Notes: generated from the sequence alone by a model not told the origin. 64,000 nucleotides of DNA from Oikopleura dioica (GCA_907165135.1 OU015570.1:2191929-2255928), one strand, 5' to 3'. Positions 1-64,000 are shown, counted from the stretch's first letter. Numbers and translations: made by a program.

Positions 1-254
1 AATTGGATGATGATACCCTTATTTTTTATACAGAAGAGAACCTTGAGGTGTGCACTGACTTGGAAGCGCTTCTGATAGGTACATTTTTGAATGATATATG
101 ATAAAAGCAGTATAATTACCTTTTCAAACTGAATGTTGTTGCATTGCTTCATCAAATGTCCGCAGTAGTCCATTGTTCCAATTTGAACGCATTTCTTCTT
201 CGGCAGTCTGTAATTGATAATTAGCTGAATTATAATTTGTCCATGATTAAATAA

Positions 255-1013
255 GTTTGTCTAGATGGATCTTTATGGAGTCTTTGGAAGGGCAAATTTG
301 AGCAATGCCTCTTCCTTCAAGGACGTCTCAAGAACAAGTTTGGTGTCACTCTCAATACATTGCTCTTTGCCTGTTTACATACTGGAAAGAAGATGGAGGA
401 TTATCAAGAGTTATTTAAAAAATTAAAGGTTATTTTTAAGGATGTCACGGGTCAAGAATTAAGCGCATCTCGCTTAGTTACTGATCAAGAATGTGGGCTT
501 AAAGGAGCAGCTGAGAACGTGTTTTTCAATGAAAAATTTGGCAAGTTTTGCTATTTTCATTATGTTCAAAACAGAAAGAAGGATTTTGCGAAATTCAAAA
601 AGGAACTTTAATCCTCAGGTTTACTTTTGCGGTATTTCTTCGTTATTCACCTTCTTCCCCTTCTTCCTGATACCATATCAGTAAATTTTATTGAATGGTT
701 GAGAAATGACCTAGCTAAATCCAAGGATTGTGTATTCTTTGAATATACAAAAATTGATAAAGACCACATGAAATTGATCGACGCAGAAAATCTAACCATG
801 AAACTTGTACTCGATAAAAAACTCGAAACACTCGAGAACCGGTTCAGATCTCATGCAGGATCTCTTTCTTGGTATCAAGAACTCGTTGATGCCAAAAGAC
901 TCTTTGTGGATCGCACATCCAATACAGTAGTTTGGAGCGATCTAATCGTGAATTTAGAGATCTATTCCGAAAGAGCTCCAACAAAAGAGTGGTTGATAGG
1001 ATTCAGCTTATAA
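255..1013 (+). pseudogene. MULE (Mutator-like) DDE transposase remnant
   Basis: The frame of ORF 360..611 extends upstream to VCLDGSLWSLWKGKFEQC and continues to LVTDQECGLKGAAENVF and CYFHYVQN. This is the D...TD.E.AL...CxFH pattern of MULE transposases. It continues with a frameshift in 627..1013 (HLLPLLP). Confidence 0.7.
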
Positions 1014-1357
1014 AGGTTATGATGTTCGAGAAAAACTTGGCGTTTCTTATTGATTTGATCGCAGAGAAAAGGCTCGTCCTCAATCTCGATCTACGGAATT
1101 ATCCGCGAAATCAACTCAGAGGCTCCTTAAATTGGTCCATGATCAGGCTCAATCATCCTTTGACTATCCCGAAATTTTTGAAATTCTCGGTAATGCCTTC
1201 CAGAAATCTGACCTTTAAAATCTTTCTACCTTTTCTATTTTTCTACTTTTAACATTTATTTTATATTTTATGAAGCATAAAAAAACAAAAAAAACAATAA
1301 AGATCATTTATCTGAACTGTAGTTAACATCTTTGTCCAGCATCAGCAAATCGCAAAG

Positions 1358-1530
1358 ACCAGAATTCGAATCAAGAGCTGAATTCTGGCCCCTGGTGCCA
1401 GACTTGAGAAAATAAGGCGAATTCTGGTTCGGGGGACCAGAATTAAACTCTTGAACGAATTCTGGTTCGGGGGACCAGAATTCAGATTTTGGTCGAATTC
1501 TGGCTCGGGGACCAGACTAATTGCAACCCT
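1358..1530. repeat. Cluster of short palindromic repeats, probably the subterminal region of a DNA transposon end
   Basis: Three to four copies of gaattctggttcgggggaccagaatt-like units, ending at ...gcaaccct. Confidence 0.4.
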
Positions 1531-1749
1531 CCTGCAAGGCTACTCTCGAACGTCTTACCAGGTGGGAAGGCTTTTCTAATCAGCTTCTAATCACTTTTGT
1601 GCTTTTTTCCTCGTCAAAAAACACCCAAAAAAGGTGTCAAAGAGACTCATTTCGAAAAATCGGCTAGTGCAGTTTTTCATAGCTTGTCTTGATGCATATT
1701 TCCAGCAAGTTTGGTTAGATTCGGCCAGAGAACCTGGAAAATAGAAAAA

Positions 1750-3625
1750 GGTGCGGGAAGCCTAATTATAATCTATTTTGATGATTCGATTTGCATTGAT
1801 TCTTCCTTTGAAGACCACCTTAAGACACTTGAGTTTATTTTCAAAACTTGCTACGATTATGGTCTTCTCCTGTCTGCAAAGAAATGCAATCTATGTATGA
1901 GCGAAACCGACTCTTAAGGCCATAAAATTTCAGCCAGCGCCTACCCATAAATACCAAGAGGTTATTAAAAAGCTTGAGCCGCCAAGAAACAGAAATGAGC
2001 TAAAAAGATATCTTGCTATCCTAGCACCTCTATAATACCTAACAAGTCACAAAGTTGACTACTTTTGGACAGATGAACATCAAAAAGCGTTTCCAAAGAT
2101 GAACGAAGAATTGCTTAAGGAGCCAACCTTACCGCATTTCCAATAAGGATCAAAACTCTTACTAACGACTGACAGTTCAGAGAAAACTGTCGGCGCAACA
2201 TTGTATCAATATCAAAAGGAAGACTTTAAAATCATTGGTTATTTTTCGAAGGCTCTTCAAGGACCCCACCTCAAAAGACCAATGAGAATTAAAGAACTTT
2301 TCGCTTTAACATGGGCAATCAAGCACTTTGAATTCTACCTTATCGGTGCAGAGTTCGATGCATATGTTGACCACAAGTCATTGATCTACATTGATCTATT
2401 GATTGTATTTGTTAAGAGAACAACACCAGTCAAGACTTGATATTAAATTGACAAATGTCCATAATTATTTGATGCAATTTGACTTTAAAATCTTCCATAA
2501 GCCTGGAAACGACCCAATTATGACGTCGGCAGATTTTTTCTCCCGACTTCCTTACACCTTAAGGGACCTGGGCGAGCAGCGCTGAGCCAAACTTCACGCG
2601 CTCGCCGTTCTTTTTAGAAATAAGATTTTTGAAATTTCTTTTTGTAAATTATATCTTCTTATCTTAAGCTTTCTGTTCCCATTCTTAGTTTTTCTCTATC
2701 ATTCTTGGTTGATGAGCTAGCGAGAAAAGGAAAAGCCCAACTTCAAAAGGCATCAAGTCTTGCAAACTTTATTTTTTCTTCATGAAACTAGAACCATTGA
2801 AAAGCGCGTTAAATTCTGAACAGATCCCACTCCATCAGCTTGACTAACTCTGTACTTGCTGGAGATAGAGCCCAGATAAACAAGATAACTTAGCGCCCGC
2901 CCAGCGGGAATCATGTCCAGGGAGCCCAAAATAGCTAAATCGGAGCGTCCAGCCGTGCCGCGACTAGCTGCGCGCGCTAAGTAACTTTGTTTATATGGCC
3001 TTACACGCCAACAAGTTCGAATTTAGCTCAGCTGATGGAATAAGATTTGTTAAGAATCAAACGGGCTTTTCAATGGTTCTAATTTTATCAAGAAAATATT
3101 AAGTGTGCAGGACTTGATGCCTTTTGAAATTGCGCGTCTCTTTTTCTCCCTAGCTCAACAACCGTTAGTGCTAGAGAAATTCTGAAAATCGGAAGAGAAA
3201 GCTTAAGATTCGCAGATATGATTTGCAAATATAAATTCCAAAAAATCATACTTCTAAGAGAAGCTATGCGCCCGTGAAGTTTGGCTCCGCGCTGCTCGCC
3301 CAGGTCCCTTAAGCAGCTCCCTCGATGAAGAAGCTTCAAAGTTCACAAATATTTCAGAAACTGTATACATGTTTCATACAAAGGATAGTTCAACAAAGCC
3401 TATTTTCTCGTTTGAACATCGTAGTTTTACATCTGCTGAACTCTCTGTTCTCCAAAACGCTTGCAATATCTGCAAAAACCTTATCGAAAAGACAAAATTG
3501 CAGAAAACTTCGAAATTCCATATAGTGGATGATGTTCTTTATGTTGATTCAAGACTCGTTCTGCCATCAAATCTTGCTGACAAATTTATCAATTATCTAC
3601 ACATTATCACTGGTGAGCAGGGTCG
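1750..3625 (+). pseudogene. Ty3/gypsy (Tor-like) pol remnant: RT, RNase H and start of integrase
   Basis: RT IIIYFDD...LLLSAKKC, RNase H TTDSS...YFSKAL...KELFA...VDHKSL, then SADFFSRLP and integrase-proximal VDDVLYVDSRLVLP. Frameshifted and interrupted by the MITE at 2563..3308. Homologous to 27348..33500. Confidence 0.85.
2563..3308. mobile_element. Non-autonomous TIR element with TTAA TSD and GGG termini (Kolobok-type)
   Basis: TTAA(2559-2562)-GGGACCTGGGCGAGCAGCG...CGCTGCTCGCCCAGGTCCC-TTAA(3309-3312). Removing it restores the pol frame (SRLPYTLSSSLDEE...MFHTKD). Confidence 0.9.
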
Positions 3626-4004
3626 AAACAACTCCCCTAACCCTGCTAGGACTCATGGGTATTCCGGTCTCTCTGGCTGGAAATTGAGCAACTCGATTGG
3701 CCATCGTCAATCACCCCGCAGGCCTTTTAACAAATTACTGAATTATTACTTTTTGGACGCTTAAATGAATCGACCGCATGATTTTTGTGAAAAAATAACG
3801 ATATTTATTAATTAAATGTGAAGAGACCATCCCATCAAAGAATGGGCAAATTATCGAGATTTGTTAACACAGCTCTGAGTTTGAAACTCCATTCGTAGTC
3901 TGTCTCAGAGTCATCCAACATAGATTCGTATTGCATCCAAAACAATCAAAAGCCAAAGTTGTTGCCATCGACACTTTCGGTTCACCTTCAGATCACTTTT
4001 ATAG

Positions 4005-4905
4005 GTAACCGGTGAAAATAATTCGTTGGAACGAATAATTCGTTTTCCTAACGAATAATTCGTTACATACCGAATAATTCGTTGTTTCCTAACCCTGACC
4101 CTAACCCTAACCCATGAACCCAACCCTAAACCTAACCTAGCATTACAACTACCTAACTGCTTAAATCAGGGTATGTTACATACAGTTCCCTTCCTCTTTT
4201 GTGGACATTTTTTGTCCCAAAATTTTCGAAAAATGTCCACAAACTTGGGCAACGTCTTCCGAAAAAATGTCCCATCGAAATCGATTAAAATTTTTTTTCG
4301 AGATTTGAGTACGCCGAATGGTTTTCTAGACTTTGCATTTATGCTCCTGAAAGACTGACAAAGGCCCCTTTGTCTCTAGTTCAACCTTTAATTTTGTTTT
4401 TTTTTCGTAAACAATGAACAACTCGATCTTGATTAGCCGGAATTAATCTCACCACAAAAAAAAATTGTCTTTTTTATTTCTTTCCGCGAAAAAATGTCCA
4501 CAAACTTGGAACATCATCTTTTATAAAGTGTCCCACTTAAAGGCCTAAAAATGGAAAAAATGTCCACAAACTTGGGGTCCACAAAAGAGGAAAAAAACTG
4601 TACCGTATGTATGCGCTCCGCGCCTGATTTCAGAGATAAGCTCCTTTTTTAGTATACTAAAAGCATATGCTGTCTTTCTTTCAGCCACGCCTTTAGTCAG
4701 TTTTTTTTTTATGAAAAATAGAGTTGTGAACCAAGCGGGAGGATAGCCTTTCAAAACGAATAATTCGGTATTACCGAATTTCGGTAACCCTAACGAATTA
4801 TTCGTTTTAAACGAATTATTTTTACGGAAAATAGCTGTTTTCCCTTGAAAATAATTCGTTAGGGCAACGAATAATTCGTTGCAACGAATTATTGTCACCG
4901 GCGAC
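4005..4905. mobile_element. MITE with aataattcgtt subterminal repeats and a (CCCTAA)n-like tract, hosting a nested MITE
   Basis: Imperfect TIRs gtaaccggtgaaaataattcgttg / caacgaattattgtcaccggcgac, with many aacgaataattcg copies at both ends. Confidence 0.7.
4183..4600. mobile_element. TA-flanked Tc1/mariner-type MITE (tgtccacaaa motif family, diverged member)
   Basis: TA-CAGTTCCCTTCCTCTTTTGTGGAC...GTCCACAAAAGAGGAAAAAAACTG-TA. Shares the internal tgtccacaaa motifs of the 7006, 26087 and 46180 copies. Confidence 0.75.
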
Positions 4906-5313
4906 GCTTCCATAAGGTCTGATCAACCGCAAGACCTCTCAAAAGCGTTACAGAGCAAGTGCTCACTTAATACAGCGCCACCTAGCAAGGGCTCTCGCGC
5001 CCCACCTGGTGGCAGGTCTCTAGCGTCACCTAGTGGACACTCAGGTAAAGCTAGGCCACGGACGTTAAAAAGACGATTTTCACCATCGGGTCATCGCACG
5101 GGAACAGGAGTGGGCTCATTCGAAGGTCTTGATAGGGGCTATTTATTTGACCGATAAAAATACTGGGCCCTCCCTTTCTGTTATGAGTTATTTTGAAAAT
5201 ATTTTTCGAAGCTTACATTCAAAATCAAATATCTCGAAAAAGGAGGACAGGGCCCAGTTTTTTATAAGCTCAACAGAAAGCCCTTTTTAAGAGCTTACGA
5301 ATGAGCCTACTCT

Positions 5314-5900
5314 TGTTACCGTACGACGACCGGCTGGTGGTGATGATTTTTTACGTCCGAGGCCAAGGTATAGCTCTCTACTGCCCTCTAGTGGCCCCAC
5401 AACAGCGCCATCTATGGTGAGCACTAAACCTTGCATTCCAACGCATTGAGTCACTAATGGTTACCTTGATGTGTGGGAGACAACTTCACAGATGACTCTC
5501 GTGCGGGAGACAACCCTGGATATGAGTCATCATTACATCACCTGGCAGAAGCCGCTAGAAGATTCCATCCAGCATGAGTCACATTGACTCACCAATTACA
5601 GCACCTTGGAGAATCAACACGATTGTTCTTCTACTGTCTTAGAAGCAACCTGAATATTCTATAACTGTTCTAAGAAGCTTCTCGAACATTCTTATTTTCC
5701 TTTTTCACTGTATAAAAAGGCGACTTCTGTCACAATAAAATCATTCTAACCAGAACCAACGAAACAACAAAAACTTCTCTTTTTATCCAGCAACAACATC
5801 AAGCAACAACCAGCAACTAGCAGCAACCAACCAGCAACTATCAGCAACCAACCAGCATTTACCGCCAACCAACCGGAAAATAGCAATACCTCTACAAATC
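5314..5900 (+). repeat. Possible LTR-like or promoter-bearing fragment, right end truncated
   Basis: Starts TGTTA, with tataaaaa near 5711 and aataaa near 5733 followed by C/A-rich repeats. I found no partner LTR or PBS. Confidence 0.25.
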
Positions 5901-7005
5901 TTTTCGCCGCGGCCACCCTACGTTCCCAAATAAGGAAGGTGACGCATCGCACGCTGAAAGAGCATCGCGCCACTCATTTTTGCATTTTTTAAGCCTTTTT
6001 TCAGGGGATTACAGACAAAAAACGCCCCATTACAAAAAATTTTATCTTGAATCTAGCTTAAATTAGGCCGAGAATTACGGGAGTGGGATTAAAATTTTTC
6101 TATAACTTGTTCTTCGTAGTTTTCTATACATTTAAGGCTTGTAACTCGTCAATCCTTATTTTTTGCAAGGGTAAAATTATGCTCAAAATATTCATTTTCT
6201 AAAGATCTAAAAGTTTTATGTTGATGAAATCATCCAAAAATCAATATTTTAAGAGTTATATTTTTTGTGGAATAACCTTATATATTGATGAAAGAATAAG
6301 ATTTTAGCCTTGAAAAGGGCTTGGTTCTCTAGACTCGCAAATTGCGAATCCAGAAAAAATATGCGTCGCGACGTGACCAGCGCCAAGAAAAATCGCTGGC
6401 AAAGGGTGCAGCAAAGCCTCAATCATAAAGGGTGCATTACTTGCGCAATCCACTGAACTGCGTTTGTTTTGCTTCTCTCAAAATATCTTATATTTTCTGT
6501 TTAAATAAATCAACAATGTCAAGCGGTTAAATATATTTTATATTCCATTCGTAAGGCTGAAATAGATTCAATGTGCTATGGTGTCAATGTGTCAGTTATT
6601 TAATCCTTAAAGGGTATTGCCTCCAAATCGCCAGGAGGCATCTCCAAGGAGATTAAGGCTTAAATGAGGAAAGTTTCAACATTAAAGAGTTTACTATCAC
6701 TGGTTGCTTTACATTAAGTTGATCGACGTCGAGAAAAATAAAAAGAGAAATCTCGAATTTTTTCTTTCAAACTTCAGCGTAAAGACTATACCTAGGCTTT
6801 GCATTAGAAAAATCGTAATTTTTTCTAGCTTTGCAGGGGTGTTTTTTTCAGTGGAGGTGAAAGAGCAGTGTCTATTTAGTCAAAAACCACTTTTAAAAGA
6901 AAAATAAAATTGGGGAAAGACGATTTTCGGGGGATCAAAATCGGGATGTAGGGCGCGTAGGGTCTGCAAAATGTAGACCGCGGGTCTGCACATGAAAAAA
7001 ATGTA

Positions 7006-7414
7006 CAGTTATTTATGGAATTTGTGGACATTTTTTGTCCCCTAGTTTTCTGAAAAATGTCCACAAATTTGATAATGAGCCTCGAAAAAAATGTCCCAAC
7101 GAACTTGTTTAAATTTTTTCCTAGAAAGAAAATTTGATGATTTTTCTCAAAAAATAATGAGAAAAAGAATACAAGATTGAATCTAAAGACGTAAATCTAA
7201 ACAAAAATTAAGATTTTTGACGAAAAACAGTTCTTTGCAGGTAAAATTGGCTTCAATTACGAAAGTAAGACCATAAATTTAGAAGTAAAAGATATCAATT
7301 GAGAAAAAATGTCCACAAAGTTGATACCCTCTTTTTTGAATATGTCCCAAGAAAACCCCTTATAATCTGAAAAATGTCCACAAATTTGATGTCCACAAAT
7401 TCCATAAAAAACTG
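7006..7414 (+). mobile_element. About 409-bp TA-flanked Tc1/mariner-type MITE
   Basis: TA-CAGTTATTTATGGAATTTGTGGAC...GTCCACAAATTCCATAAAAAACTG-TA. Near-identical to 26087..26496 (inverted) and 46180..46587. Confidence 0.9.
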
Positions 7415-8303
7415 TATTTTCATTGAACAGGCGCTTTGATGCGCTGCGCGCCTCATCTTAGAGTAAGCTTCATCTTTGAACATTTCTAAATAAAAACGGG
7501 CCAAAAAAGCCAAAATTTTGCTCGTCAGTGCAGACCCAGGGTCTGTTTTTGCAAACTCCGGGTAGGGCAGCCCTACGCGCCCGACAAGAGCGTTTTTGCG
7601 TATATTGTTAAAATGTTGTTCTCTGCAAGAATTCCATCTTAAGAGCGTTTTTAAGATTTTTATTTATAATTAAAAAATTTTCAGACTCACAGTGAATCAT
7701 CAATTCAAAAATTTTGTAATCTTCGACTGCTTTTCTGGCCATTTCAAAGTCAAAGGTTTTGCAGTGTCGGTGCTCTCTATTACTTGAACTTGAGGCTCTT
7801 CTTCAATCTCCCTCGGGGTCGCGGCTTGTATTTCATCAATTGGAAGCGCGAGGAAATGCTCGACCAGATTTTCCTCCATCATTCTTCTTTCGATAAAGCT
7901 CCATCACAGCCTTTCTACAATCGTTTTGGCGCCTTCAGAAGTATCTGCGCATATTTTTTTTTCTTTGCCAAGGAAATGTGAATTCTTTTCTCTTTTCCTG
8001 CCGTCTTTGCGGTAGAATTAAATTTTGAGGAATGAATGAACTAAGAATCATGAAATGCGCTCAAGCCCAATTCTGGAAAAATGATCTGATCTCGAAATAC
8101 AATTTTTCCAAAGAAAAAATGGAAAATCCCACTGACATCCTACCTTCATTGAAAATTTCCCAACTTAACAGCGATTTAAGCGAGGCCCGGAAGACCGTTA
8201 TACTGGAAGACAGGTTGCTGGAAGACAAATATTAAAAAATTAAATAGAAATGAAAAATGAAGCCTTGATTAAGATGTAACTGTCATATTTGGCCATTTAT
8301 TGC

Positions 8304-8581
8304 GGGGGCGCTTGGTTTCATTACCAAAAATTTTTGGTATTTGAATACCAAAATTGGTATTTGAATACCAATTTTTTCTACTTGAATTAATTTTTTTCCT
8401 TGAAAAACAGGTAAATCATATCTAGAGCTTTCTATAAAGTAGGCGCGGAGCGCACACTCGCATTTTTTGGTGGGCGTTATTGGTATTCTTTGGCGAATTT
8501 GGTATTTCAATACCAAAATTGGTATTTGAATACCAAAAATTGGTATTTGAATACCAATTGGTAATGAAACCGAGCGTCTCC
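8304..8581. mobile_element. MITE with 10-bp TSD (Mutator-type)
   Basis: CATTTATTGC at 8294-8303 and 8582-8591 flanks TIRs ...cgcttggtttcattaccaa / ttggtaatgaaaccgagcg.... Internal ttggtatttgaatacca repeats. Confidence 0.8.
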
Positions 8582-10616
8582 CATTTATTGCCGGAGAACC
8601 TCCCTGAGGACCCTTCTGCTGGAAAATAGGTTGCTGGAAGACAAAAATTTAAAAATTGAATTCAAATGAAAAATGAAGCCTTGATTAGAAACTTACTGCC
8701 ATATTTTGCCATTTATTGCCGAAGGACCTCCCGGAAGACTCCATTTCTGGAAGACTAATTGCTTGAAAATCAAAATAAAGAAAACATCAATAATGAGCCT
8801 TAATTGACCACATGTTCCCATGGACCCCTCGGGTGGAAGACCATAAGCTCCAAGACCAAAAGATTTGGTCATCCGGGATGTAAAAATAGATTTGACTAAA
8901 ATAAGCCTGTATAAAATAAAATAAATAAAGGAGAAATTTTATAACGACTGAGGTTAAACGAAAAATATAAATTTAAGGCATATTATCTCATTGAAAAGCG
9001 AAAAAGGCAACTTTTTGTCAAATTTAATTCCATTCAGTCTGAATCGGGGCCAAGCCAACCCAAAAGGGCGCCAACCCACGTTTATTCAATTCAAGCCGAC
9101 CCGAAGGGGAGGCCAGCCCATTTATTCAATTCAATCTAGTGCAGGGCCAAGCCGACCCGAAGGGTCTTCTGAGCTTCCCTTCTCTTCGGCTCGGCGTTTC
9201 ATACTCAATTGAAAAACGGGGCTTGTCTCTTCTTCAGGTCGGCTCGGTCATGGTCCAGACTGTATTCAACAAATGGTTCTGGCCTCCCCTAGCTTGACCT
9301 CTAGCTTGACCTTGCGTAAGACTAGATTGAATTAAGGGCAATTGTTGAAATCGGCGCTATGCTCCCCTCTCGATTCGCGCACTCCGTGACTTTTTAATTG
9401 ATGCTTTCAAATCACCCCTTGGCGTTTTTGTCCCAGCCAAAATGTCCTCACCGCTTTCTCACTTTTGACCAAAGCAATGGCGGAACTAAATAAAAATATT
9501 TTTGGTGCTGTTTTATCTAACATGAAGTTTAAAATATAAATTAGCCCCTGGTCCCTCCTGGAGGGGTTGGGGACTGAACCGGCCTATGTCAAGCCCCTTA
9601 ATTTAAATTTGCCAGGGATGGGGCTGAGAATTGAAAAGTTTTTTAATGAATAATTTAAATTTTTTTAATTTCTAATCGTTTTGATTATTATTTTATTAAA
9701 AATCATAATGAGTTAGGTTTTTTATGTGAATTAATTATTATTATTCAGAATTATCATTTTCTATAAAATCAAGAATAAAGAGTTTAAATTCTATTTAAAA
9801 TAATAAATTATCTTTTTTATTTTTAATTCATTTTTCGACGCTGTATTTTTCTTCTTACGCCGCGCTCACCCTACGACTTCCAAATAAGGAAAGTGAGGCG
9901 CTGCACGCGCGGCGCGCCGCAAAAAGGCTCATTCTTGAGCTTTTTTCTCTAATTTGAGCATGTTCTCCTCGTGTTTCAAACTTTTTTATTGAAGATTAAA
10001 ATAAAAATACCCCTTTTTACATAACTTGAAATTATAAAATTTTTTGAAATCGATGGAGAAGGCTATTTTTCAGCCTGTTTTGGCGATTTACTCCTCAACC
10101 CTTTTTCAAAATTTATGAAAAAATGTTTTTTTATATTTGTTTAGGGCATCCAATTAACCCCTTAAAATTTTAAATCATTTACTTGATGGACAAAAAAGTT
10201 AGAATTTTTGTGTACGGACCCTACCCATTACCCAATTTTTTTAAATTATATTTATCTGCTCGAAAATGTTTAAAAATTATTCTTCTTCCAGCAAGAATTT
10301 GTCTTCCACCAGTGTTAAATGAAGGTCCTCCAGGCGATTCCTGATCGATCAGAAACCCAAGCACTAAATTTTTTTCTTCCAGAATGATCAGAATTTCAAG
10401 GCGCATCGATTGAGAGTTATTTCGTTCTCATAGCTCGGTGCGTTCGGAAAATGGCATTTTCGGTGATTTTAGATGGCGCTAGAAATTAACACCATGATCA
10501 TTGGGAATTTTTCTTTTCGAAAATGTCATTCATGTAATTTGGACATATGTGTTACAAATTTTTAGCCTCCTACGACCATCCAGTAAAAAGTTGATTTTTT
10601 GTAAGTTTACCCTAGT

Positions 10617-10719
10617 TATAAGGTTTCGGTAAACCTTACGTTTCATGTCTCATACGTAGTCATGGGTGAATACACATGAATGCGACGCGGTATTCCTTGT
10701 ACCAGCGGTTTCACAGGTG
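10617..10719 (+). repeat. Dispersed repeat of about 100 bp, second copy at 16699..16800
   Basis: tataaggtttcggtaaaccttacgtttcatgtctcatacg...ggtttca is almost identical at both positions. Confidence 0.8.
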
Positions 10720-11335
10720 AAACCGGTTGATTAATTACTTTCTACACTGCGCCACCTATAAAACCCTTACCCTATAAAACTGGAACTGTTCTCAACTAAA
10801 CACGCACACTTCACTCACAACACCCACAGTGAGATGCACACGCTAGAGTGCAACTCACGCACAAAAAAGGCTCACTTAGAGTTAGAATTGTAGTCTTTCT
10901 GTACGCAGGCAGCGTTGGCCAGTCCCGAAACCTTTTACTGGTGGCTGAGTAAACGCTTGCTGTGAAAAACGCCCCCCGAAGAGATCCAGCCGCCGTTACA
11001 ACCTGCCTCGCCAAGCAAACTGAAGATCGACAACAGAGTTGCCCGAGCACCAACCGATGTTTCATCTTGTCTACAACAGTCTTACTTTCTACATCGGTCA
11101 AAATGGTCTACCATCACCTTCAGCTTGAGCGTTCACGAACGCGAGATTGAGACGAATTCTGACTCCTACGACGCTGATCCTGAGTAACGCGCCCGGGACA
11201 CATTTTCGCCGACACGGCCAATGAAGAATTTTATCTAAGTACCCTTGTGTTTCTTTTTTTTATCGTTGAACTTATCTTGTGCTATTAGGAGGTATAAGAT
11301 CCCGTAACCCGCGAAATTTCTGGCTAAGATTAAAT

Positions 11336-14300
11336 CGTGGTATGGGCTGATTCTTCGGCAAGGCCGAAGAATCAATGTCTGCAATTGCTCTGATTCTTCG
11401 GCTAAAATGCCGAAGTATTGATGCTTTTATTAACACTGATTCTTCGGTATCTCGGTCTGAGACCGAATAATGACTGGAAAATAATACACTGATTCTTCGG
11501 CAAAATTATGACGCAATATTAAAAATCTCGAGATTCGTTATTTCTATCATCTGCAAATCTTGTGACTAAAGCAATCTAGAAATTTTCCTCTATTAAAAGT
11601 CAGAAATCTTCTCTCATCGCTCATTCTTTTTCTTGCAGATAATCTTTATAAATGCAATATGGATGATATTATTTTTATCGAAATAAAAGAGATTGTGAGG
11701 AATAACAAGGACTATCCTTCCATCATAATTGTCGAAGGTGATCGAGAGATCTTAATTCACCAGAAATATGCCTTGTCCTCCTTCATTACTTATGGATGTT
11801 CCGGCGAAAACTGCCAAGTCACGTACAAAGTTCAAGTTATGGTTCAATTTTATATGTATGAAATAAGACTTTTTCATTTTATTGGACAATTTTTGAACAT
11901 TTTAAAAATCGATCAATCTATCTCGGAAAGAAAACACTATATCCGATTTAGAAAAAAAGATGATGGAACGCCCTATCAAACGAATGAGTTCAAGACATTG
12001 ATCGTCCGAAATTCGAACACATTTGATCCTTCAAAATACCATATCATTCCTGTCGCTGGTGGTGCTCACACATGTGGCAATCACATCACATTGAGAATTC
12101 GTGTTAAAAATTCTCTTAAACAAATTCTTAACGAGAATTTTGAAAGGTTTTTGGAGTGATCATTTTAAATTTTTAAAATTTTTCAAGCTTGCGACACAGT
12201 ACTGATACGGAAATCAAAATGCTCTGTCATCGTAAATTGTTGGAGCTCTTTTCCGAAGATGAGTTTATTGAAAATTTCCCTGCTGACAGAGAGTTCTTTG
12301 AAATGATCCGATTTCTCCGACGAAAATACGAGCTTGAGCGTCAGGAGATTGATGATGTATCGAACTATGATTTTTCTGAGTCAGGAAATGAGCTCGAAAA
12401 AATTCATGAAAAAAATAAAGGAAGAGAATCGTATCTTCTTTCGTTTTGCGAAGCTTTCTGTGAGCTTTGACACAGATCTTTGTGAAAATGGAAGAAAAAT
12501 CATGCATCCAGATGCAGAAACAGGAGTGATTTATTTCTACAACGAAAAACTCATTCGAAAACTTCCTTCTCAATATCAGTCGATTCTCGTAGGTAAGTGA
12601 CAATTTATTAAAAATCAACTTTAAGCTTGAAGTATTCTTTATAATTTGAGGCTAGTGTTAGGGGCACTGGGCAAAATGACAGAACAAACTTACCCGAGGG
12701 GGATAGGCTAGGGTTAGTTAGGGTTACCGAAGGTAACCCTAAGTAACCCTAGACTAGACCCCGGCATCTTAGGACCAAAGGGGCGAAGCCCCGTGGTAAG
12801 GGGCAATTGGATTTGAAAATTTTCTGCTGAAAAGTAGGGGATTGTTCTTCCCCTTCAAATATTAATTATGCTCCTAGATTTCTTAAGCCAAGAAACACCA
12901 GACCATCGTTAACCCTTTACAATTGAAAAGCCTTCTTTCCATGGCTATTATTTCTCTCTTGAGCAAGTTAAATTTCCCTTCCGTCTATTTCAAAGGAACG
13001 TAAACACGCGAAAAAATTCGATCTGCGCGCTCTCTTAATTTTTAATTTTTGTTATGGCAGAGATAGATAAAATAGAATACGAGAGATGCTCATTGTTTTT
13101 TCGCGGTTTAAAAAGAAAAGAAATGTATTCTGATGATCAGAATCTTGCTATTGACTAGGACTATGACCGAGTAATTAGGTTAAGAGCAATTTAGAAGAAT
13201 CTCTTTGTTGCCTGCAAAAATCAGCTTAAAATCTTTCGATTCTTGCTGTTTTTTTATTTCAGCTAAGGCGAATTAAGAAAATGATCTCGAGGAGAAAATA
13301 AAACCTGGGTTCCATCTCGCACAAAGCTTTTTGGTGGCGGATAAAGATTGGTAATTGATTAACTTGTCACTTTATAAAGACGCTCAGAACGATAGTACAG
13401 TCAGCTTTGACTTAAACGCATCTTTTATGTTGTGTTCTGATAAGTTTGATTGACTTAGCTTATTTGAGTGATTTCATGGTGAAGTTTCAATTGAAATTGC
13501 AACTGATAACTTACATCGTTGAGTTTGCTCTTTACGCTTGCAGATTGCATGGGAAGTGTGGAAAGATTTTGAATATTCGGAAAAGGGAAAAAATTCCTTT
13601 TTAGAAATTCATCAAATTTCTTGTCACCCTCATTTGATCCTTTTTCTCTGAATAAAGAACTGCCGTTTCTGGCATATTTTAAATCAGAAAATGACTCGAA
13701 CGAAGGTCGACGAAGGTCAAGATTTATTAGGCCGGAACTCTGACCAGATACAGCAGATGTTGGCCAGAATGGCTTTAACTAGAATCTCTTTAGTAGCAGT
13801 TTATGAATACTTGGCATGAGTCTGTGCGCTAGTAGCTTGCTCCATAAACGAAATTATTGCGCCAAAATCGCAAGAGTGACTCATTCTAGGTACAATAGGC
13901 GATAAGTATAACAAAGTCGTCTGATTATTATTAGCGAAAGGAATATGCCCAGGCTTATTATCGCACGAGTCGTTAAAATGATAAAAACGGGACGATTAAT
14001 AATAGTCATACATCAAACTAGCAATTTATGATGGTAAACCATTAATCTGCACAAATTGCAGAATGAAAATTCTTATTAATTATTTCTCTAAATAAACGAC
14101 CACTATTAGCGTGTGGTCCTTTTTCCCTTCAATAAATTGACAATTTTGATCGAATGTGTTTTCGAAAAATGATCTTTTGGAAAAAGTAATTGTTCAAGAA
14201 GCGTCATTTTTGGAAATTTTCCGGAAGCGAAACCTTTGTTGAACCCCTCTTTTTGGAGACACTTTTTTTACCGCGCGAGTTGTAAAATAGATATTCGGAG

Positions 14301-15901
14301 GGTTTGCCTAGTAAAGCCGTTTTTGTCGTGCTCGACTGCACTGGGTACTTTTTCGATTCCCTCGGTTCATCAATTTGCCTCATATAAACGTAAAGCCCCA
14401 TTGAGATGTAACTTTTTTGCTGAAGATTACGAGAGTTTTGAAGAACATGCATGAAGAAGCAAGATAGTGCTAGACCGTGCATGACCCCCATTTTTGATAG
14501 ATGAATAGTCGAATTATCAATCATCGGTTGCGGAGTTAACAGATTCATTTAAGATGGTTCTTTGTGGACATTATGGCGAGGTCGCTTCAAGCAATGCTTA
14601 TTTGTTCAAGCAAAGATCCATGATGAAAATGGCTCAATGCAAAATTGCGTCATATATGCGGTTTTACATTTCTACAGGACGTTTGAAGAGTACAACATGA
14701 TTTTTACGAAGCTTAATGAAATTCATTTGTCCATCAAAGGTTCGAAAATGTATGGGTCAATTTTGTGTACAGATTCTGAGCCTGCTCTTTATTCAACTGC
14801 AGCAAATCACATTGATGGTATTTATACGCAAAATTGTTTTTTCACTATACAGCTAACGCTCGAAAGATTTTAATGCTGACAATCATGATGACTTGATTGA
14901 GAATGTGAGCTTTCAGAATTTGTACACTTGTATTCGTTCTCTTCCTTTTCTTCCACATGAAAGGATTGTTTCCTTTCTCGACTTTCTTCTTGAAAAATTC
15001 AATTCGATGATCTTTGTCGAGATCGTCTGAAAAACGACGAGTTGCGTAAAGCAAGTGAGAAACTCATTAAAAATATCGAAAACGGTTTGCCACCGACGCA
15101 GAGCGTTTGAGTTGGTACAAGCCTCTTAGTGAGGCTGATATCTTCCTTGATTTAACTAGTAATACTTTAGAAAGAAGTAATCAGGAGTTTCGAAAAATTG
15201 TTGCCAAGTCCCATAAGCGTCGGTGTATTGATCGCGTGTTTGTGTTGAAAAGTTACATGTATTTCCGGAGTATCGATTTTTGACCAATTTGGGTCGTAAG
15301 GCCCATATTGTGTCAGCAGAAGCACTGCAAAATCATAATTACAGAAAGCACATTGTTGACACTATTCGATCATACGAGGGCGAAATGGACTTTCAGCAAA
15401 TTTTCAATCTCATTACTAATTCCTAAGTAATGACCTCTGAATGCTTGAATGAGATCTGAAGACTTCATCCTTTTTTGGCCTACCCTTCTCTCATTTTTTT
15501 ATTTTTCTTATTGAAAATGATACTTTTAAAAAGGTGACACCCTTTTTCTTCTGTCTCTACCGCTGTACATAATGACTGGAATAAAATCAATTGAAAAATA
15601 TTTATTCAATAAAATCTCGAAACTTACTTATTTTTATTTGATTTCTTAGAGCTAACGAATTTTTTAAGAAAAAAACAGAATTTTTGAGAAGCCGAAGAAT
15701 CAGTGAATAAGAATTATTCAATTCTTCGGTTGTAATTATCCATAGCCGAAGAATCAGTGTTTTTATATCATCTATTCTTCGGATTCTTGCCGAAGGATCA
15801 CTGTATAAATAGTCATTAGTTCTTCGGCTTTGCCGAAGAATCAGAGTTCTAACACGCATCAATCCTTCGGCCCCCAAGCCGAAGAATTAGGCCGTATCAC
15901 C
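11336..15901 (+). mobile_element. Degenerate 4.6-kb MULE transposon
   Basis: TIRs gtggtatgggctgattcttcggc / gccgaagaattaggccgtatcac, built from repeated attcttcggc motifs. GATTAAAT is duplicated at 11328-11335 and 15902-15909 (8-9 bp TSD). Internal transposase remnants. Confidence 0.8.
11659..15420 (+). pseudogene. MULE transposase remnant, fragmented and probably intron-containing
   Basis: ORFs 11659..12159, 12189..12600 and 14562..14873. The last reads DGSLWTLWRGRFKQC...LCTDSEPALYSTAA...NCFF and aligns by eye with the remnant at 255..611. Confidence 0.7.
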
Positions 15902-18301
15902 GATTAAATAATTTGTTGAAGGAGTTATAATTTCAGCCAAGCCCTCTCTTTTCTCACATTTTGCGATTCCGAGGTTCAAACTCCGAAATGAGTACCTGCA
16001 ACGTTCAAACTCCGAGAGTACCTGCCAGTTAGTGGATCGAATGTGAGCTAACCCTTTCTTTTTCGCTTTTTGTGACTCCGATGTTCAAACTTTAATATGA
16101 GTACCTGCAATGTTCAGACTCCGAGAGTACCTGCAAAAATGGATCCAATGCGAGCCCTTTTTCCGCATAGGGTCGGAATTTATATAGTGCTGGTTACCTT
16201 AATTTCTTTGAGAAGTCTCGAATTTTATCATATTTAAAATTTAATTTTTAATTATCTTATGCTCTCGTGACATCCTAAAATAGGACTGTTTTAAGCCCAT
16301 TGAAGTAAGTTTGTCAATTCAAATTAACTGTGCGACGCCTACCTCAGACGGATATAAAGGAGGAGACTTTCGACTGAATTTGAATTTTGCTAATGAGAAT
16401 TCATGGCCTTAAACCTTGAAAATTATTAGTTTATGCTACACTTACTCTACTCTACCATGTGTTTAAACTTTGATTTCTATTTCCTCGAACTCGTTCGTGG
16501 TGCACTCCTATTCGAGAAAAGGGGAGAGCCCAGCCTCAACTTTTAGTGCGTCAAAAAATTGTGCCTGGTCACCTTAACTTCCCTTTTTTTCGTTGCATTT
16601 ACGGATTTGTTCTTTTCTTTCTATGTTTTCTTCAAAGTGCTACTGTTTGTTCTTTCTGATATCCTAACCTTGACCTCTGTTATAAAGCAGGGGAAGAGTA
16701 TAAGGTTTCGGTAAACCTTACGTTTCATGTCTCATACGTAGTCATGGGTGAATACACATGAATGCGACGCGGTATTCCTTGTACCACCGGTTTCAAAGGT
16801 AGCACTATCCACTCAGCCACACTTATTTGCTTGGCAATTACATTTATAAGGGTATATTGTTACTTTTTCTAGAGAAAATTTCAGCCCCGTCCCTTGATTT
16901 TTAACTTAAGGAGCTTGACTTCTTCCATATTTATCGGTCTTCCAGCAAAGTTAATCTTCCATTGGAAGAGTCCTCCGGAACAGGAGGGTTCTTCAAGGCC
17001 ACGTGGTCAAAAAGTGACCGAGAAATTCTATGTGTAAGACTTAATGCCAGTGATTATTTGTCTTCCAGCAAAGAGGTCTTCCAGCAAAGAGGTCTTCCAG
17101 TAGAAAGGGTCCTCCATAGGTCCTCCAAGAGGTCACGTGGTCGAAAAACCTAATTGATAAGAGTTATCATAGGTTCAACCTTCGGTCTTAGTCCTGGGGT
17201 CGGAGGACCTTTCTGTGAGAACCCAGTCAAACTCACTCCGCCCACGCAATTTTTTGCAATGCAAATTTTGTCCAAACGATTTGATCGCCTAGGGGTCGGT
17301 CAGTCAGGAATGATAATCGCGGTATCTTTAACCCGTTAACAGGCGCGTGGCAGTCAGTAGCCGAACTTGGGAACATGTTGACAATTAAGGCTCATTATTG
17401 ATGTTTTCTTTATTTTAATTTTCGAGCAATCGGTCTCCCAGTAAGGGAGTCCTCTGGGAGGTCTTTCGGCAATTAATGGCCAAATATGGCAGTAAGTTTC
17501 TAATCAAGGCTTCATTTTTCATTTCTATTTAATTTTTAAATATTTGTCTTCCAGCAACCTATCTTCCAGTGGAAGATTCCTCCAGGAGGTCCTCCGGAAC
17601 AAACTGAAGATCATTTATTTTTATCATGAAAAATAATGGCGAAAAATGGCTTAAAAATGGTGTGTTTGGACCTTTCTCTTAAGCAGAGTATGGTGGTTTT
17701 ATACTGAAAGTAATTGGAACACGGGAATCAATCTCGAATATGTTTATTATTCCTGATAGGTGTGAGCAGAAAATAGAAAATTATAAATATATTATATTTT
17801 ATGTTATACCTGTGAAATCAGGGAAAAAATGATAAAATTATAAAGGTACAGTCGCTTTTATAGTGTAGGACACCACCCATCGGTGGCACGGACTTAGACT
17901 TGGTCGTATGAACTCGGCGTTGGCCATATCGCCAACGCTGGAATAGAGAGGGGCGAGCTGTCAACTGAGCATAATTATGTTGACCACGCGCGCTAGAATT
18001 CCATATTTGTATAGTAATCACGCATAATAAGATATGGTAAGAGGAATATTCCCGAGCACGCGCGATAACTAATACATGGGTATGGTCAAATTAGCAGGTA
18101 GTTTTTGGCAGATTTCAACAAAATATGCTAAATTGACCATTTTCTCAAAAAATTTCCGAATTTTGAGATCAGAATTTTTAAATCATCGAATTTGGCACTA
18201 ACAAAGAAAAGGAACAATAAAGATATGACGAGACACGAAATGAGTGAATAATATAGTATCGTTCACCAAAGGAAGCGATTTTTTGGGTAATATGCGGTCA
18301 A

Positions 18302-18471
18302 TAGGAGATTAACCCCTGCCCGCATGAAAAATTTGTTACCCCTGCCCGCATACCAACCTACGCGTAGGTCGGGCCTTTTGAGGGTCTTTCAGTCGTGATA
18401 AAACTCTCGAAAGGATATAAAGCCAATTTACCTACGTGTAGGTCGATATGCGGGCAGGGGTTAAGCTCCTA
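18302..18471. mobile_element. 170-bp palindromic MITE
   Basis: taggagattaacccctgcccgcat...atgcgggcaggggttaagctccta. Confidence 0.75.
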
Positions 18472-19091
18472 GTTCGTGCTTTTTCGAAATAGGATATTTT
18501 TTGGTAGGGAACCCAAACTAACAATAGACTAGACCCCGGCATCTTAGGACCTAGGGACCGAAGCCCCCAGGTAAGAGGCACACGACGACGCCTGTCGCAG
18601 GAAAAAATATCTCCCAGTTCAAAGATTCTTGACCGCGGTCAATGGGAGAAAAAACTCCTATTTCGCAAAAGTACGAACTAGGAGATAAATCTCCTATTGA
18701 ACGCCTACAACCATTTTTTGGAGCCAATAAGATTGCTTTATTTGGCCTACCGGCCAATCAAGACCCTATCCTGGATAAGCTATCCATCAAAATCATTCCT
18801 TTGGTATCACGTACCGTGGGCGAGAGATATCACGACGGAGTCTGAGGGCCCGGGCCGGGGTTTTGAATATTTCGCGCACATTCAAGTATTTTCCCATGCC
18901 TGATGGAGGACTCTTATCTGGTGGAAGACCCAATTGATGGAAGATAGGTCTAACCTAGACTCTTTAAGATTATTTAATCTTTAACTCATAAATAGATAAT
19001 AATTTTAAAAAATCTTGATCATGTGACTCTTGGAGGACCCCTGGAGGACCTTTTCTGGTGGAAGACCGGCCTTCCTGGAAGACCCTTAAAA

Positions 19092-20119
19092 TTCAGCCCC
19101 GTTCCATGATTTTTAAATTTAAGGGCTTGACGGCCCTTCGGGCCGTCTCAGCCCCGTTCCATGATTTTTAAATTAAAGGGCTTGACGGCCCTTCGGGCCG
19201 TCTCAGCCCCGTTCCATGATTTTTAATTTAAGGGGCTTGACGGCCCTTCGGGCCGTCTCAGCCCCGTTCCATGATTTTTAATTTAAGGGGCTTGACGGCC
19301 CTTCAGGCCGTCTCAGCCCCGTTCCATGATTTTTAATTTAAGGGGCTTGACGGCCCTTCGGGCCGTCTCAGCCCCGTTCAATGATTTTTAATTTAAGGGG
19401 CTTGACGGCCGTTCGGGCCGTCTCAGCCCCGTTCCATGATTTTTAATTTAAGGGGCTTGACGGCCCTTCGGGCCGTCTCAGCCCCGTTCCATGATTTTTA
19501 ATTTAAGGGGCTTGACGGCCCTTCGGGCCGTCTCAGCCCCGTTCCATGATTTTTAATTTAAGGGGCTTGACGGCCTTTCGGGCCGTCTCAGCCCCGTTCC
19601 ATGATTTTTAATTTAAGGGGCTTGACGGCCCTTCGGGCCGTCTCAGCCCCGTTCCATGATTTTTAATTTAAGGGGCTTGACGGCCTTTCGGGCCGTCTCA
19701 GCCCCGTTCCATGATTTTTAATTTAAGGGGCTTGACGGCCTTTCGGGCCGTCTCAGCCCCGTTTCATGATTTTTAATTTAAGGGGCTTGACGGCCCTTCG
19801 GGCCGTCTCAGCCCCGTTCCATGATTTTTAATTTAAGGGCTTGACGGCCCTTCGGGCCGTCTCAGCCCCGTTCAATGATTTTTATTTAAGGGGCTTGACG
19901 GCCCTTCGGGCCGTCTCAGCCCCGTTCAATGATTTTTAATTTAAGGGCTTGACGGCCCTTCGGGCCGTCTCAGCCCCGTTCCATGATTTTTAATTTAAGG
20001 GCTTGACGGCCCTTCGGGCCGTCTCAGCCCCGTTCCATGATTTTTTAATTTAAGGGGCTTGACGGCCTTTCGGGCCGTCTCAGCCCCGTTCCATGATTTT
20101 TTAATTTAAGGGGCTTGAC
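19092..20119. repeat. Tandem array 1: about 19 copies of a 55-bp unit
   Basis: Unit tcagccccgttccatgatttttaatttaaggggcttgacggcccttcgggccgtc; period 55 read directly (19203 to 19258). Confidence 0.95.
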
Positions 20120-20671
20120 AATGGCTGGGAACTCCGAGGTGATCAATCTCAGTCCCTAACCCCACCCACACCCATCGTTTTTAAAATTCAAATGGATCAA
20201 GTTTTCAATTATGTTATGGTTTTGAATATATTTTTTCAATTTAAAGATTTTCTTTGATTATTATTTACAAATTATTATTTAGTTTATTTTTTTATTTAAA
20301 CAAAATCAAAGTTATAAAAATTGAAGGAAGAAGAAGTTTCTTAGGTCAATTATTGAGAGAGGTGAATTGTGAAAAATGTTTCTAGACGGGGGGTTGTTGT
20401 TGTTCTTCGCGGAGGACCCACTCCCACGTGGCGCAAGATGCGCGCCAAAAGAGCAAAAAGATTGGGACGAGAAAAACACGCGCAAATGCCCCAATCTATT
20501 TCGCTCTCCGTCGTGAAATCTCTCGCCCACGGTACTCTTTTACTCGCTCGATTTGTTCCTTGTCCTATCTTTTCCGGGAAAATTACGATTTTTAATTTTT
20601 TCGATTTTAAGCAAAGTCTGCTAATTTGACCGCTGCTAAATTGACCATACCAACTGTACTATGGATGACTC

Positions 20672-23600
20672 TAGGGTCCGGCACGATCGGAGGACTCAAT
20701 TTTTCAAAGGGCAAAATAAAAAACAAAACCCAATAAAATCATATGATAACCTAGGTTTTCGAATACGGCGAAAAATATGCCGGCGCTTAAAGCCCGGTAG
20801 ATCTTCTAAATCGCCGATTTCTCTCGGTTTTTTGGAGTTCTAGAACACTCACAAATCCAGGCCTAGTCATTTTAGAAAGACTATAAAAAATAATAATTTT
20901 TGCTTTTTAGCTTCTTCTAACTCACTGGACTTTTTTTGTGAATTGATTTTAAAGTCCTACTCTTTATTTTGATTTTCCTGGGAAAAGAGCGGGGCGCTCT
21001 GATTGGCTCACACGGAGGACACTCTCCAAGCTTGCTCTCCAAAGAAAACTGAAGCACGCTCACTTAAACTTTGGTGAGGGTACTGTATTCGCCCGGAAAA
21101 GGATGAAATTTCCGAAGAAATAGCGTCATGACACGTGACTGAAGTCCAAAAAGTACCTAAACTTTCCCGCCCGGGCATTTTCGACTCGTCTGAGATACAA
21201 GAGCTAGTAATAGCTTAAAATGATCGTCTTCGGGCCGTCTCAGCCCCGTTCCTTGATTTTTAACTTTAAGGGGCTTGACGGCCCTTCGGGCCGTCTCAGC
21301 CCCGTTCCTTGATTTTTAACTTTAAGGGGCTTGACGGCCCTTCGGGCCGTCTCAGCCCCGTTCCTTGATTTTTAACTTTAAGGGGCTTGACGGCCCTTCG
21401 GGCCGTCTCAGCCCCGTTCCTTGATTTTTAACTTTAAGGGGCTTGACGGCCCTTCGGGCCGTCTCAGCCCCGTTCCTTGATTTTTAACTTTAAGGGGCTT
21501 GACGGCCCTTCGGGCCGTCTCAGCCCCGTTCCTTGATTTTTAACTTTAAGGGGCTTGACGGCCCTTCGGGCCGTCTCAGCCCCGTTCCTTGATTTTTAAC
21601 TTTAAGGGGCTTGACGGCCCTTCGGGCCGTCTCAGCCCCGTTCCTTGATTTTTAACTTTAAGGGCTTGACGGCCCTTCGGGCCGTCTCAGCCCCGTTCCT
21701 TGATTTTTAACTTTAAGGGGCTTGACGGCCCTTCGGGCCGTCTCAGCCCCGTTCCTTGATTTTTAACTTTAAGGGGCTTGACGGCCCTTCGGGCCGTCTC
21801 AGCCCCGTTCCTTGATTTTTAACTTTAAGGGGCTTGACGGCCCTTCGGGCCGTCTCAGCCCCGTTCCTTGATTTTTAACTTTAAGGGGCTTGACGGCCCT
21901 TCGGGCCGTCTCAGCCCCGTTCCTTGATTTTTAACTTTAAGGGGCTTGACGGCCCTTCGGGCCGTCTCAGCCCCGTTCCTTGATTTTTAACTTTAAGGGG
22001 CTTGACGGCCCTTCGGGCCGTCTCAGCCCCGTTCCTTGATTTTTAACTTTAAGGGGCTTGACGGCCCTTCGGGCCGTCTCAGCCCCGTTCCTTGATTTTA
22101 ACTTTAAGGGCTTGACGGCCCTTCGGGCCGTCTCAGCCCCGTTCCTTGATTTTAACTTTAAGGGGCTTGACGGCCCTTCGGGCCGTCTCAGCCCCGTTCC
22201 TTGATTTTTAACTTTAAGGGGCTTGACGGCCCTTCGGGCCGTCTCAGCCCCGTTCCTTGATTTTTAACTTTAAGGGGCTTGACGGCCCTTCGGGCCGTCT
22301 CAGCCCCGTTCCTTGATTTTTAACTTTAAGGGGCTTGACGGCCCTTCGGGCCGTCTCAGCCCCGTTCCTTGATTTTTAACTTTAAGGGGCTTGACGGCCT
22401 TTCGGGCCGTCTCAGCCCCGTTCCTTGATTTTTAACTTTAAGGGGCTTGACGGCCCTTCGGGCCGTCTCAGCCCCGTTCCTTGATTTTTAACTTTAAGGG
22501 CTTGACGGCCCTTCGGGCCGTCTCAGCCCCGTTCCTTGATTTTTAACTTTAAGGGCTTGACGGCCCTTCGGGCCGTCTCAGCCCCGTTCCTTGATTTTTA
22601 ACTTTAAGGGGCTTGACGGCCCTTCGGGCCGTCTCAGCCCCGTTCCTTGATTTTTAACTTTAAGGGGCTTGACGGCCCTTCGGGCCGTCTCAGCCCCGTT
22701 CCTTGATTTTTAACTTTAAGGGCTTGACGGCCCTTCGGGCCGTCTCAGCCCCGTTCCTTGATTTTTAACTTTAAGGGGCTTGACGGCCCTTCGGGCCGTC
22801 TCAGCCCCGTTCCTTGATTTTAACTTTAAGGGCTTGACGGCCCTTCGGGCCGTCTCAGCCCCGTTCCTTGATTTTTAACTTTAAGGGCTTGACGGCCCTT
22901 CGGGCCGTCTCAGCCCCGTTCCTTGATTTTTAACTTTAAGGGGCTTGACGGCCCTTCGGGCCGTCTCAGCCCCGTTCCTTGATTTTTAACTTTAAGGGGC
23001 TTGACGGCCCTTCGGGCCGTCTCAGCCCCGTTCCTTGATTTTTAACTTTAAGGGGCTTGACGGCCCTTCGGGCCGTCTCAGCCCCGTTCCTTGATTTTTA
23101 ACTTTAAGGGCTTGACGGCCCTTCGGGCCGTCTCAGCCCCGTTCCTTGATTTTTAACTTTAAGGGGCTTGACAAAGGCATTTAACTCCGAGGTGATTTTC
23201 AGTTTTGTCCCCAACCCCACCCACACCCATTTACATAAAAATTAAAATTATTCCTATTTCTAGGTTTGTTATGGTTATCATCTTACAATGAATTTTTTTT
23301 TCAAATAACGAAAATTATTCAATGACTTGTATTTCTGCTCAAAAAAGTGTGTCTGTGCATTTTCTGGTCTTCAAATTGAAGGAAAATTAGACGAAAAAAA
23401 ATTGATTTTAGGTGACTCGATCTCACCACCTCTTGCTTGTCAAGCGAGAGCGCCTACATTTGAGCCACCAAGGGAATCATTCGGGCAGTAATCAAAATCG
23501 CTCGGCGGAGCTGACCAATGAGAGCGCACTTAGCTCTCCATTTAAATTTTCATTAAAGCCCTGAAAAGGGATGAATGGGGGTTTTGGGAGAATCAGTGAA

Positions 23601-23686
23601 CGGAGTTGAATTCCTTACCGTCGAATTAGTGGAATCGTGAAGTTTCATTGAAATTAAATTTTTGGTCCTAATCATGCCGGACCCTA
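20672..23686. mobile_element. 3.0-kb non-autonomous hAT-type element carrying tandem array 2
   Basis: GATGACTC(20664-20671)-TAGGGTCCGGCACGAT...ATCATGCCGGACCCTA-GATGACTC(23687-23694). The empty site at about 33930 has one copy of the 8-mer. Confidence 0.9.
21229..23171. repeat. Tandem array 2: about 35 copies of a 56-bp unit
   Basis: Unit tcagccccgttccttgatttttaactttaaggggcttgacggcccttcgggccgtc; period 56 (21241 to 21297). Variation is almost only single-base indels in homopolymers. Confidence 0.95.
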
Positions 23687-23728
23687 GATGACTCTTAGCA
23701 GCCTTAGAGTCTAGGTTATGGCTTGGGT

Positions 23729-24630
23729 CAGGGGTCTGGATTCGCTTTGCGAATTCGCTCATGAGCGAAGCGAAGCGAAGCGAAACGAATTCGCTTCGCT
23801 TCGCTTTCGCTTTTGTTATTTCAATTCGCTTCGCTTCGCTTTCGCTTTTTACCAAAAATTGCTTAGCTTTAGTTTAAACTCAAGTGGAAATTTTGCTGAA
23901 TGAGCTAAGTTGGCACTTGTAAAAGCTGAGCTCAGAGAAGTTTTACTGTTTTTAAAGTAGACAATATTCTGAGCTGCGCTGAGCTGAGCTGTCCTTCACA
24001 AAAAAATCATTGAGCTGAGCTGACTCTTCAAATTCATTCAGTTAATTTGAGCAAGGCAGTCAATATTAAAAAATGATTGACCTGAGCTGAGCCACACAGC
24101 CTCTTCAGCTCACTAATCTCAGAAAATTTGCAATTTGAAAAATCGGAGAGGGAGTCCGAATGGAGTGGTCTCCATTTTCCTGAGTCGCCGTTTGCCCAAG
24201 ATCTCTGTATGTCCAACTTGAGGAATCGGCGAATTGGACAAACGGCGATGTATTATAATTTAAATCGATTGATCTTATAACTTCATATATTGGCCTCCCG
24301 ACAATCAATTTTGACATCACCATCTTCAATCCCGGCTTCAAAAATTTCGATCCTTGCTTTTCAGACGTCAATCAATCTTGGCATCTCCAGCACCGATCCG
24401 GGCGTCACTAATAAAAATGAAACCATACATAAAATGGACACTTTTTCAAAGGTTAAATATTTCCGGAAAATTTTCGCATTTTTTCGCTTTTTAGAAAAAT
24501 TTTTCGCTTCGCTTCGCTTTCGCTCACGAAATTTTCATTCGCTTCGCTTCGCTTTCGCTTTTAATTTTTGAAAAATTTTCGCTTTCGCTTCGCTTTCGCT
24601 TTTCATTTTTGGCCAAAATCCAGACCCCTG
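23729..24630 (+). mobile_element. CAGGGGTCTGG-TIR MITE with (TTCGC)n subterminal repeats and 7-bp TSD
   Basis: CTTGGGT-CAGGGGTCTGG...CCAGACCCCTG-CTTGGGT. Nearly identical to 49760..50661. Empty site at about 33961-33975. Confidence 0.9.
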
Positions 24631-25039
24631 CTTGGGTAGTATGTAAGCAAGTGCTCATCACCTACACACTACCTAGGGGAAATATAAATGAGCTTATTCT
24701 AGGGATGAAGGGCGGGTGAGAATTTTGAGAGTTGCATAATTCTCGGCTTCGCGAGTTTGGATACTCTCAAAATTCTCTTATCTTTTCCCCTAAGAATATT
24801 AAAGCCCTTGGCTATAATTTTCGGAACTGCTTTGCGTGAGTACCGGACAGCCGCTTAAATGACTCGCTCTCTCACGCCCGTATCACCTCCCAATTTTTTT
24901 CTGGGTCATGTCGTCTCCCTGGCTGCTTATCCGAGTCTACTAGCGCTTGAACTGATAATCCGAATCCTATATTACGAAGCAAAAACAGTAGGAAAACCAC
25001 TACATATTTTCCCCTTTTCATTTTTGAAGCGAAGCGTCC

Positions 25040-27330
25040 GTTAAGCGTAGAAATTTTTATTGTTCTTTAATTACATTGTAAGTCCCAAACATTTTCTGGT
25101 AGAGAATTGTGCTGGATGGAGTTTACGACTTGTAGAGATTCCGAATGTGAAATTTCTGCATTATTGATTCGATAAGTCGAGTTATTGTGAGCAAGATCAT
25201 TTTTGAAAATTTTGATGTGAGTCCTCGCGTATCTGAGCTGGTCGGAAAACGATTTTGAATCGGCTTCTAGAAATTTGAAAGCGATCCTTGAGGTTTAGTA
25301 TCGTTTTTCATAGATTCTTTGAAATTGTTTCATCAATTCGATGCGAGTGTTTTTATCGACCAAAAGCTGATAGAGAATTGCTGTCTTGATTGACTGTCAT
25401 GATTTTCAAAAAGCGATTCCTGAAATTAGTTCATATCAAAGTGAAAGTGATCTTTAAGGGACTTAACTTCGTTTTTCAATTCTTGCAAAAAATCGAGCAG
25501 TGACTGCAAGTTTTCTTTCGAAATTGTATTCGGTAAGAAGTGAATTGGAATAGTGACATCAAAGAGAGCAGAAATGATAAAGCGTTGAATAAGCCGCTTT
25601 GGAGGAGCGTCGGTGAGCAGGAAGAAGAAAGGTCATTTTCGCGCTTTTCTCTTCTTTAAAATGAGTTTGGGACCAACCAGTACTCCTTTCAGAACATATT
25701 TTTCTGAGGCTAGAATACGCCATCGAGTGGATCTTCCAGACGTTGTGAGGTCATTCCGATGTCCTCTAGTGAATTTTCGTGACCAGTGAGAAGTAGTCAA
25801 AGTCGTGAGTTGGGCCTTTCGTGATGGATATTCTCTGTCTAATTCTTTCCCCTTTTTATTTTTGGGCGAATGATCTTCACGAGCAGGAGATCGTCAATGA
25901 GCGCCAAGTGTTGAGTTTATGATCATCACGAGCAGGTGATCTTTCAATGTGTACCTGTGATCGGAGCAGTAATCTAGTAGAACTGAGCAGAGATTACAAT
26001 AAGAACTAACAGCGAGTTCTTATTCGAAGAGAGTGTGACACAATGAGCGATAGAAAATTGTGAACAGAGCTATGAGATTGTGAATACAGTTTTTTATGGA
26101 ATTTGTGGACATCAAATTTGTGGACATTTTTCAGATTATAAGGGGTTTTCTTGGGACATATTCAAAAAAAGAGGGTATCAACTTTATGGACATTTTTTCT
26201 CAATTGATATCTTTTACTTCTAAATTTATGGTCTTACTTTCGTAATTGAAGCCAATTTTACCTGCAAAGAACTGTTTTTCGTCAAAAATCATAATTTTTG
26301 TTTAGATTTACGTCTTTAGATTCAATCTTGTATTCTTTTTCTCATTATTTTTTGAGAAAAATCATCAAATTTTCTTTCTAGGAAAAAATTTAAACAAGTT
26401 CGTTGGGACATTTTTTTCGAGGCTCTTTATCAAATTTGTGGACATTTTTCAGAAAACTAGGGGACAAAAAATGTCCACAAATTCCATAAATAACTGTAAT
26501 TTGCTTGTGATTATAATATTTAAGCAAATGTGAATAACAAATACCCTCTTGTGATAAATTTAGAAGCAAATGAGCGATATTGCTGCCAATAAAAAAAAAA
26601 TTAAAACTTTTAGGCATGTGATTATAATGTAGAGCAATAGAGCGAAATTGCTGTGAACAGAACGATAGACTACTTAAGCGAGATTAAGTTCGTGAAAGTA
26701 TTGTTATAGGGATTATATGGCCTACGAGCAGGGCGTGAATAAGAATTGATAAAGAGTACTTACCCTATTCTGAAAAATTTGTAAGCTATTGAGCGAAGCT
26801 AAGAGCGGAACTTGTGAGTTAAATGCCTTAGTATTCATAGATGGACTTTCTGTGTGTGATTTGGGCAACTGCACCAATTGCCAAATGAGGCTGGACCAAA
26901 GTTCGGAAAAGAGGCCAATTAATAAGTAAATTAGCTGGGTCATGAGAACGAAAATCCACAGAGGCCTGCATGTAAACTTCGTAATAACGATCTGGTTGAG
27001 CATTACCAGTAAGCTGGATTCCCATTTGAGCTTGATCGGGGGAGTTAGTATTCTAGTGAGCCAATTTCCAGTTGTGCATTGAATCGTTGAAGTTGTGAGG
27101 AACCAATTAAACAATTGACATCGATGTTGTGTGAGCAGGGCTTTAGACTACAGTGTGAGCGAGCAATTCAAATATGAGTGAACGGTGGCTAGATATTGGG
27201 AACGCATATCTGATCACCACCACGTCGTGAAAATTTGACGATTTGTGAGCGAGATAGTCGAGCAGCTATCTGTGAATAAGGTCGAGTTATGAGCAAAACT
27301 TCTAGACCATTATACGGATTAGTCGAGCAG
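25040..27330 (-). pseudogene. Degraded coding region downstream of pol, possibly env-like, of the minus-strand Ty3/gypsy element
   Basis: Frameshifted coding-like text on the pol strand (ORFs 26722..27114 and 26828..27025, plus a helical stretch near 25400-25640). No diagnostic motif; the call rests on position. Confidence 0.3.
26087..26496 (-). mobile_element. Tc1/mariner-type MITE, inverted copy of 7006..7414
   Basis: TA-CAG...CTG-TA, same internal sequence reverse-complemented. Confidence 0.9.
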
Positions 27331-30300
27331 CTAATCACTTGACAACACTATCGTCGTGAGCGGAGACGATCTTTCCAAACGTTGTCGTGAGCTGAGTCAT
27401 CTCTATCACTTGGCTCTTTATGATCTTTATGACTCGTTAACATCTTTTTATTCTTCTGAGCAGGAATGATCTCATCTCTATCAACAAGGAGCGGTTGATC
27501 TTTATGAGAGCTTATTTTTGACTTTTCATTCTTCTGAGCAGGAATGATCTCATCTCTATCAACAAGGAGCGGTTGATCTTTATGAAAGTTAACTTTAGAC
27601 ATATTCTTAACTTCGTCTTTTAGGAATTTCCCTTGTAATTCGGCCACGTCATCTTCCTTGATAAATTCTGTTCTGTTTAAGGCAGTCTTTCGTTTGAGCG
27701 GTCGAATCAGACTGATATGACGCCGATATTCTTTCTTCGTATATGGACATTTGATTATGCAGCTGTCCTTAGATAATCGTCGGTGAACTTTGAATGGACC
27801 TGACCAGTGAATTCCAAGTTTTCCAGAGTATAAGTCTTGTTTCCAACAGAGTACGGAAGTGCCAATTTCGAGAACAGGGCAATCACTTTTGTCTCTTTGA
27901 AGGAGTTTTTGGTATCTTTGAACTTGGAAGTTAAGTATCGCAGGATGGAGTTTCTTCATGTATTCATTCAGAGCAGTAATGAATGGTTTGGAGTTTTCAG
28001 CAACTGGATCTTTGAGCGTAAATGGAATGTGAAATTGCCTCCCGTAGACAGCTTCGTTGCTTGAGATTCCATCGAGACTTCCTTTTGGCATGTTATTTAT
28101 GTAGTACTGAGCAAACGGCCAGTTATCAGACCATGAGCGGTTTGTTGCGAGTAGGACCTTGAGTTTTTGGTGTAGGTCGCGATGAGTCCGTTCAACTTTA
28201 CCATTCGCTTTACTGTGATAGGCTGTAGTAGTTGAGTGACGAATTTCGAATCGCTGGAGAATCGCTCTTGTTTTTGGTCCAAACTCACCGCCATTATCAG
28301 AAACGCAATTCTGAGAGATGCCATGACGCAGTATGAGTTTGAGGAAGGCTTATGCCACTAAGTTATCAGTTTTATTCGAAAGTGGTTCGCCATCCAAATA
28401 TCCAGTTAAACTATCGACATACGTGAGCAGGTATCGTTTTCCATTGCGATCAGTTCGTCCATAATCGACGAGATATATGAATACTTTTTCGAAGGGTAAT
28501 TGAGCAAAAATTCTGTCCTTAATGAGCGATGGGCGAAGTTGTTTGAGTGGTTTAAGTCGGATGCATGTTTCACACGAGCTGGTGATCGCTCTGACTTTTG
28601 TTGAACATTACTGATGAAAAATCTTGTGAGCATTTGCACTAGCTGTTGACTTCCAGCGTGAGCGGTTATTGTGTGCAAGTATTGTATAAATTCATCAGCA
28701 AGCAAACTTGGGAGAACAAGTCGATCACGAGAATAGAGCACATTGTCCTTGATCGTGAATCGCTTCTGATAAGGATTTATTTGCGATTTGACAATTAAAT
28801 TTCTCGTGTCCGAGCAGGCATTCTGAGCAGTTGCCATTTCTTCTGACGAAAATGAGCGATCTTCGAAAGAGAATATAACATCATCTTGTGAAAGAGCGTG
28901 AGCAGCAAATGTTGTGTCAGCGACATCGAAGTAGTCTTCTGACTCTCTTTTTAGATCAACGGACTTTGATTTCGGTAATCTGCTGAAGAAGTCGGCAGAT
29001 GCTATTTCCGGACGTGATCCACTTTTATGTATGATGTTGAAATTAAATGATAGCAGGTAGTGATGAACATTCACTAATTTTATATCCAATTTTGATTGAA
29101 CTGACAGAGCAGATGTTTATGATCCACATAAACATCGAATTCAGTGTTTATTAGGTAGTGTTCAAAGAATTGAATACGCATTGGTCTTTTGAGATCGGGA
29201 CCCTGGAGAGCTTTTGAGAAGTATCCGACAGTTGTGAATTGGTCATTTTCAACTTGATAAAGAGTTCCACCAACAGCTTGACCGGAAGAGTCAGTGACGA
29301 GTATGAGTTTACTTCCGGGCTTGAAATGAGCAAGTGTCGGTTCCTTAAGAAGTTCCATTTTAACCTTGTCGAATGCTTCTTGATGAGTAGGTGTCCATTC
29401 TTATACGGCTTTGGCAGATGTAAGACGATAGAGAGGTGCCAAAATTTCACTTCCTCGGTGAACATATTTTAAGTTGAAGGCAAGCATTCCAAGAAGTCTT
29501 TTAAGTTCAGCTTTGTCTTCTGGTGGCATCATATTTTTCACGGCTTCAAGATGCTTTTAAAGGGTACTTCCTTCGATTTCCCCGACTTTTGCCTTGAATT
29601 ACTCTGAGCCCATCAATGCTAAAGCTTACGTTATGGGGTCTTTATGTAGATCTAACTTAGCTCTATAATCTGTCAGATCCGTTTTATAAATCTTCAGCAA
29701 AAAGTCGGCTGAATTTTAGCGCAAAGTCATCAACTATTCGAAAATAGCCTATGTTTACGGTCGAATGGCTCGGAAACTAGTCTGATAACCTACCCTGATT
29801 TTATGCTAGAATAAAAGAATGAGCTCTCAACTTTGATCTGTTAGAAGGATTTTTGCATTGATTAAACTTTTCATTAAGAAAATGGTATTTTTCCTAAACA
29901 TACTCGACGGGGGCATGAAAAGATGCATATTTACGCATCATATCATTTTTAAATTTTCAGAAACATTTTTGGGTACCGTTATCTCAAAATTTTTTAATTA
30001 AAAACTCAATATTTATTTGCTCAACAAAGAAAGAAGATCAAAAATGATTTAAAAAATTTCAACCCTCTAGATGGCGGTCCTTATGGCTTAAGGATAAATT
30101 GTGGATCAATTTCGAGGGATTTTTTTTTTTGCCTTAAGGGCATTTCGTCATTTCCCACGTGATTTTGAACTGTCGACGTAATGAAAAAAAATGATCCTCA
30201 GGTCACGAGGATCAATTTCATGTATTGTCGAAGGTAGTACCGTTAACTTGAGGGCCGTAAGGGGTTTGATGCCAGCTGCAGTGATTCGGTGACCAATAAA

Positions 30301-30515
30301 GTCAAGTTCTTCACTTGCAAGCTTACACTTCATTGCACTAAGGATAAGTCCATAATCCAAGCATGTTTCGAAGACATATTCTAATGAGCATAAATGATCT
30401 TTCCACTTAGAGTCAATGATAATCAAATCATCAAGATAGAGGATGATTGATGGATGGTTCATGAGTTTCTTCATGATTCGGCTGAATGCTGCAGGAGCGT
30501 TGCACGATCCATAAA

Positions 30516-31042
30516 TAGGGTCCGTACACAAAAATTCTAACTTTTTTGTTTCAAAAGCAAATCCTTTGAGAGTTTCAGGGGTAATTGATATGCCTTTGAA
30601 GATTGTAAAAACATAAATTTACGAAAAATACAAAAAAAGAATTGATGAAATAATCGCATAAATAGGCTGAAAAATACTGTTGCATTAAAATTTCAAAAGA
30701 ATTAACTACACTAGTACATTTTTAGATAGCTATTTTTATTTTAATCTTCAAGAAAACAGTTTGAACACCGTCTGCAACATGCTCATTTTAAGAAAAGAAG
30801 ATCAAAATTCTGCCTTCTTGCGCTGCGCAGGGCGCGCAGTGAGTCACTTTCCTTATTTGGGAGTCGTAGGGTGGCCGCAGCGCAACGACGCAATAAGAAA
30901 AAATTCCATTTTCATAGAAATATAAATTCTAATAAAAACTAAGTTTTTTGTAACAAAAGATAAATAGAAAATTAAAAAAAAAGATTTAAAAAAAAAGAAA
31001 GGATAAGTATTTCGGGTACTTAATTTTTGTGTACGGACCCTA
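30516..31042. mobile_element. hAT-type MITE with 8-bp TSD, inserted in RT
   Basis: TCCATAAA-TAGGGTCCGTACACAAAA...TTGTGTACGGACCCTA-TCCATAAA. Removal restores RMLYGSCNAP. A related end lies at about 10200-10222. Confidence 0.9.
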
Positions 31043-31108
31043 TCCATAAAGCATCCGGTTGCATTAAAAGTGCTGATTAAAATAACTGAATGCCATTTTG
31101 TGGGGGGT

Positions 31109-31733
31109 AGGAGAATGGCGTTTCTAAAATTACGAAAGGTTCTTTAATTAAGAAACTGTTCCTAAAATAAGGAACGCCATTCTCCGAAAATTTCTTCATC
31201 TCATAAATAGGAAAGGAACCGTTCCTAAAAAAATTTTCTAGAGGTCCTATTTTCATGTTCATTTTTCATTTTCTTTGCCTCAAAAATGAGCGAAAACCGA
31301 TTACGGTTGCCTAAAAGTCGATAATCTGTTTTACTCTAACCCTTTTTTGATGAGAATCATATAAACAATGCTTTGAAAATCATGAAACTGTTAATTCCTA
31401 ACCTTTCTTTATGAGAATTCAAGTCTACTAAAAATTTTTTTGCATTGAGTCCATCTGCTTGCCGCCAAAAACAAAATATGCGCTCCGCACCTGTTTTTAG
31501 CAAATTCAAGAATTTGTTTGCTTTTTGAATGAGAAAAAGAGAGACTATTGCTTCCCCTTACCCTAACCTTACCCCTAACCCTTACCCAAATTTTAGGAAC
31601 GGTTTCTAATTTAAGGAACGCCATTCTCCGCTTTTTCGTTTAAGATCTTCAGCAACGGTTCCAAAAAAATTAGGAGCGGTTCCTTAAATTAAGGAACAGT
31701 TCTTAAAAAGAATTTGAGGAACGCCATTCTCTC
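31109..31733. mobile_element. MITE with aaggaacg subterminal repeats and a CCCTAA-like tract, inserted in RT
   Basis: TIR gagaatggcgtt / aacgccattctc; RT motifs resume on both sides. Confidence 0.65.
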
Positions 31734-32353
31734 ATCTTCATTTTGTGCGCATCAGACTCGTTGATTTAGACTTGCCAATATCCCTTGTGAAAATCGACTG
31801 AACTTATGAAGCACTCTTTACCACTTGTGAATGGTTCCCCTATTGCAGTGAAAACAGTCTGCATGTGAGCGAGTGGGAATCGATCCTCCTCAAGAAGTGA
31901 GTTTATCCCTCGTGCATCCAGGCTGATTCTGATTGTATTATCACCTTTTCGAAGGATAATAAGTGGAATATTAAATGGTGATTGAGTTTCTTGAATAATT
32001 TTGAGTTGCTTCCATTTTTCGATTTCTTCTTGAACTTGCGCTTGTTAATGGATCGGAATGGGCCTTGGAGGCTGGTGAGAGGATTTTGTTTCATCGAAGA
32101 GCGGAAGTGTATATCGAAATCCAAAAAGTCTGCCAAGATCATCGCTATCCATATTGAAGCTTAGCCTGTACTTGTGAATGAGTTTATCTAATTGAGCTTT
32201 TTGTCGAGGAGTCGATGAGCCGTATGATTTCTGGAAAGAAGTTTTTCTTCTGAGCGAGTTTAGATCTTCTTTCAATGAATTCCTGTTAGAAGTAAGTCTG
32301 ATGAGTAGGGATCAATTGTTGGTACGGTTTTGTTTTGGACTGTGATTGAGTTA

Positions 32354-33125
32354 CAGTGATAACCCATTTTAAGGCCGGCCCTTTTAAGGCCACTTTTTCG
32401 GAAAATCCCCAAAATCTGTCATCCTCAAAAAATCCATTTTAAGGCCACTTTCTTTCAATTTTTATTCAATATCTTTAAGTTGCAGTGTCATTTTAAAAAA
32501 TTTATATTATTCGCCTGCGGGATATCTTGTGTTTTATTCAGAGTTGGTAAAAAATGATACTTTTTATTCCTCTTTTTTGGTACTCTTTGATGATTTTTTC
32601 TCGAATTTTTTAATTGACGATGATTTCTTACGGTCTTCTTTAAATTTTCACTTAGATTTGAGTCCGAGAGTTACAATCTATCATTATATAGGCGTGTATA
32701 AAAACGCAGACAAATTTACAGACCATTTTTCTATCGAAAAAGCTCAGTAATTGTCTTCTTCACGTCACTATTCTTTGACGTCTTCGCTAGAATCTCTTCA
32801 TATCTTTTTTCTTAGCATTTGTCATGTTTATATTTTTTTCAGACGTGTTTTACGAATATTATTTTTGAAATAATGAAAAAAAGAATCACGTTGAGTTCAA
32901 TTCAAGAGACACATTTGGAAAAAGTCCATGAATCATGGACCATGATTTATACTTTCTTCGAGCGAAAAAAATATGCGATAACCCTATAACCCTCATTCAT
33001 CATTTTTTATCCCAAGAATGAAAAAAATTTGTTGTCATCCGACTCGAAACAAAGAATATCCAATTTAAGGCCACTTTTGAAATTCGCTGTCATCCGAAAA
33101 TCGGCCTTAAAATGGGTTTTCACTG
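32354..33125 (+). mobile_element. TA-flanked Tc1/mariner-type MITE (ttttaaggcc family)
   Basis: TA-CAGTGATAACCCATTTTAAGGCCG...CGGCCTTAAAATGGGTTTTCACTG-TA, lying between protease and RT. Relatives at 43278, 52121 and 63583. Confidence 0.85.
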
Positions 33126-33858
33126 TATCTCCTATCGTGATGATTTTGAGCGTGTCCATACCAAGAGTAATTGGACATGATAAGTTCTGAACTATCAGCG
33201 GGTTCAGTTTCAGCTTGAGCGGTGCTGATGATTACTCAAGTGTGGCCTCAACAAGTGAATCGAGCGTCTTCACTGTTACGAATTTTAGAATTCGCACACT
33301 TAAGAGTGATATTTGACGGTTTTTGATGGATGGATGCAGGAAGAAAGGCGAGAACATCTGAGCGGATGCATAATCTTCTGCAACCAAAATCAATGAGAGC
33401 GGGTAATCGGAGTCCATTAAACAAGATTTTGACATATTTAAGGCTACGGGTATCGATCAGGCTACGTTTGAGGCCGTATTCCTGACAACATGTAAATGGT
33501 GGATGGTTTCTAATCATTTTCAGATAAAGAACTATCCTAGATCTTAATTTTGTCAGAAGGAAATTATCTTCAGTGTTGACCTCTCATAATGATTTGATTC
33601 GTAATTTATTTGTGGTACGCGTTTCGGCGACTATTGTGCCTTCATCAGCCCCTAGTACAGATATAAATTTCACAGCTCAGAAAAATGAAAGAATACTCTC
33701 ACCTAGAGTTGGACAATTTCGAATGAGATTGAAAGTTGAAAACAAAAGATGAAAACTCGCTTTCGCGGCAGATGTAATGGAGCGCCAGAGAAAGCGAGTT
33801 TCAAAAAAATGTTCCCGAGTTTGCCTGTTAAAGAAATAAGCAAATTAATTGTAGATCA

Positions 33859-34357
33859 GTATAGTAATCACGCATAACAAGATATGGTAAGAGGAATATT
33901 CCCGAGCACGCGCGATAACTTATACTATGGATGACTCTTAGCAGCCTTAGAGTCTAGGTTATGGCTTGGGTAGTATGTAAGCAAGTGCTCATCACCTACA
34001 CACTACCTAGGGGAAATATAAATGAGCTTATTCTAGGGATGGAGGGCGGGTGAGAATTTCGAGAGTTGCATAATTCTCGGCTTCGCGAGTTTGGATACTC
34101 TCAAAATTCTCTTAACTTTTCCCCTAAGAATATTATAGCCCTTGGCTATAATTTTCGGAACTGCTTTGCGTGAGTACCGGACAGCCGCTTAAATGACTCG
34201 CTCTCTCACGCCCGTATCACCTCCCAATTGTTTTCTGGGTCATGGCGCTGTCGTCTCCCTGGCTGCTTATCCGAGTCTACTAGCGCTTGAACTGATAATC
34301 CGAGTCCTATATTCGTATAGTGATCACGCATAACTAGATATGGTAAGAGGAATATTC
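33859..34357 (-). mobile_element. B-A-B terminal unit of the tyrosine-recombinase element family
   Basis: A 43-bp direct repeat gtatagt(a/g)atcacgcataac(a/t)agatatggtaagaggaatattc at 33859 and 34315. The first copy is extended into a hairpin ending at 33925. Same layout as 44687..45170. Confidence 0.75.
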
Positions 34358-34367
34358 AAATGACTCA

Positions 34368-35023
34368 TTTGAGCGCCTATAATTCGAGGTGCTCGAATGT
34401 AATGGAAGTCTTTTAGGCCGACGGTACTGAATATATAACGAATGTAACGAAAACTCAAAAACATGTCTTTTTCTCGTTACATTGTCAGTAAAATTCTAGA
34501 GATTTTTTGTTTTTCTAATTTCACCCCCTTAAGTATCCTACAATTTTACCCGCGGAGCGGGCGTTTTCCATCAACCCATCGAATTTCGAGCGGGTATGGA
34601 GAACGAATATGCCATTTTTTATGGTCTTTTTTCTGTATTTTTTGGTCTTTTAGACATTTTTTATCGTTTAAGAAAATATCGCACCCCAAAATCGCTCTTT
34701 ACAAAAAGTTTCTAGACCTTCGGTTACCCTAACTAACCCTAGCCTATCCCCCTCGGGTTAGTTTGTTCCGTCATTTTGCAGGTGCCCCTAACCCTACTCT
34801 TAATTCTGAGCAAATACTAAAGTTTTAATAAATATCTTCGGTAGCCATCGCTTATCTTAGTCTGACCCTTCAAGTGAGTCTTTTTGTTAAGGAACGTACT
34901 TTCTCTTGCCCTTATCAGAAAACTTTTGACGCAGAAGACTATTATTATAAACCTTTAGCTCGAATTTTAGCTGCTCAAAATACGCCCATTGCATTCGAGC
35001 ACCTCGAATTATAAGTGCCCAAA
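34368..35023. mobile_element. MITE with internal nested fragments
   Basis: TIR tttgagcgcctataattcgaggtgctcgaatg / cattcgagcacctcgaattataagtgcccaaa. Confidence 0.7.
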
Positions 35024-35146
35024 AGACATTTATAGCCAACTATCTACAAACATTTTAACGGTTGTCCCAATTTCCGAGAACATAACAATTCATATAAAAG
35101 TGATCCAATCACTACAACATTTCAATGATCCTACTACACTCTCCAA

Positions 35147-35698
35147 CAGGGTGGAGAATGTCTTAAAAAAATTCAACGGCACCGGCACGGCACGGCACAC
35201 CAAAAATTCCTGTGCCGCGGCAAGGCACGGCACGGCAAAAAATTTGAGAACGCGTGCCGGGACACGGCACAGCACGGCACGGCACAGTTTTTTCCTTTTT
35301 TTTCACGTAAAAAATACTCAAAAATATTTAAATATAATTAAATTTAATAAATTCGTCTACAACGTTGGTATCGGCCAAGAAATTTCGTGAAAAATTATTT
35401 TCGAAAAATTTGATTTTTCTTTGAAATCTGAATAACAACCATAATTTGAATTAAAACCCTGATAAATTGTATTTTAAGAGTTAATGGGGGTGGGTGGGGT
35501 TTGGGAAGTAACTGAAATTGATCACCTCAGAGTTCCCTGACATTGTCAAGCCCCTTAAATTTAAGAATCAAGGAACGGGGCTGCGCTTTACCGTAACCCC
35601 AGTGCCCCGGCACCGTGCCGTGTCCAAACTGAAATTCAGCGAATGGAGCGGCACGTGTCCGTGCCGCAGTGCCGTGCCGTAGACCTTTCCCCACCCTG
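35147..35698. mobile_element. hAT-type MITE with 8-bp TSD, containing one copy of the satellite module
   Basis: CTCTCCAA-CAGGGTGG...CCACCCTG-CTCTCCAA, with cacggcacgg subterminal repeats. 35480-35585 is the reverse complement of one array unit core plus the array 3' flank. Confidence 0.9.
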
Positions 35699-36408
35699 CT
35701 CTCCAATACTAAACGAACAGAAGGACTTTAAAACCTTCAGAACCTTCCTATGACTTTATCGAACACTGATTTTGGGCAGCTTGGCGCTCGATAAAAATCG
35801 CTGTTTTTCTTTCCCTCATGTTAATTATTCAGTTAGCGGTACGCCCGTTTTATCATTAAACGAGGTATTTTGAGAGTATTTCTTTTTATCTTATGCTTTA
35901 ATTAGTACTGGAGATGATTTTAAATATAAATCGAAAACGTTCTAAAACCTATTCTGTAAAAATAACAAAGTAAACATCCGAAAATAAAAGAAGTATTTAA
36001 AAAATAATAGACGCATCTTGCCAACCTTTGTCAGCTGGAATTCATGCACAAACTAAACATATTTACGTCTCCTCCTTGAATGTTGTCTTCTCTAAATTTG
36101 AAGGATTAAAAATCAATCAATTGACAGGTTTGTCTTTTATTTTAATAGATCCAATAGAACTTGTTGCTGAGATCGGAATTTGCTGATATCAAAAGCAAAC
36201 CCCGACCCCATTTTGTAGAGGTTTTGCTGCGAAAAACTACAGTTAGTTTTGGATGAGCATCGTTTATTGAAAAATAAAGGTTGTGTTAGGTGGAAGTAGA
36301 GTTGTGAGTATGAGTAACAGTGTTGAGAAGCAGAGTTATTTATATAGTATTTTGGTTCGCGTGGATGGAACTTCATTCACGCGAATAAAACACAGTTTCA
36401 TTCGGGGT

Positions 36409-36621
36409 CGGACGGTGCCGGTACCAATCAAAAATTGGTACCCGGTACCAAATTTTGGTACCCGGTACCAAAAAATGTTAGGATACCGAGCCAAAATTGA
36501 TTTTAAAAGGTATATTCGGTCAATAAATGGAGTTTCCTCACACTTCAGCCGCGGAGCGGACATTTCTGGTACCGGGTACCAATTTTGGTACCGGGTACCA
36601 ATTTGGTACCGGCACCGTCCG
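36409..36621. mobile_element. Palindromic MITE with ggtaccc repeats
   Basis: cggacggtgccggtaccaa...ttggtaccggcaccgtccg. Confidence 0.75.
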
Positions 36622-38489
36622 TCTCCCGGTTCATTTGGGTAGAATGTTAGTTCACAGAACTGAAAGGTAGTTCATAGGAATGAAAGGTAGTTCACATGAA
36701 TGAAAGTTATTTCGCGGTGATGAGATGATAAATCGTTAGGAATAAGTTTGGTGTGCTGGCGCTGCTCGAGTCTCTGTTTGAACCGGTGAAATTTTGTTCG
36801 CGCGGCTGAAGCCAAAAAGTGTTCGGTGAAATTTTACTGTCGCCCTGGTGAAACCAGGAAGCCATGTTTTCACTAGTTACTTATAAAATAGAGGAAATCC
36901 ATGAACCTTTCTATGACTGTTTCCTCTTCATTCGGACTAAGGAAACAATCAGACGAATTAAGAATCTTCTCCTCGCGAAACAATTCGACGATCCTTGCAA
37001 CTTTGCGCATAAGCGCATAAAGATTCTGGCTTAAAAAATCTATCGCTGTCAAAAAGTGCTGCTGAAGAACAGTCAAAAAAAAATCAAAAATGCTGTTGGC
37101 GCGAAATTATAAAATAAATTTTCTCAAATTTTACTTTTTGTTTAATTAGCGATTACCTCGTTAAAAAATGACTTTTTACGATCATATTTGAAATAAATCA
37201 AGCAAAAATCACTTCTCATCAAAAAGCCATCAAAGTAAAAACACAGGGTGCGCGTCGATCGCTACGGTTTCGGGGTTTTGCGTCGATCCCTACGATGCGC
37301 CGATCGCTACGGTTGCGTCGAACGCTACGGTCGGTGTAAATAAGGGTCGGCACGCGAACAAAAAATACGGGAGACACTGAATTGTGCCGCCCTGCGCCGC
37401 CAAGCGTCGCCCGGTCTCGCTGGATCCGAAAATATTTTGCCTTTCAAAAGCAGATGTTTAAGATTTTCATGTCAACTTAGTTATTCTGACTTTTTATTCA
37501 GTCGTAAAATATAATAAAAGGTTAACCTTTTATAAAGGGTACGGGTATCGATTTTCTTAAGGGGTTATATTGCCTGTACAGTGGTGTGAGGAGTTTCCGC
37601 ACCCTTTGTGAGTGCTGCGTTCCCGCACCCCTAGCCCGCACTTTTTCGCTAGATGAGGGTCACGTCGCGCCGGCTGTTTCGCCAAATCTAGAAGAATGAA
37701 GCCCTTTTAAGGGCTAAAATTTTTATGCTTTCATCAATCTTCAAAATTTAACATGCAAACCACACCCGGTAAAATTACCGATTCTGTCAAAGGGAAAATT
37801 TTTCGAACAAACAAGAAGCTGACACTCCATCAAAAAAGGCCGTGGTAGAAATTCATCACATAAATATAAGTTTGGGCTATAAACGGCTGATAAAACTTCT
37901 TCATGAGAAGCTAGATTTTACTGTATCCGTTTCAACTATTAGAAGTATTATAAAAACTAACTTTTAAACTTTTAAAAATCGACTACTGGTACTTGGTTTC
38001 CAGTAAGACTTGCCCCCAGTGTAGGAAAAACATTAGCTGGAGCGAAATTAACGGACAAAAATGGAAAACGAATTTGATTGATAGATTCAACGAAGAAAAA
38101 ATTTAAAACATCAAATTTAACGAATAAGAACGAGAACTAAGAAACTTGAAAAATTTCTAACCGAAGGGAGGAGAGAAGAGGAAAGAAGTTGAATCTTCTT
38201 GTATTATTCTGGATCGCTCGCACATTAAAAAAATATTTTTTTCTGATTATTCTGACAGGTCCTACCTTCGTTGATCAAAGACTCCATCATTTAAGAAGCC
38301 TTACATGAAAAGCATCGTGATCGAATCAAGTCAGGAATCAAAAAGCGACAGCTATACATCTCGAACAAGACCTAAATGGCATCTTTCCCACTTAAACATT
38401 CACTTTCTTCTTTCGATTGTGGACAAAAGTCAACGTTTTCAGTGTTTCACGGAATGGATGATTGAATAAGTCGGAGTCAATTATTTTTC

Positions 38490-39018
38490 TAAATCAATGA
38501 ACCGCTTTCGTCAAACAGTTGTGGACACAATCATTGCAGAAAGCCATTATATTGCCGTTAGTAATATAAATATACAGGAATATTGCTTCATCATTCAAAA
38601 ATATCCTGAATTTAGAGAAGATAAAGCAATAAAAAAATTGACTTTCAATATGCACTGGATCCTTTCATTGAAAAAAGACTACGTAATAACTCATCGTAAA
38701 ATCATAGGCAAAAAGAACTAAGTAAAACAAGACGCTGTCGATAAATGTAGAAAGCAGCTGAAGGAATCTTTGTCTAGCTTTGATAAGTCTGATAGGTGGA
38801 ATATGGATGAGACCCGTTTCAATTTTTGGCAGGCAAACGGTAAAGGAAACTATATAAAATCCTTCGATACCGCAATGACCCATCGATTCGATGAAAGGGA
38901 CGCTTATAGTGCGGGCTCATTCATTTCTTCCTCCGGTCAGACAATTTTTCCTTTTTCCATCGCTTCTTCTTTTCCTAGAAATCTCTTTGGTAAATCCATT
39001 AAATCAAAAAAAATTTAG
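38490..39018 (+). pseudogene. pogo/Tigger (CENP-B-like, DDE_1) transposase remnant
   Basis: HTH end FNMHWILSLKKDYVITHRKI followed by WNMDET, the first catalytic Asp motif of pogo/CENP-B. Frameshifted. Confidence 0.75.
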
Positions 39019-39310
39019 TTTACAAATTCTCGAGGAGATAAAATGAGCTGTTATAGTATGACTATAACGTATGACTGTTTTACTGCATAGCATTTCTGCT
39101 TCTGATCACTGTGCGCGCCCAACGCGGGGCGACCTTTCCCTTTTCCCTTTTGTTATTAATTATTCACTGCACCACCAATAATTTCGGCGGCTCCGCCGAT
39201 ATTCTCGCGCGGCGCTCCGATATTCTCGGAAGGGCCGAGAATATCCGCGGACGCTCTCCCGATATTCTTGGACGCTGCTCTGATTTTCTCGGATAGGCCG
39301 AGAATATCCC

Positions 39311-39518
39311 TGTAGAAAAGTGTACCCTATATAAGGACGACACCCTCCATCAAATCAGTAACGTTCTCAAGGGTCACTTTGAGCAAGACGTACGGCTTTA
39401 TGCCGAGAGATTACTGTACTGAGACTGTACTAGTGCTGGTCGCGGAATAAATCGGAAACGCTTGTTAGCTTTTTATAATAATTGTACTGTGTCTATATTT
39501 CACGCAAGCCATACTACA
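39311..39518 (+). repeat. 5' LTR of an LTR retrotransposon (208 bp)
   Basis: TGTAG...CTACA inverted termini, tatataa near 39328 and aataaa near 39447, followed within 4 nt by a PBS. Confidence 0.75.
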
Positions 39519-39522
39519 ACAT

Positions 39523-39600
39523 TGGTGTCAGAAGTATAAAGAAACCCAGCGCCAATCAGAGAATCACATCGACACCAACTGCAACATTGGTGTCAGAAGT
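39523..39600 (+). promoter_or_regulatory. Primer-binding site TGGTGTCAGAAGT, present twice (39523-39535 and 39588-39600)
   Basis: Starts with TGG, the complement of tRNA CCA. From recall it matches the 3' end of eukaryotic tRNA-Leu, a common gypsy primer. It lies within a 65-bp tandem duplication. Confidence 0.75.
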
Positions 39601-40413
39601 ATAAAGAAACCAAGCGCCTATTAGAGAATAACATCAGTCAGAAATATTCGGAAACCACACGCCAACCAGCTTCTACTTCACTGGCGATCAATGATGACAT
39701 TTAGTAAGGTAAAAGTCTATGGGTTATTAAGGGTATAGAGCCAGCGATTTTCTCAGTAAGCTGAGCTTGCACCCTTAAGGGCAGCCACCGATAGGAAATC
39801 CTTTAGGCGAATCATATTATGATTTTTCAATAAAAAAAATAATCTTGAGGGTTTACATAGGCTTAACTTGACAGCTAATTTTATATAAGTTTTTCTCTTA
39901 AAAATAACAAAAAAAAGGGGAGTAAAATATTTTTGAAAAAGAGAGCATTTTCTTTCAAATTTAAAAATCTTGCCAAGAATAAGTATAGGACTAATTATAT
40001 CATTAAAATTTTTATTTCCAGAAATAATAAAGACTTTATTATCTTTTCCCCAATTTTTCTCTTTCAAGGAGCTGAAAAATACGCGAAAAAAAGTGCGACT
40101 GATCACAAGCGAGGCAAAATGCAGAATAACGCTCGATTTCAAAAGCGAAAATTTCGGCGCTGAATGCATTAATATAAAAGGGCGAGCGCGCGCTCTGAGT
40201 GGCTCGCAGCACCTTTATTGACTTAGGCATCCAATCAGACGATAGAAAAAATAAATTATTCAGGAAGTGCGCACCCTCTCGAAATCACCCCTCTTAAAAA
40301 AGTAAGGCTTACTTCTCTTCGAAAATTGAAAAAATTCAATTTTTCCATATCGTGCAATGCCAATCAAATCGTAACAAATAATTTACTATTTTGAAGATGG
40401 CACCGAAAAAGAA

Positions 40414-41337
40414 ATGGTTTACCGCTATGTCCTTCCACGAGTCCTGTCAATATATCCACCAACTGAACATATACAGAAACCAGAAAAATGGCGAATCATC
40501 TATCAGATGGTTGATCTAATAGAAGATATCCGTAAAGACGCGGCAGAATTTATAGTCAGGCAGAATTCTTCCGTCGAAGAATCAAAAGCTGCCTTCGATT
40601 CCTGGTTGTTGTTCAAGTCAAAAAAAGAGCACTTAATCCTCTGGATCTGCAAAGCAACGTTAATGTGTGACATATATAAAGCAAAGCATGGATCAATAAC
40701 AGCGATCGGAACACTAGTGCGCGAAGCATTTGATAAAATGTTCAACGGACGACAGGAATTTTGGAGAAATTTTATGAAGATGGATACCAACTCTGAGACA
40801 AGAATTGCGAAAATTCTGATGGAGCAATTCAAGAACAAAGCTGAAACCTGCCTGTACGGAGGTAGATCCACTACTACTCAAGGATTATCCGAAGGAGAGG
40901 AACCTAGAAAGAGCCAGGCTGAATCAGGCATGGCATTGATGAGTCAAGATTTCGGACATTCTGCGAGAAAAGAATCCTTTTCGAAGGAAAGGGCACAACA
41001 AGTGATGGAGATAAATAAACTTTCAGTTCTTAATGTGCAATTTCAAGAGATGTATTACGCACCATTTAACAATAATGCCTCAGCTGTCGATGAAAGCCAC
41101 CTTCCGACTATTACCAACCATCACAGTCAACAATCAAGCCTGCAGACAGAGAACAAACTGATGAATCAGACGGGAAACGGCGGAATTCGGCCAAGCCAAG
41201 AAGCTTTCGCCTCAACCGATGCGACCGGCCCACCAGCTAAACGACAAAAACTGTCGGCGACGGTGACTCTTCCTTCACGGCACATAACACTGGCGAGAAA
41301 ATTAAAGCTGACCAATTGCCTGATAAGTTATCAGTGA
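40414..41337 (+). CDS. 307-aa ORF of unknown function downstream of the LTR/PBS, possibly gag-like
   Basis: Long ORF in AT-rich DNA with a helical N-terminal half and a low-complexity C-terminal half. No recognisable motif. Confidence 0.45.
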   Translation: MVYRYVLPRVLSIYPPTEHIQKPEKWRIIYQMVDLIEDIRKDAAEFIVRQNSSVEESKAAFDSWLLFKSKKEHLILWICKATLMCDIYKAKHGSITAIGTLVREAFDKMFNGRQEFWRNFMKMDTNSETRIAKILMEQFKNKAETCLYGGRSTTTQGLSEGEEPRKSQAESGMALMSQDFGHSARKESFSKERAQQVMEINKLSVLNVQFQEMYYAPFNNNASAVDESHLPTITNHHSQQSSLQTENKLMNQTGNGGIRPSQEAFASTDATGPPAKRQKLSATVTLPSRHITLARKLKLTNCLISYQ

Positions 41338-42205
41338 TAACGTTGACAAAATTTTGAAATCAGATGGTAGCCAGGGTAATTTTTCCGAAAATATGCATGA
41401 AGGGACACACACACTGGAACCAAGCAATCAGCTACAGTCGGCACCTACTGACCAACAAACTGATCGACAAACCAAAAGAGCGAGAACTCTTTCAGAGCAA
41501 GGATCAACATAAAATTTCGCGACTATTATTCTTCCAAATCCGAGTGCCGAACCATTGAATAATAACAAGAGTATTCAGCCAGATATACGACCAGCAAACG
41601 AAATCGGAGAGCCTAATCGAAACGACTCCAACAATTTAGATATTCCTTTTCCGTGCCTCGATGCAGACACCGACTTGGAAAGTTTTCTTGCTCAACTTGA
41701 GGACAATGTCAAGAAGTTCGATGAAACTTTCATCTACAACGGGAAGAATTAAATCTCGCATTGCGAAAATTATTTCATTAATAACAGAATTTCTTTAACT
41801 GAGGTTCACCTCTCACTTCTCCTTTACTGTCTAGTCTGTTCTGGCATAAAAGACACTAAGCTTATCAGAATTAAAATTCGTATGCTTTCAGACAAACGCA
41901 AATCTTAATAATGAAACTTATTAAAATCGCGATTCACGTGAACAAAGAAGATCTTGAAAGAGATCTTCAGCAGGCGGCGAAAGAAGCAGATTGTCCCGAC
42001 ACATTCGTCTTGATAGCAGAAAGCTCAACAGGTATAGTTAAGAGACTTGGTGAGAACGAAGAGGAGCTGTGCCAATCAAGAACAAAAGCAGAAAGGATCA
42101 TGCGAGAAGAGTCGGATGAAGCGATTTTCATCGAGGAGGATTATGCAAAACGATCAAACATAATCATTGAAAGACCACAGCAGACCCAGACAAACAACAT
42201 CGGAG

Positions 42206-43251
42206 CAGGGGTCTGGATTTTGGCCGAAAATGAAAGGCGAAAGCGAAACGAAAGCGAAAATTTTTCAAAAATTTTTAGCGAAAGCGAAGCGAAGCGAATC
42301 AAAATTTCGTGAGCGAAAGCGAAGCGAAGCTTAAAATTTTTCTAAAAAGCGAAAAAAAGCGAAAATTTTCCGGAAATATTTAACCTTTGAGAAAGTGTCC
42401 ATTTCAAGTATGGTTTCATTTTTATTACTTTTTGGACGGTGGTCTCAGTTTGCCCGCGTCGCCGTTTACCCAAGTCGCCGTCTTTCAAAATCGTCATTTA
42501 CCTTACTATGGGAAACGGAGATCTTGGGCAAACAGCGATGTGAATAAATTTATATAGATTGATAATTAAACATTGTTTGGCTTCTCAAACGTCAATCTTG
42601 ACTTCATCAATGCCAATCATGGCTTCACATATTTCAATCATGTCTTCTTCAATATCATTAATATTTTATCAATGATGGCCTATCCATCGTCAAGTCTGCT
42701 TTCAACATTTTCAATTATGGCTTTACCGACTTCAATCATGGCTTTTTTATTCTCAATCCCGGGTTTATCGACGTCAATTACGACTTCTCCAACGTCAATC
42801 GTGGCTTCTCCAATGTCAATCTAATCTTGAAAAAGCCACGATCGACAATTGAGAAGCCGGAACTGACGACTGAGAGGCTAGGATTGAAATTAGTGACGCC
42901 CGGATCGGTGTTGCCGGGATTGATGTGAAGCTGGGATCGATGCTGGAGATGCCAAGATTGATATTTAACCAACCAGGATCGACTTCTGAAAAGCAAGGAT
43001 CGAAGTTTTTGAAGCCGGGATTGAAGACGGTGATGTCAGGATTGATTGTGGGGAGGCCAATATATAAAATTATAAGATCAATCAATTTAAATTATCTTTT
43101 GAGCGAAATTTTCGCGAAAATTTTTGGTAAAAAGCGAAAGCGAAGCGAAGCGAATTGAAATTACAAAAAGCGAAAGCGAAGCGAAGTGAATTCGCTTCGC
43201 TTCGCTTCGCTTCGCTCATGAGCGAATTCGCAAAGCGAATCCAGACCCCTG
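42206..43251 (-). mobile_element. CAGGGGTCTGG-TIR MITE, longer internal variant, inverted
   Basis: Same TIRs and (GCGAA)n subterminal repeats as 23729..24630. The flanks do not form a TSD. Confidence 0.85.
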
Positions 43252-43277
43252 AGTTAACCATGAAAAAAATTCGAATA

Positions 43278-44145
43278 CAGTGTGAAGCACTTTTAAGGCC
43301 GATTTTCGGATGACAGCGAATTTCAAAAGTGGCCTTAAAATGGATATTTTTTGTCTCGAGTCGGATGACAACAAATTTTTTACTTTCTTTGGAAAAAAAG
43401 ATAAATGAGGGTTCATAAAATTATTCAGAACTTAACTTTCTTTCACTGTTTTCGGAATATACTTTCAACTTATTTCCTAAAAAATAGAAATAGTATTATT
43501 TTTTTCGGCCGAACAAAGTATGAATCGTAGCCTTTTCAGAATGTGTCCTTTAAATTGAACTCAACATGATTCTTTCTTTCATTTTTTCAAAAGTAATATT
43601 CGTAAAGCATGTCTTAAAAAAGAAAAAACACGGCAAATGCTTAGAAAAAAGATATTAAGAGATTTTAGTGAAGACGTCAAAGAATAGTGACGTGAAGAAG
43701 ACAATTGCTGAGCTTTTTCGAAAAATAATGGTTAAGACATTCCGAGAAATTATCGTTAATTGAAAAAGTCGAGAAAAAAAACATCGGAAAATACCGAAAA
43801 GAAAAATAAAGATAAAAGCACAAGGCATCACGCAGTCGAAGAAATAAAGGGGGACGGGCGGCTACGTTACAAATTTGTAACGCCGTTACAAGAATTCAGA
43901 TTTTTTTCGCAATAAAAATTATTTTCCATTCCGTAATTCTTATTATTTTGGACAGAATAAGCGATAAGGTGTGCCAAAGTGTAGTTTCCTTTAATTCAGG
44001 CGCGAAGCGCCCACTCGTTCAATGATTTTGATTTTGAATTTTTGTAACGCTGTTACAATTTTAACTATTTGTAACGTAGCCGCCCTACACCCGAAATAAA
44101 GCTTTTTCAAGTGACACTGTAACTTTCGGATTTTGAACTGAAATA
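43278..44145 (-). mobile_element. Tc1/mariner-type MITE (ttttaaggcc family), one end truncated
   Basis: Reverse complement of 52121-52645 plus 56640-56963. Provides the empty site (agcatgtc, 43606-43613) for the hAT insertion. Confidence 0.85.
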
Positions 44146-44686
44146 TAACTGCTGACAGTTTTAAGTTTTCTTGGCGAGCCCTAATTTAGAGGCTACAGTT
44201 AGACTAGAGAGCAGAGCAGGACCACAATAGAGTGGAGGCATTCTTGACCTATCAATATCGATAAAAAGCCCATGATCCACTGATCATTATAACATGTGAC
44301 TTGGGGTCATTAAAGGTCACGTGAGGTCACATGAGGTCAAAATCTGATTTTTCTCAAAATCGACGTAACTAGGGTTTCTTTGCATGATTTTGATCGCTGA
44401 TGATCACTGATCATAAGAATTATCATATAACACTCATCCGGACCCCTCCTGAGCCATCAGATCAAAAAATGAAAAATGGCAATAAATTTTGGCAATAATC
44501 CAAAATATCCTGTCTAAAGCAAAACCAAAACCACCATGATGTTTCTCGTGCTCTGAGCTTTCAAAAAAGGCCTCATTGATAAAAATTGCAGCCAAAAATT
44601 TTTTTTGACCAGATTTCTAGCGCTCATATCTTGAAAACGACAAGTGATAGCAGCTAACATTAAATATTAAAAATGCTCAGAATTTC

Positions 44687-45170
44687 GTATTATAATCACG
44701 CATAAATAACAATGGTAATGGGAATATTCCCGAGCACGCGCGATTACAATACTGTAGCGGGGAAGCTTTAGAGCTTCTTAGGTTGAGGACTGGGCAGTAT
44801 GTAGGGCGTGTGCTCGTTTACCCTAATTGTACTGCTTATTTCAGGGATGGTGGGTGGGTGAGTCTTTTTGAATCAGGTAGGAGTCTTATTGGTAATGCTC
44901 CAGCTGAGAAAAAGTCTCTTAATAATTTCCCCGTTTAAGGTTTGAGCTTCAAGCTATAACCTTTTTGGAATGAACCTGCGTGATTTCGGGGCACCCGCTT
45001 GAATAAAGATACTCTCGAGCGCCTTTGACACCTTCCGCTGCTCCCTGGGAGTTTCTGCTGCTGCTGAAGAGGCTATCCTGCCGCGTTCTATTTTTGGCGG
45101 GCTGCTTATCCCTTGTCCTAGGTTCGTATTATAATCACGCATAAATAACAATGGTAATGGGAATATTCCC
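44687..45170 (-). repeat. Split direct repeats and terminal hairpin directly downstream of the tyrosine recombinase
   Basis: gtattataatcacgcataaataacaatggtaatgggaatattccc at 44687 and 45126. The first copy continues to gcgcgattacaatac (44752), complementary to its own 5' end. Confidence 0.85.
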
Positions 45171-45269
45171 TCCCTACCATTTTCGTTATTCTCATCAATT
45201 GTTAATGAGTCACCTTTTATATTTGAGTCTGAATTCTAAGTGAAAAAGGCATCTTTCTTTTAGGCTTCT

Positions 45270-46170
45270 TCAGTTGTATTTTTCGGCTTCTTTGGCTTTT
45301 GACTTGCTTCTGGTCGTTCTTGATTCTAAAGCCTTTCTATTGATTCCTGGAATCCGAAATATCGATACCTGTGGATGGTCACTGCTGGTGCTATCATTTC
45401 GTTTTCTGGCTCTTGATTTTGCGACGCTGACCGGTGCTCCTGAAGTGCTGCATTCGAACCAGCATCTTTCGTAGTAGTTTGGCATGGAGCTTCCGGGAGC
45501 CCAGCGGAGCGTGTGGGCGAGAGTCTTTTGTGAAAAGCCTGTCCGGCGTCCTTCGATGTAGAAACTGACTCTTCCTGTATGCGCAGAGACCTTAAAAATT
45601 AATCTTGAGAATCTCTTTTATTTCACGAAATCTGTACCTTTTTTGAAAATTTTGCCTTGGATTCGTAACGCGCCTAGTAGTCCGAGGCGATGCGAGTGTG
45701 ACCTTCGAGAATTTTGAGTACGAGGCCTGAATTTTAACTGGCGAGTCTTGAAGTAAGGAGTACTGGATACCTGAGTCTCGGTATTTGAGCTGGGCTCTGA
45801 GTTCAAGGGCGAGAGGGACTCCGTGTCTCATATCCATGGGGATGGTAAGGGTTTCCATCCGCTTGCAGAACGGGTCGGTTTTGCTGCTCCTGATGTGGAA
45901 ACGCCAGAATTCGTTTCCGTCCTTGGTGACCACTTCTCGGACTTCGACTCTCAAGTTGAGCGTTTCTTTCATTCTTGCCCCCGTCGTGAAGCAGATGAAG
46001 AAAGCGATGGCCGCTTCTCTTGGTTTTGGTTTGTTCGTTTTTAGAAGCTCTCCCAGAGTCGGACTGCCTCGGGCTCGTCGAAGAGCCAAGTCATGGTTCT
46101 TAAGGTTATAAATGTGACTCTTTTTTTTGAAAATTCTGATGATGGGCTATTTGGAAATTTCAGCAGTTTG
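45270..46170 (-). pseudogene. Tyrosine recombinase of DIRS/Crypton type, frameshifted, with a 117-nt interruption
   Basis: FTTGARMKE (catalytic R), RSSKTDPF (K), HSHRLG (HxxR) and LRWAPGSSMPNYY (W and Y). Frameshifts near 46040 and 45770; the N-terminal part is missing. Confidence 0.9.
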
Positions 46171-46179
46171 AAGCAGCTA

Positions 46180-46587
46180 CAGTTATTTATGGAATTTGTG
46201 GACATTTTTTGTCCCCTAGTTTTCTGAAAAATGTCCACAAATTTGATAAAGAGCCTCGAAAAATATGTCCCAACGAACTTGTTTAAATTTTTTCCTAGAA
46301 AGAAAATTTGATGATTTTTCTCAAAAATAATGAGAAAAAGAATACAAGATTGAATCTGAAGACGTAAATCTAAACAAAAATTAAGATTTTTGACGAAAAA
46401 CAGTTCTTTGCAAATAAAATTGGCTTCAATTACGAAAGTAAGACCATAAATTTAGAAGTAAAAGATATCAATTGAGAAAAAATGTCCACAAATTTGATAC
46501 CCTCTTTTTTTGAATATGTCCCAAGAAAACCCCTTATAATCTGAAAAATGTCCACAATTTGATGTCCACAAATTCCATAAAAAACTG
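46180..46587 (+). mobile_element. Tc1/mariner-type MITE, copy of 7006..7414
   Basis: TA-CAGTTATTTATGG...CCATAAAAAACTG-TA. Confidence 0.9.
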
Positions 46588-46608
46588 TATAAATTTTTTT
46601 AAGGAGTC

Positions 46609-47959
46609 CTAGTAATTTGAGAGTCTGGGTTGGTTAGTTTGAAAGTCTTTGCTGTTGAGCTTTCTGGTCTTTTTCCGGTGGCGGTTTTTATTCAACTCCG
46701 CCCTGGTCCTGGAATTTCTTGGTTTCGTTTCCGGAGCTGCCTCCTCCTCGACCTCGGCCTCTTCCGCGGCCTCCCGAGTCGCTGTCTCTGTCTCTGGATT
46801 TTTGCCGTCCCCTTGGTGGTCGGTTTTTTGTTTCTTGGGTTGGCCACCGTTGTTGTGGCCACCTCGGCGTCCTCGACCTGTTTTTGAGTCTTTTTCTGAC
46901 CGCCAATCCTCGGAGCCATCGCAAGGATTGCCGATCATCTTTTTGAAGACGTGGTGATTGGAGTTCATTGTGAGGACCCGGTCGAAGCTTTGTCGGACAT
47001 TGGGGCGCATGAGTGGCTGAAAAGATACTTCAGGCAGTGTGGCTGCTTATTACGAGTCTTACCGTGAGCGAGAGCAGGGCATCTTTTCGAGTCATATCAG
47101 GCATCCTGATGAGTTCGTCCAGGATGCTTTCGATGATTGCCCGCTCCGGGTATTCTGGGAAAATGGCTCTTTTATAGTTGCCCAAGAGTCTCACAAGCTT
47201 GTCCTTCTTGAACATGCGCTGGTTTTTTGCGTCTGAGACGAACGCCCGGAATTCTTTGCCCATTTCCCGGAGAGAGTCGCCGTCGTCTTCAGGCATATTG
47301 CTTGTGCCTATTTGAGTCTGACGCGCAATTTAATTAGAGAGTTTTGGACTCGGTATATTTCATCAGCTTGAAAAAAGGGGTTTTTGGCTTACCATGAAAT
47401 AGGACTCTTCTCCCGTGAGCGGGTCAACTTCTTTGAAGACTGCCGAAGTGTCCGTGCCGCCCGAAGATAGTTCGGCAATTTTGGATTCTCGGGCCTTGAT
47501 CTGCTGGAACATGGACCCTTGATGCTGTATCGCTCCATCTTGTCCGCAATCAGACGGCGGATTTTCGCCTTCTACTCCGCCGGATTCCAACGGTCGTAGA
47601 ATCTGTTGTCTTCTTAGGACCGTTCTTTGGCGTTTGGCTCGTTTTCCTTGATTGCAAGACTCTTCTCGCGGTTCGCTTCTAGTTCCGCGATTTCCGACTA
47701 TAAAGCGCGGAGTTTTTGTCGATTTCGCTTTTACGATGAGGGCGTCAGTGAACTTGTCGTGAGTCAGTATGTCCTTCTTGATGTCCTCGATTTCCATAAA
47801 GAGTCTGTCCGCTTCTTCCGATGGTGTCTTGGACTGGGCGATTTCAAAGAACTGGGCCATCGAGATTTGGACTCTGGCTGCTCGCGTTTTTGCCTCTTGC
47901 TCAGTGAGTTTTGTATGGTCTGCCAGCAGCTTGGAGAGGATCTCGGTTTAATCCGACAT
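46609..47959 (-). pseudogene. Three-exon gag-like ORF (about 400 aa) with a basic RGG-rich C-terminus
   Basis: Exons 47959-47393, 47317-47063 and 47016-about 46650. Phase-0 GT-AG introns of 75 nt (47318-47392) and 46 nt (47017-47062) join three ORFs in frame (YFM|TQIGTSNMPE and LSLT|PLMRPNV). TAA at codon 4. 'Gag-like' rests on position and composition only. Confidence 0.7.
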
Positions 47960-48110
47960 TTTCACAAAGATTTCGAGTCTGAACAAAAGAAAGGTTTAAC
48001 GCAGGCGATCCTCTTCCGCATTTTAGTGGGGGATTTATGGAGAATCTATTTGGCGCGAGGAGGCCGAGTTTCGAGTTTGTAAAGACATGATTTGTTAGGA
48101 AGGTCGTCAC

Positions 48111-48616
48111 TTCCAACCTTTCGGGATCCCGAATGTTTCGGGATTTCCCGAATCTTTCAGGAATTCCCGAACCTTTCGAGATCGCCCGAATCATTCGGGA
48201 ATTTTGTTGAGGATTACGTTATAAAAAAGTGGTATAAATGCCGAATTCGGGCATTTTACTTATCAAAAAGATAACTCTAGCTGCCTTCGTCAAATTCGAT
48301 GGTCTAAAAAGGCCATACCTTGTTTCAATTGTGAATTTGCAGTCAAAGAGAATGTGTGCGTTCCGCGCCTGTCTTATAGAGAACTTCATGAGTTATAAAT
48401 CAAATTATTCGTTTAAATTATTTTTTCCTTCGTGCCTTCATTTGCTTCAATAAAGATGTACTTAGACGTTACTATTTTGATAGATTCGCTTTAGATATTT
48501 TCTCGGACAGAAATCATTCAAAAATCATCCCCGAAAGGTTCGAAGACAAAAAGGCCCATTTTCACTGCGAATATTTCGGGAAATCCCGAAACAATCGGGA
48601 TCCCGAAGGGTTGGAA
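48111..48616. mobile_element. MITE with tcgggatcccga palindromic subterminal repeats
   Basis: ttccaacctttcgggatcccga...tcgggatcccgaagggttggaa. Confidence 0.75.
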
Positions 48617-48678
48617 GATTCAACCTGTTAGGAAAAGGTTGATGATGCGAGAGAAATCGACAATCTTGAACCCAGAGT

Positions 48679-49380
48679 CTAAATGCCTCCTGCTTCCGGC
48701 TTTTCCTGACGTGGCCTTTTCGTTATAAAGATGTTTTTTGGGTCTTTGAGCTTCATGAGGCTATCTTTGGAGTCGTAATTGCCTTGGAATAGAATCGCCG
48801 ATGACTTCCATGCCTCCAAGACTGAGTCAAAAACCTGTACAATGGTGTTTTGGATGCTCTGGATAAGTTCAGAGTCCATGGATGAAAGATTTTGGGTCTT
48901 AAAGGCCTCCGAGAGTCGGGTGTACATTTGCTGCCATTCATCGCTGGCGTTGTTGATTCTGATTCTTTCCCCCACCAGATCTCTCTGGTAGATTCCATTT
49001 TTGGACATGCAGGATTCTGTGCATTGTTGCTGACGGAACTCTTTAATTTCTTGAGCCTCTTGGTGTCTAATGCACCAGGCTGATTTCTCTTTGGCTTCCT
49101 TGCAGAAAGGCCACTCGCAGGACCTCTCTCTTTTTTCCGGTTTTTGATGTCGGAACTTTAGACGCGTCATTTTTGAGACCTTTTCCCTTCTTTTTATCCA
49201 AGCGTCGGCGAAGCTTTTCAGGATCATGTTTGGGCTGAATCTCTTCCCACACCCCAACATCCAGCCTGTTGTCAGGATTCCCAGGTTTTGTTCCAGAGAT
49301 CGGAATTGAGGGTAGGCTTTGGTGTCTCTGACTACCTTCCCGATGATTTCCGGGATCGTCTTTTGAGTCGAGAAACGGTT
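48679..49380 (-). CDS. Unknown ORF (over 230 aa) with a C-x4-C-x9-C-x2-H motif; 5' end cut by a MITE
   Basis: ORF 48679..49416 contains CEWPFCKEAKEKSAWCIRH. Its annotated start lies inside the 49385..49533 palindrome. Confidence 0.5.
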   Translation of the reverse strand, partial: NRFSTQKTIPEIIGKVVRDTKAYPQFRSLEQNLGILTTGWMLGCGKRFSPNMILKSFADAWIKRREKVSKMTRLKFRHQKPEKRERSCEWPFCKEAKEKSAWCIRHQEAQEIKEFRQQQCTESCMSKNGIYQRDLVGERIRINNASDEWQQMYTRLSEAFKTQNLSSMDSELIQSIQNTIVQVFDSVLEAWKSSAILFQGNYDSKDSLMKLKDPKNIFITKRPRQEKPEAGGI

Positions 49381-49384
49381 GTAG

Positions 49385-49533
49385 GCGGTTTGGTGGGATT
49401 TTAATCCTGCGAACACTGAAGTGCCTGTCGTGGCATTTTTAATCCCATGAAATGAAATATGCTGTCGTGGGTTTTTAAAAATCCCACGACAGGCACTTCG
49501 GTTGTCATGGGATTTTCAATCCCACCAAACCGC
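49385..49533. mobile_element. 149-bp palindromic MITE
   Basis: GCGGTTTGGTGGGATT...AATCCCACCAAACCGC. Confidence 0.75.
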
Positions 49534-49759
49534 ATTTCGGGCCATTATTTTCGTGGGATTTTTTTGCTCAAAAGTCGAAAACAAATTTGGAGTTTCTAGT
49601 GCATCTCCAGAACAAAGTTGTTATTTTCAAAAGTTAGTTTGCTCCTAAACGTGATTGAGGAAGTCGAAATGGATTTAAAAAGAGAATTAGCAGCTCTTCT
49701 TAGCGGAAGATATTTGTCTACAGCTGATTTGAAAGAAATTATCAATGAAGCTAATGAAG

Positions 49760-50661
49760 CAGGGGTCTGGATTCGCTTTGCGAATTCGCTCATGAGCGAA
49801 GCGAAGCGAAGCGAAACGAATTCGCTTCGCTTCGCTTTCGCTTTTTGTTATTTCAATTCGCTTCGCTTCGCTTTCGCTTTTTACCAAAAATTGCTTAGCT
49901 TTAGTTTAAACTCAAGTGGAAATTTTGCTGAATGAGCTAAGTTGGCACTTGTAAAAGCTGAGCTCAGAGAAGTTTTACTGTTTTTAAAGTAGACAATATT
50001 CTGAGCTGCGCTGAGCTGAGCTGTCCTTCACAAAAAATCATTGAGCTGAGCTGACTCTTCAAATTCATTCAGTTAATTTGAGCAAGGCAGTCAATATTAA
50101 AAAATGATTGACCTGAGCTGAGCCACACAGCCTCTTCAGCTCACTAATCTCAGAAAATTTGCAATTTGAAAAATCGGAGAGGGAGTCCGAATGGAGTGGT
50201 CTCCATTTTCCTGAGTCGCCGTTTGCCCAAGATCTCTGTATGTCCAACTTGAGGAATCGGCGAATTGGACAAACGGCGATGTATTATAATTTAAATCGAT
50301 TGATCTTATAACTTCATATATTGGCCTCCCGACAATCAATTTTGACATCACCATCTTCAATCCCGGCTTCAAAAATTTCGATCCTTGCTTTTCAGACGTC
50401 AATCAATCTTGGCATCTCCAGCACCGATCCGGGCGTCACTAATAAAAATGAAACCATACATAAAATGGACACTTTTTCAAAGGTTAAATATTTCCGGAAA
50501 ATTTTCGCATTTTTTCGCTTTTTAGAAAAATTTTTCGCTTCGCTTCGCTTTCGCTCACGAAATTTTCATTCGCTTCGCTTCGCTTTCGCTTTTAATTTTT
50601 GAAAAATTTTCGCTTTCGCTTCGCTTTCGCTTTTCATTTTTGGCCAAAATCCAGACCCCTG
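49760..50661 (+). mobile_element. CAGGGGTCTGG-TIR MITE, near-identical to 23729..24630
   Basis: Identical ORF-track translations in both copies. Right flank GTTAACT; the left flank does not match it. Confidence 0.9.
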
Positions 50662-51321
50662 GTTAACTTGGATTCTCCGTAGATCTGAGATTAATCCCCT
50701 ATAGAACAGATCATTGCGCTTTATTTGCGCCCTTTGCCGCGCGGGGGCAAATTGGGGAACTCGAGATATTTAAGGTTTTCTAGGTTGAAACGAGGCCAAA
50801 AAATGCTGAATTTCAAGGATTATGAAAAAGTTACGCTAAAAATTGAAAAAAATATTGAAATTTCCGAATAGATGACGTCATAGCACGTTATTGAAGTCCA
50901 AAAACTGGAATTTCGGCCTAGCTCTAGAATTTTTTCCCCAAGACTTACGAGTGACATAAGCACATCATTTGAATCAGAAAAGAACGGGGATCATTTTAAG
51001 ATAAAATTCGTAAGGGAGAATCGACATCGACTTTTTTTTGGCGAGCCCTACTCTAGATAACACGGAAAAGGGTAGTTTAGGTGTTGTATTCAAGTTAGGT
51101 GAACACTGACTTGTGTTGAGTTAACACTTAATTGTGTTATGGTTGCACAGACTGAACGCAGTGAAAAAGCGGCGGGCGCCTCCAGATCTCTATCAGATCT
51201 AACGGCTTCTTGCTGACCTAACAGCTCCCCAGTCTTCGAAGTCTTCTGACGATTGGAGACTCTAGAATTGAAGAAAGAAGAAGTGTAGAGATGATCCAGC
51301 GGAAGATGTCCAATAGGAGTA

Positions 51322-51774
51322 CAGTACACTCGCACAATTTGGCCCCGCACAATTCGGCCCTTTTTTCGAATTTCGCTAAAACGTTTGAAAATCGCACAAT
51401 TTGGCCCCCTGACCCTCTTTATCAAAACTAATAATAGAACGAAAGTTTTATTTTATAGATATTTATTGTTTCTTGAAGAAAGACAGAATTGTAGAGTCTA
51501 ATGTAGACTGCTTCGTTTTCTTCTAAGTGGGAGTTGGATGATCGCGACTTCTTCGGCGTCCATGTTTTCTTCGACTTCTTCGGCTTCCTAGTTTTCTTCG
51601 TTTTCTTCGGCTTCTTTCGGCTCTCACTGTAGTTGAGCGGTCGCGGAGGCAAGCTCATCGATTTCTTCTTCAAGGGCGTCCATTTGATCCCAGATCCTTT
51701 CTTCATCCTCGTCTTGAATTTTCATGTCCTTAAAAGTTTTTTAAAGAAAAGGGCCAAATTGTGCGAGTGTACTG
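51322..51774. mobile_element. TA-flanked MITE carrying a coding-like fragment
   Basis: TA-CAGTACACTCGCACAATTTGGCCC...GGGCCAAATTGTGCGAGTGTACTG-TA. Confidence 0.8.
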
Positions 51775-53075
51775 TAGAGATGAAAACGGTGCTGAGCCAA
51801 GCGTTTCAATTTGTGATGCGCGTTGTGAAGATCGAACCAAGCGAGTAGAAAATATGCAGTAAGTTGACCAAACAAGAAGATTTACCTTGGTTGGGCACTC
51901 ATGTTTTGGAACAATGAGTGGCGCGTTAGCGACTTGGTTTGAGCATAGTTCTAGTTGGCTGATCAGAACCTGTTGCCGATCAAAGGCGCAACTTTGACGG
52001 AGGTTTTGAATATCATCCAGCTCCCCAAACTTTCGGCAAGGCATGAAGTTGGAAGAAGGTTCTAGATGAAGCAGACGGGCGGTTTCGCATCGCGTCCAGG
52101 TGAGCATCCCCAAATACATACACTTGAAGCACTTTTAAGGCCGACCCTTTTAAGGCCACTTTTTCGAAAAATTCCCGAAATCTGTCATCCTAAAAAAATC
52201 CACTTTAAGGCCATTTTCACTTCAATTTCAGTTCAAAATCCGAAAGTTACAGTGTCACTTGAAAAAGCTCTATTTCGGGTGTAGGGCGGCTACGTTACAA
52301 ATAGTTAAAATTGTAACAGCGTTACAAAAATTCAAAATCAAAATCATTGAACGAGTGGGCGCTTCGCGCCTGAATTAAAGGAAACTACACTTTGGCACAC
52401 CTTATCGCTTATTCTGTCCAAAATAATAAGAATTACGGAATGGAAAATAATTTTTATTGGGAAAAAAATCTGAATTCTTGTAACGGCGTTACAAAATTGT
52501 AACGGCGTTACAAATTTGTAACGTAGCCGCCCGTCCCCCTTTAGTTCTTCGACTGCGTGATGCTGTTCTTTGACGTCTTCACGTAAATCTCTTAATATCT
52601 TTTTTCTAAGCATTTGCCGTGTTTTTTTCTTTTTTAAGACATGCTTAGGGTTTTTTTCGGGAAAATGAAGTTTGTCGTATTTTCATGAAAATTCACTGGT
52701 ATATGTAACTTTTCTTGCTGATTCCAAATATATAACTATTTTTTTGATACGTCCACTAGTTCGCGCTCGAGAGCACTTTTCTTGAGCCATATTTGCCTCT
52801 CTAAAAATGGATTCAAAAGCCCGATAATCGTTCTTTTTTTTCAATTGCTAATACATAATAAAGATTCCGCAATCATTCCGGTCTAATGGCAGTTCTATTC
52901 TGGGGTTTCAATAAGCTCATTAAGTCCGTCAATAAACACAAATTTTCGGTGCGAGCACAAATGCGCGCGCTAATCCTGCCAATTCTGAAGAGTTTTTTTT
53001 CTTAAATTGTTTTTTATTTCAAATTATCTGGCAGTGTAGTTAATATTAGTGAAGAAGGATAAGAGTGTTGAAGAA

Positions 53076-56000
53076 TTACAGAAGCTTCTTTTTTCGTGGG
53101 AGGGACGATCGCACTGGTGTCTGCATTTCTTTCTTGATTCTTTTTGCTTCTTTTTTCTCCAATTTTTTTGCTTTTTCTTCGGCGATTCGTTCTTTACGGC
53201 GATTCGCGATGTTCTGAAGCTTTACTTGAGTAGCTTTACGCGCAGCATGGTAGTTCGATAGTGCTGTCTTTGAGTCGATCTTTTTCCACAGCCTCTCAAC
53301 TTGAGTTTTTGTCATTGAGCGGAAGAAGTTTTGCAGATTGTTCATTCGGGCGATTGTCATCTGAACAATAGTGTCTGTACTGGCCGCTGATTTGTGAAGC
53401 TCTGTCTCCTTGAAAAGGCCAAAGACGGATTCTGCAAAACGGTTGCAGCAAACATAAAGGCCCTCCACTGTGAGTGTCTGATAGTGTGCAAAATCTTTCT
53501 CGATTTTGTATTTCAGCTTGTTGATTGACGCGAGAGCTGCAGCATTGAGATTTGCCGATACAGTGTCACTTCTTTCTCCTTTCATCATCAAATCGAGGTC
53601 TCTAAAATGAAAATTAATTCTCATAAAAGGCTAGTCTGTGAAAAGCCCTTCTCAAAAAAGGCTAGTCTGAGAACAGCCCTTCTCGAAAAAGGCTAGTCTG
53701 AGAACAGCCCTTCTCAAAAAAGGCTAGTCTGAGAACAGCTCTTCTCAAAAAAGGCTAGTCTGAGCAAAGCCCTTTACTAATAAGGCAATTTTACCTGTAG
53801 AATTTTTGTCTGGAAGAGTTCGTAGAAGCAAGAAGATACAATGTATCAAATGGACTGTCGCATTGGAGAATTCTTGTGGCCTCTTCAGAAGATGTTCTCA
53901 AGGCGGTCTTGACATCTTGAATCGTTGATTCTTCCTTCTCTGCCGTACGAAGGATCGGTCCACAAAATGCTGACCAGACAAAGACAACGATCGCGATCTC
54001 AGGCAAGACTCCTTCTTTCCCAAGGTGGCTGAGAAGATTTTTCGCCCTGGTATTCGTGTTTTCGTTTCTTTTCAGAGCAGCCATCACTGCCTGGTAGTGG
54101 ATGATGAGATTTTCTGCATTCTGTCGCGCTGTTCCCATGCGGCTTCCTAGATCTGTCGTGAAGGGAAATTTGTTCCTGCCTCCTCCACGAGCTTCGATTT
54201 CTTTCGATAAACTAGAAAAGCGTTATTTTGATTAAAAAGTATTAGACTTACTCATTTTTAATATCGAATTTATGGAAACCGCTGTTTGTTGGTGATCCAA
54301 ACAAAATTTTAATCTCCTGGAGACACTCTTGAGCGAGAGTTGTCTGCCCTTCATGTCCTTTTTTGTCGAGATTAGAGCAGGTATGCAGGATACACCAGAG
54401 CACTTCTATAGGAGCATTTGGATCGTTTCTGCGGAGTCTGATGTGTTGAAGAAGTCGTTCATTCGCATTGATCTGGCCGGTGAATGTATCGCTCAGAATC
54501 GTATCAACCTTCTCCCAGATCTTCATACCAGTTGCTTCGTCTTGCTCGACAGATGCGATGATGGCTTGCGATGTGTTCTCACCATCTTTTCCGTGGCCAA
54601 GCAAAATATCGAAAAGAAGTTGCTCCTTCTTTTCGTTTATCAGCGTGATGTTGAGGATGTCCAAGTTTGCTCTTGCTGTTGTCTAAAACAATGATTATTA
54701 CATGCATAGGGCATTAAATTGAGCCTCAAAGGCTAGTCTGAGTAAAGCCCTTCTCGAAAAAGGCTAGTCTGAGAACAGCCTTTCTCAAAAATGCTAGTCT
54801 GAGTAAAGCCCTTCTCAAAAAGGCTAGTCTGAGAACAGCCTTTTTCAAAAGGCTAGTCTGAGAACAGCCTTTTTCAAAAGCTAGTCTGAGGAAAGCCCTT
54901 CTTAGAAGGCTGGTCTGATAATAAGTTTAAAACTACTTACTCCGTCGGTGCCAAGTGTTAACCGCATGGGACAGAAGGTGTATTCCACTGCACTTAAGGA
55001 CTTTTCAGCTAAATAACTTCCGAACGAATAGTCCAAATTAGATAAAAATTAACATGGTTGTTCCTTCACTTTATTGAAGCATGTCTGCCAAGTTTCAAGG
55101 AATTATCGGTTACCGACCGCCCTCTGCACCGGATTATATGCGGCCTAATTGCCCTCCCGCTGAGTGTTTGCACATTGAAACCGAACCAATATCAAGAATT
55201 TTGTCTACTAAAAGGGGTTTTATATGTTTTCGATACTGCTGATTTCAAATATTGAATTTACTTTTTCGAGAAATCTAAATAAGAGATAATTTTTGAAACC
55301 CTCCATAGAAAAATGGCATTTTTCTGCAATAAGAAAAAGCGCTATGCAAATTTTGATAGCGGATTTGAAATCTACACCCCAAAATTAGTATTGGGTATAA
55401 TTTTCAAGTTTATCCGACCAGTAGTTTTCTTAAGTGCAGTGGAATACACCTTCTGTCCGAGCGCCTCTATCCCCCGATCTGTCCCATGCGGTTAAACGAG
55501 TTGCATTATCCACGAAAGCATCAATTTGCTCTTTGTTGGCAAGAGGAAGTTGTTGCCTCAGCTTGTTGAGTTGAGATGCGGATGGAGCAGCCCTAACTTT
55601 GTTGTCTGGTGAGTAGTGGAAGATCTCAAAATCGTCAAAGTAGTTCTGGTTGTTTCGCTGTATTGATGCAATCGAATCACCGCTTGCGACTTGACGCATC
55701 AACTTGTGTTTTGACGTTTTCGAAAGCTGCGGATTGTTAGATCCTTTGCCTTTTCCTTTTGACTCCTGTGACTCCTTGATGAAAAACTGATTCGCTTGGA
55801 GCGCAGCCCTCAACAAAGCGTTTTCAGCCGGTTCCTCTGTCTCTTCATCAGTTTCACAATAGTTCGGAGCTGTTGTTTTGCGTTTTTGCAGGTTTGCAAG
55901 GAAAGTCTTGCGACCCTGAAATTTGCGTCACTGGATGCTTGATTTTTGTTTAAATTTACCTCCATTTCGAAAAAGACGAGTAGCTTTCTCAGTGAATCTC

Positions 56001-56187
56001 TTCGGATCTGGTCTCTCTGGAAAAAGAAATTTTCTTCATCATCCTTGACAGCTCTGATGAATCGGTAAAGAATTCGGCAATTTCCTTTTCCGAACCTTTT
56101 CGTCTTTTTATCAGCATCGATCTCTTCTCTGGTCGTAAGACCTTTTTCAATCAATTTATCTTCTGCTTCTTCTAATGTCAAGAACAT
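53076..56187 (-). CDS. Five-exon hAT-like DDE transposase, 680 aa after splicing and MITE removal
   Basis: Exons 56187-55960, 55915-54941 (minus MITE), 54682-54252, 54211-53795 and 53601-53076 total 2043 nt. GT-AG introns of 44, 258, 40 and 193 nt have consistent phases. Motifs LGTDGTT (D), ILSDT (D), WCILHTCSNL (CxxH) and NRFAESVFG (E). Confidence 0.85.
53627..53775. repeat. Minisatellite of about 30 bp in transposase intron 4
   Basis: About five copies of aaggctagtctgagaacagcccttctcaaa. Confidence 0.9.
54728..54920. repeat. Same minisatellite of about 30 bp in transposase intron 2
   Basis: About six copies of aaggctagtctgag(t/a)a(a/c)agcc(c/t)ttctcaaa. Confidence 0.9.
54962..55491. mobile_element. 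piggyBac-type MITE (TTAA TSD, CC...GG ends)
   Basis: TTAA-CCGCATGGGACAGA...TCTGTCCCATGCGG-TTAA. Removal restores NATRLTLGTDG. Confidence 0.9.
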
Positions 56188-56963
56188 ATTTTGGAATAAT
56201 GAATTTCATTGTAACACTGGACAAGCAAGAAATACACATCGAACCACCTGTTTTTGTCACCTCGCAATAGAAGGTTCGGACCGCGCTGCGGGCGATTCAG
56301 CTCGGCGCTTCGAGCGCGCACCGAGAGTACTCTAGTTATCTGACGATAGTGGGCGACCGGAGGGACCCGGAAAATTTATTTTTGAGAGAAGAGAGATGAA
56401 TGTTTGATTAAAAACATATCGAAAAATGAGCGTCCGGCCAAGATCGGCTCTATATGATTTACCCCTTCGAAAAGTAAAATTCAAGTTTTTGATTATTTTC
56501 AATCTTTTTTGCCATTTTTTCTTATATTTGGAATCAGTAGGTAAGATTACATATAACTCTTAAAAATCAAAAAGAAAGGATCAATATTTCGGGTAGTCGG
56601 GGATGCGAAAAAGGGCTCTCGCGTTCCCAAAAAACCCTAGACATGCTTTACGAATATTACTTTTGAAAAAATGAAAGAAAGAATCATGTTGAGTTCAATT
56701 TAAAGGACACATTCTGAAAAGGCTACGATTCATACTTTGTTCGGCCGAAAAAAATAATACTATTTCTATTTTTTAGGAAATAAGTTGAAAGTATATTCCG
56801 AAAACAGTGAAAGAAAGTTAAGTTCTGAATAATTTTATGAACCCTCATTTATCTTTTTTTTCCAAAGAAAGTAAAAAATTTGTTGTCATCCGACTCGAGA
56901 CAAAAAATATCCATTTTAAGGCCACTTTTGAAATTCGCTGTCATCCGAAAATCGGCCTTAAAA

Positions 56964-58440
56964 GCTCGTAGTCTTTCGCTGTAGCTATCTTCCGATGAAA
57001 TCGACGAGTCAGCACTTACATCAGCTGGCTTTTGCTCGGATTCCTGAGTCGAAGTAGGGTCGGCGGCGTGTCTGTTATGCGACTTTTGAGAAGATTCTGG
57101 ATCTGGCGAGTTCAACGGAAAGTGCGTGTGAATCGCGACCAGAAGTTGAAGAATGGTGTCCGTTTGAGCATCAAGAAGCAGCAATTTCTCCAAAATGCTC
57201 GTGGCCAAAGACATCTTCGCGGCAACAGCTAGAATAAAATCTGCCTCGTGTTGTCGAGTCGAAGGGTGCCACAGAACAAATACATCATACGCCCATTTTA
57301 CCATCGAGGTAAAATCTTCGACGCTTTCACGACTGATCAAGTCGTATTCAGTTGACAAGTCCAAGCAGTTGTAGATTTCCAGACGTTCATCGTGGTTGAG
57401 ACAAGCCTCACTTACAGATTCATGAGCGCTTGCGTCGGTGGTGCGACGTGTCAGCCGTTTCAACCTCGCGCCAATCTCGGCGGGAGAGAAGAAGGAGAGT
57501 TCGCGGGAGACGATGGAGTCGAGAAGGTCCGATTGAAGTCGACGAGCGTATTCGAAGTCGGCAGTATCGATGAGTTTATCGGGGTGCAGAAGTACGTGAG
57601 TCATGAAGTGCAGATGCGCAGTGAACTTTTTGGCGGTGAGCGAAACCAGGCCAAAAAATTTTGCCGTTAAGATCGCATCATGAGCAGCAGCGTAGTCGGC
57701 GAAAACGGGCCGATCAGCAATGCCAACGGATTTCTTCGCGTTTGAAACCCAGCGGACTTGTGGAAATTACTGGTCGGGTTCTTGGGCAATCGTGCGCTGG
57801 CGAAAATCAGCGGCGGCAGAAGAAGAGGCTTACTACCTGTGGAGAGCACTGAAGTTGATTCCAAGTCGAATTACTTCGAGTGGCGCGAATCCGCGTCTTT
57901 TTCAGCTCCAGCTGTTTCGGGCGACGTTGAACAAGTGAAGAGGAGTTTAGCAACGGCGGTGACGAGTTAAAGTTGACCCAGCTAGGCGGGCTAGAAGATA
58001 ACAAGTCGGGCAGTACGTCTCGGGAAGTTTGAGTCGACCAATGCGAGGCAGTGGCAGAAAGGGCGCTTCCGTTGTCGTCGTTGTTGAAGTCGAAGGTGGT
58101 GCAAACAGCGCGGTCACTGTTGGCCTGGTCGTTGGCGTGATGAAAAGAGCGGTCAAGTGTACACGAGACTTGATTTACCTCAAAGAAGCGCTCAAGTTTT
58201 TGAAAAACTATGAGCGGCGCGTTTTACGCGTCTTTGGGTCGTGACTTTACTTGCAAAAGTCCATCAGCAACAATTCGGTTGGTCCAAGCAGAAGTAGCGG
58301 TGTTGGCGGGAGATGTTGTGATTGCGCGCGGGAGTTGGCGGAATCAGCAACGGCAACGGTTGTTTTTGACCTGGCGCGCGAAGTTTGGGCCAAGTTGACT
58401 GTGGTGCGGTGGTTGACACGTCAGCAAACAGTCGAAAATA
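56964..58440 (-). pseudogene. gag-like region of the 51005..59053 LTR element
   Basis: 251-aa ORF 56849..57604 (its last residues run into MITE DNA) plus frameshifted coding-like text upstream, directly after the PBS leader. Confidence 0.5.
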
Positions 58441-59400
58441 AGTTCGTCTAGGTCCAGAGTTGAGCGGCAGAATTCCGGTAGTTAAACTTGGCGGCAGAAT
58501 CGGTGAAGTCGAAACGAGTACCTGCGTTGACCCCGAGTAATAAACTGATCAAGTTTATTTACTCCTCCAGGGGCTTTGTGGTGAGCAAATTCAGGCAGTT
58601 CCGAGGTAAGAATCACCGTTCGTGGCGGAGCAAGAATAAGCGGGAATCCAGCGTCCCAAAAGGTCTCCAGAAGTCTCCCAGATCGCGTAGTGGCCGAGTG
58701 AAACCAGGCGATCGAAAGCGTGTTACTTATTGTGAAGTAGTAGTCCGGTGTTCGTCGAAGAAAGCAAAAGAGCACACGAGTTGTCACCAGTTGATATTGC
58801 TTTTCGCTCTCTAAGTCTAACTGTAGCCTCTAGTAATTCGTAGGGGAGAATCGACATCGATTTTTTTTTGGCGAGCCCTACTCTAGATAACACGTAAAAG
58901 GGTAGTTTAGGTGTTGTATTCAAGTTAGGTGAACACTGACTTGTGTTGAGTTAACACTTAATTGTGTTATGGTTGCACAGACTGAACGCAGTGGAAAAGC
59001 GGCGGGCGCCTCCAGATCTCTATCAGATCTAACGGCTTCTTGCTGACCTAACAGATATATTATTCTGAATAATTTATTCATCATTATAAGAGGATGATAA
59101 AAAATTCGATTTTCCCACTGTGCACCCCCTAATTATTGGGAAAAAATGCAAAAATCGCCGAGATCAATTTTTCAAAAAAATATTTTCGATGTAAAAGTAT
59201 ATTTACTCTGAATAAACTACTGGCAAAATTTAGATAAAGGTCCGAACTTTCATATAAAAATATGAAATATGCATGTTTACAGGCAACATTCCTCGGAATA
59301 CGGCCATTTTTAGGGCGAATTTCGACCGAGATCAAAACTTTTAGGCGAAATTTTGTTAAAAAAACCTTAGAGGAAGAAAATTTCCTTCTGACAAAATTAA

Positions 59401-60136
59401 GGGACCCGGTTAGGTAGCGCCGCGCCGAACTTCAAGCGCTCGCCGTTATTCTTGTGAATGAAATTTTTGTAATTTTCTTTTTGCAAATGACATCTACAGC
59501 TCTTCAGCTTTCTCATTCAGTTTTCCGTTTTCCTCTATCACCACTCATCGATGAGCTAGATCAAAAAAGGGGAGCGCAACTTCAAAAGGCATCAAGTCCT
59601 GCAAATTTAATTTAATCTTTCAGAAACCTGCACCATGAAAAAGCCCATTAAATTCTCTACAGATTCCACCTAATGCGCAAAACTGAAACAGTACTAATAA
59701 GCGATACAGGTCAAACAAACAAAAATTCCTTGCGCGCGCCCAGCAGGAATCATGTCTCGGGAGCCCAAAATAGCGTCCTGCCGCGCCGCGCCGTGCTGAG
59801 CGCGCTAAGATTTCTGGTTTATCAGCCGTTAATCCGAAATAAGTTATGTTTCAGTTTTGCGCATTAGGTGGAATCTGTAGAGAATTTCATGGGCTTTTTA
59901 ATGGTGCAGGTTTCTGTAAGATTAAATAAAATTTGCAAGACTTGATGCCTTTTGAAGTTGCGCTCCCCTTTTTTGATCTAGCTCATCGATGAGTGGTGAT
60001 AGAGGAAAACGGAAAACTGAATGAGAAAGCTGAAGAGCTGTAGATATCATTTGCAAAAAGAAAATTACAAAAATTTCATTCACAAGAATAACGGCGAGCG
60101 CTTGAAGTTCGGCGCGGCGCTACCTAACCGGGTCCC
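59401..60136. mobile_element. Foldback-like TTAA element with TIRs of about 290 bp, same family as 2563..3308
   Basis: TTAA-GGGACCCGGTTAGG...CCTAACCGGGTCCC-TTAA. Centre (gcccagc(g/a)ggaatcatgtc...gagcccaaaatagc) shared with 2563..3308. Empty site with a single TTAA at about 33544-33547. Confidence 0.92.
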
Positions 60137-60185
60137 TTAAGATCTAAAATAGTTCTTTATTAAGAAATGATTAGAAACCTTCCAC

Positions 60186-60493
60186 CAGGGGTCTGGATTC
60201 GCTTTGCGAAGCGAAGCGAATTCGCTTCGCTTCGCTTTCGCTTTTTGTAATTTCAATTCGCTTCGCTTCGCTTTCGCTTTTTACCAAAAATTTTCGCGAA
60301 AATTTCGCTCAAAAGAATTCTTTCCAGGAGTTGAAAATTTTGCCTTTTTTGCTTAGCTTTAGCTTAAACTTAAGTTGAAATCTCGCTGAATGAGCTAAGC
60401 TGGCACTTGTAAAAACCCGAGATCGACGTTGGAAAAAATTTTCGCTTTCGCTTCGCTTTCGCTTTCCATTTTTGGCCAAAATCCAGACCCCTG
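60186..60493 (+). mobile_element. Short (308 bp) CAGGGGTCTGG-TIR MITE with 7-bp TSD
   Basis: CTTCCAC-CAGGGG...CCCCTG-CTTCCAC. The paralogous empty site at about 33497-33503 has one copy (catccac on the minus strand). Confidence 0.9.
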
Positions 60494-61009
60494 CTTCCAC
60501 CATTTACAGGTTTTCAGGAATACGGCCTCAAATGTAGCCTGATCGATACCCGTAGCCTTAAGGGTGCGAATAGAGTTATTCTCAACTAAATTCAGATTTT
60601 GCCAAAAAATCACTTATTAATTGAGCACGCGACGGGCCAGAGGTCCTTACGCGTGCATTTTCTGGTAGAGAACTCATTGGGTTGGCGGGGCCCAACTCTC
60701 GCTCTTGTTCAGAATTGTTTCCTAGGTCATAGTTGGGTAGAATGAGAGCCGGATAGTTTCGGACCGGGCGGCGCTGGGCGGCGCAGGGCGGCACAATTCA
60801 GATACCCCCAAAAATACATTCAAAGACATGTTCATATGAATAGTTTATTGAATTTTCTAGTTATTATTTCGGGCTTTCGTCGAAGGGTTGGTAGGTAGGG
60901 TTGGTAGGTAGGTTCTCATCAAAGGGCCATCAAATTAAAAACAGACAATAACTCAACAAATAATAGCTGTAACCCATTAGATATTTTATGATAGAGTTAG
61001 AAATCTAGG

Positions 61010-62190
61010 GAAAATGGCGACTGCCACTGCTAAGCGACTTCCAGCATTTTTTAAAATGGCGACTGGCAGCCTTTTTTAAATTGCAACTGCCACTGCCAAG
61101 TGACTGCCAAAATCGGCAGCTGCCAGTGGCAGTCGACTGCCAAAACTGCCAATTTCGATACAATTTTTATAGATTTTTAAAGCCAAACTTAGTCCAAAAA
61201 AGTCTTTTCGACAAGTAAAACTTATAAAAGAGACGATATCTGAGATATAAATGTCTCTTTTGATTAAAAAGATTGAATATTATAGGTCTCGGGAGCGAAT
61301 TTGGATCATGAGCGTTTTTTTGTGGTTCTAGAAAGAAAACTTTATTAATAAATTAATATCTTTCGAAGTGGCAGTAGGTTGGCAGCTGCCAGATACTGCC
61401 AGCCCTTGAAAAATGAAACTGCCACTGCCAAGTGACTGCCGAAATTGGCAGCTGCCAGTGGCAGCCGTGGCAGTACTGCCAACAAATTTCGAACTCTGTT
61501 ACAGACCCTATCGTGGTTGCGCGTCGATCGCTACGATTGCCTTGCTCGCTACAGTTGTATGAGCGGTTTCCGCACCCCTACGATTTTTTGAAATTACAAA
61601 GTTAATTTCAGAAAAGTTTTTTTATTGTATTTTTCCCTAATAAAAAATGGCGTGAGAATTTCATTACTGAAAACAGAAATCAAATATCGTATCTAAGTCA
61701 AAAGATATGAAAAATGATTCGGAATCGGAATTTCCTAAATAAAAAGAAAAATTTGAGTCACCGAATTAGACAGTCTCGGCCTCGATCGTTGGGGAAACCC
61801 TTAAAAGGCGAAAAATAGGGGTGCGTAAACCGCTCATACAACTGTACGGTGCGTCGATCGCTACGGTCCCCGTGATTTAGGGTCGGCACCAAACCAAAAG
61901 ATATTCTTCAAAAACAAGTTCTTATGAATATTTTGTTGTTATTTTATTGATAAATTATCAATAATCTAATTATCAGTGATTATAAAGATTGAATAATATA
62001 GGTCTCGGGAGCGAATTTGGATCATAACTGTTGTTTTTTTGTGGTTCTAGAAAGAAAATTTTATAAAGAGATTAATATCTTTCGAAGTGGCAGCCCTTGA
62101 AAAATTTAACTGCCACTGCCAAGTGACTGCCGAAATCGGCAGCTGCCAGTGGCAGTCGTGGCAGTACCGCCAACAACTTTCAAACTCTGT
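61010..62190. repeat. Block of ggcagt/actgcc-rich repeats with an internal duplication of about 200 bp and a gcgtcgatcgctacg MITE-like segment
   Basis: 61260-61490 resembles 61985-62180. The 61500-61890 motifs recur at about 37250-37350. Confidence 0.6.
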
Positions 62191-63582
62191 GACGAACCGT
62201 AGCTCTTTGGCATTTCCTGACGAATCGTAGGTAACCCGGATGATCCGCTGAAAAAAATTTACATGGATTCCATCTTTTTCACAAAATTAACATGGTTTCA
62301 TTTATTTTATCAGAAAATATACTTTTACATGAATTCAGCTTTTTTGATCGGTTGAAACCATGTAAAGATGCAATCCATCTAAAAGAATATTTTTACATGG
62401 AATCATTTTTTACATGCTTTATTTTTTACATGGATCGCGCTTTTACATGGAATCAGCCGTACTCTAAAAATGCTTCACACTGTAATGAATTCTCCCGCAG
62501 GAAATCGACTTGGAGAAGTTGTGTTGATTGGAAGGTCTTTTTCATAAATCTTCAATTGAAAATGGTTACAACTAATGATAAATGTGGCAGTTTAATTGAA
62601 GAATGATAACAGATAATTAACTATAAGTACTTAATTTGAAAATTATATTATTTGAAGTGTTATCAGAGCATAAAAATCTATGTGATACGTGAAAATCAGC
62701 TTCCTACGACTTTCAGATAAAAAGTCGATTTTTTGTGCGTTTTGCGGCATAACTTATGCCTACAGATAAAATATAATTTATAAATTGATAATTATAAGCG
62801 GTTTTAAAATTCTTCATCATCGCTTTTCTCAATAAATTTTCTTGAATAAAAATTTGCAGCGTCATATTTGGGGAATTGAATAAGGGGTATCAAGGGGATG
62901 ACCTATGTTACTCGAATAATATAAGCTCAAGATGATAGAAAAGAGACTGTAAGTGTTACGTAAATGAGTTTATCGATTGGTAAATGAAGAAGAGGGGTTA
63001 CACTTGATTCGTTTAGAACCCTGGTCCAAGCATGAAAAATTTTTGTGTCAATTATAAGTTAATTTTAATGCTTACAACGACTTTGTATCAGTTTTCTTTA
63101 GATATGGCTATCATTCACACTTCACCAATGAATGTGCAAAAAAAAATTATTAACTTGTGTTTAATTTTGATTGTCATTATTCAAGGGCTCTATATCTGGA
63201 TCGGGTATTTTTCTTATAGCGGAGGTTCTCGTAGTCGCTGATTTTTCTTCGAGCTTGCCCTTTGAAGCAGCTTATATAAGAGTTTTTACGAAAGCTTCAA
63301 GAAATAAGTAAAAAAAAAATTCTTTCAAAACAGTTCTCCTTCTGATTTTTTGTTAAGACATGTGTAAAAAATCATATAAGCTCAATTTTCGCCAAAATAA
63401 CCCTCGCTTATTATTCGTTAAAAAATTTGTGAAAAATAAGTATCTTACTTTTTCTTGATTCTTTTCCTATACAGTAAAAACCCAAAATTTCCCCACCCGA
63501 AATTTGGCCGTTTTTTGTCTAAATCTGCCTTTTTTGGAAACTGAAATCAACCCTTAATTTGGCAGCTTTTTCCAAAATACAT

Positions 63583-64000
63583 ACAGTTTGAAGCACTTTT
63601 AAGGCCGACCCTTTTAAGGCCACTTTTTCGAAAAATTCCCGAAATCTGTCATCCTAAAAAAATCCACTTTAAGGCCATTTTCCCTTCAATTTCAGTTCAA
63701 AATCCGAAAGTTACAGTGTCACTTGAAAAAGCTTTATTTCGGGTGTAGGGCGGCTACGTTACAAATAGTTAAAATTGTAACAGCGTTACAAAAATTCAAA
63801 ATCAAAATCATTGAACGAGTGGGCGCTTCGCGCCTGAATTAAAGGAAACTACACTTTGGCACACCTTATCGCTTATTCTGTCCAAAATAATAAGAATTAC
63901 GGAATGGAAAATAATTTTTATTGGGAAAAAAATCTGAATTCTTGTAACGGCGTTACAAAATTGTAACGGCGTTACAAATTTGTAACGTAGCCGCCCGTCC
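63583..64000 (+). mobile_element. Tc1/mariner-type MITE (ttttaaggcc family), runs off the window
   Basis: Nearly identical to 52121-52545. Confidence 0.85.

Follow-up and report, generated by a model that had tools for sequence, protein, structure and literature searches.

A decayed tyrosine-recombinase element in Oikopleura dioica as a probable relic of a large, intron-keeping DIRS-order retrotransposon family

A remnant on the minus strand of the window (the whole 64-kb stretch of Oikopleura dioica DNA that was analysed) is what 5' truncation, internal deletion, and decay have left of one copy of a ~14.5-kb DIRS-order (PAT-like) tyrosine-recombinase retrotransposon. It is a dead relic, unable to make any of its proteins and with one terminus gone, and it very probably descends from an intron-keeping, RNA-templated family of that size and order, having lost its reverse transcriptase (RT) by deletion. 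An apparent new class of element, in which an intron-bearing recombinase occurs without RT, reduces to the decay of one copy, and a false lead is removed. The main parts of the remnant are:

44687-49374, minus strand: whole remnant
48692-49374, minus strand: ORF1 fragment, approximately residues 526-752 of a 998-residue protein (open frame 49416-48679)
47995-48691, minus strand: deletion scar, ~100 nt of unalignable sequence holding a MITE insertion
48101-48626, unstranded: MITE 1, with 52-nt terminal inverted repeats, a 9-nt target duplication, and many genomic copies of ~90% identity
46688-47959, minus strand: ORF2 pseudogene (RGG-tailed protein; four exons, three introns)
46178-46589, unstranded: MITE 2, with 28-nt terminal inverted repeats, in the spacer between ORF2 and the recombinase gene
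45369-46094, minus strand: recombinase pseudogene (at least four exons in the family, exon 1 mostly deleted here)

The remnant was compared with the O. dioica assembly OKI2018_I69. A search with the 40-nt spliced leader of O. dioica gave 49 exact matches, against 0 in the control, in agreement with this species. Retrieval by the 45-bp B repeat, a check that the sequence-only reading had proposed, yielded 16 B repeats belonging to eight elements, seven of which are full length (13.9-14.7 kb each, large for a DIRS-order element) and carry both the A1 repeat and RT, the one defective element being the window copy. Its closest relative in the assembly is at most 84% identical, and the deleted form occurs nowhere else in the assembly. 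Against the full-length copy C4:3347004-3361513, the remnant (49374-44687) aligns in three collinear blocks of 72%, 79%, and 84% identity, and the shared 3' terminus is the exact end of the remnant's homology. The first 2.3 kb of the element, A1 included, are missing, as are ~8.1 kb from the middle of ORF1 to just before ORF2. At the scar, homology breaks off near position 5024 of the full-length copy and picks up near 13130, and the end of ORF1, the middle genes, a 403-residue ORF, and all of pol have gone; the window copy is without RT because of this deletion. RT had been reported absent from the sequence alone, and indeed none was detected anywhere in the 64-kb window. All seven relatives with the same terminus have pol at the site of the scar, and diverged lineages share the positions of their introns, which bears out the first alternative of the sequence-only reading, namely an intron-retaining retroelement that lost its RT by deletion in the copy at hand. 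Full-length copies with standard RT/RNase H and no introns had been named as contrary evidence; the full-length copies do encode RT/RNase H, but they contain introns too. Stops, frameshifts, and MITE insertions accumulated after the deletions: both remaining genes (ORF2 and recombinase) have stops and frameshifts, MITE 1 sits inside the scar of the big deletion, and MITE 2, already recognized in the earlier reading, has at least 30 copies in the genome and is part of a young subfamily in which its siblings are 97-99% identical.

The ORF with a Cys/His motif described from the sequence alone proved to be an internal fragment of the 998-residue ORF1 and not an ORF of its own, while its motif (C-x4-C-x9-C-x2-H, CCCH-type) is conserved. 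ORF2, which has 382 codons and an RGG tail in the family, had been described as a three-exon gag-like ORF. It is a multi-exon gene with GT..AG introns, as claimed, but has four exons; the three-exon model read through intron 1 and frameshifted sequence and was rejected. Its parts are as follows:

47959-47735, 47697-47393, 47317-47063, and 47016-46688, minus strand: ORF2 exons
47734-47698, 47392-47318, and 47062-47017, minus strand: ORF2 introns, GT..AG
47950-47948, 47616-47614, and 47574-47572, minus strand: in-frame stops in ORF2

The window copy of ORF2 also has a 1-nt deletion near 47516 and indels in the RGG tail. The gag-like label is unsupported, since no gag or capsid family was matched by ORF1, by the 403-residue ORF upstream of pol, or by ORF2. 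Pfam gave no match for ORF1 and nothing usable for the window's own ORFs, and searches of the ESM Atlas with ORF1 and with the contiguous ORF2 exons 3 and 4 of a d-lineage copy returned unnamed clusters only.

The tyrosine recombinase gene and its GT..AG introns were correctly recognized by the sequence-only reading, which had however skipped the short exon 3. The gene is arranged in the window as follows, and exon 4 is probably followed by one more intron and by a short exon of basic character:

46094-46083, minus strand: remainder of exon 1, a start codon and about four codons, fused directly to what remains of exon 2
~46084-45771, minus strand: exon 2, with a 1-nt deletion near 46051
45770-45727, minus strand: intron, GT..AG
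45726-45638, minus strand: exon 3, with an in-frame stop at 45676-45674
45637-45591, minus strand: intron, GT..AG
45590-45369, minus strand: exon 4, with H-x-x-R, W, and YY

Exons 2 and 4 have kept the catalytic residues R, K, H-x-x-R, W, and Y. Exons were searched singly, and the public gene-model proteins P0001, P0018, and P0021 stood in for spliced products. P0021 aligns in order to recombinase exons 1, 2, and 3-4 (E = 2e-34 for exon 2 and 3e-30 for exon 4) and scores 38.6 bits on Pfam PF00589 (cut-off 27.1), on which the recombinase exons alone are sub-threshold (E = 0.024). Profile searches of exons 2 and 4 against PDB sequences gave no match.

Only the 3' part of the terminal architecture is left in the window copy:

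45126-45170, minus strand: B1 repeat, 45 nt, with a 12-nt perfect palindrome at its start
44860-45125, minus strand: A2 repeat, 266 nt
44732-44859, minus strand: conserved 128-nt A2-B2 spacer, whose 3' end is the 5' arm of the terminal hairpin
44687-44731, minus strand: B2 repeat, whose last base (44687) is the 3' terminus of the element

The B-A-B arrangement and the terminal hairpin seen in the earlier reading are both real. B1 and B2 are identical over 45 nt and enclose the A copy and the spacer, B1 forms a hairpin with the sequence upstream of it, and the final 66 nt form an 18-bp hairpin that is retained in six lineages, with one compensatory pair (covariation). The layout of the family is A1 ... 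B1-A2-spacer-B2, in which A1 and A2 (264-267 nt) are 99-100% identical within the seven full-length copies and the conserved spacer measures 124-131 nt. In all seven, the internal B1/A2 boundary equals the end of B2 joined to the start of A1 (the circle junction), and target duplications are absent at the flanks.

Genes of the parent family are ordered as ORF1, a multi-exon middle region, the 403-residue ORF, pol, ORF2, and the tyrosine recombinase. The pol gene (RT/RNase H/methyltransferase-like) corresponds to the public gene model Oidioi.mRNA.OKI2018_I69.chr1.g887 and has dN/dS of 0.04-0.07. The RVT_1 profile scores 50 bits, above the Pfam cut-off of 29.6, on the d-lineage gene model P0018, and PF00078 is precomputed on P0001; on the lineage-I pol ORF alone the score is 26.2 bits, just below the cut-off, because an intron splits the domain. 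No Pfam family was matched by the C-terminal domain of pol. By structure, however, it is methyltransferase-like, of the adenine-N6 type: a model of P0001:530-686 (pLDDT 86.1) has cap-specific adenosine MTase and the KsgA/Dim1/Erm group of adenine methyltransferases as its matches (E = 1.3e-4, TM 0.57). A YAFPP motif is conserved. The public gene set treats genes of the element as host genes, and one of its models runs three of these genes together as one protein.

Introns are expected to be lost from elements that are copied through RNA. Judged from the aligned sequences, pol, ORF2, and the recombinase gene carry introns at the same sites in every lineage: six in ORF2 plus recombinase and two in pol, all of them GT..AG in every copy having the site. 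Intron lengths are 37-87 nt, and exon lengths are invariant across lineages. Recombinase intron 1 is missing from the window copy (deleted), and two d lineages precisely lack ORF2 intron 3, which may reflect either loss or gain. When codons were followed across exon columns, the spliced frames gave dN/dS of 0.03-0.18 at dS 0.8-3 between lineages, showing strong purifying selection on them. The public gene model (ab initio/hint-based) removes exactly the two pol introns found by comparison; together, these observations suggest that the transcripts are spliced and that an unspliced RNA serves as template. None of the listed RNA runs contains the element, and RNA-seq of the species (three bulk runs and one single-cell run) gave zero reads on the body of an intact copy; eight reads matched in part, within 30 nt of B2, and ran on into unlike sequence. 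The literature searched yielded no account of DIRS-order elements with introns.

An autonomous tyrosine-recombinase family without RT, i.e., a DNA element resembling Cryptons but having PAT/Ngaro-type ends and a gag-like gene, had been the second alternative of the sequence-only reading, and a copy with recombinase, intron-bearing genes, and a B-A-B end but no RT would fit it. However, this form exists as one copy only, whereas the other seven elements with the same B repeat are 14-kb and RT-bearing; what it has of ORF1 comes from inside a larger gene, cut at both ends, A1 is absent, and both genes are broken, with recombinase exon 1 deleted. The census refutes this alternative, and we consider such a family extremely improbable. 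It is somewhat less far-fetched, although still very improbable, that the window copy is a non-autonomous deletion derivative which was once, or still is, mobilized in trans by full-length relatives. Its B1-A2-spacer-B2 end is complete, both B copies are intact, and the terminal hairpin is retained; its comparison with lineage I (dN/dS 0.07 at dS 0.6) points to divergence under selection. Nevertheless, the deleted form has no second copy in the assembly, the circle-junction logic cannot work in the absence of the 5' terminus and A1, and decay after insertion is the simplest account of the deletions.

The parent family itself might move as DNA, by recombinase-mediated excision and integration, with RT in another role. 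Introns would then persist because spliced RNA is never copied, which would explain the keeping of at least eight of them without special RNA handling. It also counts in favour that recombinase and pol are equally constrained. We regard this as unlikely, since strong purifying selection acts on RT/RNase H in every lineage, the terminal architecture is of the type tied to RT-based replication in DIRS-order elements (PMC4157794, PMC7192593), and two lineages precisely lack one intron, which copying of spliced RNA would predict.

We therefore return to the reading of the remnant as a relic of an RNA-templated family. The RT of this family would copy full-length unspliced RNA, and host splicing of the same transcript would provide mRNAs for the family proteins, much as happens in retroviruses and in Cer1. 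The cDNA ends may be joined or resolved with the help of the internal B1/A2 junction and the terminal hairpin, after which the recombinase would insert the product without target duplication; occasional copying of partly spliced RNA would fit the distribution of ORF2 intron 3. For the parent family, we lean slightly towards a programme resembling that of complex retroviruses, in which an unspliced ~14-kb RNA is the template, messages are spliced, and copying of partly spliced RNA is rare. Host splicing of the eight or more small introns, some of which lie within the RT, methyltransferase-like, and recombinase domains, would in that case give messages for at least five proteins, some accessory proteins (ORF1 and the RGG-tailed ORF2) would export or package intron-containing RNA, and the presence/absence difference at one intron would record the rare copying events.

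In the scheme of PMC4157794, a methyltransferase-like domain after RNase H marks the DIRS group and is lacking in Ngaro/VIPER. The parent family has such a domain and is therefore, by its features, of DIRS/PAT type rather than Ngaro. PAT/Pat1-like elements of the DIRS order have split direct repeats (A1-B1-A2-B2), with internal repeats downstream of the recombinase in the 'echinoderm form' (PMC4157794), and likewise combine RT/RNase H, a methyltransferase-like domain, and a tyrosine recombinase. They share with the parent family the A1 ... B1-A2 ... B2 layout, an internal junction equal to the end-to-start junction, the absence of a target duplication, and a Cys/His motif in the 5' ORF. In contrast, the parent family has the extra ORF1, the multi-exon middle region, an RGG-tailed ORF2 between pol and recombinase, the spacer between A2 and B2, and, as predicted from the alignments, at least eight conserved spliceosomal introns. 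Cryptons also have an intron-bearing tyrosine-recombinase gene, and their lack of RT is shared by the window copy only. They have no RT in any copy and neither long terminal nor split repeats (PMC3212892), whereas RT loss here is a private deletion, and the seven complete relatives have both RT and split repeats. A functional analogy may lie in retroviruses and in Cer1, an LTR element of C. elegans (PMC10309623), whose intron-containing full-length RNA has to escape splicing to serve as genome and whose spliced RNAs are the messages; however, they have one or few introns and an integrase, whereas the parent family has many small introns within catalytic domains and a tyrosine recombinase. Over long evolution under selection, this retrotransposon family has held on to many introns of host type without change in their positions, and an RNA-copied family that does so must have a means of telling 'genome' RNA and 'message' RNA apart. 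The family could thus serve as a model, in an animal with a compact genome, for the escape of intron-containing RNA from splicing and nuclear retention, and it bears on intron turnover in Oikopleura and on gene annotation.

DIRS1-like elements were earlier reported in O. dioica (Volff et al. 2004, cited in PMC3266345 and PMC5240408), and PMC3266345 counts four such sequences in two families. They come from the same host and have the same RT/methyltransferase/recombinase domain set as the parent family; PMC3266345 and PMC5240408 list them from domain hits only, with nothing on their size, split direct repeats, accessory genes, or introns. The parent family and the DIRS1-like elements are probably the same or sister families.

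Seven elements of 13.9-14.7 kb were found when the genome was searched with both halves of the locus, and the 16 B repeats detected genome-wide correspond to eight elements, namely these seven full-length elements and the window copy (the remnant at window 49374-44687, minus strand). Alignment of the window copy against the full-length copy on chr1 (L041 and L045) yielded three collinear blocks, which are given below together with the terminal repeats.

Window 49374-48692, minus strand: block 1, full-length copy 4345-5024, within the 998-residue ORF1 (72% identity)
Window 47994-46594, minus strand: block 2, full-length copy 13211-14664, ORF2 (79% identity)
Window 46084-44684, minus strand: block 3, full-length copy 15094-16514, recombinase and 3' end (84% identity)
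Window 45126-45170, minus strand: B repeat, 45 nt
Between the two B copies, minus strand: A copy (266 nt) and spacer (128 nt)
Window 44687-44731, minus strand: B repeat, 45 nt

The window copy lacks the initial 2.3 kb of the element (including A1), ~8.1 kb from the middle of ORF1 to just before ORF2, and ~345 nt of the recombinase, with the fourth codon of exon 1 now joined to the start of exon 2. In complete copies, the region of the 8.1-kb gap is occupied by the RT/RNase H pol (YLDD motif, Pfam RVT_1), and no RT remnant was detected within the 64-kb window. The genome search revealed neither a copy closer than 84% identity to the window copy nor a second copy with its deletion. Both remaining genes are broken. 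In ORF2, three stops lie in frame, 1 nt is deleted and the tail contains indels; in the recombinase, exon 2 has lost 1 nt and exon 3 is interrupted by an in-frame stop. Considering the missing blocks, the absence of RT remnants, the unshared deletion and the two broken genes, the window copy is a private and decayed deletion derivative. The sequence-only reading had proposed either that RT was deleted in this copy or that the locus represented an RT-less tyrosine-recombinase family. The former agrees with the presence of pol in complete copies; the latter is ruled out by the seven pol-bearing full-length relatives, the window copy being the sole deleted form and its genes being non-intact. A foldback repeat with 40-nt arms (window 49403-49514) lies exactly at the 5' limit of element homology and may be a trace of the event by which the window copy was truncated. 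The copy sits on a 2.9-Mb scaffold, which is probably the Y-specific region; O. dioica transposons have been reported to be concentrated in the Y-specific region (PMC5240408).

The B-A-B repeat closing in a hairpin, noticed previously at window 44.7-49.4 kb on the minus strand, is indeed present, and its two B copies show zero mismatches. The 18-bp hairpin is the fold of the final 66 nt of the window copy, its 3' arm being the extreme end of the element, and the stem is maintained in six lineages, where one pair has changed in a compensatory way and three further changes are compatible with wobble pairing. Between lineages whose similarity elsewhere is 67-82%, the nearly invariant B repeat differs at 0-2 of its 45 nt. 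The A2-B2 spacer (window 44732-44859), which lies outside the textbook A1-B1-A2-B2 scheme, is conserved in all copies (124-131 nt), and its conservation across lineages exceeds that of introns or 3' untranslated parts. By comparing copies with their flanks, the termini of the parent family were fixed to the base, and no target duplication was seen at these flanks. A1 at the start of each of the seven full-length elements is 99-100% identical to its own A2, the internal repeats are located 3' of the recombinase, and the B1|A2 boundary consists of the final bases of B2 and the first bases of A1, in keeping with the circle-junction logic of DIRS-order elements.

The pol ORF of a full-length copy matches Oidioi.mRNA.OKI2018_I69.chr1.g887.t1 from end to end at 97% identity. 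The assignment of the genome to O. dioica agrees with this match and with the 40-nt spliced leader of the species, for which 49 exact hits were obtained, the reversed control giving 0. A fold of the pol C-terminus, predicted from the public spliced protein and an alignment of 10 rows (pLDDT 86), matched adenine-N6 methyltransferases (E = 1.3e-4). Because of this predicted match, the parent family would be assigned to the DIRS/PAT type rather than Ngaro under the feature scheme used to sort the two (PMC4157794). In all lineages, the 403-residue ORF before pol overlaps pol with a +1 frame change (L045:546-649 in the chr1 copy, upstream of RT); no GT..AG segment is evident at this overlap, and either programmed frameshifting or an Oikopleura intron of non-canonical type may account for the frame change. 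ORF1, the 403-residue ORF and ORF2 matched no known family, which leaves the earlier label of ORF2 as gag-like unsupported; the RGG tail of ORF2 suggests nucleic-acid binding.

Introns were examined in an alignment of ten copies from six lineages (53-82% identity between lineages). Three GT..AG segments in ORF2 and three in the recombinase were observed in every copy with the site. These introns differ between copies in both length (37-87 nt) and sequence (19-52% identity); the exons on either side are invariant in length (225, 306, 255, 294, 325 and 89 nt; 63-75% identity), and dN/dS in the spliced frame is 0.03-0.18 at dS 0.8-3 between lineages. Pol contains two GT..AG introns, exactly both of which are removed in the public gene model, elsewhere identical to the genome. 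The proposed search for intron presence/absence cases was borne out by ORF2 intron 3, which is precisely missing in two lineages with exons 3 and 4 forming one open frame. The recombinase probably has a fourth intron, and ORF1 and the middle region probably contain additional ones. The two ORF2 introns read previously in the window copy correspond to introns 2 and 3, but intron 1 and recombinase exon 3 had been overlooked. A 117-nt GC..AG intron proposed at window 45539-45655 would remove the H-x-x-R box conserved in all lineages; the comparative exon map instead places a 47-nt GT..AG intron at window 45637-45591. We infer from these comparisons that the parent-family introns are spliced. Four raw-read RNA runs of the species contained no reads on the body of the intact copy, and none of the RNA runs listed for the species contains the element. 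The sole RNA-seq reads on the intact copy cover ~30 nt of B2 (L045:6458-6488); because they continue into unrelated sequence on both sides, a B-like motif must be transcribed elsewhere in the genome.

Residues R, K, H-x-x-R, W and Y are present in the recombinase exons. The exons were searched separately, with public gene-model proteins standing in for spliced products, and alone they score under the Pfam threshold. In a search of 1.84 billion proteins, the exon 2 profile retrieved just 26 relatives, including the recombinase homologue P0021, which aligns in order to exons 1, 2 and 3-4 and passes PF00589. In public annotation, pol, ORF2 and recombinase of one element (L055, C1:10108000-10116500) are fused as one 1159-residue 'host' gene model (P0018), which uses the same recombinase exon junctions as the comparative map.

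The architecture, the constrained RT, methyltransferase-like domain and recombinase, the conserved introns and the young full-length copies (A1 = A2) are established by these comparisons; the mechanism is a proposal. Unspliced full-length RNA would serve as the replication template and spliced messages would give rise to proteins, as happens in retroviruses and in Cer1 (PMC10309623). The ends might be joined using the internal junction and hairpins as template, and insertion would be carried out by the recombinase. The main rival, a less likely one, is that the family moves as DNA; it fits poorly with RT being under selection and with one intron being precisely absent.

DIRS1-like elements of O. 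dioica have already been listed from domain hits (PMC3266345; PMC5240408); no description of their size, accessory genes or introns was found in the literature searched, which did not cover the 2004 source paper. What is new here includes the explanation of the RT-less copy, termini mapped to the base, the ORF2 intron presence/absence case, the agreement of introns with a public gene model, and predicted-fold evidence for a methyltransferase-like domain.

The MITE reported previously within the locus proved genuine and multicopy, and a second true MITE was identified.

Window 46178-46589: MITE, ~412 nt, 28-nt inverted ends, at least 30 copies
Window 7004-7417 and 26084-26498: siblings of the ~412-nt MITE
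Window 48101-48626: MITE, 52-nt terminal inverted repeats rich in GGGATCCCGAA-like motifs, 9-nt target duplication

The latter has at least 25 genomic copies (~90% identity). The ~412-nt family includes a young burst of 11 copies at 97-99%, mostly on the 2.9-Mb scaffold, as well as older copies (74-88% identity). Isolated tail pieces belonging to a more distantly related lineage within the superfamily were also observed (window 33855-34357, 18005-18075 and 24696-24973): one is a solo B1-A2-spacer-B2 block, ~76% identical to copies on contigs C1 (10.11 Mb) and C2 (0.99 Mb), and the others are a solo B-like and a solo A repeat with no element body adjoining either. In addition, the small unplaced scaffold C13 of the genome searched (G000) carries three A-repeat copies (5563-5837, 10082-10356 and 18708-18982) and an ORF1 piece, which may be parent-family copies in a nested or tandem arrangement.
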